A stretch of 64,000 bases of DNA from a candidate division WOR-3 bacterium (GCA_965648905.1 CBFGIT010000011.1:32557-96556); one strand, 5' to 3'; numbered from the stretch's first letter, positions 1-64,000 are shown. Notes: generated from the letters alone by a model not told the origin. Program-made: numbers and translations.

Positions 1-805
1 GGGGCCGGCGCCGGCGCTCGCGCTGTCGCACGTCGGCAACCCGGAAAATAGCCCTCGTGCAGCCAGCGCGCACCGCCGCGACGTCGTCCTGACTGCGCAG
101 CTTGAACTCCTCACCGCGAATCCGGGCAAGCGCCGCCTCGAATGTCTGCCCGTCGGCCCGGGCAAAGATGGCCCTGACCAGCCAGTACTCCTCGGGCTTG
201 AATGCCTGAATCTCGCGCTCGCGCTCAACCAGGAGACGAAGGGCAACCGTCTGGACTCGGCCGGCCGAGAGCCCGCCCCGCACGATCTTCCACAACAGGG
301 GCGAGACCAGATAACCGACCAGTCGGTCGAGCACCCGGCGCGCGCGGTGGGAGTTGACTTTGTTCATGTCCACTTCGGCCGGCTGGGCAAATGCCTCGTC
401 GATGCCGCGAGGCGTGATTTCGTACAGCAGGACGCGCTTGATTCGCGCGCCGTCGCCGACTTCAGCCGCGACCGAATAGGCGATCGCTTCGCCCTCGCGG
501 TCCGGGTCACAGCCGAGAAAGACAGTGCGGGCGGCCCGGGCTTCGGCTTTGAGCTCGTTGATGAGCTGAGCCTTGCCGCGGATCCGGATGTACTCCGGCT
601 CAAATCCATGTTCGATGTCAACGCCTAGTCTTGACTTGGGCAGGTCGGCGATGTGGCCGCGCGACGAAAGCACCTTCATCCGGCCATCGAGCAGCAAGCT
701 GATGGTGCGTGCCTTGGTCGGCGACTCGACAATCAGCAGGTCACGAGCCCGACTCGACCGGACCTGAGCCTCAGTTGTTCGGGCAGGCTTCTTCTTTGTC
801 CGCAT
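1..805 (-). CDS. topA: DNA topoisomerase I (5' part; runs off the window start)
   Basis: Minus-strand translation from ATG at 805: MRTKKKPA...DLLIVESPTKARTIS..., with TOPRIM/topo IA motifs SRGHIADL, DPDREGEAIAY, RRVLDRLVGY and SAGRVQTVAL. Confidence 0.93.
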   Translation of the reverse strand, partial: MRTKKKPARTTEAQVRSSRARDLLIVESPTKARTISLLLDGRMKVLSSRGHIADLPKSRLGVDIEHGFEPEYIRIRGKAQLINELKAEARAARTVFLGCDPDREGEAIAYSVAAEVGDGARIKRVLLYEITPRGIDEAFAQPAEVDMNKVNSHRARRVLDRLVGYLVSPLLWKIVRGGLSAGRVQTVALRLLVEREREIQAFKPEEYWLVRAIFARADGQTFEAALARIRGEEFKLRSQDDVAAVRAGCTRAIFRVADVRQRERRRRP

Positions 806-814
806 GGCGTGAGT

Positions 815-842
815 AGAATAGTGACGTTCCCTCTGGTGTCAA
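815..842 (-). promoter_or_regulatory. sigma70-type promoter of topA (TTGACA-16-TATTCT)
   Basis: Read on the reverse complement; -10 lies 9 nt before the ATG. Confidence 0.6.
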
Positions 843-859
843 CTGCCGGGCGCAGTTGG

Positions 860-1231
860 TCACTCCTCGATAACCACGACCGCGGCCGCGTAGTCGTCGA
901 GATGAGTGATACTCAGATGGGTCTTTCTGGTGCCGAGCAGCCGCGCCGCCCGGCCCGAGACCGCGACCGTCGGTCGCGTGCGCTCGTTGTCCCGAATCTC
1001 GATTTCGTTCCAGTTGATGGCACCGCGCAGACCGGTACCCAGTGCCTTGGCAAAAGCCTCTTTGGCGGCGAAGCGACCGGCATAGGAAAGATGACGGTGA
1101 GCCACACGCTCGCAGAACTCGACCTCCCGGGCAGTGAAGACCCGGGCCCGGAACCGCTTGGGAAACCGCTCCAGCGCCTGCCGGATGCGCTCGACCTTCA
1201 CCAGGTCGATGCCGACACCAAAGACCGGCAC
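860..1231 (-). CDS. acpS: holo-[acyl-carrier-protein] synthase
   Basis: GVGIDLV, AGRFAAKEAFAKALGTG and HLSITH motifs; 123 aa. Confidence 0.95.
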   Translation of the reverse strand: MPVFGVGIDLVKVERIRQALERFPKRFRARVFTAREVEFCERVAHRHLSYAGRFAAKEAFAKALGTGLRGAINWNEIEIRDNERTRPTVAVSGRAARLLGTRKTHLSITHLDDYAAAVVVIEE

Positions 1232-1243
1232 AGCGAGACTCGG

Positions 1244-1936
1244 CTAGCTGCCCGCGGACCGGTTCAGCCGTTCAATGACCGGAATCAGTTCCAGAATGTC
1301 CCCAATCTCGAAATCAGCGCCGGAGTGTTCGGTACCGAACGTGTCGCCGTAACGGGCGAAAACCGTATGCATCCCGATTGTCTTCGCGCCGACGATGTCA
1401 CGCTCGGCCCAGTCACCAACCATCACCGCCTCGTGCGGTGCGACCCCAAGCAGCTCGAGCGCCTTCTGGAACGGTTCCGGCGCAGGCTTGCGTTGACCGG
1501 TGTCGTCAAAGGTGACGACGACGTCGAAGAACCCGTCGACCCCAAGCGAGCAGAGCCGCATCCACGCCTGGAGCTTGGGCGCATCCGAGACCACACCCAG
1601 CACCAGCCCGTTGCGCACAAGCCGCAGCAGGGCCATCCGGACATGCGGGTACGCGACGAGCACGCCTTCTCGGCCCCGGCGATAGGCGAGGATGCCGTTG
1701 GCCAGTATCCGGTAGTCGACGTACCCGAGCACGCTCTTCAGGAACTCGTCGAACACCTGCTGAAACTCGATTCCCTTTTCGCCGTAGATTTCGTAGATTC
1801 TCTTGTGCGCCTGTTCGTGGGTCAGGTCCAGGCCGGCGTCAATCATCGCGTCGATTGCCGCGTCCACGGCCGCATCTTTCATCTTCATGAAGTCAACGAG
1901 CGTGTTGTCGACGTCGAAGACAACGGCCTTAATCAT
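1244..1936 (-). CDS. HAD-superfamily hydrolase (subfamily IA)
   Basis: Motif I FDVDNTL, KPAPEPF, MVGDWAERDIVGA; start moved to MIKAVVF. Confidence 0.9.
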   Translation of the reverse strand: MIKAVVFDVDNTLVDFMKMKDAAVDAAIDAMIDAGLDLTHEQAHKRIYEIYGEKGIEFQQVFDEFLKSVLGYVDYRILANGILAYRRGREGVLVAYPHVRMALLRLVRNGLVLGVVSDAPKLQAWMRLCSLGVDGFFDVVVTFDDTGQRKPAPEPFQKALELLGVAPHEAVMVGDWAERDIVGAKTIGMHTVFARYGDTFGTEHSGADFEIGDILELIPVIERLNRSAGS

Positions 1937-1937
1937 A

Positions 1938-2486
1938 CTACTTCTTCCGGCCCCGACGCACCTGACCGCGGTCGGGCGCACGAAACGACTGCTGCAGCCG
2001 ATGATAGGTCGCCTGCAGATGCTCGCTGATTACCTTGGTCTCGCCGATGAGCGGCATGAAGTTCACATCACCGGACCAGCGCGGCACGATGTGGACGTGC
2101 AGGTGTCCGGCCACGCCCGCGCCCGCAGGTCGGCCCAGATTCAGGCCGATGTTGAACCCCTGGGGTTTGAGCACCCGGCGCAGGACGGTAACACAGCGCT
2201 GAGTCAGTCGGAAGAGCTCTCTTCCTTCGGCTTCGGTCAACCGGTCAATCAGCGCCACATGCCGGGCCGGCGCGACCATCAGATGGCCGTTGTTGTACGG
2301 GAACCGGTTCATCATTACCAAACCGAGCCGCGAACGGAGCAGCACCAGCCGAGCTTCGTCGTCGCGGGCCGCCAGGGTCCGGCAGAACAGGCAATGCCGG
2401 GGGCCGGTTGAATCCTTGCATGGGGCAGAGTTGATGTACTCGGCGCGCCATGGCGCCCAGAGCAGCGCGGGTCGGGTCGGTCGCAT
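1938..2486 (-). CDS. HIT domain protein (Ap4A hydrolase/phosphorylase-like)
   Basis: LWAPWR N-terminus, CLFC, NRFPYNNGH and the HLHVHIVPRW histidine triad. Confidence 0.93.
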   Translation of the reverse strand: MRPTRPALLWAPWRAEYINSAPCKDSTGPRHCLFCRTLAARDDEARLVLLRSRLGLVMMNRFPYNNGHLMVAPARHVALIDRLTEAEGRELFRLTQRCVTVLRRVLKPQGFNIGLNLGRPAGAGVAGHLHVHIVPRWSGDVNFMPLIGETKVISEHLQATYHRLQQSFRAPDRGQVRRGRKK

Positions 2487-2491
2487 CGTGC

Positions 2492-3745
2492 TCAGAAAAG
2501 CCCCATCTGCTGTCCGGGTTCGACGTCCTTGAGCGCGGCCCGTGACGCGGAGTCGGGCAACACGCGCACCACGCCGAACACGCCGTCGTACCCGGCAGTT
2601 GCCCGAACCTCACCGGCCCGCATCCGTTCGACCCCGAGCGCAACCCGCTCGCCGGCGTGCCGTTCGATTTCGCTCGTCGGCGCATTGAGGAGAACCTCGA
2701 ACTCGTTGCCCAGCTCCTTGACAAGGCCCTCGTAGACCTTGTGGACCCCGGCGGTATCGCGGCCTGCGCCCAGGGCCTCGCCGATAATCTCCTCGAGCGG
2801 AACCAGGTGCTTGAACGGGATGCGGTCCGACGGTACCTCTTCCGGTCGGCGGTCGGCCAGCTCCTCGACCCGGTGCAGCACGCCGACGGTCAGTTGCCGG
2901 CCGCAGACCGGACAGAGGTTGTTGTTCAGCAGCGACTCGGCCGGCGACAGACTGATGCCGCAGGCCCGATGGCCGTCGAAGTGGTACTTGCCTTCCTCGG
3001 GAAAAAACTCGATGGTGTAGAGGAATCGGCGCTGATCCCGATCCTTGAGCGCCTGGCGCACGCCATCGTAGGTCAGCTCGCAGTCAAAGACGTTGGCCTC
3101 TCGACCCAGCCGGTTGGGCGAGTGGGCGTCCGAGTTGGAGATGAGCGCGCGGGCATCGAGTGCCGACAGCCGCCAGTTCATCGGTGGGTCGCTCGACAGC
3201 CCGGTCTCGACCGCGAAGACCTCGCCCGAGAGGTCGCCGAAGCACTCTTCAATTGTATCAAACCCGGAGTTCGAACCGTAGAGCGAGAACCACGGCGTCC
3301 AGATGTGCGCCGGAACGACGAATGCCCGCGGGTCAAGTTCGAGTACCTTGGCCAGAATATCGCGGCTTGAGACGCTGAGCGTGGGCCGGCCGTCTGAAGC
3401 CAGCTTGCCGTAGCCGTCAAGCCAGGAGGTCAGCCGGGCCGCGGTCTCGAAACTCGGAACAAAGACCATGTTGTGAATCCGGCGCAGCCGGCCGCCCGAG
3501 CTGTAGATGCTGTTCAGTTCGACGTTGAGCATGAAGTAGGTGTCGTCGTGCACGAACAGACCGTTGCCGGTCGGTTTCAGGTTCGTCTTGAGCGACTTGG
3601 CGTACTCCGGATGGGTGAAATCGCCGGTGCCGAGCAGCCTGATGCCCTTGGTTCGGGCGGCAACCGAAAGCGCCGGGATGTCCATATCCCGGCTCGTGGC
3701 GCGGGAGAACCGGGAATGAATGTGCAGGTCGGCGATGAACTGCAT
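2492..3745 (-). CDS. endonuclease Q family (PHP domain) protein
   Basis: ADLHIHSRFS, GTGDFTHP, PAHIWTPWFS, ETGLSSDP, NSDAHS, GKYHFDGHRAC and CPVCG; start MQFIAD chosen from promoter position. Confidence 0.88.
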   Translation of the reverse strand: MQFIADLHIHSRFSRATSRDMDIPALSVAARTKGIRLLGTGDFTHPEYAKSLKTNLKPTGNGLFVHDDTYFMLNVELNSIYSSGGRLRRIHNMVFVPSFETAARLTSWLDGYGKLASDGRPTLSVSSRDILAKVLELDPRAFVVPAHIWTPWFSLYGSNSGFDTIEECFGDLSGEVFAVETGLSSDPPMNWRLSALDARALISNSDAHSPNRLGREANVFDCELTYDGVRQALKDRDQRRFLYTIEFFPEEGKYHFDGHRACGISLSPAESLLNNNLCPVCGRQLTVGVLHRVEELADRRPEEVPSDRIPFKHLVPLEEIIGEALGAGRDTAGVHKVYEGLVKELGNEFEVLLNAPTSEIERHAGERVALGVERMRAGEVRATAGYDGVFGVVRVLPDSASRAALKDVEPGQQMGLF

Positions 3746-3752
3746 CTTCGCC

Positions 3753-3780
3753 ATTCTAGCCGCCCTGCGCCTCAAGTCAA
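3753..3780 (-). promoter_or_regulatory. sigma70-type promoter (TTGACT-16-TAGAAT), probably leaderless
   Basis: -10 ends 7 nt before the ATG at 3745. Confidence 0.65.
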
Positions 3781-3793
3781 AGAACGAACCCGA

Positions 3794-4537
3794 CTAGCGG
3801 GCGACAACCATCATTCTCGTGGTGTACGGGCCGGGCGCAATGAAACTGCCGTGTTGGTAGAAGTACGTCTCCCGGAACCCGGCGGCACGCAGACTGCGCT
3901 CGACCTCTTCCTGATGATAGGCCCGCTCCTGATGCAGCTCCTCGAACCTCTCCGCGCACTGCTTCCTGGACGAATCCCAGAACGTCAGGTGCAGCGAAGA
4001 GACGCGCGTTTCCGGGTCGTAGGTGTTGTGCCAGACCGACTGAATCCCGCCGGTCTCGCGCATTGTCGTCCGATTACCCCAGAACTCAGCCAAGCCGTAG
4101 ACCGTGTTCATATCAAAGGCGAAAAGACCGGCTTCGGACAGGGCCCGGCGCACGCAGGTAAAACACCGCACCATGTCCTCTTCAACCAGAAGATAGTTGA
4201 TGCTGTCGTAGAGACTGACCGCGGCGTCGAACCGGTCGCCAACGCTGAAATCCCGGATGTCAGCCTGCACCGTCCGAATCGGCAGTTCGCCCCGCTTCTT
4301 GGCAAGGACTTCAAGCATCTCGGGCGAACGGTCCACGCCCGTGACCCGGTACCCGCGCCGGGCCAGAAGCACGGCCGGAATTCCTGTGCCGCAGGCAACA
4401 TCGAGCACGGTCTTCGGTTGCACGCCGAACCGGCGGAACAACTTTTCCAAGTAGTCAATCCACCCCTTGTAGTCAACGTACTTGAGCATGAAACGGTCGT
4501 AGTAGAACGCGAACCGGCTGAACGGGTCTCGGACCAT
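3794..4537 (-). CDS. class I SAM-dependent methyltransferase
   Basis: VLDVACGTG motif I, GVDRSPEML, DSINYL; start MVRDPF. Confidence 0.9.
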   Translation of the reverse strand: MVRDPFSRFAFYYDRFMLKYVDYKGWIDYLEKLFRRFGVQPKTVLDVACGTGIPAVLLARRGYRVTGVDRSPEMLEVLAKKRGELPIRTVQADIRDFSVGDRFDAAVSLYDSINYLLVEEDMVRCFTCVRRALSEAGLFAFDMNTVYGLAEFWGNRTTMRETGGIQSVWHNTYDPETRVSSLHLTFWDSSRKQCAERFEELHQERAYHQEEVERSLRAAGFRETYFYQHGSFIAPGPYTTRMMVVAR

Positions 4538-4547
4538 GGGTATGGTC

Positions 4548-4575
4548 AATATAGACCGTGCCGGCCAGAAGTCAA
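4548..4575 (-). promoter_or_regulatory. sigma70-type promoter (TTGACT-16-TATATT)
   Basis: -10 lies 10 nt before the ATG at 4537. Confidence 0.55.
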
Positions 4576-4637
4576 CTGCCCGGTCGCGTTTCCGACCCGC
4601 GTGCGCGCTGCCCTGCTCTGTTCTGCAGCATCCGCAT

Positions 4638-4665
4638 TTGACACGCCACAGCCCCGGAGTATCAT
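4638..4665 (+). promoter_or_regulatory. sigma70-type promoter (TTGACA-16-TATCAT)
   Basis: Upstream of an RBS-like AAAGGAAG and GTG at 4701. Confidence 0.6.
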
Positions 4666-4700
4666 CACGGCTGACCGCGAAGACAAGAAAGGAAGTCGAT

Positions 4701-6011
4701 GTGAAGTACTGCGTGCTGATGCTGTTTGTTCTGAGCTTGGCTGCGTCCCCGGCCCCAGGCCAGTGGTTCGAAACGACCGTTCCGGCCGACAGTTGGCCGT
4801 TCGCCCTCTGCCACAACCCGCAAGACGACAGAGTCTACTGCGCCAACTGGGGTGGCGGCAATGTCACGGTGATTGATGGAGCGACCAATGCCGTGGTAAC
4901 GACCGTTGCCACCGGCGCTCAGGCGCGTGCCGTCATCTACAGCCCGACAAACAACAAAGTCCTCTGCCTCAATGAGGAGGCAAGGAACCTGAGCGTGATT
5001 GACGGCGAGACCAACGTCGTCGTTGCCAGCGAGAGCCTGGGCATGAGGCCGTGGGACGGTGTTCGCTGCCCGGCAAACGACCGGCTCTATGTCATTGGCC
5101 GCAACCCGAACCGAATCGCTGTAGTGAATTGCCAGACTTACACGGTTGAGACGAGCATCACGCTCGCGCAGGGACCCTATGGCATCTGCTACGACTCAAC
5201 CGACAACCGGGTCTATGTCGCCACGCGGGACGACAGCACGGTTACTGCTATCGACTGCGCAACCAACACGGTCATCGCCACAGTGAGGGTCGGACCAGCG
5301 CCGAACAGACTCTGCTGGAACTCGCGCGAGAACCGGGTCTACACCGCAACGGCCGAAGCGCTCGACTCGACGGTCTCGGTGATCGACTGTGCCTCCAACT
5401 CCGTGGTCGCCACGCTCAAGCCATGTCGGTACCCGCACCGCGTGACCTACGACCCGGTGCAGAGCCGGGTCTATGTCAGCAGCTTCTCCGACAGCCGGGT
5501 GGTGGTGATTGACGGCGCAACGAACCAGGTCATCGCGGCGGTACCGGTTCCCGGTCTGCCTGAAGGCGGCTGTGCCGTACCCGAACTCGGCTACGTGTTC
5601 ATCGCCGTGCGCAGCGACTCCGTGCTTGCATTTGATGTCGCCACGGCCAGCATCGCTGCCCGGGTCGGGGTCGGACGCGGCCCCTCGTCGCTCGTCTACA
5701 ATCCGATTGACAACCGCGTCTACACGACCGACTTCTACGGCGCGACTGTGTCTATCCTCCGGGCCTCAGGCGGTGTTGAGGAAACGCCGAAGGCCGAGAG
5801 CCGAATGTCGAGCCGCAGTCCTGCCATCGTCCGCAGTGTTCTCCATCTGCAATCTGAGGTCGCATTGCTGGATGTCAACGGCCGCAAGGTCCTCGACCTG
5901 CGCCCCGGCCCGAACGACGTTTCGTGTCTCGCGCCCGGGGTCTACTTCATACGGCATACCACGACAAGAGCTCGAGCCCAAGCTGTGAGCAAAACAGTCA
6001 TAGCGAGGTAA
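4701..6011 (+). CDS. secreted YncE/YVTN beta-propeller protein with T9SS-like C-terminal domain
   Basis: Signal peptide after GTG at 4701; repeated RVYxA...VxVIDxATNxVxATV; C-terminus LLDVNGRKVLDLRPGPNDVSCLAPGVYF. Confidence 0.85.
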   Translation: MKYCVLMLFVLSLAASPAPGQWFETTVPADSWPFALCHNPQDDRVYCANWGGGNVTVIDGATNAVVTTVATGAQARAVIYSPTNNKVLCLNEEARNLSVIDGETNVVVASESLGMRPWDGVRCPANDRLYVIGRNPNRIAVVNCQTYTVETSITLAQGPYGICYDSTDNRVYVATRDDSTVTAIDCATNTVIATVRVGPAPNRLCWNSRENRVYTATAEALDSTVSVIDCASNSVVATLKPCRYPHRVTYDPVQSRVYVSSFSDSRVVVIDGATNQVIAAVPVPGLPEGGCAVPELGYVFIAVRSDSVLAFDVATASIAARVGVGRGPSSLVYNPIDNRVYTTDFYGATVSILRASGGVEETPKAESRMSSRSPAIVRSVLHLQSEVALLDVNGRKVLDLRPGPNDVSCLAPGVYFIRHTTTRARAQAVSKTVIAR

Positions 6012-6017
6012 GAGAGC

Positions 6018-7241
6018 GTGAAGCGGCCCGCGACCGCCATGTTCTGCCTGTTCGTCGCCTCGGCTGCGGCCGCGCCTGGCTGGCACCAGGTCAGCTTCCC
6101 TTTCCAGGTCAATACGGTCGCGGTGGCGAGTGACAGCGAGGCGTGGGCCGCAGGCACAGCCGCAAGCTACCTTTCCGGCTTCTTCCATTGGGACGGAGGC
6201 AACTGGACGCTCGCTGACACGTTCCGCAACCAACTGGTCTACGACATCTGCTATGCTGGCTCCGATGTATGGGCCGTGGGTGAGCAGTTCAACTTCCCGG
6301 ACGGGTGCGTGTATCGATGGAACGGCGAGCACTGGCAGCAGCAGGCCGACCCGTACGACCGCGCCCTGCAGGCGGTTGCGTTTTCCGACTCCGCGCACGG
6401 ATACGCGGCGGGTGCCGCGCCGGTCACGCAACACCCGGTGGTGAAGTACGCCGACGGTGAATGGCGTCTGGACTCCGCGCTGACCACGCGGAGAATCATC
6501 TGCGGCCTTGCCTCGCCGTGGTACGGCAAGTGCTACGCGGTCGGTGACTCAGGCGCGATATTCCTCTATGACTACGGCACGTGGAAGCAGAAGACAAGCC
6601 CCACGACCCGTGTCCTGCGCCGAGTGGCGATGTGCTCGAACACCGAAGGCTGGGCCGTCGGCGACGGCGGCACCATCCTGCGCTGCTTCAAGGATTCCTG
6701 GACCCTCACGCCGTCGCCTACCACGCGCAACCTCCGCGGCCTTGCCATCGCCGGCACCGGCGACGAAGCGTGGGCGGTCGGCGACTCGGGCACGATTCTC
6801 CACTGCGTTCAGGACTCGTGGCGGCTCGACCCGTTCGTACCGGACCCGACCGACGCGACGCTCTACACGGCTTCGTTCAACTCCGGTACCCACGGCTGGG
6901 CCTTCGGGTACAAGACCTTTGGCGCGCGCGTCGCGCTCCACTACTACGACCCGCTCGGAACCGAAGAAGCGCCAGACGCCGAGCACCGTACTGTCCGACT
7001 GGGGACATTGGGGCCGACGCCGAACCGCGGCGCCACCATCGTCCACGGCATGCTCAATCTGCAATCTGCAACCTGCAGTCTGCACTCTGAAGTGGTTCTG
7101 CTCGACATCTCTGGTCGTAAAGTGCTGGACCTTGAGCCCGGCCCGAACGACGTCTCCCACCTTACGCCCGGGGTGTACTTCCTGCGGTCAACTAGTGCCG
7201 GACAGCGGTCAGCGGTCGCCAAGGTCGTGCTCCAGCGTTAG
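6018..7241 (+). CDS. secreted beta-propeller/BNR-like repeat protein with T9SS-like C-terminal domain
   Basis: Signal peptide; repeated WAVGDxGTIL...W; same C-terminal domain. Confidence 0.82.
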   Translation: MKRPATAMFCLFVASAAAAPGWHQVSFPFQVNTVAVASDSEAWAAGTAASYLSGFFHWDGGNWTLADTFRNQLVYDICYAGSDVWAVGEQFNFPDGCVYRWNGEHWQQQADPYDRALQAVAFSDSAHGYAAGAAPVTQHPVVKYADGEWRLDSALTTRRIICGLASPWYGKCYAVGDSGAIFLYDYGTWKQKTSPTTRVLRRVAMCSNTEGWAVGDGGTILRCFKDSWTLTPSPTTRNLRGLAIAGTGDEAWAVGDSGTILHCVQDSWRLDPFVPDPTDATLYTASFNSGTHGWAFGYKTFGARVALHYYDPLGTEEAPDAEHRTVRLGTLGPTPNRGATIVHGMLNLQSATCSLHSEVVLLDISGRKVLDLEPGPNDVSHLTPGVYFLRSTSAGQRSAVAKVVLQR

Positions 7242-7885
7242 CGCCGAGGACCGACCGGCTGAACGATTGTTGTCTGGTTTTCACTGCTCATACCATCGGC
7301 TGGGACGTAAGCAGCATTCAGCTCCAAAGCTAAAGCCGGACAGCACGCCGAGGCAGTCGCCGGCCTGACCGCACAGCCCCCGGGCAGACCAACTGCCTGA
7401 TTGTCGGCCCGTGTCTCCGCTTGAGCGTGCGTCCGCGGCAGCGCACAAGACCTGACCTGAAGCAGCACTCCCGGTAACGCCCGAAGAGACGTCTGCGGCA
7501 TTGCGCGCGGCACGACGTCAGGCAGAAACACAACAGACGTGCCTTTGGTTGCAACACTCAAGGCATGTGCACAGAGCATATGGGAGACCGGGGAGGACTT
7601 GACATTGCCGGCACTGTAACATCATCACCGGCAAGAACTTAGACCAATTCCGACCCCATCGGCCAAGTATAAGGAGTGCCATAATCATGAATCGTGCAGG
7701 CCGTCGCCTTCGCGAAACCCTTGCTGCTCGCAACTGGCCATTGGCACCTGGCCATTGGGCATTCCCGACACAAGCGGGCCGCAGATTGCCTCGGACATCA
7801 AGTACCGGCCTGCCCCAAAATTGACAGACGCCTGTGTCCGGGTGTAACATGGTGTCGGTCCATGACGGCACAAGAGGAGGCCAAA

Positions 7886-10582
7886 ATGTATCGAGCCGCT
7901 GTGTTCGCAACAATCGTAGTGCTGTCCGCTTTCCTGCCGCTTGAGGCAGCAGAGCCGGCTTACGGGCCGAGCCGAAGGGGAAGCGTCTGTCAGTTGTTGA
8001 AGCAACGCCTGCCCCCCTGGTATCCTGCCTGGCCAAGCGAGGCAACCGGTCGAGCACGTCCGCGGTCAGGCCCGAAGGCAGAGCCGGCAGGCCGGTTCGG
8101 CGATGCGTTCATGATTGACACCGGACTGGTGCTCGGCCCGGCGATGGGCAGCCAGCATTCGTACGGCGTAGCATCGAACGGTGAGGGTTGGTTGGTAATG
8201 TGGAATGATACCAGGGACTATTCCATGCGGACCGCACGCGTCGGGCCAGACTGCTCGCTGCGTGACACGAACGGAGTCATCATCGGCCATTCCCAGTCGT
8301 ACACAACCGGCATTACCCGGGCTTTGGCCGGGACCGGGCCCGGTTTCATTGCGGTCTGGGTTGGCGGCGACCCATGGATGGGTGATGTCTGGGCCGCGCG
8401 GCTCGACTCAACCGGCAGACCGATTGATTCCTTCCTTGTCTATGAGGCAGACTTCAGGCAGCAGCAGGCAGCACTTGCTTTTGACGGCGACTCGGTCTGT
8501 CTGGTGGTCTGGTCCGCAGACGCGGGCGAGTATCTGTCCAATATCTATGCCGCGCGGGTGACAACGAGCGGCCGCGTGCTCGACCCGGAGCCGTTCCCGG
8601 TGGCGCAGCAGCCCGACCTGGACGAATCCGGCCCTGCAGTCGCGTACGGCAACGGGGTATTTCTTGTGGCGTGGCAGCAGTTCGACACGGTCAACTACGA
8701 GGCTCATGTCAAGGCAATCCGGGTCTCGCGCTCCGGCACTCTGCTCGACACTGCCTTCTTCCTGCATCGCGACCCTGGGATGATGCAGGCCTACCCGGCC
8801 CTCGCCTTCGGCGACACCTGTTTCCTTGCGACCTGGGCCGAGGGTTGGGATGAGCCGGACGTGTACGCGGCCCGGGTCACTGGGTCCGGCCGCATACTTG
8901 ACCCGGAAGGCGTGCGGCTGAGCAACACCACCAACTACGACCTGTTCCCGTCCGCAGCCTTCGACGGCAACCGTTACCTTGTCGCCTGGACCGAGCTGGA
9001 CTGGACCAGCGACCAGGTCGAGCTGCGCGCTCGGCGTGTGACCACAGCCGGTGTACCCCTTGACTCCGGACTCATCCGGGTGTCAGTCGGCGGCCGCATG
9101 TGTTTCTTCCCCAGCGTGGCTGCGGACCGTGCGAACTACCTTATCGGTTTCGACACTGAGGACACGCTGACCGGTGACGGTGACGTCTGCTGTGCGCGCA
9201 TCAACTTCTCCGGCGTGGTCCTTGACACCGGCCTGCTCCTGCCCCTGGGCGGACAGGAGCAGTTCGGCCCGCGTGGAGCTTTTGACGGCGAGAACTTCCT
9301 CGCGGCGTGGCTGGAGTCGAGCAAAGACGGCTATCGGATTGAAGGCGCCCGGGTGCGTCCGGACCGCACGGTGCTTGACCCAACCGGGTTTGCGGTCTGC
9401 GATGCGGCCGGATACAAGTACAGTCTCGCGGCCGGGACTGCGGACTCACTCATGCTCGTCGCGTGGGCCGACCAGCGGAATGGCGAAGACGACATCTACT
9501 GCGCCCGGGTGACGCGCGACGGCAGGTCGCTTGACCTGGACGGCATCGTGGTCTGTGACGAAATGGGCTACGAGGGAACACCCGGCGTCGGGTCTGACGG
9601 CTCGAACTTTCTTGTCGTCTGGCAGGACTATCGGAATGGGTGGGACTACGACATCTACGCGGCCCGGATCAGACCTGATGGAACCGTACTCGACCCGGAC
9701 GGGTTCGCGGTCACGGCCGACACCAACAACGCAACCAATCCGGCTGTCAGCTTCACGGGCAGCAACTATTTAGTGGTCTGGGAAGAATCGAATCAGACAA
9801 CCTGGGAAACGGATATCTACGGTGCGCTTGTCAGCCCGGCCGGGACGATTACCAGACCGCGATTCCCTGTTAGCGTCGGAAACGGTGACCGGCGGATGCC
9901 GACCGTCGCCCGCGGGCCGGACAACCTGCTTGTTGCGTGGCAGGACAGTCGCATCTCCGGCGGAAGCGACATCTACGCGACCCGGATGCGGCCCGACGGC
10001 ACCGTGCTCGACCCGAACGGCCGCCGGATCGCCTGGACCAGCTACTACGAAGAGATGCCGCGCGCGGTGTTCAGCAACGGCAACTTCCTTCTGCTCTGGC
10101 GATGCTCGGGCACGGACACCGCGTTCGTTGCCGGTGCTGAAGTGGACACGGCCGGCAACGTCGTGCGTCGGTTTGAACTTACGGACCTGCCGCCGATGTA
10201 CGGGTTCGATGTGGTGGCAGGGACCGGTTCGGAACCGCTGCTCCTGTTCGACTGCTGGACCGACACCGCGTACGGCCGGACGTACGACAACCAGCGGGTC
10301 TGGGGCAGATTCGGCCCGTTCATCGGCCTGGCCGAAGCCCCTGCGCCGCACGCCATGCGTCGCCCGCCCGGCCCGACCATCCTCCGCGGTATCCTCAATC
10401 TGCAATCTGCAACTTGCAATCTGCACTCTGAAACGGTCCTGCTCGACATCTCTGGTCGGAAGGTGCTCGACCTCGCGCCCGGTCCGAACGACGTGTCGCG
10501 CCTTGCAGCCGGTGTCTATTTCCTCGACACACCGGGATCCGAAAGGCCATCACCAACTGGCAAAGTGGTAATACTAGAATGA
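7886..10582 (+). CDS. large secreted repeat protein with T9SS-like C-terminal domain
   Basis: RBS GAGGAGG before ATG at 7886; signal peptide; repeats FDGxNxLVxW..DIYxARV..G.VLDP.G; C-terminal domain. Confidence 0.85.
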   Translation: MYRAAVFATIVVLSAFLPLEAAEPAYGPSRRGSVCQLLKQRLPPWYPAWPSEATGRARPRSGPKAEPAGRFGDAFMIDTGLVLGPAMGSQHSYGVASNGEGWLVMWNDTRDYSMRTARVGPDCSLRDTNGVIIGHSQSYTTGITRALAGTGPGFIAVWVGGDPWMGDVWAARLDSTGRPIDSFLVYEADFRQQQAALAFDGDSVCLVVWSADAGEYLSNIYAARVTTSGRVLDPEPFPVAQQPDLDESGPAVAYGNGVFLVAWQQFDTVNYEAHVKAIRVSRSGTLLDTAFFLHRDPGMMQAYPALAFGDTCFLATWAEGWDEPDVYAARVTGSGRILDPEGVRLSNTTNYDLFPSAAFDGNRYLVAWTELDWTSDQVELRARRVTTAGVPLDSGLIRVSVGGRMCFFPSVAADRANYLIGFDTEDTLTGDGDVCCARINFSGVVLDTGLLLPLGGQEQFGPRGAFDGENFLAAWLESSKDGYRIEGARVRPDRTVLDPTGFAVCDAAGYKYSLAAGTADSLMLVAWADQRNGEDDIYCARVTRDGRSLDLDGIVVCDEMGYEGTPGVGSDGSNFLVVWQDYRNGWDYDIYAARIRPDGTVLDPDGFAVTADTNNATNPAVSFTGSNYLVVWEESNQTTWETDIYGALVSPAGTITRPRFPVSVGNGDRRMPTVARGPDNLLVAWQDSRISGGSDIYATRMRPDGTVLDPNGRRIAWTSYYEEMPRAVFSNGNFLLLWRCSGTDTAFVAGAEVDTAGNVVRRFELTDLPPMYGFDVVAGTGSEPLLLFDCWTDTAYGRTYDNQRVWGRFGPFIGLAEAPAPHAMRRPPGPTILRGILNLQSATCNLHSETVLLDISGRKVLDLAPGPNDVSRLAAGVYFLDTPGSERPSPTGKVVILE

Positions 10583-10597
10583 ATTAGGGAGGAAATC

Positions 10598-11986
10598 ATG
10601 TCACGCAGGGCAGTCCCAATACTTGCTGTCCTGATCTGTAGCGGTCTTCTTGCTGAACCGCCTGATACGCTCTGGCTGCGTCTGTTCGGCGGTGAGGAAG
10701 ATGAATGGGGTTGGTGGGTTGAAGAATGCCATGACGGCGGGTTTGTTCTCACCGGCTGGTCAAACTCCTATCCGCCGCGAAGCATGTGTGGTTATCTAGT
10801 CCGTACCGACAGTCTCGGTCGTGAGCTCTGGCATCGCGTCCTGAACTTCCGCACCGGCGACATCTGTCAGACCTATTGCGTTCGCCAAACTCACGACAAC
10901 GGCTACGTCGTTCTTGGGTACACCAACTATTACTCCTACGATGCCGTTCTCTGGCGCTTCGACAGTTCGGGTAACGAGCTGTGGCGGAACCACTACGGCG
11001 GTAGCAGTACCGAAGCCGACTACCTGTTGGAGGTGGCCGAGACTCCCGATAACGGCTTCATCGCCACTGGTTACCGCTATGACGGTTCAGACTACAACCT
11101 CTACCTGCTCAAGACCGACCCGGCCGGTAACGTTGACTGGGATAAGTTGTACGGCCGGCCGGCGTACTACGAGAAGGGCGAGGCGGTCATCAACACCGCT
11201 GACGGTGGCTACGCGGTTGCCGGTACTCAGAGCAGCGGCATCTGGCTCCTACGGCTGAACCAGAACGGCGACACGCTTTGGACCAGAGGTTTCGGCTCTG
11301 GCGTCTCCTTCGTCTTTTCGCTGATTGGTACTCCGGACAGCGGTTTCGTGCTTGCTGGAAGTGTCGCCCGCGGTTCCTACAGTGACGGCTACATCGTCCG
11401 CATTCGGGCCAACGGTGACACTGTCTGGACACGAAGAGTCGGCACCTATGAATTGGACGAGAAGTTCTGTTCGGTTGCACCGACTACTGACGGAGGGTTC
11501 GTCTGCGGCGGCTGGCACTATCCCCATCCCAACGACATCAACATCTGGCTGGTCAGATTCAACTCTGCCGGCGACACACTCTGGACCGCCAGCTACGGCA
11601 CCGACTCAGGCTACGATTACTGTTACTCGGCGCAGGAAGTATCAACGGGCGGTTACATCCTCTGCGGCCGAACCGACTGGCAGACAGCGGGCAGGTATGA
11701 CATCTGTCTTCTCCGCACTGACGCCGGCGCGGGAATCGAGGAAACGCCGAGCGCCGAAGTCCGAACGCCGAACCGCGGAGCAACCATCGTCCGCGGCGTG
11801 CTTCAGACGGCGACTTGCGAAGGGCGAACGGCGAATGGCGTTCTCGTTGATGCGATGGGCCGCAAGGTCCTCGACCTTGTGCCCGGCCCGAACGACGTCT
11901 CGCGTCTCGCGCCGGGGGTCTACTTCGTCCGTTCGTTAGTCGCCAATCGTCGATTGCCAGCATCCAAAATCATGATCGCCAAGTAG
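10598..11986 (+). CDS. secreted repeat protein (GDTLWT/TxDGGY repeats) with T9SS-like C-terminal domain
   Basis: RBS GGAGG; signal peptide; repeated xxDGG(Y/F)..G...DxxLxxTDxxGxxLW. Confidence 0.85.
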   Translation: MSRRAVPILAVLICSGLLAEPPDTLWLRLFGGEEDEWGWWVEECHDGGFVLTGWSNSYPPRSMCGYLVRTDSLGRELWHRVLNFRTGDICQTYCVRQTHDNGYVVLGYTNYYSYDAVLWRFDSSGNELWRNHYGGSSTEADYLLEVAETPDNGFIATGYRYDGSDYNLYLLKTDPAGNVDWDKLYGRPAYYEKGEAVINTADGGYAVAGTQSSGIWLLRLNQNGDTLWTRGFGSGVSFVFSLIGTPDSGFVLAGSVARGSYSDGYIVRIRANGDTVWTRRVGTYELDEKFCSVAPTTDGGFVCGGWHYPHPNDINIWLVRFNSAGDTLWTASYGTDSGYDYCYSAQEVSTGGYILCGRTDWQTAGRYDICLLRTDAGAGIEETPSAEVRTPNRGATIVRGVLQTATCEGRTANGVLVDAMGRKVLDLVPGPNDVSRLAPGVYFVRSLVANRRLPASKIMIAK

Positions 11987-11995
11987 GAGGCATAA

Positions 11996-14575
11996 ATGCG
12001 TTCGTCGACAATGCTCCGGGTGGTGATACTCGGTACGGCCGTTTCGGTCGCGCGCGCAGGCCCGCTTCCGCCGCCCGCTGTCCTCATCGACTCCGCGGTG
12101 GCTTTCGTCCGTTCTGACCGCGACCAGAGAAACCCGGCCGCGGCATTCGATGGGTCGAACTGGCTGGTGGTCTGGGAAGACAAACGCGGTGACGACGAGG
12201 CGATCTGGGGTGCCAGATTCTCAGCGGCCGGAGTACTGCTTGACTCCGCCAACATATGCATTGCCGACGACACCGAGGAACGAACTCAACCCAAGGTGGC
12301 ATTCAACGGCACCTGCTTTCTCGTGGTCTGGCAGGATGGCCGCAACCGTTCCTACGACATCTACGGTGCGAGGGTGACTCCGGCCGGGGCCTTGCTCGAC
12401 CCGGATGGGTTCATGATCTCGCGGTCCGACCAATCCGATATATACCCAACGGTCGCGAGTTCGGGGTCGGATTTCTTGGTCGCCTGGGAAGACCATCGCA
12501 ACTCCGGCAATGACGAAGACATCTACGCCGCCAGAGTCATCGGGTCCGGCGTGGTACTCGACACCGTCAACATCGCGGTTTCGACCGCCCGGGCCAGACA
12601 GGAGAACGTCGTCGTGACCGGCTACAGCGGTGGCTACCTCCTGGCCTGGACGGACTTCCGGAACGAGGCGACGACGGGCGAGGACGTATATGTCGCCCGA
12701 GTCAGCTCTGCCGGCAGCGTGCTCGACCCTGACGGCATCGCGGTGTCGTGTCTGTCCCAGACTCAGCACTGCCCGCAGTCGGCCTCGGACGGCACAAACT
12801 GCCTCGTTGTCTGGGAAGACTATCGTAATGCGAGCGGCGACATCTACGGCGCGCGCGTTTCCAATGCCGGTGTGGTGCTCGACCCGTCCGGCCTGCCCAT
12901 TCACGCGTCGAGTACCTTCTGGCAGGGCGACCCGTCCGTGGCTTACACCGGAAGTCAGTTTCTTGTCGTCTGGGAAGACGATAGCGTGACCGGCGGCGGT
13001 AATTGCGACATCCTAGCCTCGCGCGTGACGACCACGGGACAGGTCCTTGACCCATCGGGCTTGGTCGTGACATCGGCGCCCGCGAACGAATACTACCCGG
13101 CCATCGTCCGGGGCGGCTCGAATCTCCTCGTCGCCTGGCAGGACTACCGTAACGGCGAGGACCCCGATATCTACGCGACTCGCGTCAGTCTCGACGGCGC
13201 GCGGCTCGATACTGCCGACGTGATGCTCTCGCGCATCATGTATGCTTATGAGCAATTCACCCCGGCCGCTGCTTTTGATGGAGCGAACTTCCTGACGGTC
13301 TGGTCCGACCTGCGCACCTGCCAACAGCAGGTCTTCGGCGCGCGGATTACCCCCGGCGGGACACTGCTCGACCCCGGCGGTTTCTACATCGGTACCAACC
13401 CGTTCACGACGATTCCTGTGCCGGCGCTTGCTTTCGGGACGAGCAACTACTTGGTGGCGATTAACGGCGGTCTGAACAACTTCGTGGTTGAGGCCGCGCG
13501 GGTGACGCCCGCCGGCGGTGTTCTCGATACCAACTGGCTCTACACCGCCATCTCCGGCCGGGACGGCACTCCGCCCGCGGTCGCCTCCGACGGCAGCAAC
13601 TGGCTGATTGTCGCCGCCTTCAAGGACTTTGGCAACCAGTACAACGTCCAGGGTGTGCGCATCGCGCCCTGCGGCACACGGCTGGACTCTACTCCGTTCC
13701 GCATCGCGTACGGCCCGCGCGACATGTGCTACCCAGCAGCCACGTTCGGGCTGCAGAACTATCTCGCGGTCTGGCAGGACTTCCGGAGCAGTCTGACGTA
13801 CGACATCTACGGCGCGCGTATCAGCACCGATGGGGCTGTGCTCGATTCGGGAATTGCCATCTCAACCGCAGCCACCAGCCAATACGCGCCTTCGGTTGCA
13901 TTTGACGGGACCAACTGGCTGGTCACATGGCAGGACAACCGCAATGGCGGAGAGCGCGAGCTCTTCGGCACGCGGGTCAGTCAGTCGGGCACGGTCCTTG
14001 ACCCAAGCGGGATAAGGATAGGCTCATGCCCGGACAACTACGAAGACGCGGCGGCCCTTGCCTTCGACGGCACGAACTACTTCGCAGTCTGGCAGTGGCG
14101 GAACTGTGGTAACGGCGACCTGTGGGGGGCGCGCATCAGCCCGGCCGGAGTTGTGATTGACACCTTCCCGGTCTGCACCGCGCCGGAGTATCAGGCAACA
14201 CCCGCGGTCGCTGTCGGCGCCGGCGGGACCAAATTCGTCTCCTATTCCGGCTATGTTTCGACCCTGCACGGTTACCCGGCAGAGAAAATGCGCATCTGGG
14301 CCGGCATCTACCCGTTCTACGGAATCAGCGAAACGATGAACGATGAAAGCGGAACGACGAAAGTCGGGCCAACCATCGTGCGCGGTGTGCTTCAGATGGC
14401 GACTGGCGAAGAGCGAAAAGCGAATGGCGTCCTGCTTGACGTCGCGGGCCGCACGGCGCTGGACCTGAAGCCCGGCCCGAACGACGTCTCCCATCTCACG
14501 TCGGGGGTGTACTTCGTCCGGATGGTGGACGGCGATGAACGATCGGTCAACCCCAAGGTTGTGGTCACGCAGTAG
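11996..14575 (+). CDS. large secreted repeat protein with T9SS-like C-terminal domain (paralog of 7886-10582)
   Basis: RBS AGGAGG; about 12 repeats PxVAFDGTNxLVVWxDxRN..DIYGARV..G.VLDP.G. Confidence 0.85.
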   Translation: MRSSTMLRVVILGTAVSVARAGPLPPPAVLIDSAVAFVRSDRDQRNPAAAFDGSNWLVVWEDKRGDDEAIWGARFSAAGVLLDSANICIADDTEERTQPKVAFNGTCFLVVWQDGRNRSYDIYGARVTPAGALLDPDGFMISRSDQSDIYPTVASSGSDFLVAWEDHRNSGNDEDIYAARVIGSGVVLDTVNIAVSTARARQENVVVTGYSGGYLLAWTDFRNEATTGEDVYVARVSSAGSVLDPDGIAVSCLSQTQHCPQSASDGTNCLVVWEDYRNASGDIYGARVSNAGVVLDPSGLPIHASSTFWQGDPSVAYTGSQFLVVWEDDSVTGGGNCDILASRVTTTGQVLDPSGLVVTSAPANEYYPAIVRGGSNLLVAWQDYRNGEDPDIYATRVSLDGARLDTADVMLSRIMYAYEQFTPAAAFDGANFLTVWSDLRTCQQQVFGARITPGGTLLDPGGFYIGTNPFTTIPVPALAFGTSNYLVAINGGLNNFVVEAARVTPAGGVLDTNWLYTAISGRDGTPPAVASDGSNWLIVAAFKDFGNQYNVQGVRIAPCGTRLDSTPFRIAYGPRDMCYPAATFGLQNYLAVWQDFRSSLTYDIYGARISTDGAVLDSGIAISTAATSQYAPSVAFDGTNWLVTWQDNRNGGERELFGTRVSQSGTVLDPSGIRIGSCPDNYEDAAALAFDGTNYFAVWQWRNCGNGDLWGARISPAGVVIDTFPVCTAPEYQATPAVAVGAGGTKFVSYSGYVSTLHGYPAEKMRIWAGIYPFYGISETMNDESGTTKVGPTIVRGVLQMATGEERKANGVLLDVAGRTALDLKPGPNDVSHLTSGVYFVRMVDGDERSVNPKVVVTQ

Positions 14576-14581
14576 CACAGC

Positions 14582-16906
14582 GTGAATCGCTGCATCGCAT
14601 CGGCTCTGCTGCTTGTGGCTGCGACCGCAGCTCAGCAGGTCGAGCGCGAGGTGTTTCTGCCCGACAGCTTTGTCGGCCCGGAGTACCCGAACACAGTCTG
14701 CGTCGTGAGCTGGCAATCAACAGACAAGGTCTATGTCGGCGGCCATGGTGCGATTCCTGCCATCATGTCGTTCGACCCGCTGACTCGGGCCCGCAACTCG
14801 CGCCGGGCGATGGCTGAAAACACCGAGTTGCTGCTTGCTCAGCCCGACGGGCCGCTGGTCTTCGCCCTCGGCCGGCACCGGCTCACGGTCGTTGATGGGG
14901 TGCGGGATTCGGTTGTGGCCGAGGTCGAATACGGTGATGGGCCCGGACTTGCCGTGCTCGACCCAGCCCGGCAAAGGGTCTATGTGGCGGACCAACTGTA
15001 CGGCTCGATTGCGCATTACGACTACTCAGCCAGCCGGCTCAACTCCATCGCTGTGCCGTTGACTCCGACCGCGCTCTGCATCGCCGGTCTGGCAGACCGG
15101 CTCTTTGTTGCCGGACGCCAGGACACGGTCGCGGCCATCAGCCTGTCCGGCGATTCGCTCGTCCGCCTGATTGGCGTCGGGGATGAACCTTCGGCGCTTG
15201 TCTACGACCCGACCGACAACCACCTCTACTGTGCCAATCGGCTCGGCAACTCAGTTTCGGTGATAGACTGCGGGCAGGATTCGGTCGTCGGCAGCGTCTG
15301 GGTTGGAGCCGGGCCAGTCGCCCTGGCGCTGCACCGGGCAAGGAACCGGTTGTACTGCGCAGACCGGACCGCCTCCTGCATCGCGGTCGTTGACATCGCC
15401 AGCCTGTCGCTCGTGGACCTGATTCCGGTCAACCAGCCGGTGACGCTGCTCTGCGACACAGTGCGTGACCGGCTCTACTGCGGCACGATGGGAAGCGAAC
15501 TCGTGGTCGTTGACTGCCGGGCAGACACGGTCTGTGCTCGTCTGACAGTCGGCGAGGAGTGCAGCGCTCTGGCCCGGCTCGGGCAGGCTGTGTTCTCTGC
15601 CGGGTATGCCGGCGGCACGGTCAGTGTGATTGTGGGAGATTCGGTTGTTGCGGTTGTGCCGGCAGCAACCGCGGGCCCGCGCACCGCCCTTGTCTGCCGG
15701 AGCAAGCTCTACATTGCTGAAGAACGACTGGGCCACGTGACCGTACTTGCCCTGCCCGGATTCGAGCCGCTCGCCCGCGTCCAGACCGGCAGAAAACCCC
15801 GCGCCCTGTGCCGGGGGCCGAACTCGGAACGCGTGTACGTCGCCTGCTTTGGCGACAGCACAGTCTGGGCAATTGATGCGGCCTCAGATACTGTCGTCGG
15901 TCGCGTCGTGGTCGGCAATGCGCCCTGTCACATCGCTCTTGACTCAGTCGGCGCGAAACTGTACTGCGCGAACTTCGGCTCGGCCGACGTCGCGGTGCTT
16001 GACTGCCGGGGTGACTCGCTGCTCTACCGCCGGGCTTTCGGCCGGGCCTGCCGTCGCCTGGCCTACAACCACGTCAACCGCAAGGTCTATGGTGCATGTC
16101 ACGATTCGCGGACGATTGAGGTCATCAACTGTGTCAGTGATTCGGTCGTGGCCCGGATTCCGACTTCGGCTCCACCCTGGACCGTGGTCTGTGACGCCAC
16201 CGACAACCTGGTCTATTCGGGCACAAGCTGGGGCGGCCCGGTGATTGCCGGTGCGACCGACTCGGTGGTGGGTGACATCGGCGAGGCATTCTACGTCAAA
16301 GGACTATGCTGGGATTCAGCCGCGAATCGCATCTACATGGCGAACAACTACTCAAGCGCCGTGCTCGGCATCGACGGCCCGACCCACACTGTGGTCCGGC
16401 AGCTCGCGGTCAATGCTCTGCCCGCGGACCTGACCTGGTCAGCACACTCGGGTTTGAGCTATCTGTGTCATAACCGTGCGGGACGAATCACTGACCAGGT
16501 CACGGTCATCGGGCGCGACAGCGTGGTCACCGAGCTTGGGGTCCGGCCCAGCCCGGTCGAAGCGATTGCCGACCCGGAGCGGCAGCGGGTCTATGTACTC
16601 AACTGGGAGTCGAGCTGCATCGCAGTTATCGCCGACGGCCCGACCGACATCAGAGAGACAGAGCAGCAAGCGGTCCGAACACCGACTACCCCAACCATCA
16701 CCCACGGCAGGCTGTTCCTCGGCGCGGGACATAACCCGATTCCGGCCGGGGAATCGGGATTGTGTCCCAAGCCCGTGCTGCTCGACGCCTGCGGGCGCAA
16801 GGTCGCAGACCTTGTGCCGGGCAACAACGACATTCGTCACCTCGCGCCCGGTGCCTACGTCGTCTACTCTGCACCTGGCACCCTCAAGGTCGTGCTGCAA
16901 CGCTGA
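14582..16906 (+). CDS. secreted YncE/YVTN double beta-propeller protein with T9SS-like C-terminal domain
   Basis: Signal peptide; repeated KLYCAN...VxVIDCxxDSVV; C-terminus LLDACGRKVADLVPGNNDIRHLAPGAY. Confidence 0.85.
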   Translation: MNRCIASALLLVAATAAQQVEREVFLPDSFVGPEYPNTVCVVSWQSTDKVYVGGHGAIPAIMSFDPLTRARNSRRAMAENTELLLAQPDGPLVFALGRHRLTVVDGVRDSVVAEVEYGDGPGLAVLDPARQRVYVADQLYGSIAHYDYSASRLNSIAVPLTPTALCIAGLADRLFVAGRQDTVAAISLSGDSLVRLIGVGDEPSALVYDPTDNHLYCANRLGNSVSVIDCGQDSVVGSVWVGAGPVALALHRARNRLYCADRTASCIAVVDIASLSLVDLIPVNQPVTLLCDTVRDRLYCGTMGSELVVVDCRADTVCARLTVGEECSALARLGQAVFSAGYAGGTVSVIVGDSVVAVVPAATAGPRTALVCRSKLYIAEERLGHVTVLALPGFEPLARVQTGRKPRALCRGPNSERVYVACFGDSTVWAIDAASDTVVGRVVVGNAPCHIALDSVGAKLYCANFGSADVAVLDCRGDSLLYRRAFGRACRRLAYNHVNRKVYGACHDSRTIEVINCVSDSVVARIPTSAPPWTVVCDATDNLVYSGTSWGGPVIAGATDSVVGDIGEAFYVKGLCWDSAANRIYMANNYSSAVLGIDGPTHTVVRQLAVNALPADLTWSAHSGLSYLCHNRAGRITDQVTVIGRDSVVTELGVRPSPVEAIADPERQRVYVLNWESSCIAVIADGPTDIRETEQQAVRTPTTPTITHGRLFLGAGHNPIPAGESGLCPKPVLLDACGRKVADLVPGNNDIRHLAPGAYVVYSAPGTLKVVLQR
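16726..16768. repeat. palindromic element inside the CDS C-terminal domain
   Basis: GGGACATAACCCGATTCC ... GGAATCGGGATTGTGTCCC, a near-perfect inverted repeat. Confidence 0.8.
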
Positions 16907-16925
16907 TTGTCTGCCAAACTGCCGG

Positions 16926-17564
16926 TCAGCGGCCGGCGACTTCACGGGCCACGCGGTCCGCGGTCTTCGTGACGCCCGCGATGATGGCGCTCGAGCTCTT
17001 TGTCGCCAGCGTGACGGCATCAATGCTGTCAGGCCGGGCCGGGTCATAGTCCAGCAGGCGTTCGAGCAGGCCTTGTCTGACAACGAGTTCAAGATAGGCT
17101 GGCGTCTCCTGGTTGTCGAGAAGATAGATGCGCCTGGGGCGAGCCTGGGCATCGAGGAGCACCTGCATCGGAACCGGGCCAGCGTAACCTGCAGCAGTGG
17201 TCCCGGCTGAGTCGGAGTAGACCGAGTATCCGAGTACTTTCTGACTTCGGTCCAAGACAAACTCTATCGGGAAAGGGTTAGCTCGGTGTTCCACCGACCA
17301 GGCATCGGGGAAGGTTTTGACTATTGCCTGAGGTAGCTCAGCCTGGGCCGGCTCGCGCCGGGCTGTGGTCTGGGGTACGGCGGGCGGTGGTTCTGGCCTC
17401 TTTGCTGCCGTCGTGTCCAGCGCCGGTGCGGTTTCCGGAACCGTCGGTCTCGGCCGGTCTTCAGCCAGCCGCGACCGGTCTGGCACCGCGGGCCGGGAGC
17501 CACAGCCGGCACCAATCAGCAACAGGGTTAGCCCGAGCCGGAAAGTGAACGAAGGACGCATCAT
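16926..17564 (-). CDS. FMN-binding domain lipoprotein
   Basis: Lipobox-like LIGAGC, Pro-rich linker, GYAGPV..., ETPAY, IDAVTLATKSS. Confidence 0.78.
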   Translation of the reverse strand: MMRPSFTFRLGLTLLLIGAGCGSRPAVPDRSRLAEDRPRPTVPETAPALDTTAAKRPEPPPAVPQTTARREPAQAELPQAIVKTFPDAWSVEHRANPFPIEFVLDRSQKVLGYSVYSDSAGTTAAGYAGPVPMQVLLDAQARPRRIYLLDNQETPAYLELVVRQGLLERLLDYDPARPDSIDAVTLATKSSSAIIAGVTKTADRVAREVAGR

Positions 17565-17617
17565 GGTTGTTTCAGAGTATCTCCACATAGGCCGGCCAGG
17601 TCAATTCCGGCGTGCGC

Positions 17618-17645
17618 TTGACAACCGGCCTGACCCGGCTACAAT
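17618..17645 (+). promoter_or_regulatory. sigma70-type promoter (TTGACA-16-TACAAT)
   Basis: Near-consensus hexamers upstream of the PP-loop gene. Confidence 0.6.
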
Positions 17646-17721
17646 AGAGCAACGGTGAGGGCATCTATCTCCCATTCGTCAATGTCTGAAAACGAACTGC
17701 CTCGGCAGAAGGAAGCGACCG

Positions 17722-18780
17722 GTGATCCCCAGTCGTAAGTCCAAGGCGGTCGGGCTCTTCTCCGGAGGCCTCGACAGCATCCTTGCCACTCGACTGATTG
17801 CCGAACAGGGCGTAACCGTAGTTGCGCTCAATTTCCGGGGGCCGTTCGATATCGCCGGTCAAACCCCGTCTGAAGAGCGACTGAGCAGGATGGCGCAACT
17901 GCTTGGCGCAAGCCTTGTCTCCCTTGAGCTGGGCGACGACTATCTGCAACTGGTCCGCAAGCCGGCACTGGGCTATGTCCGGCAGATGGCGCCGTGTCTT
18001 GACTGTATCATCCACATGCTGGTCAAAGCCAAACAACTGGCCCGGGAAATCCATGCCGACTTCGTCTTCACCGGCGAAGTGGTTGGGCAGCGGACGATGT
18101 GCCAGAACAAGCGGGCTCTGAAGACAGTTGAGCGGGCCGCCGGGCTTGAGGGCAGGCTGCTCCGGCCGCTTTCGGCCAAGCTGCTTGAACCCACCATCCC
18201 GGAACTGACCGGATTGGTCCGGCGTGAACGGCTGCTCGACCTGAAGGGCAAGGGCCGGCGCCGACAAATCCGTCTCGCCCATGAGTTCGGCATCTTCGAT
18301 TATCCGATTCCCGGCATCGGCTGCATGCTCCTCGACAAGAACTTCGCAGCCCGGGCGCGAGAACTGGTCAGCCACGACCAGTTGACGCTGAATGACATCG
18401 GTCTGCTGAAAGTCGGACGCCACTTCCGGCTTGACTCCGGTGCCAAGGTGATCGTCGGCCGCAATGAGCAGGAGAATCACGCGCTCGAGTCCTCGGCCCA
18501 GCCTGACGACGTCATCTGCAAGCCGGTCGAGGTAATGGGACCGACCGTGCTCATTCGTGCCCGAAAACAGACCAAGAAGGATGCCGACATCGCCGTGCGC
18601 ATCGCCGCCCGGTTCAGCGACGCGCCCGAGGGCAAGGCGGTCAAGTTCGCCTGCGGCGAAAAGACGATGTCGGTCAAGCCCTATGCTGATGAGGACATGG
18701 CTGCCTGGCGCATCCGCTACGTCGAGCCGCCCAGACCCGAGCCCAAGAAGCCGGCCGACAAGCCGAAGAAAGGCAAGTGA
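17722..18780 (+). CDS. PP-loop tRNA sulfurtransferase-like protein (ThiI/MnmA-related)
   Basis: SGGLDS PP-loop, PCLDC, TGEVVGQR, LLRPLSAK, GCMLLD, GRHFRL. Confidence 0.8.
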   Translation: MIPSRKSKAVGLFSGGLDSILATRLIAEQGVTVVALNFRGPFDIAGQTPSEERLSRMAQLLGASLVSLELGDDYLQLVRKPALGYVRQMAPCLDCIIHMLVKAKQLAREIHADFVFTGEVVGQRTMCQNKRALKTVERAAGLEGRLLRPLSAKLLEPTIPELTGLVRRERLLDLKGKGRRRQIRLAHEFGIFDYPIPGIGCMLLDKNFAARARELVSHDQLTLNDIGLLKVGRHFRLDSGAKVIVGRNEQENHALESSAQPDDVICKPVEVMGPTVLIRARKQTKKDADIAVRIAARFSDAPEGKAVKFACGEKTMSVKPYADEDMAAWRIRYVEPPRPEPKKPADKPKKGK

Positions 18781-18784
18781 GTAT

Positions 18785-19024
18785 ATGGATGATTCGACCC
18801 GGGACCTTGTGCGCAAGGTGCTTGACGAGCAGGTTCGCCCGAACCTGCAGATGGACGGCGGCGACGTCGAACTCGTCAGCGTGGGCGACGACGGGGTAGT
18901 TCAGTTGCGATTGACCGGTGCGTGCTCGGGCTGCCCGTTTTCCGCGCTGACCATGGCGGTCAGCGTCGAGCGCGTCCTCAAGGAGAAAGTTCCGGGCGTC
19001 GTGCGGGTTCAGCCCGTGCCCTAG
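18785..19024 (+). CDS. NifU/NfuA-like Fe-S carrier protein
   Basis: VRPNLQMDGGDVELV and GACSGCP; start MDDSTR. Confidence 0.9.
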   Translation: MDDSTRDLVRKVLDEQVRPNLQMDGGDVELVSVGDDGVVQLRLTGACSGCPFSALTMAVSVERVLKEKVPGVVRVQPVP

Positions 19025-19050
19025 GGGCGTCGAGCCGCGCACGAAACCGT

Positions 19051-19779
19051 CTAGCGGCCTTGGGCCAGTCGGTCGGCCAGGTTCTGAGGCAGGCCGGCGG
19101 CTCGCATCTTCTTCTGAACCGACACAATGTCATACTCAACTCGATGGAACGAGAGCGTGCTGGTTCGTGAGTTGTAGATGACGGCGCTGGCGCGCGGGTC
19201 TCCGTCCCGGGGCTGGCCCACGCTGCCGACATTGACTAGGTATCGGGCTTCAGGCTTGAGTTCAAAGCTGTCTGCGATGACAAGCTGTGCCCGCTGACCA
19301 GGCAGCCGCTCGACCGCAAATGGGTGGTGCGAGTGGCCGACCAGGCAGACCCGGTCCGGGTAGTAGTCCATTTCCTCTTCGGCCTCAGCCAGACTCAGAA
19401 GATAGACCCACTCTTCGGGCTCGGACGGCGAGGCGTGGACGATGAGCATCGGGTCGAGCCGTTCGGCAAGCGGCAGATTCTCCAGGTAGACCCGGTTGAC
19501 CGCGCTCAGTTTCTCCCGAGTCCAGAGCACCGCCGCGGCCGCGCTGTCGTTGAATGCCCGAATTGAGGTCTTCCCGACCACGCCGTAGTCATGATTGCCC
19601 GCAACGCAGACCGTGTGCAGACTCCGAATCGTCTCGATGCAGCGATTCGGGTCCGGGCCATAGCCGACGATGTCGCCGCAGCAGACATACCTCGTCACGC
19701 CCCGGTCCTTCATCAACGCCAGCACCGCTTCCAGGGCAGCAAGATTCCCGTGGATGTCGGAGAGGATGCCGGTCTTCAT
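19051..19779 (-). CDS. metallophosphoesterase family protein
   Basis: SDIHGN, GDIVGYGP, GNHD, GHSH, NVGSVGQPRDG. Confidence 0.92.
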   Translation of the reverse strand: MKTGILSDIHGNLAALEAVLALMKDRGVTRYVCCGDIVGYGPDPNRCIETIRSLHTVCVAGNHDYGVVGKTSIRAFNDSAAAAVLWTREKLSAVNRVYLENLPLAERLDPMLIVHASPSEPEEWVYLLSLAEAEEEMDYYPDRVCLVGHSHHPFAVERLPGQRAQLVIADSFELKPEARYLVNVGSVGQPRDGDPRASAVIYNSRTSTLSFHRVEYDIVSVQKKMRAAGLPQNLADRLAQGR

Positions 19780-20198
19780 TCGGCCCCCTGCTCTTTGCCC
19801 AGTTCGTGCAGCACGCCGTCGAGCACACCGTTGACGAACCGGCCGGCCTCGTCGTCACCGAACTTCTTGGCGATGTCTACCGCCTCGTTGATCGTCACCT
19901 TGGGCGGCACGTCGGCGAAGTAGAGCAGCTCGGCTGCAGCAACTCGGAGAATCGCCCGGTCGACGACGGTCAGCCGCTCCAGACGCCAGCGCCGCAGGTG
20001 CCGCCGCAGGATCGTGTCAATCTCCTGCTGGGAAGTCTGCACCGCGGCCACCAGCCGACGCAGGTAGCTCTCGGCATCGTCCGATGGATTCTTGCGCGCG
20101 ACGATTTCCTCAATAGTTGAATCCGGGTCGTCGGCAACCAGGTCGAGGCGGTACATCACCTCGAGTGCGCACTCACGGGCCAGACGACGATTGGTCAT
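19776..20198 (-). CDS. nusB: transcription antitermination factor NusB
   Basis: RRLARECAL, DRAILR, INEAVDIAKKFG, FVNGVLD; follows ribH. Confidence 0.95.
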   Translation of the reverse strand: MTNRRLARECALEVMYRLDLVADDPDSTIEEIVARKNPSDDAESYLRRLVAAVQTSQQEIDTILRRHLRRWRLERLTVVDRAILRVAAAELLYFADVPPKVTINEAVDIAKKFGDDEAGRFVNGVLDGVLHELGKEQGAE

Positions 20199-20227
20199 GC
20201 CACCCCTTTCAGTCCTGGAAGTTGCTG

Positions 20228-20695
20228 CTAGTCGACGTCCTGCGCGGCCAGGTCGGCCATCTCGATTGCCGACAGGGTCGCGGTCCAGCCCTTATTGCCG
20301 GCTTTGGCCCCGGCCCGCTCCAACGCCTGTTCGAGCGTCTCCGCAGTGATGATGCCGAAACTCGTCGGTACGCCGGTGTCGAGCGAAACCCGGGCCAGTC
20401 CTTTGGCGACCTCGGCCGAGATGTATTCGGCATGGGGCGTGTCGCCGCGAATCACCGCGCCCAGACCGATGATTGCCTGGTACTTCCTGGTGCGGGCGGC
20501 ACGAAGTGCGACCAGCGGTATCTCGTAAGCGCCCGGGACCCAGATGACGTCGGCCGCGGCCGCGTGGTGCCGCTCGAGACAGTCCCGAGCACCGTCGAGC
20601 AACTGCCGGCTGATAAGCTCGTTGAAACGTGACACCACGAGGCAGAACTTCCTGCCCTGGGCACTAAGCATGCCTTTGAACTCACGGGTTTCCAT
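20228..20695 (-). CDS. ribH: 6,7-dimethyl-8-ribityllumazine synthase
   Basis: VSRFN, WVPGAYEIP, GAVIRGDTPH, ERAGAKAGNKG. Confidence 0.96.
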   Translation of the reverse strand: METREFKGMLSAQGRKFCLVVSRFNELISRQLLDGARDCLERHHAAAADVIWVPGAYEIPLVALRAARTRKYQAIIGLGAVIRGDTPHAEYISAEVAKGLARVSLDTGVPTSFGIITAETLEQALERAGAKAGNKGWTATLSAIEMADLAAQDVD

Positions 20696-21971
20696 TTGCT
20701 ACTCCTTTTGCCCGGCCGCGGCCGGCTGCCGGTCGCCCGAGCTCGGCCTCAAGGTCGCCGAGCAGGTGCCCGAGCCGGTCGCGCTTGGTAACCAGGTACT
20801 TGATGTTCTTCCTGTTCGGGCGCACAATTATCGGCACCCGTTCGACAATGTCCAGTCCGAACCCGCGCAACCCGACAAGCTTGCGCGGGTTGTTGGTGAG
20901 CAGTCTGATGCTTGAGAGCCCGAGGTCAGATAGAATCTGCGCCCCGATGCCGTAATCGCGCAGGTCCGGCTCAAACCCAAGCGCAACATTGGCCTGCACC
21001 GTGTCCAGGCCTCTGTCCTGCAGGGCATAGGCCTTGAGCTTGTTGGCCAGGCCGATGCCCCGGCCTTCCTGGCGCATGTAGAGGATGACCCCAAGGCCGG
21101 CGCGCGCAATCATCGCCATCGAACGGGCCAGTTGTGCGCCGCAATCGCAGCGCAGGGAATGAAACACGTCCCCGGTCAGGCACTGCGAATGGACCCGCAC
21201 CAGCACGCGCTCCTGTCCACGCACCTCGCCCCGGATGAGCGCGAGGTGAGCGTAAGGCTCGACTACGTCTTCGTAGACAACGACCCGGAACTCCCCGAAT
21301 TCGGTCGGCAATGTGGTCTCGACCACCGGCCGGACCAGCTTCTCCTGGCGGCGTCGAAACTCAATCAGGTCCCGGACCGCAACCATCTTCAGCCCGAACC
21401 GGCGGCTCAACCGCTCCAGCGCCCCGAGTCGAGCCATGCTGCCGTTATCGGCCATCACCTCACACAACACCCCGGCTGGTTTGAGTCCGGCAAGCCGCGC
21501 CAGGTCGACCGCGGCCTCGGTGTGTCCGGCCCGAACCAGCACCCCGCCGTCCTTGGCGACAAGCGGGAAAACATGGCCGGGCCGCGCCAGGTCCGAGGGC
21601 TCTGTCTTCGGGTCAACCAACGCTCGAATCGTTGCGGCCCGGTCATGAGCCGAGATTCCGGTTGTTGTGCCCTGGACCGCATCAACCGACACCGTAAACG
21701 CCGTGCCGTGCAACGCCGTGTTCTCGCCCGCCTGGGCTTTGAGCCCAAGCGCAGCACAACGGTCAGCAGTCAGGGCCACGCAGATAAGACCCCGACCATA
21801 CCGGGCCATGAAGTTGACCTTGGCCGGTGTCACCTTCTCGGCCGCACCGACCAGGTCGCCCTCATTCTCCCGGGCCTCGTCATCGACCACAACAATCAAC
21901 CGTCCCCGACGCAGGTCCTGGAGTGCATCCTCAATCCGGGCGAACCGGACCGCTCTCTTCTTACCGGCCAC
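20682..21971 (-). CDS. ribBA: bifunctional DHBP synthase / GTP cyclohydrolase II
   Basis: VVDDEARENEGDL, RAGHTEA, RVHSQCLTGD, RCDCG, QEGRGIGL, LLTNNP; start set at GTG 21971. Confidence 0.95.
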   Translation of the reverse strand: MAGKKRAVRFARIEDALQDLRRGRLIVVVDDEARENEGDLVGAAEKVTPAKVNFMARYGRGLICVALTADRCAALGLKAQAGENTALHGTAFTVSVDAVQGTTTGISAHDRAATIRALVDPKTEPSDLARPGHVFPLVAKDGGVLVRAGHTEAAVDLARLAGLKPAGVLCEVMADNGSMARLGALERLSRRFGLKMVAVRDLIEFRRRQEKLVRPVVETTLPTEFGEFRVVVYEDVVEPYAHLALIRGEVRGQERVLVRVHSQCLTGDVFHSLRCDCGAQLARSMAMIARAGLGVILYMRQEGRGIGLANKLKAYALQDRGLDTVQANVALGFEPDLRDYGIGAQILSDLGLSSIRLLTNNPRKLVGLRGFGLDIVERVPIIVRPNRKNIKYLVTKRDRLGHLLGDLEAELGRPAAGRGRAKGVANGNP

Positions 21972-23019
21972 GACTGGAGCCCTTCCCTCTGGCCCGAGCG
22001 CCGAGGGTCTGTTCGTACCATCGATGGTAGAAATCCTGATAGGCCTTGCGCCGCCTGATTCTCTGCCACCAGGGTCTGTTGGCCTCATACCACTCGAGCG
22101 TGGCAACCAGGCCCTTGTCGAACCGGGTCCTCGCCTGCCAGCCCAGTACCCGGGCAGCCTTGCGCATATCGCAGACCAGCCGGGCAACATGGCCGGGCCG
22201 GTCCTTGACATGCTGGACAAGTCCAGCCGGCCGGCCCAGGTAACGGACGATTTCGCGGGCAATCTGCAGTGAACTCCGCTCCTCGCCTGAGCCGATATTG
22301 AAAACCTCACCCACGACCTTCCGGGCCGGTGCTTCAGCCGCAAGCCGCACTGCCCGGCACAGGTCGGCCACGTATGTCCAGTCGCGCGTGTTCCGGCCCG
22401 AGCCGTAGACGTAGAGCGGCCGGTTCTCCAGTGCGCTGGTGAAGAAGAACGGAATAACCTTTTCCGGGTACTGATTCGGGCCATAGGCGTTGAACGGTCG
22501 CAGGATTGTGATGGGCAGGTTGTAGGTGTGATAGTAGGCCTGGCAGAGCCGGTCAGCCCCGGCCTTGGTTGCGGCGTACGGGCTCTGTGGCTCAATCGGG
22601 TGAGCTTCGCTCATCGGCACGGTGCGGGCCGAGCCGTAAACCTCGCAGGTCGAAATCTGCACGAACCGGTCGCCGGGATTGCGCCGGAACTCGTCGAGCA
22701 GCACCCAGGTTCCGACAAAATCGGTCCGGACAAACGGTGCGACGTCGTCAATCGATCGGTCGATGTGGGTCTCGGCAACAAAGTTGACGACCAGGTCCAC
22801 GCCCCGCAGCGCGGCCCGCACCGCGGCCCGGTTGCAGACGTCGGCCCGCACAAACTCAAACCGCGGGTTCTGCCAGCAGTCGGCAGGGAAGTTGTCGAGA
22901 TTACCGCAATACGTCAGCTTGTCCAGGACCCGCACCTGCCAGCCCGGCTCGCCGAGCAACAGTCGGACGAAGTTCGAGCCGATGAACCCGGCTCCACCGG
23001 TAACCAGCGCTTTCGGCAT
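21961..23019 (-). CDS. rfbB: dTDP-glucose 4,6-dehydratase
   Basis: VTGGAGFIGSNF, DKLTY, AETHIDRSI, SPYAATKA, PEKVIP, DRPGH. Confidence 0.9.
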   Translation of the reverse strand: MPKALVTGGAGFIGSNFVRLLLGEPGWQVRVLDKLTYCGNLDNFPADCWQNPRFEFVRADVCNRAAVRAALRGVDLVVNFVAETHIDRSIDDVAPFVRTDFVGTWVLLDEFRRNPGDRFVQISTCEVYGSARTVPMSEAHPIEPQSPYAATKAGADRLCQAYYHTYNLPITILRPFNAYGPNQYPEKVIPFFFTSALENRPLYVYGSGRNTRDWTYVADLCRAVRLAAEAPARKVVGEVFNIGSGEERSSLQIAREIVRYLGRPAGLVQHVKDRPGHVARLVCDMRKAARVLGWQARTRFDKGLVATLEWYEANRPWWQRIRRRKAYQDFYHRWYEQTLGARARGKGSSRGR

Positions 23020-23474
23020 CAGCCCTCTCTGATTCGCCAGTCGTAAGGGATTGCCGGGTCGTCCGGCGCACGGCGGAACTCGTCCGGCTGGTCGTGGTTG
23101 TAGACCTCGGTCGGGCAGTTGACCATGTACGCCGGCTCGGTGCCGACTCCTTTCATGCCGTGCAGCACGCCCGGCGGGATGCGGATGAGCATCGGGTTCT
23201 GCTCGCCGATGAAAAACTCCTGGACCTCGCCGTGGGTCGGCGAGTCGGCCCGGTCGTCGTAGAGCACAACCTTGGCCATCCCCTTGACGATGGCAAAGCA
23301 GTCGGTCTGCACCTTGTGGTAATGCCAGCCTTTGACCACACCCGGATAGACGACTGACAAGTACACCTGGCCGAACTTCTCGAACAGCTCGTCGTCTGAA
23401 CGCAGGATTTCCATTACCGCGCCGCGCTCGTCCGGGATGATGCGAAGCGGCTTGGTCTGAACGCCCTTAATCAT
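23019..23474 (-). CDS. rfbC: dTDP-4-dehydrorhamnose 3,5-epimerase family (cupin)
   Basis: DERG, GVVKGWHYH, DRADSPT, IPPGVLHG; start MIKGVQ. Confidence 0.85.
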   Translation of the reverse strand: MIKGVQTKPLRIIPDERGAVMEILRSDDELFEKFGQVYLSVVYPGVVKGWHYHKVQTDCFAIVKGMAKVVLYDDRADSPTHGEVQEFFIGEQNPMLIRIPPGVLHGMKGVGTEPAYMVNCPTEVYNHDQPDEFRRAPDDPAIPYDWRIREG

Positions 23475-23482
23475 GGCGGCCA

Positions 23483-23510
23483 AGTATACCCGGACTGAGC
23501 GCAGATTCAA
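23483..23510 (-). promoter_or_regulatory. sigma70-type promoter (TTGAAT-16-TATACT), probably leaderless
   Basis: -10 ends 8 nt before the rfbC ATG. Confidence 0.6.
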
Positions 23511-23919
23511 GATTCGCCTGCCCAGGTTAGCGCAGTACAGTGACCGCAATCGCGGCTGCAGGCCGGCCCCACCGCGGTCTCGCCGGTGTGCGACATCATT
23601 CTGCCTTCCGGGTCGTGGGTTCTGATTTCCGGCTTCGCTTGGCTGCTCAACCGGCCCGAGCATGCCCAGACAGTTCGGCATCAAGGCACTGGTTTACACA
23701 TATTGTAACCCCTCAACAACCGGCGGTTCAGCCTAACAATTTGGCGCACTGTGACTTAGTTCACTACCGCATTTTACTGGGGTACGGTCTCCCTTGCCAC
23801 TTGGAGCGCCGTTCTGCTCGTCGCAAGGAGAGCGGTTCGGCCGGCCCCGGTCGGCGTCGCTCGGGCCGACGCTTGCCCTGGCGTTCTCCCTGCCGCGGTG
23901 ACTATCCCCGTGCCGGTCG

Positions 23920-24015
23920 CTCTGGTCCTGGCTCGGGTCTTGGCCGGCTGCGTCGCTCCGACCTGCGCTCGGGTTTCGGCTCTGACTGCGGCTCTGGTCG
24001 TGGTTCCGGTCGCGG
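23920..24015. repeat. degenerate 12-bp tandem repeat (8 units)
   Basis: Units ctctggtcctgg, ctcgggtcttgg, ccggctgcgtcg, ctccgacctgcg, ctcgggtttcgg, ctctgactgcgg, ctctggtcgtgg, ttccggtcgcgg. Confidence 0.6.
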
Positions 24016-24095
24016 TTGGCACCGCCGTCTGTCTCGCTGCTTCAGGTACTACGCCGCACTGTGAATCGCCGGTCAGGGTAGTGGCCGAGTCTCAC

Positions 24096-24455
24096 TTACT
24101 CCAGCCAAACCTCCACATGCTCGTCCTTGTCCTCGTCATGCACGTCAACAATCTTGCCGGTGATGCCCTTTTCCAGCGCCTCGGTCACCACCCGCATGTC
24201 GATTTCCTGCTCCTCGATTTTGGCCTTGGCCGAGGCCGGCATCATATGCATGCCCCATTTCACCAGGCCGATAGGCAGAGTGATGTTCACGTTGGGCCGG
24301 TCTGAGCCGGCCCGGCACACGCGGACCTTGAGGAACCGGTTGGCCCGGCCGCCTGAGTCGCTCTTGTTCAGAGCGTCGAGCAGCCGTGCCGCGTCGTCCG
24401 CGGTTATCTTCTTTTCTTCCAGCAGCTTCAATATCCGGGCTCGCTCGTCATTCAT
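24096..24455 (-). CDS. SHOCT-like/YvlB N-terminal domain protein
   Basis: MNDERARILKLLEEKKITADDAARLLDAL, then a LKVRV..VNITLPI domain. Confidence 0.8.
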   Translation of the reverse strand: MNDERARILKLLEEKKITADDAARLLDALNKSDSGGRANRFLKVRVCRAGSDRPNVNITLPIGLVKWGMHMMPASAKAKIEEQEIDMRVVTEALEKGITGKIVDVHDEDKDEHVEVWLE

Positions 24456-24709
24456 CTCGACCTCCGAATCTCGTTCAACGCTCGCTCCACGTCAATCCTG
24501 CCCGCCTCTAGGTCGGTAATGACCTGAGCCGCGCTCTTACGCCGGCACTGCCAGCGCCGCACCCGGCGGAAGATGATGTATGCGCCCAGTACGACAATGA
24601 GTAGCGGCCAGTCGCGGCGGAACACCATGTAGGGCACGCCCAGGGCCGAAAGCCATATCCACAGCCCCACGGCCACCATCACCGCGCCCGTCCATAACGC
24701 GCGCCTCAT
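24452..24709 (-). CDS. small membrane protein (LiaI/LiaF-like, DUF5668-like) with SHOCT-like tail
   Basis: Two hydrophobic helices with RDWP; tail VITDLEAGRIDVERAL; RBS GGAGGAG. Confidence 0.7.
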   Translation of the reverse strand: MRRALWTGAVMVAVGLWIWLSALGVPYMVFRRDWPLLIVVLGAYIIFRRVRRWQCRRKSAAQVITDLEAGRIDVERALNEIRRSR

Positions 24710-24894
24710 CCTCTCCTCCCGCGTCGAATCGCCCACGAGATCCCCTCGCCGACTGTGAGCAGGCCGACGATGACGATAATCACCGGCCAATCGCGGCGGA
24801 AGACGATGCCCGACGTCACGACTCCAAGGTTGGCAAGCCATATCCACGTGCCGATGGCCATAACGATCAGGCCCCAGATGATTGTCCGTACCAT
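24706..24894 (-). CDS. small membrane protein (DUF5668-like)
   Basis: Two TM helices with FRRDWP; RBS AAGGAGG; paralog of the adjacent gene. Confidence 0.72.
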   Translation of the reverse strand: MVRTIIWGLIVMAIGTWIWLANLGVVTSGIVFRRDWPVIIVIVGLLTVGEGISWAIRRGRRG

Positions 24895-25787
24895 TAGTCC
24901 TCCTTTGAGCTACGAACCGTTATCTCGCCGGTGCGCGTGCGCAGCGCAATGCTCGCGCTGCCCGCACCGAACTTCACCTTCGCGTAGTTGTCGCGCTGCT
25001 CAAGCACTTCGTGCGGAGCAGCGAGGTCGAGCACGACTGCGCCGTCCTCGTCTGCCTTGGCCTCGAGCACCGCATCCTCGTCTGACCGCAATGCCAGGCT
25101 TATGTCGCCCGACTTGGTGGCGACCAGTCCCCGCACCGGTCCTGCAGCCTCGACCTCGACATCGCCTGACCGGGTTTCAATCATGAGCTCGCCCTGTACG
25201 CCGGCCAGTTCCACGTCGCCCGATACCGTCGCGACCTCGGTCTGTCCGGCATGCTCGGCAATCTCCACGTCACCCGATACCGACTTCACCCAGACCTTGC
25301 CGTCGGTTCGGACGATTTCGACGTCACCGGATACGGTCGTGACCTCGCAGTCAGACCTAACCGGTACGCGGGCATCGACGTCGCTTGAGACTGAGCGGAA
25401 GTCAACCGAATCGTCGCCCTCCCTCACTTTGGCCATGCCGCCAGTGTAGCTTAGGCTCGTGGCGTTGCCTGTCTGCCCTTCGACCTCGACGTCGCCCGAG
25501 ACGTTGCGCACGACCAGCACTCGCTTACCCGAGAACTGAACCCGACGCTCGTCCCCGGTTTCGAGACTGGACTGAACCGCCTTGCTGACCGCGTGGGCCA
25601 CCATGTCCGGTATCCGGTCCAGCTCCTTCATCGCCAGGCGTCGATGCACGCGCGGCGGAACAACCGGCAGTTCGAACTCAGGTTCGTGTCGCCGGGAAGA
25701 CAGGGCTTCAATCAGCCGCGCGGCCTGGTCTGCAGTTATCTTACCGTCCTCAAGCAACTTGAGGATTCTCGCTCTTTCGTCACTCAT
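24894..25787 (-). CDS. DUF4097 beta-strand repeat protein with N-terminal SHOCT-like domain (LiaX/YvlB-like)
   Basis: MSDERARILKLLEDGKIT; repeated (T/S)VSGDVE. Confidence 0.85.
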   Translation of the reverse strand: MSDERARILKLLEDGKITADQAARLIEALSSRRHEPEFELPVVPPRVHRRLAMKELDRIPDMVAHAVSKAVQSSLETGDERRVQFSGKRVLVVRNVSGDVEVEGQTGNATSLSYTGGMAKVREGDDSVDFRSVSSDVDARVPVRSDCEVTTVSGDVEIVRTDGKVWVKSVSGDVEIAEHAGQTEVATVSGDVELAGVQGELMIETRSGDVEVEAAGPVRGLVATKSGDISLALRSDEDAVLEAKADEDGAVVLDLAAPHEVLEQRDNYAKVKFGAGSASIALRTRTGEITVRSSKED

Positions 25788-25921
25788 CGTAACCTCCTGC
25801 TACCACGGTTCGTTCTTTTGGCCACCCGACACCCGACCTGAGTCGCCAGGCGCCATCTCGCACCGGCGGCCAATGCAATCCTGTCGCGTCACATCCAGGA
25901 GCCCTAACACCACGCTGGCCC

Positions 25922-26299
25922 CTAGTTCTCAGGGCTCCCGCCACGCAGCATCCTCTCGGCCTCCTCAGCCGTGACCTCACCGCGCTCGAGCATTTCGATG
26001 ACCTCGTTACGGTCCACGCGCGATGCCTGCTCAGAGAACCCGAGCGCGGCCAGCACGCTATCAAGCCGGGACCGCACAGTCGGATACGAGATTCCCAGCT
26101 CCTTCTCCACGTCGCGAATCACGCCCCGGTTCTTGATGAATACGACCAGGAACTGGTACAAGTCATCCGGCAGCCGACACAGGTCCGGCACCGGAAACCG
26201 ACCCCGCACCGCGGTGCCGCACGACTCGCAGGTCAACTCGGAGACAGTCATGCCGGACTCACAGACCGGACACCGAGACACAAGCAGTTTCCTTGGCAT
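25922..26299 (-). CDS. DUF2089 family protein (zinc ribbon + HTH + SHOCT-like)
   Basis: CPVC..CESC, EKELGISYPTVRSRLD, EVIEMLERGEVTAEEA. Confidence 0.88.
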   Translation of the reverse strand: MPRKLLVSRCPVCESGMTVSELTCESCGTAVRGRFPVPDLCRLPDDLYQFLVVFIKNRGVIRDVEKELGISYPTVRSRLDSVLAALGFSEQASRVDRNEVIEMLERGEVTAEEAERMLRGGSPEN

Positions 26300-26313
26300 T
26301 CCTAACATCCTTC

Positions 26314-26544
26314 TCAGTTCACGGCCGACGGTGAAGCAAGCGCGGCCACGCTGCGGCACGCACTCACATACACGGTATCAGTGACCAGACGCGGCATTTC
26401 CGCCCTCACGACCACCTCGGCCACGCGGCCCTGACCGTCTGCTTGGGCTTGGTGGCCGAAAGTCAGGCCCCACATCAACGCACCTGTAATCATGACAGCG
26501 GCTGTCATAGCTACTGCGAGGGCCGATTTCACTACATTCTTCAT
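26314..26544 (-). CDS. small hypothetical membrane/secreted protein
   Basis: RBS GGAG, hydrophobic N-terminus, first ORF after the promoter at 26665-26692. Confidence 0.55.
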   Translation of the reverse strand: MKNVVKSALAVAMTAAVMITGALMWGLTFGHQAQADGQGRVAEVVVRAEMPRLVTDTVYVSACRSVAALASPSAVN

Positions 26545-26664
26545 TGTAGTCTCCGTTCTTGGTTTGTTGAACTAAGTGAATGTATTTCCGCGCTGCGACT
26601 CATACCAAACGATATGCGCCCGAAGCAGCACTTGAAATTGTTGATGTTCACGTTCATCTTATTC

Positions 26665-26692
26665 ATTATACTAGTTAGATGCACGAAGTCAA
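26665..26692 (-). promoter_or_regulatory. sigma70-type promoter (TTGACT-16-TATAAT)
   Basis: Near-consensus hexamers in an AT-rich patch upstream of the DUF2089 operon. Confidence 0.65.
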
Positions 26693-26715
26693 GGAGAAGT
26701 TTCACCGATATTGAT

Positions 26716-26739
26716 ATTATTAATACTAGGATTAATAAT
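26716..26739. promoter_or_regulatory. candidate operator, inverted repeat ATTATTAAT-N6-ATTAATAAT
   Basis: Perfect 9-bp inverted repeat just upstream of the -35 element. Confidence 0.45.
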
Positions 26740-26965
26740 CTTGACCAGAATGCCGCTCGTATATGTAACAGTTTGCAGATATGCGAGTTACGTTGATGAA
26801 CACTGTTGATGGCGCATCATTGGTGCGTACCAGCCGCAGGTGAGCAGGGCTCTATTGCGCTTGCCGCACAGGCAGGGGGCTGCCGCTTCCCAGGCACCAC
26901 GCAGCACGGATGACGCCTTGGTCTGGACTGGTTGACAGACGGTCAGGTCAGAGCTATCTTAGTCT

Positions 26966-28060
26966 GTGGCCCGACCCAGCACCTTCGCCGCAGCCCTGTC
27001 TGCGCTGCTTGGCTTGTGCGGCTCTGTTCGAGCCGCGCCCTTGGTTCTTGGCCGGTGTCCGCTCGACCGGGTTGTTAGAGTAGTGAGCGGCTGCTTCACG
27101 GCTGCCAACACCCAATCCCTGCTCCTCGTTCAGGACCTGGGGCGGGTTGAGCTCTCGCGTCCGTCTCGCTCCGAACGCTCCGACCTCAGCCTGCTGCGAC
27201 TCGCTGTGGTTCAACCAGGCGCTGCCGGTTTCTCGTCTGTCTGGATAAGTGAGCCGCTTGCCAGCCCTGGCCCGGCCCGCCTCGACCTTTCCGGCACAGC
27301 CTGGACCGCGGGCGACCTGGACGGCAACGGTCGGGACGAACTGCTCCTGTTCGGCGGTAACTCGTGCCGAGTGCTCAGATTCGACCACGGCAATGTGATG
27401 GAGGAAACCCTGACCTTCCCCGGTTCAGCCGTGACCGCGGCCGCGGTCTGCGACGTGAACAACGACGGCGTCTCCGACATCGCCACCATCGAGATGCCGG
27501 AGCAGCAGTATGGCGACGCATCGCGCCTCGTGCGCGTGTACCAGCAGGCGGGCAGCCAACTGGTCCCGCATCAACCATACTCCATCGGTCTCAACTGGGG
27601 CGCTGAAACACGCATTGCCCTGCTCGGCGCAGCCCGGCTCGATGACTATCCGGGCACCCTACCGATGTTCGCCGGTATCCGCGCAGACCTACGACCTAGC
27701 GTCTATGCCGTGCTCTACGAACCACGACCTGACTCGCTGGCTTTCACGGCGAACCCGTTTCCGTGGCAGGAGTGGTTCTCGAAGACTCAAGTTCTGCCCG
27801 CGGGCGAGCTGAGCCTGTTCAACGTCGGTGATACGCTGGTCGGATACGGCTACTTTGTTCCGGGCTCAAGACCTTCCGGGCCGTCACAAAGCTTCGCCGC
27901 GCTCCGAGACGGCGAATGGCGCCTGCTCAATCTTACTGATGAGGCTGCGCGCCTGTCCGGTCCGGTCTGCCGGTTCCGCCACGACGGCACTGACGGCTGG
28001 CTCGAACTCCGCGACAACCTCCTCTACTTCTATCCCGGCGAAATCTTCTACTGGCGCTAG
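26966..28060 (+). CDS. secreted FG-GAP/VCBS repeat protein
   Basis: Signal peptide; GDLDGNGRDELL and CDVNNDGVSDI motifs. Confidence 0.75.
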   Translation: MARPSTFAAALSALLGLCGSVRAAPLVLGRCPLDRVVRVVSGCFTAANTQSLLLVQDLGRVELSRPSRSERSDLSLLRLAVVQPGAAGFSSVWISEPLASPGPARLDLSGTAWTAGDLDGNGRDELLLFGGNSCRVLRFDHGNVMEETLTFPGSAVTAAAVCDVNNDGVSDIATIEMPEQQYGDASRLVRVYQQAGSQLVPHQPYSIGLNWGAETRIALLGAARLDDYPGTLPMFAGIRADLRPSVYAVLYEPRPDSLAFTANPFPWQEWFSKTQVLPAGELSLFNVGDTLVGYGYFVPGSRPSGPSQSFAALRDGEWRLLNLTDEAARLSGPVCRFRHDGTDGWLELRDNLLYFYPGEIFYWR

Positions 28061-28366
28061 GCCGCATCTCAGCAGACCCGGCGTCGACGCGACGCTGCCT
28101 GCGGCCTGCCCAGTTGCCACCGCCAGCCATGCCGAGGCGCGTGGCTGCAGGAACGCCTTGGCCCGGACTTGCCTTCCGTGTCTGATGTGGTTCAATCGAG
28201 GGGCAAAGGTCTTGTCATGAACCACCACCAATCGGCTTCGCCGCCGGCCTGCCCGCGCCGCGGCAGGCGGGCGCGCGATGCTGTGCGCCAAGGCGGGCTG
28301 TTGTCCATTTCCGCGGGCTCTCCCCGAGCCCAATCCAGACCAGCGTCCCTACAAGAGGAGGACTAG

Positions 28367-28504
28367 ATGCGAAGAGGTGCAATGTGGCTGGCAGCAGTCC
28401 TGCTGCTGGCCGGGCAAAGCGCATACGCCGTCGAGCCGCCTGCAGTGCAATGGTCACGGGCCTTTCAGTCGTATGACAGCAAGGTGCGAGTTCCCTCCCC
28501 ATAG
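28367..28504 (+). pseudogene. probable 5' remnant of a secreted protein gene
   Basis: RBS GAGGAGG, then MRRGAMWLAAVLLLAGQSAYA-VEPPAVQWSRAF..., stop after 45 aa. Confidence 0.4.
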
Positions 28505-28660
28505 CTGGTTCGAACGACTTATGAGACAGTAGGACTGCCACCCCGGCGACGACTCCACGCAGCCGGCGCAATGACCAGCGCGAGAACGTGCGGTCGATGC
28601 TCCCTCCATGGTCATCACTTCCTGCATTGTGCCGGGCCGGAATGGAACTGACGACGCGCC

Positions 28661-28688
28661 TTGACACCCGGTCTTGAGGGTCTATAAT
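28661..28688 (+). promoter_or_regulatory. sigma70-type promoter (TTGACA-16-TATAAT), leaderless pilT
   Basis: Perfect hexamers; ATG 8 nt after -10; no SD. Confidence 0.75.
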
Positions 28689-28696
28689 ATCCGCGC

Positions 28697-29806
28697 ATGA
28701 CCGACGAAGAGTTCTTCGAGACACTCATGGCGGAGTGCATCAAGAGGAACGCATCCGACCTGCACCTCACTGTTGGCCGACCGCCAACGCTCCGCATTGA
28801 CGGGTTCCTCCATCCGGTCGAAGGATGCCCGGTCCTCACCCCGGAAATGACCGAGAGCTTCAAGAACATATCGACCAAGGACCTGCGCCACCTGCGGGCG
28901 CAGATTGACAACGGCGGGGGCGGTGACTTTGCCTTGAGTTTCAAGGGTATGGCCCGGTTCCGGGTTGCCGTGTACAAGCAGAAGGGCTACTTCGGCATGG
29001 CGCTTCGGCTCATTCCGCGGCGCATCCTCAACTTCGACGAGCTGTTCGTATCTCAGCACTTCGCCCCGCGCATGAAGGCCCTGCTCGACCGTCCTCATGG
29101 ACTTATCCTGGTCACCGGCCCGACCGGCCAGGGCAAGACCACGACTCAGGCGACCTTTGTTGACTACATCCTTGAGAGCCCCCGACATGTGCTCACCATC
29201 GAGGACCCGATTGAGTTTGTCCACGACCACAAGAATGGCCTTGTCACGCAGCGCGAGGTGGGAATTGACGTGTCGTCTTTCCGCGAGGCCATCATGAAGG
29301 GTCTCCGTTCAAACCCGAACGTCATCCTCGTGGCCGAAATCCGCGACCTGGCAACGGCCGAGGCGACAATCTGGGCCGCAGAGTCGGGCCACCTTGTTAT
29401 CGGTACGCTCCACACGACCAATGCTCCGGAAACGATCACCCGGTTCATCGACATCTTCCCACCGGAAATCCGCGACCAGATCCGGATTCAGTTCTCTATT
29501 TCTCTGCTGTGCGTCATCGCCCAGCGACTGCTTATCCGTGCTGGCGGCAAGGGCCGGGTTGGGTGCTATGAGATAATGGTGGCAACGCCCGCGGTACGCA
29601 ACCTCATCCGGGAGCGAAAGATAGAACACCTGCCGTCGGCAATCCAGACCGGCACAGCCGAAGGCAGCATCTCGTTTGACGCCTACCTCGCCGAGCTCTA
29701 TCGAGCCGGCAAAGTCACCTACGAAACGGCCATCGCTTCGGCCTTTGACCCGAAGGGATTCCGCGAACTCGTCGAGTTCGGCACACGGACCACCCTCAAG
29801 CGATAG
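28697..29806 (+). CDS. pilT: PilT/PilU family type IV pilus ATPase
   Basis: ASDLHL, GPTGQGKTTT, TIEDPIE, QREVG, AAESGHLVIGTLHT, AVRNLIRE. Confidence 0.9.
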   Translation: MTDEEFFETLMAECIKRNASDLHLTVGRPPTLRIDGFLHPVEGCPVLTPEMTESFKNISTKDLRHLRAQIDNGGGGDFALSFKGMARFRVAVYKQKGYFGMALRLIPRRILNFDELFVSQHFAPRMKALLDRPHGLILVTGPTGQGKTTTQATFVDYILESPRHVLTIEDPIEFVHDHKNGLVTQREVGIDVSSFREAIMKGLRSNPNVILVAEIRDLATAEATIWAAESGHLVIGTLHTTNAPETITRFIDIFPPEIRDQIRIQFSISLLCVIAQRLLIRAGGKGRVGCYEIMVATPAVRNLIRERKIEHLPSAIQTGTAEGSISFDAYLAELYRAGKVTYETAIASAFDPKGFRELVEFGTRTTLKR

Positions 29807-29926
29807 TCGGTCACACCCTCAGAGTCCTGTTTCTCATTCTGACACAATAGGTTAGCCGTTCGGACACCCAGCCGCGGACGGCAGTCGCACAAGTCCGCAT
29901 CGGCCTCTGGTCTTAGGCCAGAGCCG

Positions 29927-29993
29927 TAACGCAGGCTCAATCAATCAGTTATCGGCGGCTGAAGCGCAAATCGGCTTCGGCACGAGCGGTGCA
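29927..29993 (+). promoter_or_regulatory. IHF-like site plus sigma54-type -24/-12 promoter
   Basis: AATCAATCAGTTA (29939-29951) fits WATCAAN4TTR; CGGCACGAGCGGTGCA has GG(29979-80)-N10-GC(29991-92). Confidence 0.5.
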
Positions 29994-30003
29994 CTTCACC
30001 CAC

Positions 30004-30182
30004 TCACCAATTGATGTGCATCCCTTGCCGTGTGCAAGCTAGGTCCCTCTGGAATCGCGGCTCGCGACCAGAGCTTTTCTGGCATTGAGGGGCGCGTACC
30101 CTTTCGAGTACGCTGCATGAAGGCAGGGGGTGGACGGAACCCTCAGGTTTGACTCCCCCGGCGACCTGAGGGTTCCTTGTTT
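30004..30182 (+). ncRNA. candidate structured small RNA
   Basis: Consecutive hairpins and a terminal 13-bp stem followed by TTGTTT; no credible ORF; strand inferred from the promoter. Confidence 0.4.
30136..30182 (+). terminator. strong hairpin, probable intrinsic terminator
   Basis: GGAACCCTCAGGT-15 nt-ACCTGAGGGTTCC then TTGTTT. Confidence 0.6.
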
Positions 30183-30211
30183 GCCCGCCGGTTCGCGCGT
30201 CGGCAGAAACG

Positions 30212-30880
30212 CTACGTGATTTCGCGGCGTGTCCGCCGGACCGCAAGCACGGCGTGAGCTCCAGCCGGCTCCCACTCGATATCGGGCAATGACCGGAGCG
30301 GTTGGTTGGAGACGTAGAGGACCAGTTCGCCGCGGCCGCACCACAGCCCCTGGTACTCGGACCCTGAAGCAGACCACGACGCGACGACCATGATTTCGCT
30401 GCCAATCAGGCAGCAGGACAATCCCTTTTCTACGTGCAGCTCACGTAGTGCCGCGGTCGTGGTCTCAACCGGCTCGTCTCTTTCGAATCGTGCAAGAACA
30501 TGCAGAAAGAGTCTCTCGCTTGGGCTGTCTGAATCGGGCAGGCGATTTCGGACGTCCAGCTCTTCAGGCCGGACCGCTCCACCGTGATGACAGAATGCCC
30601 AGGTCTGTCTCGCCTCACGGCGGGCAAAAGGCTGCATCTCCCGAATCGGGATTCCATGGCGGTTCTCCGGCACAAGGACCATCATGTCTGTACGCCGCTC
30701 GACCAGTTGGCGGAACTCGGGGTCCTCGCGGCAGGGCAGGGCCGAGCGGGTGAGCTCCAGCCGGTTACCGTAGCAGTAGGCGATGCCCCAGCCGCCCGGT
30801 TCTGGTTCGGGCCGGACCTCGGCGAGGACCGCGTCAATCACCTGGTTCATCCGGAATCGGCCGGCCGCGGCAATGAACAT
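30212..30880 (-). CDS. class II glutamine amidotransferase-like protein (YafJ/EgtC-like, degenerate)
   Basis: GGWGIAY, QPF, WAFCHHG, SPSERLF, SNQPL echo the family motifs. Confidence 0.6.
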   Translation of the reverse strand: MFIAAAGRFRMNQVIDAVLAEVRPEPEPGGWGIAYCYGNRLELTRSALPCREDPEFRQLVERRTDMMVLVPENRHGIPIREMQPFARREARQTWAFCHHGGAVRPEELDVRNRLPDSDSPSERLFLHVLARFERDEPVETTTAALRELHVEKGLSCCLIGSEIMVVASWSASGSEYQGLWCGRGELVLYVSNQPLRSLPDIEWEPAGAHAVLAVRRTRREIT

Positions 30881-30888
30881 GGCTTCCG

Positions 30889-31368
30889 CTATATCCCCAG
30901 TCTCACGCCCGCACTCGTCGGCCCCAGACTGAATGTCATCTGGCGGTCGAACTCGTACATCTGAGCCGACACATACGCATGTGCCATTGAGAAGACCACC
31001 GTCGCGCCGGTCCACCAGAGCAGCACGGTGCGCCGGTCCCTGAGTCGAATGTACTCTGCCTCGTTGCCCGCGGCCAGGGCCTCTCGGGCGCGAATGTGCT
31101 CCCGAACAGTGAGACCGGCCAGCGTCACCTCGGCCGGCGCGATGAGGGCCGCCTGCCACCAACGGTGGGTATAAAGCTGCCCCCCGCCCGGAATCAGTAA
31201 CGAGAGCACGACGGCCGTGCCCGGAGACTTGGCTGGCGGGCGCCGGGTTGAGACAGCCGGTGCCTGTACTGCTTGGGGTCGGGCAGTAGTGCTCTCCTGC
31301 TCCAGGGTCTGAGCCGAACCGGCCGCGAACGCAATCGCAATCAGAGCGGCAATGCGGCCATGGTTCAT
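30889..31368 (-). CDS. DUF5683-like secreted/membrane protein
   Basis: KSPGTAVVLSLLIPGGGQLY motif; HAYVSA near the C-terminus. Confidence 0.72.
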   Translation of the reverse strand: MNHGRIAALIAIAFAAGSAQTLEQESTTARPQAVQAPAVSTRRPPAKSPGTAVVLSLLIPGGGQLYTHRWWQAALIAPAEVTLAGLTVREHIRAREALAAGNEAEYIRLRDRRTVLLWWTGATVVFSMAHAYVSAQMYEFDRQMTFSLGPTSAGVRLGI

Positions 31369-31928
31369 TGGTTCAGGAGGACAATTTCCACTCGGCGATT
31401 CAAGGAACGGCCAGCCGCGGTCGTGTTCGGACCGACCGGTCTTCGGTCCCCCACGCTCTGCAGGGTCACCCGACTCGGCGTCACTCCCCAGGCGATGAGC
31501 GCCCGAGCCACGGCACCGGCGCGAGCCGCCGCATACTCCCAGTTGCTCGGATAGTACTCGCGGAGCTTGGCTGGCAGCGGGCCCGAATCGGTGTAACCGG
31601 TAACGAGAATCGGGCCGGGTGAAGCCTGAAGCGACGGAACCAGCGCCTTGAGCGTGGACTCAGCACTCGGCACGAGCTGGAAGTTATCGGCGCCGCCAAA
31701 CAACTGGTCAAAGGTCAGCGAGACCGAGAGCGAGGTGTCGGCTCTGGTCAGCATTGTTTTCAGGCTGTCGGACAGCTCCTGTACCTGACCTGTCCACATC
31801 GCTATCTCCTGTTGCTGCCGGTTCACCCGGTCTGCCCTTGGTACGTAGCCGAAGTTGTAGAACAGCAGGAACATGACCGCGAGCAAGAGCAGGAGTATCC
31901 AGCTCAGACTGGCGAACAGACCTTTCAC
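31365..31928 (-). CDS. OmpA/MotB-like peptidoglycan-binding protein
   Basis: N-terminal TM helix, coiled coil, VTGYTD, YPSNWEYAAARA, NRRVEI; start GTG 31928. Confidence 0.8.
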   Translation of the reverse strand: MKGLFASLSWILLLLLAVMFLLFYNFGYVPRADRVNRQQQEIAMWTGQVQELSDSLKTMLTRADTSLSVSLTFDQLFGGADNFQLVPSAESTLKALVPSLQASPGPILVTGYTDSGPLPAKLREYYPSNWEYAAARAGAVARALIAWGVTPSRVTLQSVGDRRPVGPNTTAAGRSLNRRVEIVLLNQ

Positions 31929-31944
31929 GGTGCAGTATGTCCGG

Positions 31945-34605
31945 TCACTTCCAGCCCTCGAGCTGCCGGTGCAGACGCTCGCGCCTGTCGGCCAACTCAG
32001 CCCGACGCCGGCGCTCGTTCTCGACCACCTCGGGTCTGGCCCGGGCCTCAAAATCCGGGTTGGCGAACTTGGCGTCGATGCCGGCCACGAGTCCGTCGAG
32101 CCGGGCGAGTTCAGCCCGAATCCGGCCCAGCTCCCGGTCCACGTCGACAATGCCCGCCAGCGGCACGTACGCTTCGAGCCCGGGCAGGACCGCGACCGAC
32201 GACTGGCTCGGCCGGTGCGACTCGAACCGGAATCCGGCAATCAGGGCCAGGTCCCTGGCCAGGCCTTCATTGCTCCTGAGGAACCGGGCGAGCTCTTCGT
32301 CGTTGGTATTCACGACGCACTCCACCACCGCTCTTGCCGGCACTTCCATCTCGGCCCGGATGTTCCTGATGGCGACGATGAGTTCGCGCAGGGTCTCGAC
32401 GTGTTCGACCTCGGCACGGTCGACCGCCAGTTTCTCCGGCCAGGTCGAAAGCATTATCGAGCCGCCCTTGGACCCGGCGCTGAATCCCAGTCGCTCCCAC
32501 AGCTCCTCGGTGATGAACGGCATGAACGGATGCAGCAGTTGCAGAGTGCCGCGCAAGACGAGGTACAGGGTCCGGCGGCAGGCCGGATCATCCGCCTTCA
32601 GCCGTTGTTTGGCAAACTCAAGATACCAGTCACACAGCTCATGCCAGAAGAATTCGTACAGCCGGGCTGCGACCGCGGAGTAGGCACAGGCTTCCAGACC
32701 GCGGGTGACCGCGTCGACCGTCTCGTTGTAGCGGCTGACAATCCACGCATCGACCGGCTGGTTGTCGGAGGGTTCAGCCACCGGTTTCTCCGGCGGAAAC
32801 TGGGTGACAGTCCCCAGGTGCGGCGCAACCAGGCGGCAGGCATTCCAGACCTTGTTCGTGAAATTGCGGCCGAACTCGAACCGCTTCTCGCTCAGACGGT
32901 AGCTCTGCGACTGGCTCTCAAGGTAGGCAAGCGTAAACCGCACCGCGTCGGTGCCGTACTTCTGGAACATGTCTACCGGGTCGATACCCACGCCCTTGGA
33001 CCGGCTCATCCGCTCGCCGCTCTCGACCAGGATGAAAGAGTGGAAGTAGACCCGCGAGAACGGAATGTCGCCCATGAACTTGAGGCCCGAAAATACCATC
33101 CGTGCGACCCAGAGGAAGATGATGTCGGGCGCGGTCGAGAGGAAGTCGGTCGGATAGAACTTTTCGAGGTCGGCGGTCTTCTCGGGCCAACCCATGGTCG
33201 AGAACGGCCAGAGCGCAGAGCTGAACCACGTATCGAGGACATCCTCGTCCTGGCGGACTCTCTGGCTGTGGCACTTCCGGCACTCGGTCGGGTCGGTCCG
33301 CTCGACCATCACCGCGCCGCACTCGTCGCAGTAGAAAACCGGAATTCGGTGTCCCCACCAGAGCTGGCGCGAGATGCACCAGTCCCGGATGTTGTACATC
33401 CAGTCGAGATAGACCTTGGTCCAGCGCTCGGGGATGAACTGAACCCGACCGGACTCGACAACCTCAATCGCCGGCTTTGCCAGCTCCTGCATCCGGACAA
33501 ACCACTGCTCGGAAACGAGCGGCTCGACGGTTGTTCCGCAGCGCTCGCAGATGCTCGCACTCAGCTTGTACGGTTCAATCTTCTCAAGCAGCCCCAGAGC
33601 TTCAAGGTCGGCGACCACGCGCCTGCGGCATTCCTCGCGTGAGAGTCCCTGGTATTGCTTCGGCACCTTGTCGGTCATCCGCGCATCTTCATCGATGACC
33701 GTGACGAACTCCAGACCGTGCCTGCGCCCCATCTCGAAATCGGCGGCATCGTGCGCTGGCGTGACTTTCACCGCGCCGGTCCCGAAGTTGGAGAGCACGA
33801 GTTCATCCGCGATGACCGGAATCTCCCGGCCGACCAGGGGCAGGACCAGCTTCTGGCCGACCAGCTCGCGATAGCGCTCATCGTTCGGATTCACCGCCAC
33901 CGCGGTGTCTCCGAGCATCGTCTCCGGCCGGGTGGTCGCGACGACGACATGGCGCTCGGGTCCTTCGGCGGCAAGTGGGTATCTGATGTACCACCAGTGG
34001 CTGTGCTGGTCCTGGTGCTTCACCTCAAGGTCTGACACCGCAGTGTGGCAGCGCGGGCACCAGTTGACGATGCGCGTGCCGCGGTAGATGAGCCCGTCCT
34101 CGTAATAGCGAACGAACGCCTCGCGCACCGCGCGCGAGCAGACTTCGTCCATCGTGAATCGGGTCCGGGTCCAATCGCAGGCGCAACCGAGGAGCTTGAG
34201 CTGCTCGACAATCCGCGTGCCGTACTTCTCTTTCCAGGCCCAAGCCCGCTTCAGGAACTCGTCGCGGCCGAGCTTGAAACGGTCCGTGCCTTCAGCGGCG
34301 AGCGCCCGGTCGATGTGGGTGTGAGTGCCGATGCTGGCGTGGTCGGTCCCGGGCAGCCACAGGGTCTCGTAGCCCTGCAGCTTCTTGAACCGTATCTGCG
34401 CGTCCTGCAGACTGTTGTTCAGGGCGTGGCCGACGTGCAGCGAGCCGGTGATGTTCGGCGGCGGAATGACGATCGAGAACTTCGGCTTGTTCGACTTCGG
34501 GTCAGCGGTGAAGAAGCCGTTCTTCTCCCAGAACTCGTACCACTTCGCCTCGACCGGCTTAGGGTCGTAGCGGGAGGGAAATTCGTCCTGCTGGTGAGCG
34601 GCCAT
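31945..34605 (-). CDS. valS: valine--tRNA ligase
   Basis: PPPNITGSLHVGHA, TTRPET, DWCISRQLWWGHRIP, DVLDTWFSS, LHPFMPFITEE. Confidence 0.97.
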   Translation of the reverse strand: MAAHQQDEFPSRYDPKPVEAKWYEFWEKNGFFTADPKSNKPKFSIVIPPPNITGSLHVGHALNNSLQDAQIRFKKLQGYETLWLPGTDHASIGTHTHIDRALAAEGTDRFKLGRDEFLKRAWAWKEKYGTRIVEQLKLLGCACDWTRTRFTMDEVCSRAVREAFVRYYEDGLIYRGTRIVNWCPRCHTAVSDLEVKHQDQHSHWWYIRYPLAAEGPERHVVVATTRPETMLGDTAVAVNPNDERYRELVGQKLVLPLVGREIPVIADELVLSNFGTGAVKVTPAHDAADFEMGRRHGLEFVTVIDEDARMTDKVPKQYQGLSREECRRRVVADLEALGLLEKIEPYKLSASICERCGTTVEPLVSEQWFVRMQELAKPAIEVVESGRVQFIPERWTKVYLDWMYNIRDWCISRQLWWGHRIPVFYCDECGAVMVERTDPTECRKCHSQRVRQDEDVLDTWFSSALWPFSTMGWPEKTADLEKFYPTDFLSTAPDIIFLWVARMVFSGLKFMGDIPFSRVYFHSFILVESGERMSRSKGVGIDPVDMFQKYGTDAVRFTLAYLESQSQSYRLSEKRFEFGRNFTNKVWNACRLVAPHLGTVTQFPPEKPVAEPSDNQPVDAWIVSRYNETVDAVTRGLEACAYSAVAARLYEFFWHELCDWYLEFAKQRLKADDPACRRTLYLVLRGTLQLLHPFMPFITEELWERLGFSAGSKGGSIMLSTWPEKLAVDRAEVEHVETLRELIVAIRNIRAEMEVPARAVVECVVNTNDEELARFLRSNEGLARDLALIAGFRFESHRPSQSSVAVLPGLEAYVPLAGIVDVDRELGRIRAELARLDGLVAGIDAKFANPDFEARARPEVVENERRRRAELADRRERLHRQLEGWK

Positions 34606-34613
34606 TACGGGCA

Positions 34614-34641
34614 ATTATAGGAGCAACGCTCCAACTGTCAA
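34614..34641 (-). promoter_or_regulatory. sigma70-type promoter (TTGACA-16-TATAAT), leaderless valS
   Basis: Perfect hexamers; ATG 8 nt after -10. Confidence 0.75.
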
Positions 34642-35469
34642 AGAATCGCGGCACAACTGGGCTGACCGGGGACGCTACCCATTTTGTAACTCATGTTGTC
34701 AATGTGGTGCGGCTGCGCGACCCGGGTCAGAGCAAGTCGAAGCCAATGGCAGCCGTCTCCATCGACTCGACCTGCCCCAGCTCCGGAGCGCGAAGAAGGC
34801 GGTGGAGTGAGATAGCCGGCAGCAGACAGGTAGCAGGGCGGAGATGGGTGAACTAGGGCAGAAGCAGGAGGCTGGAGCCTGGAACGCAGAGCGGGGCTAA
34901 CATTCAGACAATACGTGCTTGAGCGGGATGCCCGGTACGTAAGCTGGCGCATCCGCGCCCGTACAGGTGGATTGGGGGGAGGCCGTTCCCCATGCCATGA
35001 CTTCCGGTGCAAGGAGAAGCGTGGTTGAGCCGAAGTTCGTCCTGGTCTTGCTGCCCATGATGCCACGTGTGCTGACTCAGGCGTTGCCCAGGGCGTTATC
35101 TTGAGCAGTGTCGCGCGCATTGCCGCGAGCAGAAGCTCAGGCAGTGGCCTAAGCAGATTGCCGACCAGTTGCCGCGGCTACTGGTTTCCTGTCTGAGCCG
35201 GTGGCGGTCTCGTCGTTCATCGCGGTCTCAGCCGCGCCAGCGGCCGCAGCTTCTGTTCGAGCAAAGGCAAGCCGGCATCGACAGCGGAACGTCGCGAACA
35301 TGCGGCAACCTGTTTCCGAGCAAGCCAGCGACTTCAACCGCGAAGCACAACGCCTGGCAGAGATGACGAAATCAGCCGTTCTGAGTGTGCGGCTGGCAGT
35401 ATCGAGATGTATCGTAGCGAGGCACGACGCGGGCGGTGCTTGCCCGTGCGCAGGACCATGAATTCAAGC

Positions 35470-37407
35470 TCAGCGGTCGGCTACCACGACCTTCCTGGTT
35501 TCCCGCGCAGCGCCCGTCTCGAACTCCAGCCAGTAAACACCGGCGCTCAGTTGGCGGACAGGCAGTTCGGTCTGGTGTCGGCCCGCCGGCATCATGCCGT
35601 CGAGTATCACGGCGCACAGGCTGCCCGCAGCATCGTACAGACGCAGCGAAACCAGCGCCGGCACCGGAACCTGGAAACCGACCCTTGCCCGGCCCCGAAC
35701 CGGACTGGGACTCACCGACCCAAGCCAGGTCGCGCTGCCCGGCGCAGCCTCAAGTACGGCCTGCGGCGAGGCAACAATCACCGAGTCTTCAACTTTGTCG
35801 TTGCCGGGCCGGACATCGGTTGCGAGCCGGGTGGTGCAGCGTGTGACCCACCGGCCGACCGTCTGCGGTATCCAGTTCGGGAATTGGAGCACCGTATCCG
35901 CACCGGCAGGAACGGTTCGCGTCAACGTCCGGACATAGCCGTCGCTGATTGAGAACTCGGTCATGAACGTCTCCGCAACGTTACCGTAGTTGCGCACGCG
36001 CGCGCTCGGCGTAACCGAAACCCCGGAGTCAACCACGCCTGCGGGCGAGAGAATCCCGGTTGCGCCGACGTCGTGGATTGCGACCATGGTCGTGGCGGTG
36101 CGCCGGTCATTGGCCGGATTGGTGTCGTTCGCAAGCTGAGTGGAGCAGGAAACAGGATAGGAGCCGCCCGCGCAGTTGACACTCCAGCTCGGAAACTGCA
36201 CTGCCACCGCAGTTCCCGGTGCATGGCCGGCCACGACCGCGGTATCGTCGTACACCGTACCGACCTTCATTCGGACCGAGTAGGTCTCGATGAACGTACC
36301 GAAGTTGTAGACCGTGCAGGCTGGAGTGACGATTGAACCAGAATCGACCTGGACTCCGGGTGAGCGGATGGCCGTAACGCCGACGTCGCGTCGGCTGGAC
36401 AGGTTATTTCTCACCTTGACGAGCATGCTGTCCCACGCGGTGTTACCGTACTCGTCCCAGGCAGCAACGATGACCCAGTAGTTGCCGTCGGCCACGGTGG
36501 TCGTGTTCCATCCAGCCAGTGAGTCGGACGACTCAATAACCGAGTCGTAGTCGGTGTTCGTGAAGATGTAGAAGTACTGCCGGGCGAGTGAATCGTAGTT
36601 GCATCGGGTCGGGCAGGTGGCGTCCTGCTTGTAGACCGCGCGGGACTGCTGCGGGTTGTAACCGTCGATTGAGTCGGTGAACTGAATAGCGACCTGCATC
36701 GGCACGACGTAGTTGCCGAAAGTATCACGGATGCCAAAGGCGACTTTGAACACCGCAACCCGCCAGAGCCGGTGGTTGATGCGGTCATCGAGTCGGCAGA
36801 TGAGGTCCACGTCGCCGTACACGCTGTCCTTGGTCAGGTAGGTGCTGGTATTGTTCTGGCAGATGGCAAAGCGCTGACCAGTGTAGGCGTCAACAAAGTT
36901 CGGGGTAATCGAATCGTCGTCCGGTTCGAGCTCCATCAACGGGTTCTTGTAGAAGCCGCCGTAGTCAGGCCAGGTGACACCCGAGTTGCGGTTCCTGGAG
37001 AAGTGGTTATGGTGGAAGTTGGCAACACTCCAGGTCGCAATCAGGCCGAGCGTGTCGCCGACTTCGACCGTGTCGCCGACCTGAACCTGGATCGTTGAGT
37101 TGTCGATATGGTAATACATGAACCCGGAGCAGAACGCGGCTCCGGCCGAATCGGCAACCGTGACGCCGTTGTACATCGGGCTGCCGCCGAGCCAGATAGC
37201 CTTGACATAGCCGCGCTTGATGGCAACCGCGGGTGCCAGGGCCGAGGTCATGATGTCCTGGCCGTTGTGCAGATAAGGCGAAGAGCCGTAGTTCTGGTAA
37301 CTGCCCCAGGCGTTGCCGATGTGATGGGGCTGATTGGTCGGGTGATGAGGCCAGGGCAGGGCAAGACAGATTCCGGCGATTGAGGCAAACATGCTCAGGA
37401 ATCTCAT
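35470..37407 (-). CDS. secreted M23-like metallopeptidase domain + CARDB/Ig repeats + T9SS type A domain
   Basis: HNGQD and HNHF zinc motifs; two DVG(V/A)T.I.SP repeats; PSP...LYDAAG...GVYW C-terminus. Confidence 0.75.
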   Translation of the reverse strand: MRFLSMFASIAGICLALPWPHHPTNQPHHIGNAWGSYQNYGSSPYLHNGQDIMTSALAPAVAIKRGYVKAIWLGGSPMYNGVTVADSAGAAFCSGFMYYHIDNSTIQVQVGDTVEVGDTLGLIATWSVANFHHNHFSRNRNSGVTWPDYGGFYKNPLMELEPDDDSITPNFVDAYTGQRFAICQNNTSTYLTKDSVYGDVDLICRLDDRINHRLWRVAVFKVAFGIRDTFGNYVVPMQVAIQFTDSIDGYNPQQSRAVYKQDATCPTRCNYDSLARQYFYIFTNTDYDSVIESSDSLAGWNTTTVADGNYWVIVAAWDEYGNTAWDSMLVKVRNNLSSRRDVGVTAIRSPGVQVDSGSIVTPACTVYNFGTFIETYSVRMKVGTVYDDTAVVAGHAPGTAVAVQFPSWSVNCAGGSYPVSCSTQLANDTNPANDRRTATTMVAIHDVGATGILSPAGVVDSGVSVTPSARVRNYGNVAETFMTEFSISDGYVRTLTRTVPAGADTVLQFPNWIPQTVGRWVTRCTTRLATDVRPGNDKVEDSVIVASPQAVLEAAPGSATWLGSVSPSPVRGRARVGFQVPVPALVSLRLYDAAGSLCAVILDGMMPAGRHQTELPVRQLSAGVYWLEFETGAARETRKVVVADR

Positions 37408-38382
37408 CTATTCCTCCTGGTACTCGTACCGCAGAACATGCTCAGCGGTCCTGACCGTCAGTGCGTTCGAACCGGAGAACCTGACCTGGGGTGAAGTGAT
37501 GTTCCACTTGTCGTAGCTGAGCTGCTCCTGCCACAGGACCGTTCCTACAGGGTCGAGCAACATGACCAGGCCTCGACGATGCCGGCCATCGGTACCCCGG
37601 CCCGCATCAGCATCAAGTCCGACCGCGACCTGTCTGCCGTCTTCGGACACGTCAACCGAGATGAACCGGAGGGCTGGTTCTGGTGCCGAAACGCGAGCGG
37701 TGAGTTGCATCGCCTCGGTACGAAGAACGTAGAGCTTGAACCTGTCAACCCACGCAAGCACTGCTCCGTTGCCCGAAAGGCTGATATCCCGGACAAACGG
37801 CGATGCGAGCGGATAGCGCCCTGCTTCCCTGCCGTCCTGGAACAGAACGACCGCCTCGTCCTGCGCCAACGCAACCGACCGGCCATTGCCGGACAGGGCG
37901 AACCGGTTGGCTTGGCCGAGATTGCCGAGCTCGGTGCCGTCAACCTGGAACAGCCGCACGCCGTTCCTGCTGTCGAGCACGCCATAGACCGACCCGTCAG
38001 CAGAGAAGGCCCTTTGTGCCAGGAACCCAACCTCGGCGCTGCCGGTTTTCTGCCCGGTGCGGTCGTAGAAGTGCAGCCGGGCTCGACCTGAGACCGGGCC
38101 GTCAAAGTCAATGCCGACAACCAAACCCTGGTCGGAAATGTCCAGAACCGTGTGCCCGTCGCCCTGTCGGGCATACACCGAGCTGCCGCCTGCTTTTTGC
38201 AGCTCGAACCGCTGGAACGGCACGAACTCGGAATTGCCGCTCTCGTATTCGACCACAGCCTGGTACGCTCGGTTGGGAGAATGGAACACGTGGAGGTCAG
38301 ACTTGATGCTCTCCCGTCCAGCCAGCCGAGGCGAAATCACGGATGAGAGCAGAGGCATCAGCAACAAGGTGTGTAGAATCAC
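37408..38382 (-). CDS. secreted WD40-like beta-propeller hypothetical protein
   Basis: RBS GAGGAG, GTG start, signal peptide; repeated (F/L/V)SxDGx; abuts the peptidase gene. Confidence 0.65.
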   Translation of the reverse strand: MILHTLLLMPLLSSVISPRLAGRESIKSDLHVFHSPNRAYQAVVEYESGNSEFVPFQRFELQKAGGSSVYARQGDGHTVLDISDQGLVVGIDFDGPVSGRARLHFYDRTGQKTGSAEVGFLAQRAFSADGSVYGVLDSRNGVRLFQVDGTELGNLGQANRFALSGNGRSVALAQDEAVVLFQDGREAGRYPLASPFVRDISLSGNGAVLAWVDRFKLYVLRTEAMQLTARVSAPEPALRFISVDVSEDGRQVAVGLDADAGRGTDGRHRRGLVMLLDPVGTVLWQEQLSYDKWNITSPQVRFSGSNALTVRTAEHVLRYEYQEE

Positions 38383-38451
38383 ATTTGGCTCCTCGGAGTA
38401 TCTTGCCCTGGTTCGCGTCCAAGTCAAGCGCCGCGGCTGATTGGGGCTGGG

Positions 38452-38479
38452 TTGACATTGTGTCCGGGCCGCATATGCT
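38452..38479 (+). promoter_or_regulatory. sigma70-type promoter (TTGACA-16-TATGCT)
   Basis: Upstream of the aldehyde dehydrogenase. Confidence 0.6.
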
Positions 38480-38494
38480 CTGACCGAGGTCAGT

Positions 38495-39943
38495 TTGACG
38501 AATACTACGCACCATCTCCTTGTCGCCGGCGAATGGGTCGCAACCGAGAAGGCCCTGCCGGTCGTCAATCCATACGACGAGGCGACCATCGGCGAAGTCT
38601 CGGTAGCCACTGAAACGGTCGTTGACGCGGCCATTGCTGCGGCTGAAGCCGGGGCTGAAGAGATGCGGCGGCTTCCGGCCCACGCCCGGGCCGAAATCCT
38701 CTTCCGCACCGCCGACCTGATTCAGAACCAGGCCGCGGAGTTCATCGACTCAATAGTCGCCGAGTCCGGCAAGCCGAGGAAGTTTGCCCAAGCTGAGGTC
38801 AGCCGGGCAATCGAGACCGTGCGCTTTGCCGCTGAGGAAGCAAAGCGGCTGCACGGCGAGACCGTACCGATGGATGCGGCCCGGGGTTCAGAGAAGCGCC
38901 GCGGGTTCTTCGTCCGCGTGCCGGTCGGCGTGATTGGTGCCATCACACCGTTCAACTTCCCGCTGAACCTTGTCGTCCACAAAGTCGCGCCTGCACTGGC
39001 TGCCGGCAACTCGGTCGTCTTGAAGCCTGCAACCAAGACTCCGCTCACTGCGCTCAAACTCGGCGCGCTGTTGCTTGAGGCCGGGCTGCCAGCCAGAGCC
39101 CTGAGCATCTTGGTTGGTTCAGGCGCTACAATAGGAGAAGCACTGGTCCGCGATTCACGGGTCCGGATGATAACCTTCACCGGTAGCCCGGCGGTCGGTG
39201 AAGCAATCAAGCGCGACTCCGGGCTCAAGCGCGTGACCCTGGAGCTCGGGTCCAATTCCGGGGCCATCATCGACGAGACCGCCCACCTCGAACCGGCTGT
39301 GGCACGATGTCTTGTCGGCGGGTTTGCCTACTCAGGCCAGGTTTGCATCCATACCCAGCGCCTGTATCTCCACGAGTCGATCGCCGAGCAATTCACGGCC
39401 CGGTTTGTCGACGGAGCTGAGAAACTCGTGTGCGGCAATCCGGCACTTCCTGACACCGACATCGGGCCGATGATTGACCGCGCGTCTTTAGCCCGTGCAC
39501 TCGACTGGGTCGAGGAAGCACGGGCCGCAGGCGCTGAAGTGCTCTGCGGCGGCAGGGCCGACCGTACCGTCATGCTGCCCACAGTCATCTCGCGTGCCAG
39601 TCCGGAGATGAAGGTCGTCTGCGAGGAATCGTTCGCGCCGATCGTCACTATCGAAACCTTCCGTGACTTTGATGAGGCGGTCGAGAAGTTCAATGCCGGT
39701 TCCTCGATGGGGACATATGACTATGGCCTTGCCTGCGGCGTCTTCACGCGTGACATCAGTCGTGCCTGGCAGGCGATTGACAAACTCGAAGTCGGCAACG
39801 TCTACATCAACGACTCGGCCACATCCCGCGCCGACCAGCAGCCCTACGGCGGAGTCAAAGACTCGGGCACGGGCCGCGAAGGCCCCCGCTTCGCCATCGA
39901 AGAGATGACCGACATCAAGATGGTGTCGTTCAACCTAGGCTAG
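38495..39943 (+). CDS. aldehyde dehydrogenase family protein
   Basis: ITPFNFP, FTGS, LELGSN, GQVCI, EESFAP, PYGGVKDSG. Confidence 0.95.
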   Translation: MTNTTHHLLVAGEWVATEKALPVVNPYDEATIGEVSVATETVVDAAIAAAEAGAEEMRRLPAHARAEILFRTADLIQNQAAEFIDSIVAESGKPRKFAQAEVSRAIETVRFAAEEAKRLHGETVPMDAARGSEKRRGFFVRVPVGVIGAITPFNFPLNLVVHKVAPALAAGNSVVLKPATKTPLTALKLGALLLEAGLPARALSILVGSGATIGEALVRDSRVRMITFTGSPAVGEAIKRDSGLKRVTLELGSNSGAIIDETAHLEPAVARCLVGGFAYSGQVCIHTQRLYLHESIAEQFTARFVDGAEKLVCGNPALPDTDIGPMIDRASLARALDWVEEARAAGAEVLCGGRADRTVMLPTVISRASPEMKVVCEESFAPIVTIETFRDFDEAVEKFNAGSSMGTYDYGLACGVFTRDISRAWQAIDKLEVGNVYINDSATSRADQQPYGGVKDSGTGREGPRFAIEEMTDIKMVSFNLG

Positions 39944-40034
39944 GACAGGGTTCGACCGTATGAACCAGACACAAGTGCTGGAGCTGGGGAGAACCGCCTC
40001 AACACAAGGCGAACTTTGAGGTGAAATCGAAGCC

Positions 40035-40640
40035 ATGCGGTACGCCATCTTCGACCTGGAGGCAACCTGCCGGGACCGGGGCATGCCGACTGCCAGCATG
40101 GAGACTATCGAAATCGGCGCGGTGATGCTGGCGTCGAGCACCGGCCCGATTCAAGGCGAGTTCTCCTGTTTTGTCCGTCCAAGTGCCGAACCGGTGCTGA
40201 GCGAGTTCTGTACCATGCTGACCGGTATCAGACAGCAGGACGTTGATATGGCCGAGCCGTTCACCGTGGTCTTTCCTCGGTTCGTGTCCTGGTTGGGCTC
40301 GGAGCCGGTGACGGTCTGCTCCTGGGGCAACTACGACATCAACCAGTTGCGGCTTGATTGCCAGCGCCACGGAATCGCTTGGCCTGCGGTCTTCGACTGC
40401 CATGTCAACCTCAAGAAGGAGTATGCCCGGCTGCGTGGAATCAGGCCGTGCGGCATGAAACGGGCACTCAACAACGAATCCATCCCGCTAACCGGCCGGC
40501 ATCATCGGGCAATTGACGACGCCCGCAACATCACAAACCTGGCCCGGCTCGTCTTGCCGGTCATCGAGAACCAGGCAATGTCGTCTTGGGACAGGCATGC
40601 ACGATTCCAGAGTGAGCCAGAGAATGCCATAGTCTTGTGA
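40035..40640 (+). CDS. DEDDh 3'-5' exonuclease (ERI-1/KapD-like)
   Basis: FDLEATC, IEIGAV, FCTMLTGI, SWGNYD, HHRAIDDA. Confidence 0.9.
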   Translation: MRYAIFDLEATCRDRGMPTASMETIEIGAVMLASSTGPIQGEFSCFVRPSAEPVLSEFCTMLTGIRQQDVDMAEPFTVVFPRFVSWLGSEPVTVCSWGNYDINQLRLDCQRHGIAWPAVFDCHVNLKKEYARLRGIRPCGMKRALNNESIPLTGRHHRAIDDARNITNLARLVLPVIENQAMSSWDRHARFQSEPENAIVL

Positions 40641-41035
40641 TCGACCCGAAGGGCAGAATCACCAATCCATTTGCACGTCAGGTGGAGGCCATGGCCGAGC
40701 CGACAAGCTTCGTGCTTGTGCCCGGACCAAAGCGGACGGTTCTGGCGCTTCCGGATTCGGCTTGGGAAGACCTGACGCGGCTGATTGAGGAGTCTTTCGG
40801 CGCAGAATCGGTGGTTACGCGGTGTTGGCGGGCTGTGTCTCACCAGGTGAGGACGGACCGTTTGGGTCGGATAGTGCTGCCTGCAACGATGCGCCGCCAT
40901 GCCGGTATCCGGTCTCGAATCATGGTTGTCGGCCGCAACGGCTATCTTGAGTTGCGCCGATCGCCGAGAGCTCCGAAGTCGAAGCGCACAAAGACCCTTG
41001 CTTCGACCGCGAAGAGACGACCGACATCTGGATGA
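40637..41035 (+). CDS. MraZ-like (SpoVT/AbrB) protein, divergent or 5'-truncated
   Basis: Two DxxGR motifs (IDPKGRI, TDRLGRIVLP) and RRHAGI..IMVVG..YLE. Confidence 0.65.
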   Translation: MIDPKGRITNPFARQVEAMAEPTSFVLVPGPKRTVLALPDSAWEDLTRLIEESFGAESVVTRCWRAVSHQVRTDRLGRIVLPATMRRHAGIRSRIMVVGRNGYLELRRSPRAPKSKRTKTLASTAKRRPTSG

Positions 41036-41166
41036 CTTCACCTCGCCGCCAGTCCAACCCCGGGGTATCCGGGTGAGGTGAACTGACGACGGGCGACCCC
41101 TGTGGGTCGCTCTGGCCGCAGCCGCGATGTTTGACAGCAGCATGGTTTCGTGCTAGAACTCTGCCC

Positions 41167-43221
41167 ATGGCTCGACCAGCTTTGCTTGTCTCCGACGAGC
41201 CGGAACGAAATCCCGACCGGCTCAGATTCGGGTTCCCTTCTTACGCGCAGACGATAGTTGACCTGATTTCTCTGTCTGAAAACCGGACCCCATTGGTTAT
41301 CGCCATCTACGGTCAGTGGGGCGCGGGCAAGACGACGCTGATGCAGGCTGTGCTGGAGAGCAAGAGCCTGACCGAGGAGCGGCCCGGGCACCGGCGCTGC
41401 CGCTCGGTTAAGTTTGATGCCTGGCAGACCCGGGATGACGAGTCGGTCCTGACCGCGCTGGTTGAGGAGGTGTTCCGTACCATCCGGCAGAACGGGTTTG
41501 GCTGTCCGGAGCAGGAGCTGGTTGAGTTCCGGCGGCGCTATGGCGGAGCCAAGTCTTTGGGCCCGATTGCCCGCTATCTGCTGGCTGAGGGCGAAGTCGA
41601 GCTATTGGCCAATCCCGAGTACGAGGCGCAGCGGAGCCGGCTGCCCTATCTCTCTTCGTTCCGTCGGTTTCTTGACGACTTGATTGGGCTGTATGTCGAG
41701 GGCAAGCTGCCCGCAGCCAATGCCACGGTTGACGACCGTAAGGCCGCACTCGTCATCTTCATTGACGACCTGGACCGGTGCTCGCCGCGCAAGGTCGTCG
41801 AGGCCTTCTCCGGAATCAAGCTGTTTCTCGACCGGCCGGGCTGCGTGTTTGTGCTTGCCATGGATCAGGAGCGGGTCGAGTCGGCAATCCGGCTTGCCTA
41901 TGCTGACCGGACCGATACCGAGCAGACCTATGAGGCGGACAAGTTTCTGGATAAGGTGATTGACGTCAGTTTTACCCTGCCGCCGCTGAAACCGGAAGAG
42001 GCCGGCGAGTATCTTCAGGACTGGTGTCAGGGAATACCTGCGCTCAAGACGTACTCAGGACCGATTGTCGAGAGCCTTGGCCGCAACCCGCGCCGCATCA
42101 AGCGGCTGGTGAACGAACTGAATCTGACCCTGGCCCTGGCCGACGCAGCCGGGGTCGGCATCAGCGAGGAACATGCGGTCGCCTTCACGGTCCTGAAATA
42201 TGCCTACCGGGAATACTATCGCCAGCTTGAGGCTCAGCCTGACCTGCCCGAGCGGGTCGAACAGGCAGTTGCTCGGCTTGAAGCTGCGGGCGGGGCCCGG
42301 GTCGACGAGCTTGACCTGCGCTCAACCCCGATGCAGAGCGCGCTTTCCGGACTGTCAATCGAGGCGCCGATTGTCACGAATCCGGCTCTGCGCACGATTG
42401 TTCGTTCGCTGCCCAAGGACCGGTCGGTCGTACTGAGCTATCTTGCCCTGTCGCGCACCGCGACCTTCAAGGAAGACGAACTTGAGGGGCGGCGGCCTGA
42501 GGTTCGGGTTGACGGCGGTTTCGCGCGTATTGCTGCGGGCCGGTTCTTTTTCGGCCCGGACAAGCAGCCGCTGACGATTGACTATGACTACGAAATCGGC
42601 GTGTTCCCGGTGACGAACCGCGAGTACCAGGAGTTTATCAGTGCCAACCCGAATCACCGCGCACCTGGGGTCGAGGCCGAATGGGCCGAGGGTTACAACT
42701 GGCGCAGCCGGCGCTATCCCGAAGGCAAGGAACATCACCCGGTTGTGCTGGTCTCGCGTGAAGACGCATTGGCGTACTGCGCCTGGCGAACGCGCAACGA
42801 CAAAGAAGGTCTGCTCTGGCGCCTGCCCACTGAGCAGGAATGGGAAAAGGCAGCACGCGGCCCGGAAGGCAATGTCTTCCCTTGGGGCAACGAGATGGAC
42901 AAGAACAAGTGCAACTGTCGTGAGTCCGGCATCGGGGGAACCACACCGGTAACCAAGTACGGCAACGGCGTATCGTACTATGGCTGCTACGACATGGCAG
43001 GCAATGTCTGGGAGTGGTGTGAAGAACAGCCGATGCAGGCTGACCCACAGGCACCGCGTATCCTGCGGGGCGGTTCATGGGACGATGAGGCCGATTTTGT
43101 CCGCACCGACTATCGGTACCCGCAATATCCGTCCAACGTCTATATCAACGTCGGGTTTCGGGTGGTACGGGTCCGGCGGCAGGCTCCATCCGCAGCAGAA
43201 GCCGGGCCCAGACCGGCATAG
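41167..43221 (+). CDS. KAP family P-loop NTPase fused to FGE-sulfatase (C-type lectin fold) domain
   Basis: GQWGAGKT, VIFIDDLDRC, FLDKVID, NPRRIKRLVN; then RLPTEQEWEKAARG, DMAGNVWEW, RGGSW, GFRV. Confidence 0.9.
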   Translation: MARPALLVSDEPERNPDRLRFGFPSYAQTIVDLISLSENRTPLVIAIYGQWGAGKTTLMQAVLESKSLTEERPGHRRCRSVKFDAWQTRDDESVLTALVEEVFRTIRQNGFGCPEQELVEFRRRYGGAKSLGPIARYLLAEGEVELLANPEYEAQRSRLPYLSSFRRFLDDLIGLYVEGKLPAANATVDDRKAALVIFIDDLDRCSPRKVVEAFSGIKLFLDRPGCVFVLAMDQERVESAIRLAYADRTDTEQTYEADKFLDKVIDVSFTLPPLKPEEAGEYLQDWCQGIPALKTYSGPIVESLGRNPRRIKRLVNELNLTLALADAAGVGISEEHAVAFTVLKYAYREYYRQLEAQPDLPERVEQAVARLEAAGGARVDELDLRSTPMQSALSGLSIEAPIVTNPALRTIVRSLPKDRSVVLSYLALSRTATFKEDELEGRRPEVRVDGGFARIAAGRFFFGPDKQPLTIDYDYEIGVFPVTNREYQEFISANPNHRAPGVEAEWAEGYNWRSRRYPEGKEHHPVVLVSREDALAYCAWRTRNDKEGLLWRLPTEQEWEKAARGPEGNVFPWGNEMDKNKCNCRESGIGGTTPVTKYGNGVSYYGCYDMAGNVWEWCEEQPMQADPQAPRILRGGSWDDEADFVRTDYRYPQYPSNVYINVGFRVVRVRRQAPSAAEAGPRPA

Positions 43222-43578
43222 TCCCAGACCGCAGACCTCAACCGCCGGCCGTTAGCAGAACCTCTGAGCCTGAGACAAACGGCAGCGATGAAGCAAGACA
43301 GCCGTACCAGGCCGCACGGACCGGCCCCGGATTGGAAGGGGCTTGCAGAGCGGCTCTTGAGACTGACTGCCAAGCGACTCAGACTGCGCACCTGCGAGCT
43401 CAGCAGCGAGTACAACAGACTGCGGGTTGCGGTTGTCGAGGCTGGTGATTTCGCATCTGTGCCGGTGTTTGTCCCTGCGTTTCTCCTCGGCTCGAGTCCG
43501 AGTCTCTTCCTCGGCACTAACCACCAAAGTTCACAAGCAGGTGCGCGGCGAGCCAAGCCGCGTTGCCTGCGCTGCGCA

Positions 43579-43606
43579 TTGACCAGCCGGGTGACGATGC
43601 TATACT
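43579..43606 (+). promoter_or_regulatory. sigma70-type promoter (TTGACC-16-TATACT, extended -10)
   Basis: Upstream of ATG 43626. Confidence 0.6.
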
Positions 43607-43625
43607 CTGCCGAGGTTTCCTGAAC

Positions 43626-44315
43626 ATGCGAAAAACAATTCCTGTTTTGATCCTGCTGGCTGGGCTCACGTCGGCCTCAGACGGCCCGGAAGGCTGGATT
43701 GTCCCGTTCGCCGCAGCGTACCAGCCGGACTTGGCCGGATTCAACGCGAAGTTCGCTACGGCCGGGCTGCCTGAGGCACACACGCGCCATTTCGGCTGGG
43801 GCATTGAGGTCCGGTCTTTGGCCGGCGGCCTGCTGGTCGGCCCGCTCTTCTTCCGCACTTGGGATGACGTCGAGAATGAGTCTTTTCAGGTACGCACCGA
43901 TGCAACCGGCATTCTGGGCGAGGTTGGCCTCAAAGTCCCGCTCGGCAGCATGTTGACCATTGTCCCGATGGTTGGCCTGGGCGGTCTGTCCCAGTCGTTC
44001 TCGCTTCGGGAGCGAACCGGCCGGCTCAGTCTCGACAGTCTGCTCAGCTCGCCAGGCCAGACCGCCGGACTTTCGCCGGGCATGAAGCTGGCTGGTCTGG
44101 CCGGGCTTGAGCTCGACCTTGCGGTGCGCGCAGTCAGCGGCCGCTACGGCGTGGCGCTGCGCGGCGGATACCTCTACTCGCCGATGGGTCTCACCTGGAA
44201 GCTGAACAACGGCGCGGAAGTTACCGACGTGCCGGTGACCCATCTCGGCGGGCCTTTCTTCTCGGTCGGAATCCTGATTCTGCCTGAGCCGCAGGTAACC
44301 GGGGCCAGCCCGTGA
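43626..44315 (+). CDS. secreted hypothetical protein, probable outer-membrane beta-barrel
   Basis: Signal peptide; alternating amphipathic strands; GPFFSVGI near the C-terminus. Confidence 0.65.
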   Translation: MRKTIPVLILLAGLTSASDGPEGWIVPFAAAYQPDLAGFNAKFATAGLPEAHTRHFGWGIEVRSLAGGLLVGPLFFRTWDDVENESFQVRTDATGILGEVGLKVPLGSMLTIVPMVGLGGLSQSFSLRERTGRLSLDSLLSSPGQTAGLSPGMKLAGLAGLELDLAVRAVSGRYGVALRGGYLYSPMGLTWKLNNGAEVTDVPVTHLGGPFFSVGILILPEPQVTGASP

Positions 44316-45124
44316 CACGGCCCGGGATTCTCGTGCTGCTTGCCGGTCTCGTCGCTCTGTGCTGCATCTATGCCTATCGGCTCGAACAGACCGCGTTCTT
44401 CAGCCAGGACGCAGCCGGCATCAGCCAGGTGAGCGTCAGCACAAGAAACGGCAGCATCTCGGTGAGCGCGGACTCGGATTCGGTTATCTCGGCCGCGGTC
44501 ACCAAGCGAGCCTACGGTCGCGATTCGGCCGATGCGGCGCAGGCGATTGCCAACGTGACGGTAACCGATGAAGTCCAGGCCGGTCGGTATGCTCTGCGCG
44601 CCCAGATGCCCGGCGGCAACCGTGCCTATGGTGCGTCGTTTCAGGTCACTGCACCCGAGTCGGTCGGCCTTGAACTCACCACAACCAACGGCAGCGTGAC
44701 GGTCCGGGCAATGCTTGCCGGCGTCATGGTGTCGACGACCAACGGCACAATCAGCCTGACCGGCACAGCCGGGGCTGCCAGCCTGAGCACGACCAACAGC
44801 AGTGTGACCGTTGCGGTTCATCAGGGCGAAGCAAACATCGAGACCACCAACGGCAGTGTGGACTGCGACATCGCCGGCCTTGCCCCGACCGAAAAGGTGA
44901 CCATTTCGACGACCAACGGCACGGTTGTGCTGCTTCTGCCCGCGGACGTATCAGCCCTGGTCGACCTGAAGACGACCAACGGCACGATTACCATTCACGG
45001 CTACGACCCGGTCTTCGAGAAACAGACCAAAGACCATATCCGGGCAAGGCTCGGCTCAGGTGCGTCGGCGATAACGGTCTCGACCTCGAACGGCGATGTC
45101 CGGGTTGCCAATCGCTCTCACTAG
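44312..45124 (+). CDS. DUF4097 beta-strand repeat protein
   Basis: Many (S/T)TTNG(S/T)(V/I) repeats; N-terminal signal/anchor. Confidence 0.85.
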   Translation: MTRPGILVLLAGLVALCCIYAYRLEQTAFFSQDAAGISQVSVSTRNGSISVSADSDSVISAAVTKRAYGRDSADAAQAIANVTVTDEVQAGRYALRAQMPGGNRAYGASFQVTAPESVGLELTTTNGSVTVRAMLAGVMVSTTNGTISLTGTAGAASLSTTNSSVTVAVHQGEANIETTNGSVDCDIAGLAPTEKVTISTTNGTVVLLLPADVSALVDLKTTNGTITIHGYDPVFEKQTKDHIRARLGSGASAITVSTSNGDVRVANRSH

Positions 45125-45209
45125 CAGCTTGACTGCTGAAACCGCCAAGCCCTTGGCCGCTGCGTTGTCTTCAACCGTGAGGCGAGAGCAGGCCGTCTCC
45201 GCCACGTAG

Positions 45210-46601
45210 ATGGTAGCTGTCCTGCTCAACCGCGGCATCGTCAGGGCAGGTTTCATCCTGCTGGCTGTTTTCGCTCCGGCACGCGGCTGGTTCGGGTATC
45301 ACATCTTCTACAAGGACATCGTCTGGTCTCTGGACAGCCGGCACATTGCGTTTTCGCTTGAGTGTTGCGGCGACGAAGTATCAAGCTGGCCGGACGAAGC
45401 AGTGCTCCTGGTTTCCGCTGACGACACCAATGCCCGACCGGTCATGCTCACTCCGCCGCTCGACCGCATCGCCGTCGGGCCGCAGCGCCAGGCGGCAGCC
45501 TGGAGCGACCAGTTCGGGATTTTCGTCATCGACATCGACCAGAGTCGGGTCGTGCATCATCTGCCGCACCTGGACGAAGGAGCCGTCGTGCCGCGGCGCG
45601 ACGATGAGCCGGCCGAGCGCTGGGCGGTCGAGCCGGACATCAGTCGACTGGTCTGGTCGCCGGACGGCAACGGTCTGGCCGGGACCGGGTACGACAACTT
45701 CTCAGGCTACAACCAAGTGCTGGTCACCTGGGACGTACGTGAGTCGCTCAGCGTGCTTCTGGCCCGAGATGTCGTCGGGTTCTGCTGGCGCGATGCCGAT
45801 ACGATACTCTACTGCGGCGTGCCGGTTCGTGCAGATGACGTGCCGGCCGCCTGGTATGCCGCGTACGCCCGGACCGGCACGGGCCGGCCCGCAAGTCGCG
45901 CAGAGTACGAATCAAGTCGGCCCAAGCGCACTCGGGCGTCGGTGTTAGAAGACGACTCGGCTCTCTTGATTACCGCGGATGGCACAAAGTCTCGACGCGT
46001 CCGTCTACCGGTCGCAGGTCAGCCAGGCAATCCTGCGGTCTCGCCCGACAACCAGCACATTGCCCTTGATGTCAAGCACAGGGACAGGAGCTGGCTGGCC
46101 GTGCTTAATGCCGATGGCAGCAGCTTCAAGATTCTTGCTGAAGGCTGGGCCCCGCAGTGGCTGGGCAAGGAGAGTCTCTTCTTCCAGCACCGCCAGGGCT
46201 TCGGCGTCGTGTGTCAGGACGGCTCGGGGCTGCGTGTTATCCCCTGGCCGAGGAATGGACATCACCCGCGCTGGGTGGCGGATTCCATCGTTGAGTTTCG
46301 TGTCGGCCGATGGGGCGCAGACCCGCCTCGGTTCCATGAGAACCCGCCTGAGCCTGGGGAAGTTCCTGGCGCAGAGTATCGGTACGACGAGCTCTGGCAG
46401 GTCAACGTCGTCACCGGCAGCATGAGGCCGGTTCCGACCGAACGTCTCGCACCCGTGACTCATTTAGGCCCACACACCCAGGAACCGGTCCTTTCGCACG
46501 ACGGCACGTGGCGCGCACAGATTGAAGACGGCCGTCTGGTCTTGACCCGAGCTGATGGCAGGGGTGAGCGAGTGCTCTATCTGCCGCGTCAGTTTCCGTA
46601 G
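45210..46601 (+). CDS. secreted TolB-like beta-propeller protein
   Basis: WSLDSRHIAF, WSPDG, PAVSPD, LNADGS, PVLSHDG. Confidence 0.65.
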   Translation: MVAVLLNRGIVRAGFILLAVFAPARGWFGYHIFYKDIVWSLDSRHIAFSLECCGDEVSSWPDEAVLLVSADDTNARPVMLTPPLDRIAVGPQRQAAAWSDQFGIFVIDIDQSRVVHHLPHLDEGAVVPRRDDEPAERWAVEPDISRLVWSPDGNGLAGTGYDNFSGYNQVLVTWDVRESLSVLLARDVVGFCWRDADTILYCGVPVRADDVPAAWYAAYARTGTGRPASRAEYESSRPKRTRASVLEDDSALLITADGTKSRRVRLPVAGQPGNPAVSPDNQHIALDVKHRDRSWLAVLNADGSSFKILAEGWAPQWLGKESLFFQHRQGFGVVCQDGSGLRVIPWPRNGHHPRWVADSIVEFRVGRWGADPPRFHENPPEPGEVPGAEYRYDELWQVNVVTGSMRPVPTERLAPVTHLGPHTQEPVLSHDGTWRAQIEDGRLVLTRADGRGERVLYLPRQFP

Positions 46602-46627
46602 CGAGAACTCGCCGACTCAGGCGCTGG

Positions 46628-47311
46628 CTAGATCTGTTCCTCATCAAAGAAGAGGTTGACGTACTGAACCCCGGGCGTGCGGTTCAGGTCGCGGATGAAA
46701 GCATCGCCCTGTTCCTTGTGCTTGAGCCGGACATAGAAAGAAAGCTCAATCAGGTCGGTGTCACCGAGTGAGCGGACATTGACCGGAGTCACCTTAGAAC
46801 AATGGCCATCGAGGATCGCCTGGTAGGGCGGAACCCGGTCGCCGGTGTCGCGGTAGTTGAACTGGAGCAGGTAGTCGTCGCGCCGGGGCGTGGCGAACTT
46901 CCAGTTGTAGAGCAGCAGAATCACCAGTCCGATGCACAGGGTGCCGACGAGCGCAACGTCATAGAAGCCGACACCCGCGGCCATGCCGACGCCGAGAGCG
47001 AGGAACACGTAGACAATGTCCTGGGTGTTCTTGACCGCGTGGCGAAAGCGGACGACCGAAAGTGCACCAACCAGACCGAAGGCACGGGCTAGGTTGTTGC
47101 CGATGACCATGATGACGACCGCGGTTGCCATTGAAAGCAGGATGAGCGTATTGGTGTAGGCAACCGAGTAGCCCGGGCCACGGTAGGTCCGGCGGTAGGT
47201 CCACGCAATCGCCACGCCGCAGATGAACGCAACGGCAATCTTGACCGCCACCTGCGGCGCACTAACCGGCAGGAGCCGTAGCTCGCTGACAAGACCTCTA
47301 AGCGCTTCCAT
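46628..47311 (-). CDS. DUF4956 family membrane protein
   Basis: IGNNLARAFGLVGALSVVRFR..K...DIVYVFLALGVGMAAGVG signature; C-terminal ACT-like domain. Confidence 0.9.
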   Translation of the reverse strand: MEALRGLVSELRLLPVSAPQVAVKIAVAFICGVAIAWTYRRTYRGPGYSVAYTNTLILLSMATAVVIMVIGNNLARAFGLVGALSVVRFRHAVKNTQDIVYVFLALGVGMAAGVGFYDVALVGTLCIGLVILLLYNWKFATPRRDDYLLQFNYRDTGDRVPPYQAILDGHCSKVTPVNVRSLGDTDLIELSFYVRLKHKEQGDAFIRDLNRTPGVQYVNLFFDEEQI

Positions 47312-47356
47312 TAGACAGACCTTTCAGGACGATGAACGCCAGACTGCTGGCTGTAC

Positions 47357-48232
47357 TCAATTTGCCTCCTTACGGGGTTGAGATTGTCCGGCCTCAAGCA
47401 GGACACCGTCGACCCACGTCTCCAGCCGCCGTTTCTCCAGCGGCAGGGGGGAATCGGGGAACTCGACGGTGTGGCCGATGTTGCGCAGCTCTTTCTTCTC
47501 GACACGGTGGACTTCGATACCCAGTCCGAACTTGGAAAACGCCGTGCGCTGCAGGTCGAATCGCTGCACCACGCCGCGCACCCACTGAGGCAGGTTCATG
47601 TAGAACTTCACCTCGAAGACGAAGTGACCGGGAATGAGGAACTTGAGGTCACGGTCAACATAGAGCTCGGCGAGTCGCGGGTACAGCCGGCTGCGGATGT
47701 TGCGGTCAAAGGTAAGCCGGAGGCGCGGGTCGAACCGGCCGAAGAACGCCTCTCGTTCGTAGGCCACGAGCACCAGGGGCATCATCCGCCGTCGGTAGTA
47801 GTTGTAGAGGAACCGGCCGGCAGCTTCGGCCTCTGCAGAACCGGGCGCAAATGGCAGCTCAGAAGCAGGCCCGTATCCGGCAAAGACCTGCTCGATCCGG
47901 TCCCAGCGCACCGGTGCCCGGCTCTTAGAAATGAAGTCTTCCTGCTTGCGCTTGATTTCGAGGAAGACAGTGCTGTCCGGCCCGGGTTGGTTGTAGCCGC
48001 GGATGCGGAGTTTCTTCTTCAGCCGAAATCCGTCGAACTTCTCGTCGTAGCAGCCGAACCGCCGTGTGTCGTAGTAGATGCTGCGCACGGTGTACTGCTT
48101 AGCCGCGCACGACGCGCAGAAACCGTCGAGACAGACGTACGGCCGGAGCGCGGCCCGCAGCTCGGGCAGAAGCGACTTGGGCACGACGTACTTGTATTCA
48201 AGCCGACCCGAGACCAATGCTGTCGGATTCAA
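47357..48232 (-). CDS. VTC domain (CYTH-like) polyphosphate polymerase family protein
   Basis: RLEYKY, YTVRSIYYDT, KKLRIRGY, FLEIKRK, YEREAF, RLTFD, FEVKF, FSKF. Confidence 0.9.
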   Translation of the reverse strand: MNPTALVSGRLEYKYVVPKSLLPELRAALRPYVCLDGFCASCAAKQYTVRSIYYDTRRFGCYDEKFDGFRLKKKLRIRGYNQPGPDSTVFLEIKRKQEDFISKSRAPVRWDRIEQVFAGYGPASELPFAPGSAEAEAAGRFLYNYYRRRMMPLVLVAYEREAFFGRFDPRLRLTFDRNIRSRLYPRLAELYVDRDLKFLIPGHFVFEVKFYMNLPQWVRGVVQRFDLQRTAFSKFGLGIEVHRVEKKELRNIGHTVEFPDSPLPLEKRRLETWVDGVLLEAGQSQPRKEAN

Positions 48233-48235
48233 GCG

Positions 48236-49774
48236 CTATCGGCCGATGACCACCCGGCGCACGTCTGATTCTGACCGGACAAAGTAGACACCGGGCGCGA
48301 CCCGGCTGATGTCGTTTGCACCGCGTTGCAGGCAGAGCACTTCTCGCCCGCAAGCGTCAAGCATCTGGCCTCTGGTTCGGACAGCGAGCGGCAGCGCGCT
48401 CCGCAGCATCGTTGGTTCTGACCGGACACGGGGCGCGTCGAGCGCAATAACTTCCTGCACGCCGCCGGTCGGATAGCTGATTGTAGCGTAGTCCGTGCCG
48501 GTTCCTGAGCCGGCGCTTGCGCCGGTCACGTAGACCGCGCCGTTCTGCCCCAGCGCCAGAGCTGCTGCCTCGTCGTCACGGCCGGCCGGGCCGTCGTAGC
48601 GCTGAACCCACATCTCCTGCCCGATGCTGTTGTAGCAGACGGTCGCGTAGTCGGCGCGTGTGCCTGAGCCGGCGCTTGCGCCGGTCACATAGACGCTGCC
48701 TGCACGGTCGAGGCCAATCGCGCGGGCCTCGTCGAATCCGCTGGCCGGGCCATCGTAGCGTACCACCCAGGCCCGTGAACCGTCCGGGTTGTACTTGACC
48801 GTGGTGTAGTCGAAGTCGGTTGAGACACCAGTGCTTGCGCCGGTGACGTAGATGCAGCCGGCCTCGTCAACTGCAAGCGCATACGCCCAGTCCGGCCCAG
48901 ATGCCGGGCCATCGTAGCGTTCGGTCCAGATCACCTCACCCCCCGGGCCGTACTTGACGGTTAGAAAGTCCATGTTGGTCCCTGCGCCCATGCTCGCACC
49001 GGTGACGATGACGTTGCCGGCCTGGTCTACGGCGATCGCGCGGGCCTCGTCGTGTTCGTCAGCCGGCCCGTTGTAACGTCTGGTCCAGACCGTGTCCCCG
49101 TTTGACGCGTTGTACTTGATCGTGACATAGTCCCAGTTGAGCACGTATGGGCTGCCGGTGTTGCCGGCAGTGTAGACGTACCCCTGGTTGTCGGCCGCGA
49201 CTCCCACGCAGTAGTCCTCATCGATCGTCGAGTAGATGCTGGTCCAGGCTTCTGAGCCGGCCGGGTCATACTTGACCAGAAGCATCTCCCAAAACGTCGT
49301 GTCGCCCGCGGTGTAGCCTGCAGCGTAGACATTCCCCGCGTCGTCGGCCGCAAGTGCCAGACCGTGGTCGTTGCGGTTGCCCGGGCCATTGTACAGGGCA
49401 GCCCAGCGCTGGCCGCCGGTTGCGTCGTAGGAGACAGTGAGCATGTCGGTCCAGAGGCTCACGTCCGAACAACCACCGGTAACAAACACGTTCTCGCCCC
49501 GGGCAACGATCGCGCGCGCCTGGTCGTCGCCCTGCGCCGCGCCGTCGTAGCGCGCAGCCCAGAGCGACTCGCCACTCGGGGTGTAGGCAACGGTCAGCAG
49601 GTCATTGGCCGCAGTCGAACTCCAGCTCGAACCAGTGACACAGACATTGCCGGCGGCGGTGACGGCAATCCCACAGGCTCGGTCTTCGTCATTGGCCGGG
49701 CCGTTGTAGCGGGCAACCCAGGTCTGACTGAAGCCGAGTGCTAGAACGAAAAGAACCGAAAGCAAGACACGCAT
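48236..49774 (-). CDS. secreted SBBP-repeat beta-propeller with T9SS-like C-terminal domain
   Basis: Repeats WxxRYxGP..D.A.AIAVD.AG.VYVTG.S....DY.TxKY. Confidence 0.85.
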   Translation of the reverse strand: MRVLLSVLFVLALGFSQTWVARYNGPANDEDRACGIAVTAAGNVCVTGSSWSSTAANDLLTVAYTPSGESLWAARYDGAAQGDDQARAIVARGENVFVTGGCSDVSLWTDMLTVSYDATGGQRWAALYNGPGNRNDHGLALAADDAGNVYAAGYTAGDTTFWEMLLVKYDPAGSEAWTSIYSTIDEDYCVGVAADNQGYVYTAGNTGSPYVLNWDYVTIKYNASNGDTVWTRRYNGPADEHDEARAIAVDQAGNVIVTGASMGAGTNMDFLTVKYGPGGEVIWTERYDGPASGPDWAYALAVDEAGCIYVTGASTGVSTDFDYTTVKYNPDGSRAWVVRYDGPASGFDEARAIGLDRAGSVYVTGASAGSGTRADYATVCYNSIGQEMWVQRYDGPAGRDDEAAALALGQNGAVYVTGASAGSGTGTDYATISYPTGGVQEVIALDAPRVRSEPTMLRSALPLAVRTRGQMLDACGREVLCLQRGANDISRVAPGVYFVRSESDVRRVVIGR

Positions 49775-49775
49775 G

Positions 49776-51275
49776 TTACTCTCCTTTCACAATTCGCGCT
49801 GTTGCTGAGGCGGTAGCACTACTGCCTGTTGTCGCGCTGAGCTGAGCGAAATACACCCCGGGCGCCAGGTGATGCACGTCGTTGGCCCCGGGCGCAAGAT
49901 TCATTACCTTCCGGCCCAGCGCATCAGTGAGGATGCCGTGGAATTGCTGCGCGCCACGTCCCGGCTCGGGCAGCAACAGGTGGCCACGGACAATCGTCGC
50001 GAAGGGACGCGAACGTGTTACGCCGGGCGTTACTCGTTCCTCGTTACCGACCGCGAAGTCACGCGGGTACTTGAGCGCCCGGCCAATCTGACCGCCGGTG
50101 TTGTAGGTCCACACGACCTGACCGGCGGGTGTTACCTCGACCAGTCTGCTCGCCGTTCCGAGCGTAGCCATGGTGTTGCCGTTGGGCAGTCGGTAAGCCC
50201 CGCCAAGATGCTGGGCGTAGAAGGCCGAGCCATTCTGGTATGTCCAGGTCGGCGCGGTCGGACCGAAGGCTGAATCCGGGTGAATGTAATAGTGGTCCTC
50301 GGAGTCGAGCGGCGCGGTGATTTCAGTAATCACCGAGTAATCGTTACTGCTTCCTGGCCGGTCACCGTTGTTGAGCACCAGGATGTTACCGGCACCGGGC
50401 ATACCTGGTTTGACCCAGTTGCCGCCGTGGATAACATAGAATACGCGATCAGCCGACGTACCCCGGCCGTAGTTCTGCGGGTTGCCCCAGCGGTAAAGGA
50501 TATCGCCGCCTTTGCCGTGCCGGCCACCGGTCGAGCCCCGCGCTTCTTCGGTTGTCGTCGAGTGGTCGATGACGTAAATCTCGTGCAGGTTGTGTGAGGT
50601 CAGGATAATCTCGTCCCGTTCTTCGTTGTAGTCCACAGTGTTGCAGTGCATCCAGTCCCCGCCCATCACGGTGCCGAGGTTGATATTCAGTCGCTCGGGG
50701 TGGTCACGGATGACACCGTAGTTGGGTTTGGATGGGTCAACGTCCTGAATCAGGTGGTCCCAGAAGTGCCACTCCCAGACAACCGAGCGCGTGACCGGAT
50801 CCCATTCGACGACCTCATCCGGCCAGATATCGCCGGTGATGCCTTGCCGGCCCAGCGATTCAGCCTGCGCCCGGGTCTTTCTGTCCCAGGACACGACTAG
50901 CACATGACCGTTGGGCATCGGGTGGATGTCGTGGTGCTGCTGGTGGTAAGCGTTGGACCAGATGAAGCTCTCGATAACGTTGCCGTTCCAGTCATAGTGT
51001 TCAATCAGGCCTCCGTACGCCGCGCCACGCATGGTTGCCCCGGAATAGACACCAGGCCGCCACATCGTCGAGTCGGGCATCAGGTAAGGAACGTACGAAA
51101 CCCCGGAGTTGCAGTTCCAAGTGTTTACTGTCTGGCCGTCGTTCGTGACCAGCCGGCAGGTCCGGTTGCTCATTACATTAACCAACGTCAGCCCGTCATA
51201 GACCTGTGCGACGATGAGCGTCGGCAGGCACAGCGAGACCAGCGTCAGTACCGGGGCGATGTTGCTTCTCTTCAT
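49776..51275 (-). CDS. aryl-sulfate sulfotransferase-like protein with T9SS-like C-terminal domain (copy 3)
   Basis: HHDIHPMPNG, WEWHFWDH, DWMHCN, IDHSTT, ILYRWGNP, RLPNGNT. Confidence 0.85.
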   Translation of the reverse strand: MKRSNIAPVLTLVSLCLPTLIVAQVYDGLTLVNVMSNRTCRLVTNDGQTVNTWNCNSGVSYVPYLMPDSTMWRPGVYSGATMRGAAYGGLIEHYDWNGNVIESFIWSNAYHQQHHDIHPMPNGHVLVVSWDRKTRAQAESLGRQGITGDIWPDEVVEWDPVTRSVVWEWHFWDHLIQDVDPSKPNYGVIRDHPERLNINLGTVMGGDWMHCNTVDYNEERDEIILTSHNLHEIYVIDHSTTTEEARGSTGGRHGKGGDILYRWGNPQNYGRGTSADRVFYVIHGGNWVKPGMPGAGNILVLNNGDRPGSSNDYSVITEITAPLDSEDHYYIHPDSAFGPTAPTWTYQNGSAFYAQHLGGAYRLPNGNTMATLGTASRLVEVTPAGQVVWTYNTGGQIGRALKYPRDFAVGNEERVTPGVTRSRPFATIVRGHLLLPEPGRGAQQFHGILTDALGRKVMNLAPGANDVHHLAPGVYFAQLSATTGSSATASATARIVKGE

Positions 51276-51305
51276 GCTCGAGCCTCCTCTTCGGTCATGT
51301 TTTCT

Positions 51306-52763
51306 CTACTGTGCCAGCAAAACCTTTGTGGTTTGGCCGCCTTCGCGGACAAAGTACACCCCTGGCGAAAGACCGCGGACGTTATTGACGCCCGGTTCGA
51401 GCCTGAGCACGCGCCGGCCGCCGGCATCGAGCAAGGCCGAACTCCGAAAATCGAATGGCGAGTTGATGTGGAGGACGCTACGGGCGATGCTCGGGCCCGG
51501 CGTGTGGCGTACCGCGTGCGGCTTATCGGCTTCGGCCGCTCCGGTCGCGAAATCGCGCGGGTACTTGATTGCCCGGCCATTCCAGGCCGACGTCATCCGC
51601 TGCCAGACAACCCGGCCGTCATAGGTTACCTCAAACAGACGGCCGCTCACCGCCTCAGTGATGAAAGTATTGCCGTTCGGCAGCCGGTACGCGCCGGACA
51701 TATGGCCGGAGTAGAACACGCCCCGGTTCTCATAGGTCCAGCTCGGCTCCGCCGGGCCAAAGGCTGAATCCGGGTGAATGTAGTAGTGGTCGTTTGAATC
51801 AAGGGGCGGCGTAATTTCCCAGACACTGGAGTAGTCGTTGGCACTGCCCGGCCGATCACCGTTGTTGAAGACCATGATATTGCCCTCGCCGAGCAGACCG
51901 CGCCGAATCCAGTTCGCACCATGGACCACAAAGAAGCGCTGGTCGGTCGAATCTCCGCGGCGATAGTTCTGCGGGTTACCCCAGCGGTACAGGATATCGC
52001 CGCCTTTGCCGTGCCGGCCACCGGTGTGACCAGCCGCCTCTTCGGTCGTGGTCGAATGGTCGATGACGTACAGTTCGTTCAGGAAGTGCGAGCTGAAGAC
52101 GATCTCGTCCCGCTCTTCGTTGTAGTCAACGATGTTGGCGTGAATCCAGTCGCCGTACATGAAGAGCGTGCCAAGGTTGATGTCAAACAGCTCAGGATGG
52201 TCGCGGACCACACCATAATTCGGCTTGGTCGAGTCAACATCCTGTATCAGATGGTCCCAGGCCCGCCAACGCCAGACCACGCTGTCACAAATCGGGTCGT
52301 ACTCGACGATTTCCTCAGACCACATGTCACCGGTGACATTGATGCGGCCCATGGCCTGAGCCTCGGTTCGAGTCTTACGGTCCCAGGAAAGCACCAGGAT
52401 ATTTCCGTTGGGCATTGGGTGAATGTCGTGGTGCTGCTGGTGGTTTGAGTCCGACCAGACAAAACTCCGGATGATATTACCGTTCCAGTCATACTGACGA
52501 ATCCAGCCGCCGTAGACCCCGCCGCGCATGACCGCACCCGGATACACGTCCGGCCGCCAGATAGTTGAATCCGGCATCAGATAGACCGTATAGGCAGGCG
52601 TGGTCGAGCAGTTCCAGGAGTTGACCAGTTGGCCGTTGGTGTCAATCAACGACACGGTCCGGCTGTAAACCGGGTTAGAGATAACCAAGCCATCAAAGAC
52701 CTGCGCAGTCAGCAACGCCGGCAGGAAAACAAAGAGTAAGGTCAAACCGCTTTTCTTCATCAT
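51306..52763 (-). CDS. aryl-sulfate sulfotransferase-like protein with T9SS-like C-terminal domain (copy 2)
   Basis: HHDIHPMPNG, DWIHAN, IDHSTT, ILYRWGNP, RLPNGNTFITE. Confidence 0.85.
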   Translation of the reverse strand: MMKKSGLTLLFVFLPALLTAQVFDGLVISNPVYSRTVSLIDTNGQLVNSWNCSTTPAYTVYLMPDSTIWRPDVYPGAVMRGGVYGGWIRQYDWNGNIIRSFVWSDSNHQQHHDIHPMPNGNILVLSWDRKTRTEAQAMGRINVTGDMWSEEIVEYDPICDSVVWRWRAWDHLIQDVDSTKPNYGVVRDHPELFDINLGTLFMYGDWIHANIVDYNEERDEIVFSSHFLNELYVIDHSTTTEEAAGHTGGRHGKGGDILYRWGNPQNYRRGDSTDQRFFVVHGANWIRRGLLGEGNIMVFNNGDRPGSANDYSSVWEITPPLDSNDHYYIHPDSAFGPAEPSWTYENRGVFYSGHMSGAYRLPNGNTFITEAVSGRLFEVTYDGRVVWQRMTSAWNGRAIKYPRDFATGAAEADKPHAVRHTPGPSIARSVLHINSPFDFRSSALLDAGGRRVLRLEPGVNNVRGLSPGVYFVREGGQTTKVLLAQ

Positions 52764-52796
52764 GCCTCCTAAGTACGCGGTTCCATGGCATAGCCC

Positions 52797-54251
52797 CTAC
52801 TTGGTCAGCAACACCCGGGCCGTGTGTCCGTCAGCACGCACGAAGTAGACGCCCGGAGTGAGTGCGGCCAGGAAGTTCGTGCCATGCTCAAGGTCGACTA
52901 CATGCCGGCCGCAGGCATCGAGCAAGGGCAGATTCATGCTTTCGGAAGACGAGTTGAGGTTGAGGACGCCGCGGACAATGGTCGGGCCCGGCGTGTGGCG
53001 TACCGCGTACGGCGTATAGCCTTCGTCTGCTCCGGACGCGAAGTCACGCGGGTACTTGGTTGCTCGTCCGACCTGGCCACCCGTGTTCAGTGTCCAGACG
53101 ACCTGGCGAGCTGGCGTGATTTCGTAGACCATCCCGGTTGTGCCCAGCACGGCAAGCGTGTTGCCGTTGGGCAGTCGGTAAGCCCCGCCCAGGTGCTGGG
53201 AGTAGAACGAGCAACCGTTCGAGTAAGACCAGGTCGGAGTCCGCGGGCCGTAGGCCGAGTCCGGATGAATGTAGTAGTGGTCATTGGCATCAAGCGGCGG
53301 GGTTATCTGGACAACCGACGAGGAATCGCCTGATGTTCCGGGCCGGTCACCGTTGTTCAGGACCAGGATATCTCCGGCACCGAGCATTCCCGGCCGTATC
53401 CAGTTTCCGCCGTGGGCGACGAAGAAAACCTGGTCTGCTGCTGTTCCCCGGCGATAGTTCTGCGGGTTGCCCCAGCGGTAGATGAAGTCCCCGCCTTTGC
53501 CGTGCCGACCGCCGGTCGAACCCCGCGCCTCTTCAGTTGTCGTCGAGTGGTCGATGACGTAGATTTCGTGCAGGTTGTGTGATGTCAGAATGATTTCGTC
53601 CCGTTCCTCGTTGTAGTCCACGGTGTTGCAGTGCATCCAGTCACCGCCCTGAACCGTGCCGAGATTGATATCAAGCCGCTCCGGATGGTCACGAATGACG
53701 CCATAGTTCGGCTTGGTCGGGTCAACGTCCTGAATCAGGTGGTCCCAGAAGTGCCATTCCCAGACTACGCTTCGGCTCACCGGGTCCCATTCAATGACTT
53801 CGTCCGGCCAGATATCACTGGCGATGTTCCGTCGGCCCAGTGATTCGGCCTGTGCCCGGGTTTTTCTGTCCCAGGATACTACCAGCACATGGCCGTTAGG
53901 CATGACGTTGATATCATGGTGCTGCTGGTGATTCGAGTCCGACCACAAGAAACTCTCAATCAGGTCTCCGCGCCAGTCGTAATGCGCCATCAGGCCGCCA
54001 TAGGGCCCGCCGCGCATCACTGACCCGGGCCAGACTTCCATGCGCCAGACCGTGCTGTCCGGCAGCAGATAGGCCATGTAGCAGGGATAGGTGGACGTCC
54101 ACGAGTTGACCACGCGGCCGGAGTTATCTTTGAGGTAGGTAGTACGGTTGTTGATGAGGTTGTAGAGCGTCAAGCCGTCGAGCACCTGGGCGGCTGCTAC
54201 AACCGGGAGAAGTACCCATGCTGCAAGCGCAGCGGTTCGGGAGTCCATCAT
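52797..54251 (-). CDS. aryl-sulfate sulfotransferase-like protein with T9SS-like C-terminal domain (copy 1)
   Basis: HHDINVMPNG, DWMHCN, IDHSTT, FIYRWGNP, RLPNGNT. Confidence 0.85.
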   Translation of the reverse strand: MMDSRTAALAAWVLLPVVAAAQVLDGLTLYNLINNRTTYLKDNSGRVVNSWTSTYPCYMAYLLPDSTVWRMEVWPGSVMRGGPYGGLMAHYDWRGDLIESFLWSDSNHQQHHDINVMPNGHVLVVSWDRKTRAQAESLGRRNIASDIWPDEVIEWDPVSRSVVWEWHFWDHLIQDVDPTKPNYGVIRDHPERLDINLGTVQGGDWMHCNTVDYNEERDEIILTSHNLHEIYVIDHSTTTEEARGSTGGRHGKGGDFIYRWGNPQNYRRGTAADQVFFVAHGGNWIRPGMLGAGDILVLNNGDRPGTSGDSSSVVQITPPLDANDHYYIHPDSAYGPRTPTWSYSNGCSFYSQHLGGAYRLPNGNTLAVLGTTGMVYEITPARQVVWTLNTGGQVGRATKYPRDFASGADEGYTPYAVRHTPGPTIVRGVLNLNSSSESMNLPLLDACGRHVVDLEHGTNFLAALTPGVYFVRADGHTARVLLTK

Positions 54252-56512
54252 CTTGCCACAATCAGTTTGACGGTCTCGACCAGTTCGGCCCGATTAGCGC
54301 AGGCCGATTCCAGTGTCGCGAAGTAGACGCCGCCCGACTGCCCGGTAATGACGAAGCTCACTTCGTGTTGGCCAGGCGTCTGGTTGCCATCAACGACTGT
54401 CGCGATCAACCGGCCGGTAGCGTCGTACACCCGCAAGGCGACCTGGCTTGGCTGGGCAATGGTGAAGCTGAGCACGGTGTGCCGGGCAAACGGGTTCGGG
54501 TGCGCGGTCAGTTGAGCAGGCGATACTGAGAAGTGCCTCTCCTCCACTCCGACCGCGCTGTCGTTAGGAGCTCGGAACGTCGGGTTCATCAGCCGGAAGG
54601 TGCCGAACCCGTCCGGGTAGCGGCCGAAGCTCACGTCCGGCTTCTGGGGCCCGAATACTGCCAAGTCCTGCCTGAAACCGTCCGGGTCGGTGAGAAAGAC
54701 CATCTCTCCGGACGAATTGAGCCGGAAGTTGGCATGCAGCCCGCGCTGAGTCAGGTCGCTATCAGCCCAGACTACGACATAGCCATTGGCCGGAATCACT
54801 GAGTCTGGGAACTCCCATTTGAGCCGGTTGAGCGAGTCATCGGACAGAAAGTACCCGTCGAGCGAAATCGGCCGCGCGGTGGTGTTCCGCAGCTCAATCC
54901 AGTCGTCATACTGGCCCGAGGGGTCAGGCATGGTCCGGACGTTCTCAGCCATCAGTTCATTGATGACAACGCCACCTGTCACCGGTAGAACGAAAGTCTG
55001 GTATTCAGCCCGGGGCGGATAGAAGACCCCGGCCTCAGTGTTCTCGGCATAGATGTAGTACTCCAGGTTGCCAGCGCCGACACGGAGTGTAACAGCATAC
55101 AGGCTGTCATTGGCCGCACCGTCATCGTGCTCGCCGTCATCGTACATCACGGCTCGGGTGAACCGCAGCGCCGGATTCTGGCGATACCCAAGAAAGACTG
55201 AATCTGCAGCCGAGACCCGCGCCTCGAACCGGACACTTGTGTTCGGTGCTGGGCGGGGCGGGCTGGTGGTTATCTCAGACACCGAGGGTTGAGCAGCCTG
55301 GAACTCGGGCCGGCGCAAAAGGAAGCTGACCCGGCCGTTCATCAGCTCGGTCAGGCCGACGATCGCGAGCGGCCCGGAGCCGACCGAGCGGGTGACGTTG
55401 TTGGTGAAGTCGTTGTAAGAGTAGAACTTGTTCGGGTCAGCCCGAACGTGCGCGTCGATTATCTCCTGTATCTCGTAGGCCCGGTCCCGATACCAGTTGT
55501 TCTCAAGTACATCAGCGACCATTGTCTTCATGTGCGCGATGAACATCCGGCGGCGCCGGGCATCGTTGAAGACCATGGACAGAATCGGGTAATCCGGGTC
55601 GGTCGAGCGCAGAAACGGATCGAGCTGCTGCATCTGCACCAAGGACAGTTGCCCGGTTCCCTGCAAGTCCCGGAACGCACCAAAGCTCTCGTTCAAGTCC
55701 CAGACAATCGGGTTAAACCGGGCCGAGGCATCGCGGTACAGGTAGTAGTTCTGGGCGGTGTTGATTGGAGCGTCGAGGTTGACCAGAAGGATATCGAAGG
55801 CAAGCATCCAGAGGTGCCGGTCGGTGTCGAGAATCAGGTCGAGCGCCGAATTGCAATTGCTGAGCATGTCCAGAAGACCAATCAGCTCAGGCCAGCCCGT
55901 GCGGGACTCGAGCTCGAAGTAAGCGAGATAGGGGGTCGATTCAGGGCCCAGGTACTTCCAGCCCATCATTGCCACCGAGTCGAACCTCACTCGACCCTTG
56001 AACCGGGCGTTCTCATCACAGTAGAAGTGGGTGCGCATGAACGCCTTGTCCGGGTCTTCGTTGTTGGTGTAGAGGCCGATGAGCGTGTCGTTGACGTAGA
56101 CATTGGCGTAGTTCGAGCGTCCAGCCGGCATGTACTTGCGCGCGATTTCGTAGCTTAAGACCTCGCGCACAAAGCTCGGGTCTTTGTAGACATTGGCCAG
56201 GCGCAGGGTGCCGTGGCCCTCGATGTTGGCGCCCGGCCTTACGTAGTCGAGCTTGATGTTGAACGGGTTCTTGCGCCGGCTTGGGTTGTAGGAACTGAAG
56301 CCCTTGTACCTGACCCCGACGCTGTCGAACCGGACGCCATTGACGAACGCGGTGCCGACCAGCCGTCCTTCCTCGCCCGCCGCGTAAAGACTGTCAAGAA
56401 TCTCGTCCCAGTTGGACTCAGCGAAAACCAGTCTGATTTCATTCACCTGCTCGACGTCAAAAAAGCCGGCAACTGCGGCCGTGACGAGGAGCGCGAGCAG
56501 GCAGCATCTCAT
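54248..56512 (-). CDS. secreted CotH kinase family protein + lamin tail domain + T9SS type A domain
   Basis: GVRYKGFSS, REVLSYEI, GLY, NLD...NYYLY, WDLNESFG; VVINELMAEN..DWIELRN; HPNPF..VYDATGRL..GVYF. Confidence 0.9.
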   Translation of the reverse strand: MRCCLLALLVTAAVAGFFDVEQVNEIRLVFAESNWDEILDSLYAAGEEGRLVGTAFVNGVRFDSVGVRYKGFSSYNPSRRKNPFNIKLDYVRPGANIEGHGTLRLANVYKDPSFVREVLSYEIARKYMPAGRSNYANVYVNDTLIGLYTNNEDPDKAFMRTHFYCDENARFKGRVRFDSVAMMGWKYLGPESTPYLAYFELESRTGWPELIGLLDMLSNCNSALDLILDTDRHLWMLAFDILLVNLDAPINTAQNYYLYRDASARFNPIVWDLNESFGAFRDLQGTGQLSLVQMQQLDPFLRSTDPDYPILSMVFNDARRRRMFIAHMKTMVADVLENNWYRDRAYEIQEIIDAHVRADPNKFYSYNDFTNNVTRSVGSGPLAIVGLTELMNGRVSFLLRRPEFQAAQPSVSEITTSPPRPAPNTSVRFEARVSAADSVFLGYRQNPALRFTRAVMYDDGEHDDGAANDSLYAVTLRVGAGNLEYYIYAENTEAGVFYPPRAEYQTFVLPVTGGVVINELMAENVRTMPDPSGQYDDWIELRNTTARPISLDGYFLSDDSLNRLKWEFPDSVIPANGYVVVWADSDLTQRGLHANFRLNSSGEMVFLTDPDGFRQDLAVFGPQKPDVSFGRYPDGFGTFRLMNPTFRAPNDSAVGVEERHFSVSPAQLTAHPNPFARHTVLSFTIAQPSQVALRVYDATGRLIATVVDGNQTPGQHEVSFVITGQSGGVYFATLESACANRAELVETVKLIVAR

Positions 56513-56524
56513 GCCGAAGTGCTC

Positions 56525-57535
56525 CTACTTTCTGGTCCGGTTCGCCCGGGCCGGGGTCGGCAGCAGGAACTGCCAATCCGGGCCACCATCAGGCAGCCGG
56601 CCGAACGAGGTGTCGGGCTTCTGCGGTCCGAAGCTGAGCGTGTCGACAATCAGGGCGTGCGTGCCGTACTTCTCAAACAGCCCGAGTTGCTCGCCCCGGG
56701 CAGCAGCGAGGTTGAATGAGGCATGGAACTGACCCTCTTCCTCTTCGCCGTCAGCCCAGATAAGCTGGTAGCCGTGCGCGGGAATCGTGACGTCCGGCAG
56801 AGTCCAGCGCGTCGGCTGCCTCAGGTCATCGGTCAGGGTGAACCCACGCAGGGTCACAGCCGTGTCCGCAGCGTTGTAGAGCTCGACCCAGTCGTCGTAG
56901 TCCCCAGCCTCGTCGGTGTTGATCGTCTGGTTCGAGGCAAGGAACTCGTTGATGAAGACTATTCCGGCCAGGGACGAGACAGCCGATGTGTTCGGCTCGC
57001 CCGGAGTCGGCACAGACAAAAGCTGCCAGTTGCCCCCATCCGGAACCCGGCCGTACGAAGTGTCAGAACGCTGCGGGCCAAAGCGCATGGTGTCGACGAT
57101 GAAGACCCGGTCGCCATGAGAAGTGAAGAGACCCAGTTCCTCGCCCTGGCTGGCGCTGAGCCGGAACGAGGCATGCAAAGGTCCTTGACGGTACTCCCCG
57201 TCAGCCCAGATAAGCAGATGGCCGTGCGCGGGAATCGTCGTGTCCGGAAAAGTCCACTTCATCGGCCGCGCCAGATTGTCGGTCAGGTACATCGGCTTCA
57301 GGCGAACCGGAGCATTGCCGGCGTTGTACAACTCAATCCAGTCGGCATACTCGCCGTTCTCATCCGGCAGGGTGGACTTGTTCGATGCCATTACTTCGTT
57401 GATGAACAGCACGCCCGCCAGGGGCGATAGCTCGGTTATGGCCGGAGCAGCGTCACAACCGCCAACCAGCGTAACAAGTACCAACCCAATGCACATCTTC
57501 GCTGCCAACTCGCCACCTTTCCTTGTTCGTCTCAT
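56525..57535 (-). CDS. lipoprotein with two lamin tail domains
   Basis: Lipobox LVGGC; two INExxASN..DW(I/V)ELYN..S(Y/F)GRxPDG..PTP domains. Confidence 0.85.
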   Translation of the reverse strand: MRRTRKGGELAAKMCIGLVLVTLVGGCDAAPAITELSPLAGVLFINEVMASNKSTLPDENGEYADWIELYNAGNAPVRLKPMYLTDNLARPMKWTFPDTTIPAHGHLLIWADGEYRQGPLHASFRLSASQGEELGLFTSHGDRVFIVDTMRFGPQRSDTSYGRVPDGGNWQLLSVPTPGEPNTSAVSSLAGIVFINEFLASNQTINTDEAGDYDDWVELYNAADTAVTLRGFTLTDDLRQPTRWTLPDVTIPAHGYQLIWADGEEEEGQFHASFNLAAARGEQLGLFEKYGTHALIVDTLSFGPQKPDTSFGRLPDGGPDWQFLLPTPARANRTRK

Positions 57536-57542
57536 GTCATCC

Positions 57543-58499
57543 TCAGAACCCGGCCTGCGCCTGCACCATGACCTTGTGTCCAGCCTCCTCTGCCGGCTCC
57601 AACTTCGAGACCAGATTGACCTTCAACTCAAGCCGTCGACGGAGATGCCAGTTGCAGGCTGTGGTCACCGCAGTCGTTTGGTCAAACCGGTCACCTGGGT
57701 CTGGATAGAGCTGCTCGAACTTGAGTCCGGGTTCGAATGCACCCAGCCGGTAGAAGCCCTGAACGTACCAGCCGAGCATTTTGGTATCCGGCTCAGCCTG
57801 ACCCAGAAGCACTTCGGCCTCGACCGTTGCGCAGCCGGTTCGAGAGGCCAGGTCTCCGCCCCAAGCCAGCATCTTCTTCCCAGTCAGCGAGTCATTGCGC
57901 TGGCTGGCATTGACTCCAAGCACAAGCCGTGACCAGGGCGAGAAGGTCAGTCGCTCGCAGAACTGCTTGGCGTCGTTCCAGTCGCCGGCCCGCTTGGTGC
58001 CGTTGCCGTTGAACACGCCCAGGGAGTAGCCCACCGGCATCAGGCGGTGAAACAGCTCGCCCTCGACTGCCAGGCCGATGTCGCGGCCCAGATAACCGAC
58101 ATCGCCAAACGCATTGTTCATCTCGCTCCGCTCAATGGTCAGCAGCCTGCTGGCCGGGGTCAGTTCCTCGTGGCTGAAAGGCATCTTGCGCAGACCGGCT
58201 ACCAGCGCGAGCGGGGCCGCAACCTGATGGCGGATGAAAGCATCCTTGAGGGTCAGGTCCAGCTCATCACAGCCAATCTCAATCTCGACTGCGGCCCGGT
58301 CCAGGTCGTAGCAGAACTCAACCCGACCGCGCCGGAGTTCAAACCCGTGGCGCGGAAAGGCACCGGAGCGGAAGTCGTACATCCACTGGACATGGACATA
58401 GCCGCCGAACGAGAACCCATCTTGGCCCTTAGGCCGCGCGGCCGCAGCCGACCCGACCAGCGCCAGCACGAAAAAAAGCAAATCAGCCGGTCTACGCAT
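57543..58499 (-). CDS. outer-membrane porin (OprO/OprP phosphate-selective porin-like)
   Basis: Signal peptide; FELRRGR, LKDAFI, G..KMPFSHEE, IERS, RDIG, GVFNGNG; terminal F. Confidence 0.78.
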   Translation of the reverse strand: MRRPADLLFFVLALVGSAAAARPKGQDGFSFGGYVHVQWMYDFRSGAFPRHGFELRRGRVEFCYDLDRAAVEIEIGCDELDLTLKDAFIRHQVAAPLALVAGLRKMPFSHEELTPASRLLTIERSEMNNAFGDVGYLGRDIGLAVEGELFHRLMPVGYSLGVFNGNGTKRAGDWNDAKQFCERLTFSPWSRLVLGVNASQRNDSLTGKKMLAWGGDLASRTGCATVEAEVLLGQAEPDTKMLGWYVQGFYRLGAFEPGLKFEQLYPDPGDRFDQTTAVTTACNWHLRRRLELKVNLVSKLEPAEEAGHKVMVQAQAGF

Positions 58500-58569
58500 C
58501 AAGCTGTCTCCTTAGACACCAGGGGCCAAGGCTTACTGCGGCTCGATTGTGAAGACACTGCTAAATCTT

Positions 58570-58616
58570 AGCAAAGAACATGCCGTCCAAGCAAGTTCTG
58601 CTCTAGATGAGGGTTG
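58570..58616 (-). promoter_or_regulatory. sigma54-type promoter with adjacent IHF-like site
   Basis: Minus strand CGGCATGTTCTTTGCT = GG-N10-GC; CAA-N19-TTG at 58592-58616 just upstream. Confidence 0.55.
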
Positions 58617-58694
58617 GGTTGATTCGAAGTCGGTCTGTCCGGCTCAGGCTGACCATGACTGAACGATGGCGTCCACCGGGCCGCAGGAAGGCAC

Positions 58695-60080
58695 TCAGCG
58701 CAGAATCACGACCTGACTTACCCAGCTTCCCTCAGCAGTTGTGAGGACGACCTTGTACACCCCCGCGGGCAGGCTCGGTGCTGACCAATACGCCCGGTGT
58801 TCGCCCGGCTTCAGGCTTCGGTTCAAGAGCTCGACTGACGCCCTGCCGGTCACGTCATGGATGGCCACACGGGCAGGCCCGGTTCGGACTGTTCTCAGAA
58901 CCAGCCGTGCTGTACCGCGTGCGGGCGAGGGTGTCACCTCAAGCACTGGTTGCGCGACATGTGCGGGGCGGCCTTCGCCCACGCCCGGCTTCCGGGCTGT
59001 GCAGAAAAACGGGTCAAACACCGTGCCGTCGGGCTGCACTGCCTGGCAGAAAACCGAGTCACCATGCACATCGACCTGAACGAACTCATAGCAGGTGAGC
59101 CGGAACAGAGTCCACGGCTCAGGCTCGAGCCAGTCCCAGTAGAGCGGTGCACCACCACCGCCACTCGTGACGTAGTGAACCCCATTCACCAGGCTGCGTT
59201 CGTAGGCGTGGATGTGACCGCAGAAAACGATGCTGACACCAAACCGCTCAAACAGCGGGCTAAGGTACTCGCGAACCTGAAGGTTGCTCGGATGAGCAGC
59301 ACTGGTTGTGTACGGTGGTTCGTGAAGCGAGACGAATACGTGCCTGACGGTTGAATCGGCACTGTCGGCCCGCAGCTCCGACTCAAGCCAGGAGTACTGC
59401 TCTGAACCTGGTTCGAAAGCCTCGTACACATTCACGGCATGGACCGCGGCGCTGCCGAGCCGGACCGAGTAGAACCGTTCGTTCCCTGGCAGCAAAAAGA
59501 AGCGATACCAGTTGTCCATACTGCCCAGGTCATGGTTGCCCAGTACTGGGAACGAGGGCACGCAAGCCAGGAGGTTCTGCTCGACACGAAAGAAGGTCTG
59601 ATACTGGGCCCAGGTGGCGTTCTCGGTCAGGTCCCCAGTGTGCAGTACGACCAGCGGCAGCGGCATGCAGGCAGTTATCTGGTCAACGACGCTCTGATGA
59701 GCAGCGCTGTCGGTCCGGGTATCACCGATGACCGCGAACCGGACCGGGCATCCTCGAGCCGGCGCAGAACGGAACACTGCATCCGGGCTTGAGTCCGGCC
59801 CGGCCACAACCCGGTAGTGATACTGTGTGTCCGGGATAAGCCCGGTCAGGACCAGCTCGTGGATTGTGTCCGGCTCGGGCCGCGTGACCGAAAGACCGTA
59901 CTCAGCAGACAGACCGTACTCGACCAGCGCCGACTCCATGGTTGCGGTCTCCCAGCGCACCACGACGCTCGAATCGGTCAGGCTCTGCAGGTACGGGTAG
60001 AAAGTGAACTCGGCCCACGCCGTAGTGCCGACCAGCGCAGACAGCAGAACCAGTCGCGCCGACAGGCGCAAAAGTCCCAC
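58695..60080 (-). CDS. secreted purple-acid-phosphatase-like metallophosphoesterase with T9SS type A domain
   Basis: FN3-like N-domain; GDTR, HTGDL, LGNHD, HEPPY, GHIHAYER, SGGGGA. Confidence 0.88.
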   Translation of the reverse strand: MGLLRLSARLVLLSALVGTTAWAEFTFYPYLQSLTDSSVVVRWETATMESALVEYGLSAEYGLSVTRPEPDTIHELVLTGLIPDTQYHYRVVAGPDSSPDAVFRSAPARGCPVRFAVIGDTRTDSAAHQSVVDQITACMPLPLVVLHTGDLTENATWAQYQTFFRVEQNLLACVPSFPVLGNHDLGSMDNWYRFFLLPGNERFYSVRLGSAAVHAVNVYEAFEPGSEQYSWLESELRADSADSTVRHVFVSLHEPPYTTSAAHPSNLQVREYLSPLFERFGVSIVFCGHIHAYERSLVNGVHYVTSGGGGAPLYWDWLEPEPWTLFRLTCYEFVQVDVHGDSVFCQAVQPDGTVFDPFFCTARKPGVGEGRPAHVAQPVLEVTPSPARGTARLVLRTVRTGPARVAIHDVTGRASVELLNRSLKPGEHRAYWSAPSLPAGVYKVVLTTAEGSWVSQVVILR

Positions 60081-60094
60081 CGCGCAGCCCTGGT

Positions 60095-60346
60095 CTAGTT
60101 CCCGGGTGCGCGATAGACTGTCACCGAACGGATGCTCTCCGGGTCCTGACCGGCGCGTCCGAACAGGTCTTCAACCGCCTTACGGTCGGACGCGTCCCAG
60201 CAACAGATCGGCTGGTTCGTGCTGTTGTCCACGTATGCCCAGTCCATCTTGAGACTGGTTCCTTCGGCTGCGGAGACGACCTTGAAACAGGCGATTTTCA
60301 CCTGCTCGGCTGACATCGGCTTCAGCGTGATGATGAACTTGGCCAC
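60095..60346 (-). CDS. small protein, DUF4242/SCO4226-like
   Basis: RBS AAGGAG and own promoter; W.YVD..ICCWDA...AV......G..P.SI..V pattern. Confidence 0.6.
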   Translation of the reverse strand: MAKFIITLKPMSAEQVKIACFKVVSAAEGTSLKMDWAYVDNSTNQPICCWDASDRKAVEDLFGRAGQDPESIRSVTVYRAPGN

Positions 60347-60369
60347 TTCGACTCCTTGGTTTGTCCGTC

Positions 60370-60397
60370 ATTCTAGCTCAGCCTCCTGCCTCGTCAA
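60370..60397 (-). promoter_or_regulatory. sigma70-type promoter (TTGACG-16-TAGAAT)
   Basis: Upstream of the 83-aa gene. Confidence 0.6.
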
Positions 60398-60401
60398 CGA
60401 G

Positions 60402-60432
60402 AAACGCCCGCAGGTTCTGCCTGCGGGCGTTT
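60402..60432. terminator. intrinsic terminator hairpin downstream of clpB
   Basis: AAACGCCCGCAGG-TTCTG-CCTGCGGGCGTTT perfect inverted repeat. Confidence 0.8.
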
Positions 60433-60460
60433 GTCTGCCGGTCTTAGCCTCGAATCAAAA

Positions 60461-60530
60461 TGGCGTCGGGAGCGGGGAAACAAGGGGGTTATTTTTGGTG
60501 GGTTGGGAAGGAGGGATACCCGCTCCCGAC
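60461..60530 (-). ncRNA. candidate 70-nt RNA: 12-bp stem, C-rich loop, 3' GCCA
   Basis: GTCGGGAGCGGG pairs with CCCGCTCCCGAC and is followed by GCCA; the loop contains CCCTCCTT. Confidence 0.4.
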
Positions 60531-60562
60531 AAATAGCATACTCCAGATTGTCTGCCCGAAGC

Positions 60563-63112
60563 CTAGCCTCGGGTCAAAAGAGCAATTCTATCTGCGACCG
60601 CTGATACCACCACGGTCCTGGGCCGCTGTTTGAGTATCAGCTCTGCAAGCGGATTCTCAATCAGGCGTTGAATTGTACGTTTCAGAGGTCGCGCGCCGAA
60701 ATCAGGGTCAAAGCCTTCCTTCGATAGCACATCCTCCACGCCTGGTTCTATTATAAGCTCCACCCCCTGCTCTGTCAACAAATCCTTTACCCGGGCCAGT
60801 TGAATATCAGCAATCTTGCGGATATCGTCCCGGGACAGCGGATTGAACACGACCACTTCATCAATTCGGTTCAGAAACTCGGGTCGGAAGTTCCTGCGCA
60901 AGAGCGCCATCAGGTCCTCACGGTCCACGCGGCCGCCGCGCGCCAGCTCGGTTCCAAGATTGGAGGTCATGATGACAATCGTGTTCTTGAAGTCAACTGT
61001 CCGGCCATGACCGTCGGTTAGCCGGCCGTCGTCCAGAATCTGCAGCAGCACGTTGAACACGTCGTGGTGCGCCTTCTCAATCTCATCGAGCAGCACCACC
61101 CGGTAAGGCCGGCGTCTGACCGCCTCGGTCAACTGCCCGCCTTCCTCAAACCCGACATAGCCGGGCGGCGCACCAATCAGGCGCGAAACCGTGTGCCGCT
61201 CGCCGTACTCGGACATGTCAATGCGCACCATCGCCTCTTCGGTATCGAACAGGACCCGGGCAAGGGTGCGAGCGAGCTCGGTCTTGCCCACGCCGGTCGG
61301 GCCGAGAAAGATGAAGCTGCCTATCGGCCGGTTCCGGTCCCCGATTCCGGCCCGGGCCCGGCGGATGGCATTGGCCACGGCCGTGACTGCTTCATCCTGA
61401 CCCACGACCCGCTTGTGAATCTCCTCTTCAAGCCGCAAGAGCTTATCTCGCTCCGACTCCATCAGGTTCTTAAGCGGGATTCCGGTCCACTTGGCGACAA
61501 TCTCGGCAATGTCCTCGTCGGTGACCATCTCGCGCAGCATCCGGCTGGTTCGGTCCTTTGCCTGGGACTGGGCAAGACGCTTCTTCAGCTCGACGAGCCG
61601 ACCGTACTCGAGTTCAGCCGCCCGGTTCAGGTCGTACTTGCGCTTGGCCGCCTCAATCTCGGCCGTGACTCGTTCCATCTCCTCCTTCAGCCTGCTCACC
61701 TCCTCGACCTCACGCCGTTCCGCCTCCCACTGGGCGGTCAGGCGCTGCTGCTCTTCCTTAAGGTCGGCGATTTCCTTTTCTATCTCCAGAAGCCGCTTCT
61801 GCGACGCCTCATCCTTCTCGCGCTTGAGCGAGAGCTTTTCCATCTCCAGTTGCAGCACACGCCTGTCCACCTCATCCAGCTCCACCGGCTTGGAGGTAAT
61901 CTCCATCTTCAACTTGGCTGCGGCCTCGTCCACCAAGTCAATCGCCTTATCAGGCAGGAACCGGTCTGAAATGTAGCGGTTGGACATCACCGCGGCCGCG
62001 ACCAGGGCCGCATCAGCAATCTGCACACCGTGGTGCACTTCGTAGCGCTCCTTGAGACCGCGCAGGATAGAAATCGTCTCCTCAACCGAAGGCTGGTCAA
62101 CATAGACCGGCTGGAACCGGCGTTCCAGCGCCTTGTCCTTCTCGATGTACTGACGGTACTCATCAAGCGTGGTCGCACCGATACAGCGCAGCTCGCCCCG
62201 GGCAAGCATCGGCTTCAGGAGATTGCCCGCATCGACCGCACCCTCAGCCTTGCCGGCGCCGACGACTGTATGCAGCTCGTCGATAAAGAGCACGATTTGA
62301 CCATCTGACGATGCCACCTCCTTGAGCACGGCCTTGAGCCGGTTCTCGAACTCACCGCGGTACTTGGCGCCGGCAATCAGTGCGCCCATGTCCAGGGCCA
62401 CAAGCCTTCGGTTCTTCAGGCTCTCAGGTACATCACCGCGAACGATGCGCTGGGCCAGCCCTTCGACAATCGCGGTCTTGCCCACACCTGCCTCGCCAAT
62501 CATCACCGGATTGTTCTTGGTTCGACGGGAAAGCACCTGGATGACACGCCGGATTTCCTCATCCCGGCCGATAACCGGGTCGAGCTTGCCGTCACGGGCA
62601 AGCTGGGTCATGTCGCGGCCGAACTTCTCCAGCGGCTGATAGCGCTCCTCTGCACCCTGGTCGGTCACCCGCTGCGAACCGCGCAACTGCTTCAGCACCG
62701 CCAGGACCCGGTTCCGGTCCACGCCGAAGTGCTTCATGATGCGTGCGACCTCGCCGTCCTTCAGGTCCAGAAGCCCAAGCAGCAGATGCTCGGTCGAGAC
62801 AAACTCGTCCTTGAACCGGTGCGCCTCTGCCTCGGCGTGTTGCAGCACCTTCTGCAGGCGCGAGGACATATAGAGCTGACCTGCGCCCGACACCTTGGGC
62901 CGGTCGGCCAAAGCCGCCCGGACATGCTCAAAGACCTGGCGCGGCTCAGCACCCAGTTGCGCAAGCAACTGCGGCACCAGCCCTTCAGGCTGCTCGACCA
63001 AAGCAAGCAGCAGGTGCTCGGCGTCAATCTCCGAGTGCTCGAACCGCTGGGCGATGCTCTGGGTATACGAAAGCGCCTCCTGCGCCTTTTCGGTAAACCG
63101 CTCAATGTTCAT
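60563..63112 (-). CDS. clpB: ATP-dependent chaperone ClpB
   Basis: Two AAA+ modules ([16 protein letters not shown]), [13 protein letters not shown], long coiled-coil M domain, GARPLKR; start MNIERF. Confidence 0.96.
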
Positions 63113-63714
63113 GTTCCATTGTTTTAGACACTTGCGCAGACAAAGCCGATTCGGCGCTGCCACGCGTCTACTGCAATCCAGACCCTGGTTGCCGCCAGCG
63201 ATACCGTATTGCAGAAGGCTTTCAACGCTACCACAAACACCGGCTCAAGCAGCCAATCATCGGCACGCTCCCTTGGCAAAGAAGCTGCTCAAGCTGCCAC
63301 ATGAGCTTCTGCTCGCGGTCTCGCATGTGGCACGTCCTGAAGCAACGCTCCTGACAATGTTCGGCCCAACGCTCGCGGCCTGACGCCCGGAATCAAGCGC
63401 GGCAAGGCCAAAGCACACGCCGCTTCTGTCATGCTTTCAATCGCACATCAAGATACTACCTAGGGGACGGCCCCTCCCTGACCCAGGTTCAATGTAAGTC
63501 CTTGCTATTCCAAGTGATAGCTCCTGGCCACGGTCTAAACCGAGCTACACCGGCAACTGACGACCAGCAGTCAGATGCTAACAGTATGACAAGTAGAGAT
63601 TTATACCAGCAGACCGGCCTTTGGGCACTTGTTCAGACATGTCTGGTAGGCGGTTCCCCAGGTTGTTCCCATTGTTACTCTGGTCTGGACGACCAGCGTC
63701 CTTGTTCGACTCGA

Positions 63715-63906
63715 CTGTCTCGGCAACTCAGACGGCATGTCCGACGGAATCTGAGAAGTCCAGCCAGTCAGCACTTGGCGCGGCATTGGTGTCGGCAAGA
63801 ACCTCGTGACGCTGGCCGGCACGACTGACGCGACTTCACGCGGCGCCTGTTTCAGCACGACCTCCGGCACTTCAGGCATGACAGCCACAAGCACTTCACA
63901 AGGCAC
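63715..63906. repeat. degenerate 12-bp periodic tract (~16 units)
   Basis: A minus-frame translation shows 4-aa periodicity: VPCE VLVA VMPE VPEV VLKQ APRE VASV VPAS ... IPSD MPSE LPRQ. Confidence 0.45.
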
Positions 63907-64000
63907 GACCAGCAGCCCGGTTCAAAGCCCAGGGAGTTTTCAGCCTGGCTGTGCGTCATGCTTGCGCCCTGCTGCCTGCCTGCTTCTCCCGACCTCAGGA

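Follow-up and report, generated by a model that had tools for sequence, protein, structure and literature searches.

A co-inherited WOR-3 operon for a Vtc4-like enzyme, a DUF4956 membrane protein, a porin and predicted exported enzymes, with a possible role in polyphosphate export

The window analysed here, a 64,000-nucleotide stretch from a candidate division WOR-3 bacterium, carries an operon that, judged by sequence, is an optional, co-inherited gene run. Its products are a Vtc4-like enzyme with an inner-membrane partner, a lipoprotein, a porin and exported enzymes whose active sites look intact. In WOR-3 relatives the operon genes are kept or lost together, and a predicted envelope-stress promoter precedes them. 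As the best explanation, we tentatively propose that the operon may perform polyphosphate (polyP) synthesis with export to the cell envelope.

Results

All nine minus-strand open reading frames of the operon were located in the order given in a preliminary description of the locus (porin, lamin-tail lipoprotein, CotH, three ASST-like proteins, SBBP propeller, VTC and DUF4956), with inter-gene gaps of -4 to 45 bp (7, 12, -4, 33, 30, 1, 3 and 45 bp from porin to DUF4956). With the Pfam family cut-off as the test for domain names, the named family scored above it in all nine proteins. The VTC and CotH genes, the porin orthologue and one high-scoring ASST clade were found in an identical set of 13 of 41 genomes, the porin orthologue occurring in exactly the 13 VTC-positive ones. 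The gene order was entire on a single contig in seven of the 12 VTC-positive relatives and consistent over split contigs in the other five; since it is conserved in these relatives, the arrangement is not due to chance. The porin and ASST genes were thus co-conserved with the VTC-DUF4956-CotH triad inside the WOR-3 family, and the shared presence, the order and the one promoter-like site heading the run are consistent with a single co-inherited operon that includes them. The 13 genomes represent one family and are not independent; one gain and several losses may account for the pattern, a point that we counted against export.

The run is predicted to be headed by an ECF-sigma-type promoter of a kind shared with a sigma/anti-sigma locus (58512..58543, minus strand; -35 CGCAG at 58540-58536, -10 GTGTCTAA at 58519-58512), located 10 bases ahead of the porin start. 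The motif was present in 13 of the 14 upstream regions examined. The score of the window site was reached by none of 2000 shuffles, and with a matrix built without the host genome it was the top site of that whole genome. Relatives have the motif at their sigma, anti-sigma and TonB-like genes as well: it stands ahead of sigma in 12 and of the anti-sigma in 20 out of 25 family loci, and ahead of the TonB-like gene in 22 out of 30, with the score reached by at most 0.34% of shuffles. The sigma locus resembles the ECF281 and ECF111 sigma groups, which are linked to metal or envelope stress (PMC7826278), in having a one-helix zinc-finger anti-sigma at +1, a Metal_resist-like protein at +2 and a -10 GTCTAA; the likeness is one of layout and not an HMM assignment, and the WOR-3 -35 element is CGCAG(G), as opposed to GGAACTT or TTGAACCT. 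A scan for sigma-70 promoters and terminators stayed at chance level (4 promoters against 2.6 expected, 11 terminators against 10.0). The ECF motif was rejected as a general feature of the module, being found outside the family before 1 of 71 adaptors, 1 of 48 CotH genes, 0 of 9 ASST genes and 0 of 2 porins.

The promoter-like site sits between the porin gene and a gene 192 bp upstream of it for a secreted protein with FN3 and calcineurin-like metallophosphoesterase domains (58695..60080, minus strand), previously called a secreted acid phosphatase. The gene lies where it was described, but its product has Glu at the Tyr-ligand position of purple acid phosphatases, so the label is unproven. 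It is a neighbour outside the unit: membership was ruled out, as the gene was upstream of the porin in none of 12 relatives, four of which show just 1.1-2.1 kb of upstream DNA.

The VTC protein (47357..48232, minus strand; PF09359, E 6e-36) is a predicted cytoplasmic triphosphate tunnel enzyme of 291 aa and a candidate polyP polymerase, consisting of the VTC domain alone with no SPX domain and no hydrophobic or membrane segment. Residues K14, R76, R78, K94, Y158, R160, E207, S233 and K234 aligned with K200, R264, R266, K281, Y359, R361, E426, S457 and K458 of Vtc4 (nine of nine) in a profile alignment whose C-terminal block, with E426, S457 and K458, is a weak second stretch. These polyP-synthesis residues were kept in 77-78 of 78 VTC homologues, including K458, which is absent from Vtc2 and Vtc3, and the ten PDB matches of the VTC profile were all Vtc2, Vtc3 or Vtc4 (best E 7e-12). 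That the full set of nine is present argues for the Vtc4-type enzyme proposed earlier. Two of the three hydrolase second-metal Glu sites are basic (R10 and K209), as in Vtc4. Counted against export was Glu12, part of the hydrolase ExExK motif and present in 77 of 78 homologues, whose place is taken by Thr198 in Vtc4. R10, E12 and K209 presumably correspond to E2, E4 and E171 of AtTTM3, a mapping based on the ExExK motif. Taken together, VTC probably polymerises polyP from ATP.

The hybrid active site R10-x-E12-x-K14 would also suit a mixed-type transferase or hydrolase. VTC and DUF4956 would then supply the outside enzymes with ATP, a nucleotide product, or pyro- or tripolyphosphate, and not with a long polymer; the CotH nucleotide site, with its Trp and both Asp kept, fits such a small donor or signal, as does the porin, which is presumably better suited to small anions than to long chains. 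We regard this as quite unlikely: K234 agrees with a polymerase, as do R10, K103, R172 and K209, basic residues at the exit, and the adaptor duct of the wider loci (see below) would be needless for small solutes.

PPK1 and PPK2 are the enzymes to which polyP synthesis in bacteria is ascribed. Neither of these, nor PPX, was found in the 99.6% complete host genome, a result counted for export; that no exopolyphosphatase was found to account for the fate of any polyP was counted against it. The outcome of a literature search, in which no assay of any bacterial VTC protein was found, was likewise counted against export.

DUF4956 (46628..47311, minus strand; 227 aa; PF16316, E 3e-16) is a predicted inner-membrane protein with an MgtC-like helical membrane domain followed by an ACT-like domain (predicted model, pLDDT 92). 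Its conserved residues are R76, R88, R90, K94 and D98, with R88 kept in 118 and R90 in all of 119 homologues. The MgtC family PF02308 was matched weakly, at E≤0.1, by 80 of 81 DUF4956 members, the window protein scoring 25.4 bits, below the 31.4 cut-off. The C-terminal domain matched ACT and the MgtC C-terminal domain (2lqj, Z 8.3; 7qa5, Z 8.2), tied with other ACT folds. DUF202 was matched by none of the 81 members, and fold searches with the whole protein or the membrane domain alone returned noise-level matches only (best Z 8.3 for the membrane domain) with no Vtc1, Vtc3 or Vtc4 chain listed, a silence that is compatible with some likeness to Vtc1. The comparison with the yeast Vtc1 channel proposed at the outset thus detected no relation; DUF4956 instead appears MgtC-like, with no detected Vtc1 likeness. 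The yeast VTC complex (Vtc4/Vtc3/Vtc1; PDB 3g3q, 7ytj, 8i6v) shares with the WOR-3 pair a tunnel domain with the nine residues and a membrane partner in which basic residues are conserved; in WOR-3 this partner is encoded next to VTC. It differs in that the WOR-3 catalytic domain stands alone, without SPX or membrane segment and with Glu12 for Thr198, that the WOR-3 partner is MgtC-like with an ACT domain and no detected DUF202/Vtc1 likeness, and that yeast has no counterpart for the WOR-3 porin and exported enzymes.

A different account, inward phosphate handling, would have the exported enzymes free or re-route outside phosphate (or sulfate) and the porin admit phosphate, with nothing exported; DUF4956 would be an MgtC-like regulator or anchor, and VTC would store cytoplasmic polyP, also binding metal under stress. 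Salmonella MgtC is reportedly a regulator promoting phosphate uptake through PhoR, and OprO/P-type porins normally import anions, both of which were counted against export. The MgtC-like and ACT-like domains of DUF4956, the uptake role of the porin family, the ECF281/ECF111-like sigma locus with its link to metal or envelope stress and the promoter motif shared by the TonB-like receptor all fit this account, as does the absence of PPK1 from 10 of the 13 VTC-positive genomes. However, PPK1 accompanies VTC in all three of the 41 genomes that carry it, CotH is a kinase and not a hydrolase, the two PstS homologues of the genome lie elsewhere without this promoter, and an efflux-type adaptor stands ahead of VTC in most of the wider loci (see below), so that we consider inward handling unlikely. 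The three PPK1-positive genomes also ruled out VTC as a simple PPK1 replacement.

In 80 wider loci, DUF4956 directly followed VTC in every case, and an HlyD-type adaptor adjoined VTC upstream in 70. This periplasmic adaptor points to transport across the envelope. It comes without a recurring pump gene, and no TolC-like family recurring in at least 3 of 76 clustered wider loci was seen in a scan that covered 21 of 26 clusters listed and five single genes. CotH was near VTC in 38 of the 80 loci, ASST in nine and a porin in five, the last count being made with a WOR-3-based profile; most outer parts are therefore replaceable, which was counted against export. The porin is a regular partner of the triad within the WOR-3 family (13 of 13 VTC-positive genomes) but not in the wider loci. 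Counted for export were one locus (L034) with a porin cassette and an adaptor together and three in which PPK2 adjoins the module. DUF4956-like proteins form 5908 clusters at 50% identity, and annotated bacterial VTC/DUF4956 pairs number thousands. The HlyD adaptor-VTC-DUF4956 triad of the FCB group holds the nearest relatives of the WOR-3 VTC and DUF4956 (39-48% identity), often with CotH-LTD-T9SS proteins adjoining, and no paper describing it was found in the literature searched. It differs in essentially lacking the ECF motif (1 of 71 adaptors) and in the adaptor itself, which was absent from the WOR-3 family loci, the only weak matches in the host genome being part of ordinary ABC efflux operons.

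The porin (57543..58502, minus strand; 319 aa; PF07396, E 5e-11) is a predicted outer-membrane barrel of the Porin_O_P family (42.8 bits against a cut-off of 20.9, residues 82-205), and NCBIfam ExtI stayed below its cut-off. R57, R58, K106, R125, R140, K179 and R184 were invariant in 15 orthologues, with no alignment to a solved OprO/P, and a profile search found no solved relative. The next gene encodes a lipoprotein of 336 aa (56525..57535, minus strand) with two lamin-tail (LTD) domains (PF00932 twice, LTD E 8e-26) that share 41-45% identity with the LTD found in the CotH protein. All 10 distinct stand-alone LTD orthologues examined show a lipobox Cys, a count that omits duplicate loci and two CotH fragments.

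The CotH protein (54248..56512, minus strand; 754 aa) combines a CotH domain (PF08757, E 7e-33), an LTD (PF00932) and a T9SS type A tail (TIGR04183). Its catalytic Asp247 and Asp272 correspond to Asp228 and Asp251 in B. subtilis numbering (Bacillus CotH kinase, PDB 5jd9, profile E 3.8e-32), and Trp271 occupies the adenine-stacking position; both Asp, and a Trp or Tyr at the stacking position, were present in 36 of 36 cases. Profiles were required for PDB matches, single-sequence searches of CotH and ASST 2 being empty. The conserved Asp pair supports assignment as a CotH-family secreted kinase. Bacillus CotH differs from the WOR-3 protein in that the latter has a signal peptide, an LTD and a T9SS tail and belongs to a non-sporulating host, whose run includes no CotB/CotG-like substrate gene. 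Since the adenine-stacking Trp of Bacillus CotH is kept, ATP fits better than polyP, which had been suggested as direct donor and is therefore doubtful in that role; an adenine nucleotide most likely remains the donor of CotH.

The three ASST-like propellers (ASST 1, 52797..54251, 484 aa, Arylsulfotrans E 5e-17; ASST 2, 51306..52763, 485 aa, E 3e-16; ASST 3, 49776..51275, 499 aa, E 8e-18; all minus strand) are 60-69% identical to each other and remotely similar to E. coli AssT (PDB 3elq; profile E 0.016). His112, His207, Asn209 and His280 of ASST 1 aligned in MAFFT with His252, His356, Asn358 and the nucleophile His436 of the E. coli enzyme, the His356 and Asn358 equivalents being confirmed by HMMER also, and ASST 2 and 3 had the same pattern. 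The WOR-3 proteins differ in having His (His225 in ASST 1) for Arg374, no N-terminal sandwich domain and no adjoining DsbL/DsbI genes. The exchange was found in all three window copies, 31 of 34 operon-clade rows and 116 of 120 best homologues, with Arg374 retained in both non-operon ASST paralogues of the host genome. It was ruled out as a strict marker of VTC linkage, since VTC-negative genomes have it in 3 of their 23 non-operon ASSTs and 3 of the 34 operon-clade members lack it. ASST 2 falls in a different, old subclade from copies 1 and 3. The secreted SBBP-repeat beta-propeller (48236..49774, minus strand; 512 aa; PF06739, E 5e-17) directly precedes VTC in all 11 family loci with upstream DNA present and carries the common C-terminal sorting-like tail of the genome.

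The ASST and SBBP proteins could be ordinary exported cargo that landed once, shares the promoter and was passed on with the other genes, with only VTC, DUF4956, CotH, the LTD protein and the porin making up a functional unit. This is compatible with our best explanation, and we think it rather unlikely. About 146 ORFs of the genome have a similar tail, two further ASSTs and many SBBP paralogues lie outside the operon, the ASST copy number varies from one to three across family loci, and few wider loci (9 of 80) have ASST near VTC. On the other side, all catalytic His are kept in the operon ASSTs; their clade (34 rows, SH-aLRT 99 in a quick-search tree without the duplicate loci L026-L029 or any fragment shorter than 300 residues) was seen only in VTC-positive genomes, reaching Stahlbacteria and two more lineages; and a separate His-type ASST pair adjoins VTC-DUF4956-CotH in Zixibacteria (locus L098).

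T9SS export of CotH and the ASSTs, as first described, was supported for CotH, whose type A tail scored 26.8 bits against the cut-off of 23, but not for the ASSTs: one tail scored 16 bits, below the cut-off like that of the phosphoesterase (20.4), and the profile matched neither the other two ASST tails nor the SBBP tail. SprA_N and PorV-like matches over cut-off in the genome were counted for export; a GldN search of the genome gave no match, its control likewise being silent.

Discussion

According to the proposed export mechanism, the zinc-finger anti-sigma would free sigma under envelope or metal stress, and the promoter at 58540-58512 would fire. VTC would polymerise polyP from ATP. Given such synthesis, we slightly favour an arrangement in which a DUF4956 oligomer docks VTC and its conserved Arg/Lys cluster passes the chain across the inner membrane. 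Because the WOR-3 family lost the HlyD-type adaptor of its relatives, we propose that the polymer would be freed into the periplasm, handled by the LTD lipoprotein and released via the porin, probably as short chains. Exported in T9SS fashion, CotH and the ASST-like proteins with the His exchange may then alter an acceptor at the surface or load it with phosphoryl groups. The weakest step is polyP as the direct donor of CotH, which we deem unlikely even if VTC makes polyP and DUF4956 passes it.

The core trio is already in print. A cotH, 'poly-phosphate polymerase', DUF4956 and DUF4832 accessory set is on record for Gram-positive bacteria next to pel operons (10.1101/768473) and for C. perfringens NELoc-2 (PMC2879425). 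These share with the WOR-3 run the same three core families in a single gene run, with roles that are predicted there too. The WOR-3 run, in contrast, belongs to a diderm, lacks pel (with no pel-like gene in its flanks either), DUF4832 and glycosyltransferase genes, and adds the porin, the LTD lipoprotein, ASST-like and SBBP proteins and the ECF-type promoter. New here are the ECF-type promoter before the porin and the Arg374-to-His exchange in the operon ASSTs. A bolder idea, which we hold to be distinctly improbable, is a third bacterial polyP route coupled to export, in which a split Vtc4-like polymerase and a channel of MgtC fold would move polyP out of the cytoplasm when the envelope is stressed; the porin would, in WOR-3, have replaced the adaptor duct, and the His-for-Arg374 ASST clade would be polyP-fed phosphotransferases that act by way of phospho-histidine and, together with CotH, phosphorylate the surface.

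The promoter, linked to a sigma locus for envelope or metal stress, is the first regulatory handle to emerge from our searches, and for the ASST-like proteins a single residue change is now named. The locus also separates fixed from exchangeable outer parts (adaptor versus porin) and sharpens a test of polyP synthesis, its genome being without detectable PPK or PPX. B. thetaiotaomicron, C. glutamicum and M. acetivorans also possess the core trio, which makes it testable in cultured hosts. The question that it touches is where kinases outside the cytoplasm may obtain their phosphoryl donor.

Gene content and inheritance of the nine-gene run

Re-reading of the open reading frames in the window bore out the order, coordinates and spacing of nine minus-strand genes (46628-58502) encoding a porin, an LTD lipoprotein, CotH, three ASST-like proteins, an SBBP protein, VTC and DUF4956, and all nine proteins passed the Pfam cut-off of the family assigned to them in the preliminary description. 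Homologues bearing a taxon name, at 93%, 59% and 56% identity, assign the host to candidate division WOR-3. The GC content was even across the region (0.59-0.64 throughout) and gave no indication of a recently gained island. The genome has a single copy each of the VTC, DUF4956, CotH and porin genes; two more ASST-like genes and many SBBP paralogues are found elsewhere in it.

The distribution of the run was followed in 41 close-relative genomes, comprising the host genome G000, 24 others of its family and 16 of its order. VTC, CotH and the porin orthologue (E ≤ 2.7e-76, next match 1.7e-7) occurred in the same 13 genomes. ASST matches with E < 1e-175 were confined to these 13, and nine of the 12 VTC-negative family members showed a weaker band; since the profile was built from operon copies, these bands are partly a matter of construction and the ASST tree is the better test. 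Two genera were split, with one genome carrying the gene set and the other lacking it. The complete gene order was retained on a single contig in seven of 12 relatives and was compatible across split contigs in the remaining five. The run is thus real and inherited as one unit, and the proposed co-conservation of the porin and ASST genes with VTC and CotH holds inside this family. Because the 13 genomes are kin, the pattern may reflect one gain and several losses.

A phosphatase gene had also been noted just upstream. This calcineurin-like metallophosphoesterase gene (58695-60080, minus strand) does adjoin the run in the window, 192 bp from the porin gene, but it was upstream of the run in none of the 12 relatives, and a promoter-like site lies between it and the porin gene, which places it outside the unit. 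An 83-aa ORF (60095-60346, minus strand) with a weak match to SCO4226-like, nickel-responsive proteins has a sigma-70-like site (60397-60370) and is probably co-transcribed with the phosphoesterase gene. Elsewhere in the window, a plus-strand gene (41131-43221) fuses a KAP-family P-loop NTPase to an FGE-sulfatase-like domain, with an RNase T-like exonuclease gene and a MraZ-like gene upstream; it may serve in defence or signalling.

VTC enzyme and DUF4956 membrane protein

The VTC domain had been described as akin to yeast Vtc4, and a profile of 78 homologues matched only Vtc4, Vtc2 and Vtc3 in the PDB. The available part of 10.1101/2023.01.27.525886 names nine residues as critical to yeast polyP synthesis, and all nine map to invariant or near-invariant positions in the window VTC. 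Among them, K234 corresponds to yeast K458, which is absent from the inactive Vtc2 and Vtc3. In TTM hydrolases a second metal is accommodated by an acidic patch, and Vtc4 has no such patch (PMC4641920, in part); at the patch positions of the window VTC, R10 and K209 are basic and E12 is still Glu (77 of 78 homologues). The active-site pattern leans towards a polymerase, with room for mixed activity. PPK1, PPK2 and Ppx-GppA had no match in the 99.6% complete genome, with positive controls matched, and PPK1 was present in three of the 41 close-relative genomes, all VTC-positive. Tentatively, the single reading that best accounts for the run is that polyP is synthesised and transferred to the envelope.

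The predicted DUF4956 model (pLDDT 92) consists of an N-terminal helix, five more helices (residues 18-137) and an ACT-like domain. The ACT part matched many ACT folds, including MgtC C-terminal domains, and the membrane part searched alone gave no convincing structural match. In a Pfam scan of 81 members, 80 had a weak MgtC match and none matched DUF202. MgtC itself reportedly regulates phosphate uptake (PMC6658541), and this feeds the main rival, inward phosphate handling with MgtC-like regulation, which we regard as unlikely. R88, R90, K94 and D98 of DUF4956 are near-invariant in 119 diverse homologues. The yeast VTC channel is lined by basic residues (PMC9911596, in part); the likeness to the basic DUF4956 residues is one of analogy, not descent, and makes a basic pore possible.

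Wider distribution of VTC loci

In the best 80 of 240 VTC loci from the genome collection, DUF4956 always followed VTC (80/80), and CotH lay within 10 kb of VTC in 38, ASST in nine and SBBP in seven. A porin was found within this distance in five, by a profile of WOR-3 porins that may miss distant barrels; in these wider loci a porin is not the usual partner. In 70 of these 80 loci the gene immediately before VTC belonged to one family of ~355 residues, whose profile matches MacA, AcrA and EmrA; HlyD_3 was matched by 15 of 37 members scanned, ten passing the cut-off. The common FCB form is thus adaptor-VTC-DUF4956, with an HlyD-type adaptor and no pump gene recurring beside it. Of the clues to outward transport this adaptor is the strongest, and it speaks against inward handling, but the window locus itself has none, nor do the WOR-3 and Stahlbacteria loci. 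One locus (L034) has the order porin-LTD-CotH-ASST x3-SBBP-adaptor-VTC-DUF4956 and is likely an intermediate bridging both forms.

VTC and DUF4956 occurred in the same three of 14 control genomes (B. thetaiotaomicron, C. glutamicum and M. acetivorans), all with CotH. From the survey and the controls, the fixed core is VTC-DUF4956, usually with CotH, and the outer-membrane part is exchangeable. PPK2 adjoined the module in three loci (L047, L055 and L084), directly after DUF4956 or CotH. Near the VTC-DUF4956 pair, an SdiA-regulated/phytase-like propeller was seen in nine loci and Cthe_2159 in four. In 11 loci, chiefly of Ignavibacteria (L042, L043, L045, L048, L050, L058, L074, L077, L078, L082 and L094), adaptor-VTC-DUF4956 adjoins a glucan-use cluster with PorV-like, GH16/malectin and GH3 genes, with CotH genes downstream in most.

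Predicted ECF promoter and regulon

Alignment of upstream DNA gave a two-part motif before the porin gene, CGCAG and GTGTCTAA separated by 16 bases (58540-58512, minus strand, 10 bases before the porin start). The pattern matched 13 of 14 upstream regions, a circular count since it was drawn from the same alignment; leave-one-out scores were 10.3-23.9, and in 2000 shuffles no score was as high as that of the window site. As the independent test, a genome-wide scan of G000 found an equal-scoring site between the ECF sigma and zf-HC2 zinc-finger anti-sigma genes of the sigma locus (L134; G000:C33:15521-17124), where a Metal_resist-like gene (below cut-off) follows the anti-sigma gene. Another site precedes the gene of a TonB-like barrel receptor of the OMP_b-brl_3 family (L135; G000:C7:45429-47923). 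A fourth intergenic site (G000:C44:8337, score 17.0) lies before the gene of a 533-aa secreted protein of unassigned family.

In relatives, a motif score of at least 13, reached by at most 0.34% of shuffles, was seen upstream of the sigma gene at 12 of 25 family loci and upstream of the anti-sigma gene at 20 of 25 (0/5 in other families); for the TonB-like gene the figure was 22 of 30 loci. A second matrix, built from 58 sites with G000 left out, ranked the operon (25.9), the TonB-like gene (25.8) and the anti-sigma gene (25.3) highest in the genome, the next site (19.9) being intragenic. As the sigma gene occurred in 24/24 and the TonB-like gene in 23/24 family genomes, the regulon would be small and common to the whole family, with the operon as an optional part of it. 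The available part of PMC7826278 links ECF281 and ECF111 to metal or envelope stress; as described there, both resemble the present system in sigma-locus layout and -10 element but differ in the -35 element, here CGCAG(G), so the sigma locus may represent an undescribed ECF group.

CotH and ASST-like enzymes and their probable export

With our own profile, ~146 ORFs with a CotH-like C-terminal tail were found in G000, a short T9SS-like tail that mostly did not reach the TIGR04183 cut-off. Genes for SprA-like and PorV-like proteins were present, and GldN had no match in G000 in a search whose control was also silent. T9SS-type export is likely in this genome, and the system may be a reduced one. 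The suggested T9SS export of CotH and the ASST-like proteins is supported for CotH, the only protein of the run whose tail passed the curated cut-off.

CotH aligned to B. cereus CotH (E 3.8e-32); both catalytic Asp were present in 36/36 rows, and the adenine-stacking residue was Trp or Tyr in all 36. Given the roles of these residues in the available part of 10.1101/469122, their retention suggests that CotH still binds an adenine nucleotide; the case for polyP as its direct donor is weak. Delivery of a small donor in place of the polymer is a further reading, one we consider quite improbable.

The three operon ASST-like proteins keep the equivalents of His252, His356, Asn358 and the nucleophile His436 of E. 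coli AssT (residue roles from PMC13426309, in part) but differ from it by His at the Arg374 position, which is Arg in the two paralogues elsewhere in G000. In a maximum-likelihood tree of 59 domains, obtained by a quick search, the operon copies from WOR-3, from Stahlbacteria and from two further lineages grouped into one 34-member clade (SH-aLRT 99), of which 31 have this His; the 23 non-operon copies have Arg (19), His (3) or Met (1). On a separate branch, a Zixibacteria pair adjoining VTC likewise carries His. The altered anion site is compatible with an altered donor; the Arg374-to-His change also occurs away from VTC loci. Copies 1 and 3 belong to one subclade and copy 2 to another, each common to several genera, so the triplication was not one recent event. 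Some operon-clade copies (L126, G013:C17; L125, G008:C57) carry Arg, Asn or Phe at the Arg374 position instead; two of them are on long branches, and these copies are possibly diverging extras. That ASST and SBBP are passengers, which is compatible with either inward handling or a small donor, seems somewhat doubtful.

Proposed function and significance

Gene content, linkage, residues and motif were directly observed; the steps of polyP synthesis and movement into the envelope are those we infer. Stress would free the sigma factor, VTC would synthesise polyP, and DUF4956 oligomers would pass it into the periplasm. Without an adaptor, the LTD lipoprotein and the porin, whose family is known for importers, would take short chains onward, and exported CotH and His-type ASST-like enzymes would modify a surface acceptor.

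The VTC-DUF4956-CotH trio is in print, in the available parts of the sources, as an accessory set without assigned function at Gram-positive pel loci (10.1101/768473); it also appears in NELoc-2 of C. perfringens (PMC2879425), and two transcriptome papers list it in tables. No functional study of the trio was found in the literature searched, most subscription journals lying outside its coverage, which accords with the earlier view of a recurrent neighbourhood lacking a demonstrated function. The core idea extends to other loci as well; to it this locus contributes a strict pattern of presence and absence among relatives, an ECF promoter predicted for the operon along with the corresponding sigma locus, and the variant active site of its ASST-like proteins. 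The evidence is solely genomic, and whether a PPK-independent, export-coupled polyP route exists is an important question that is now cheap to test.
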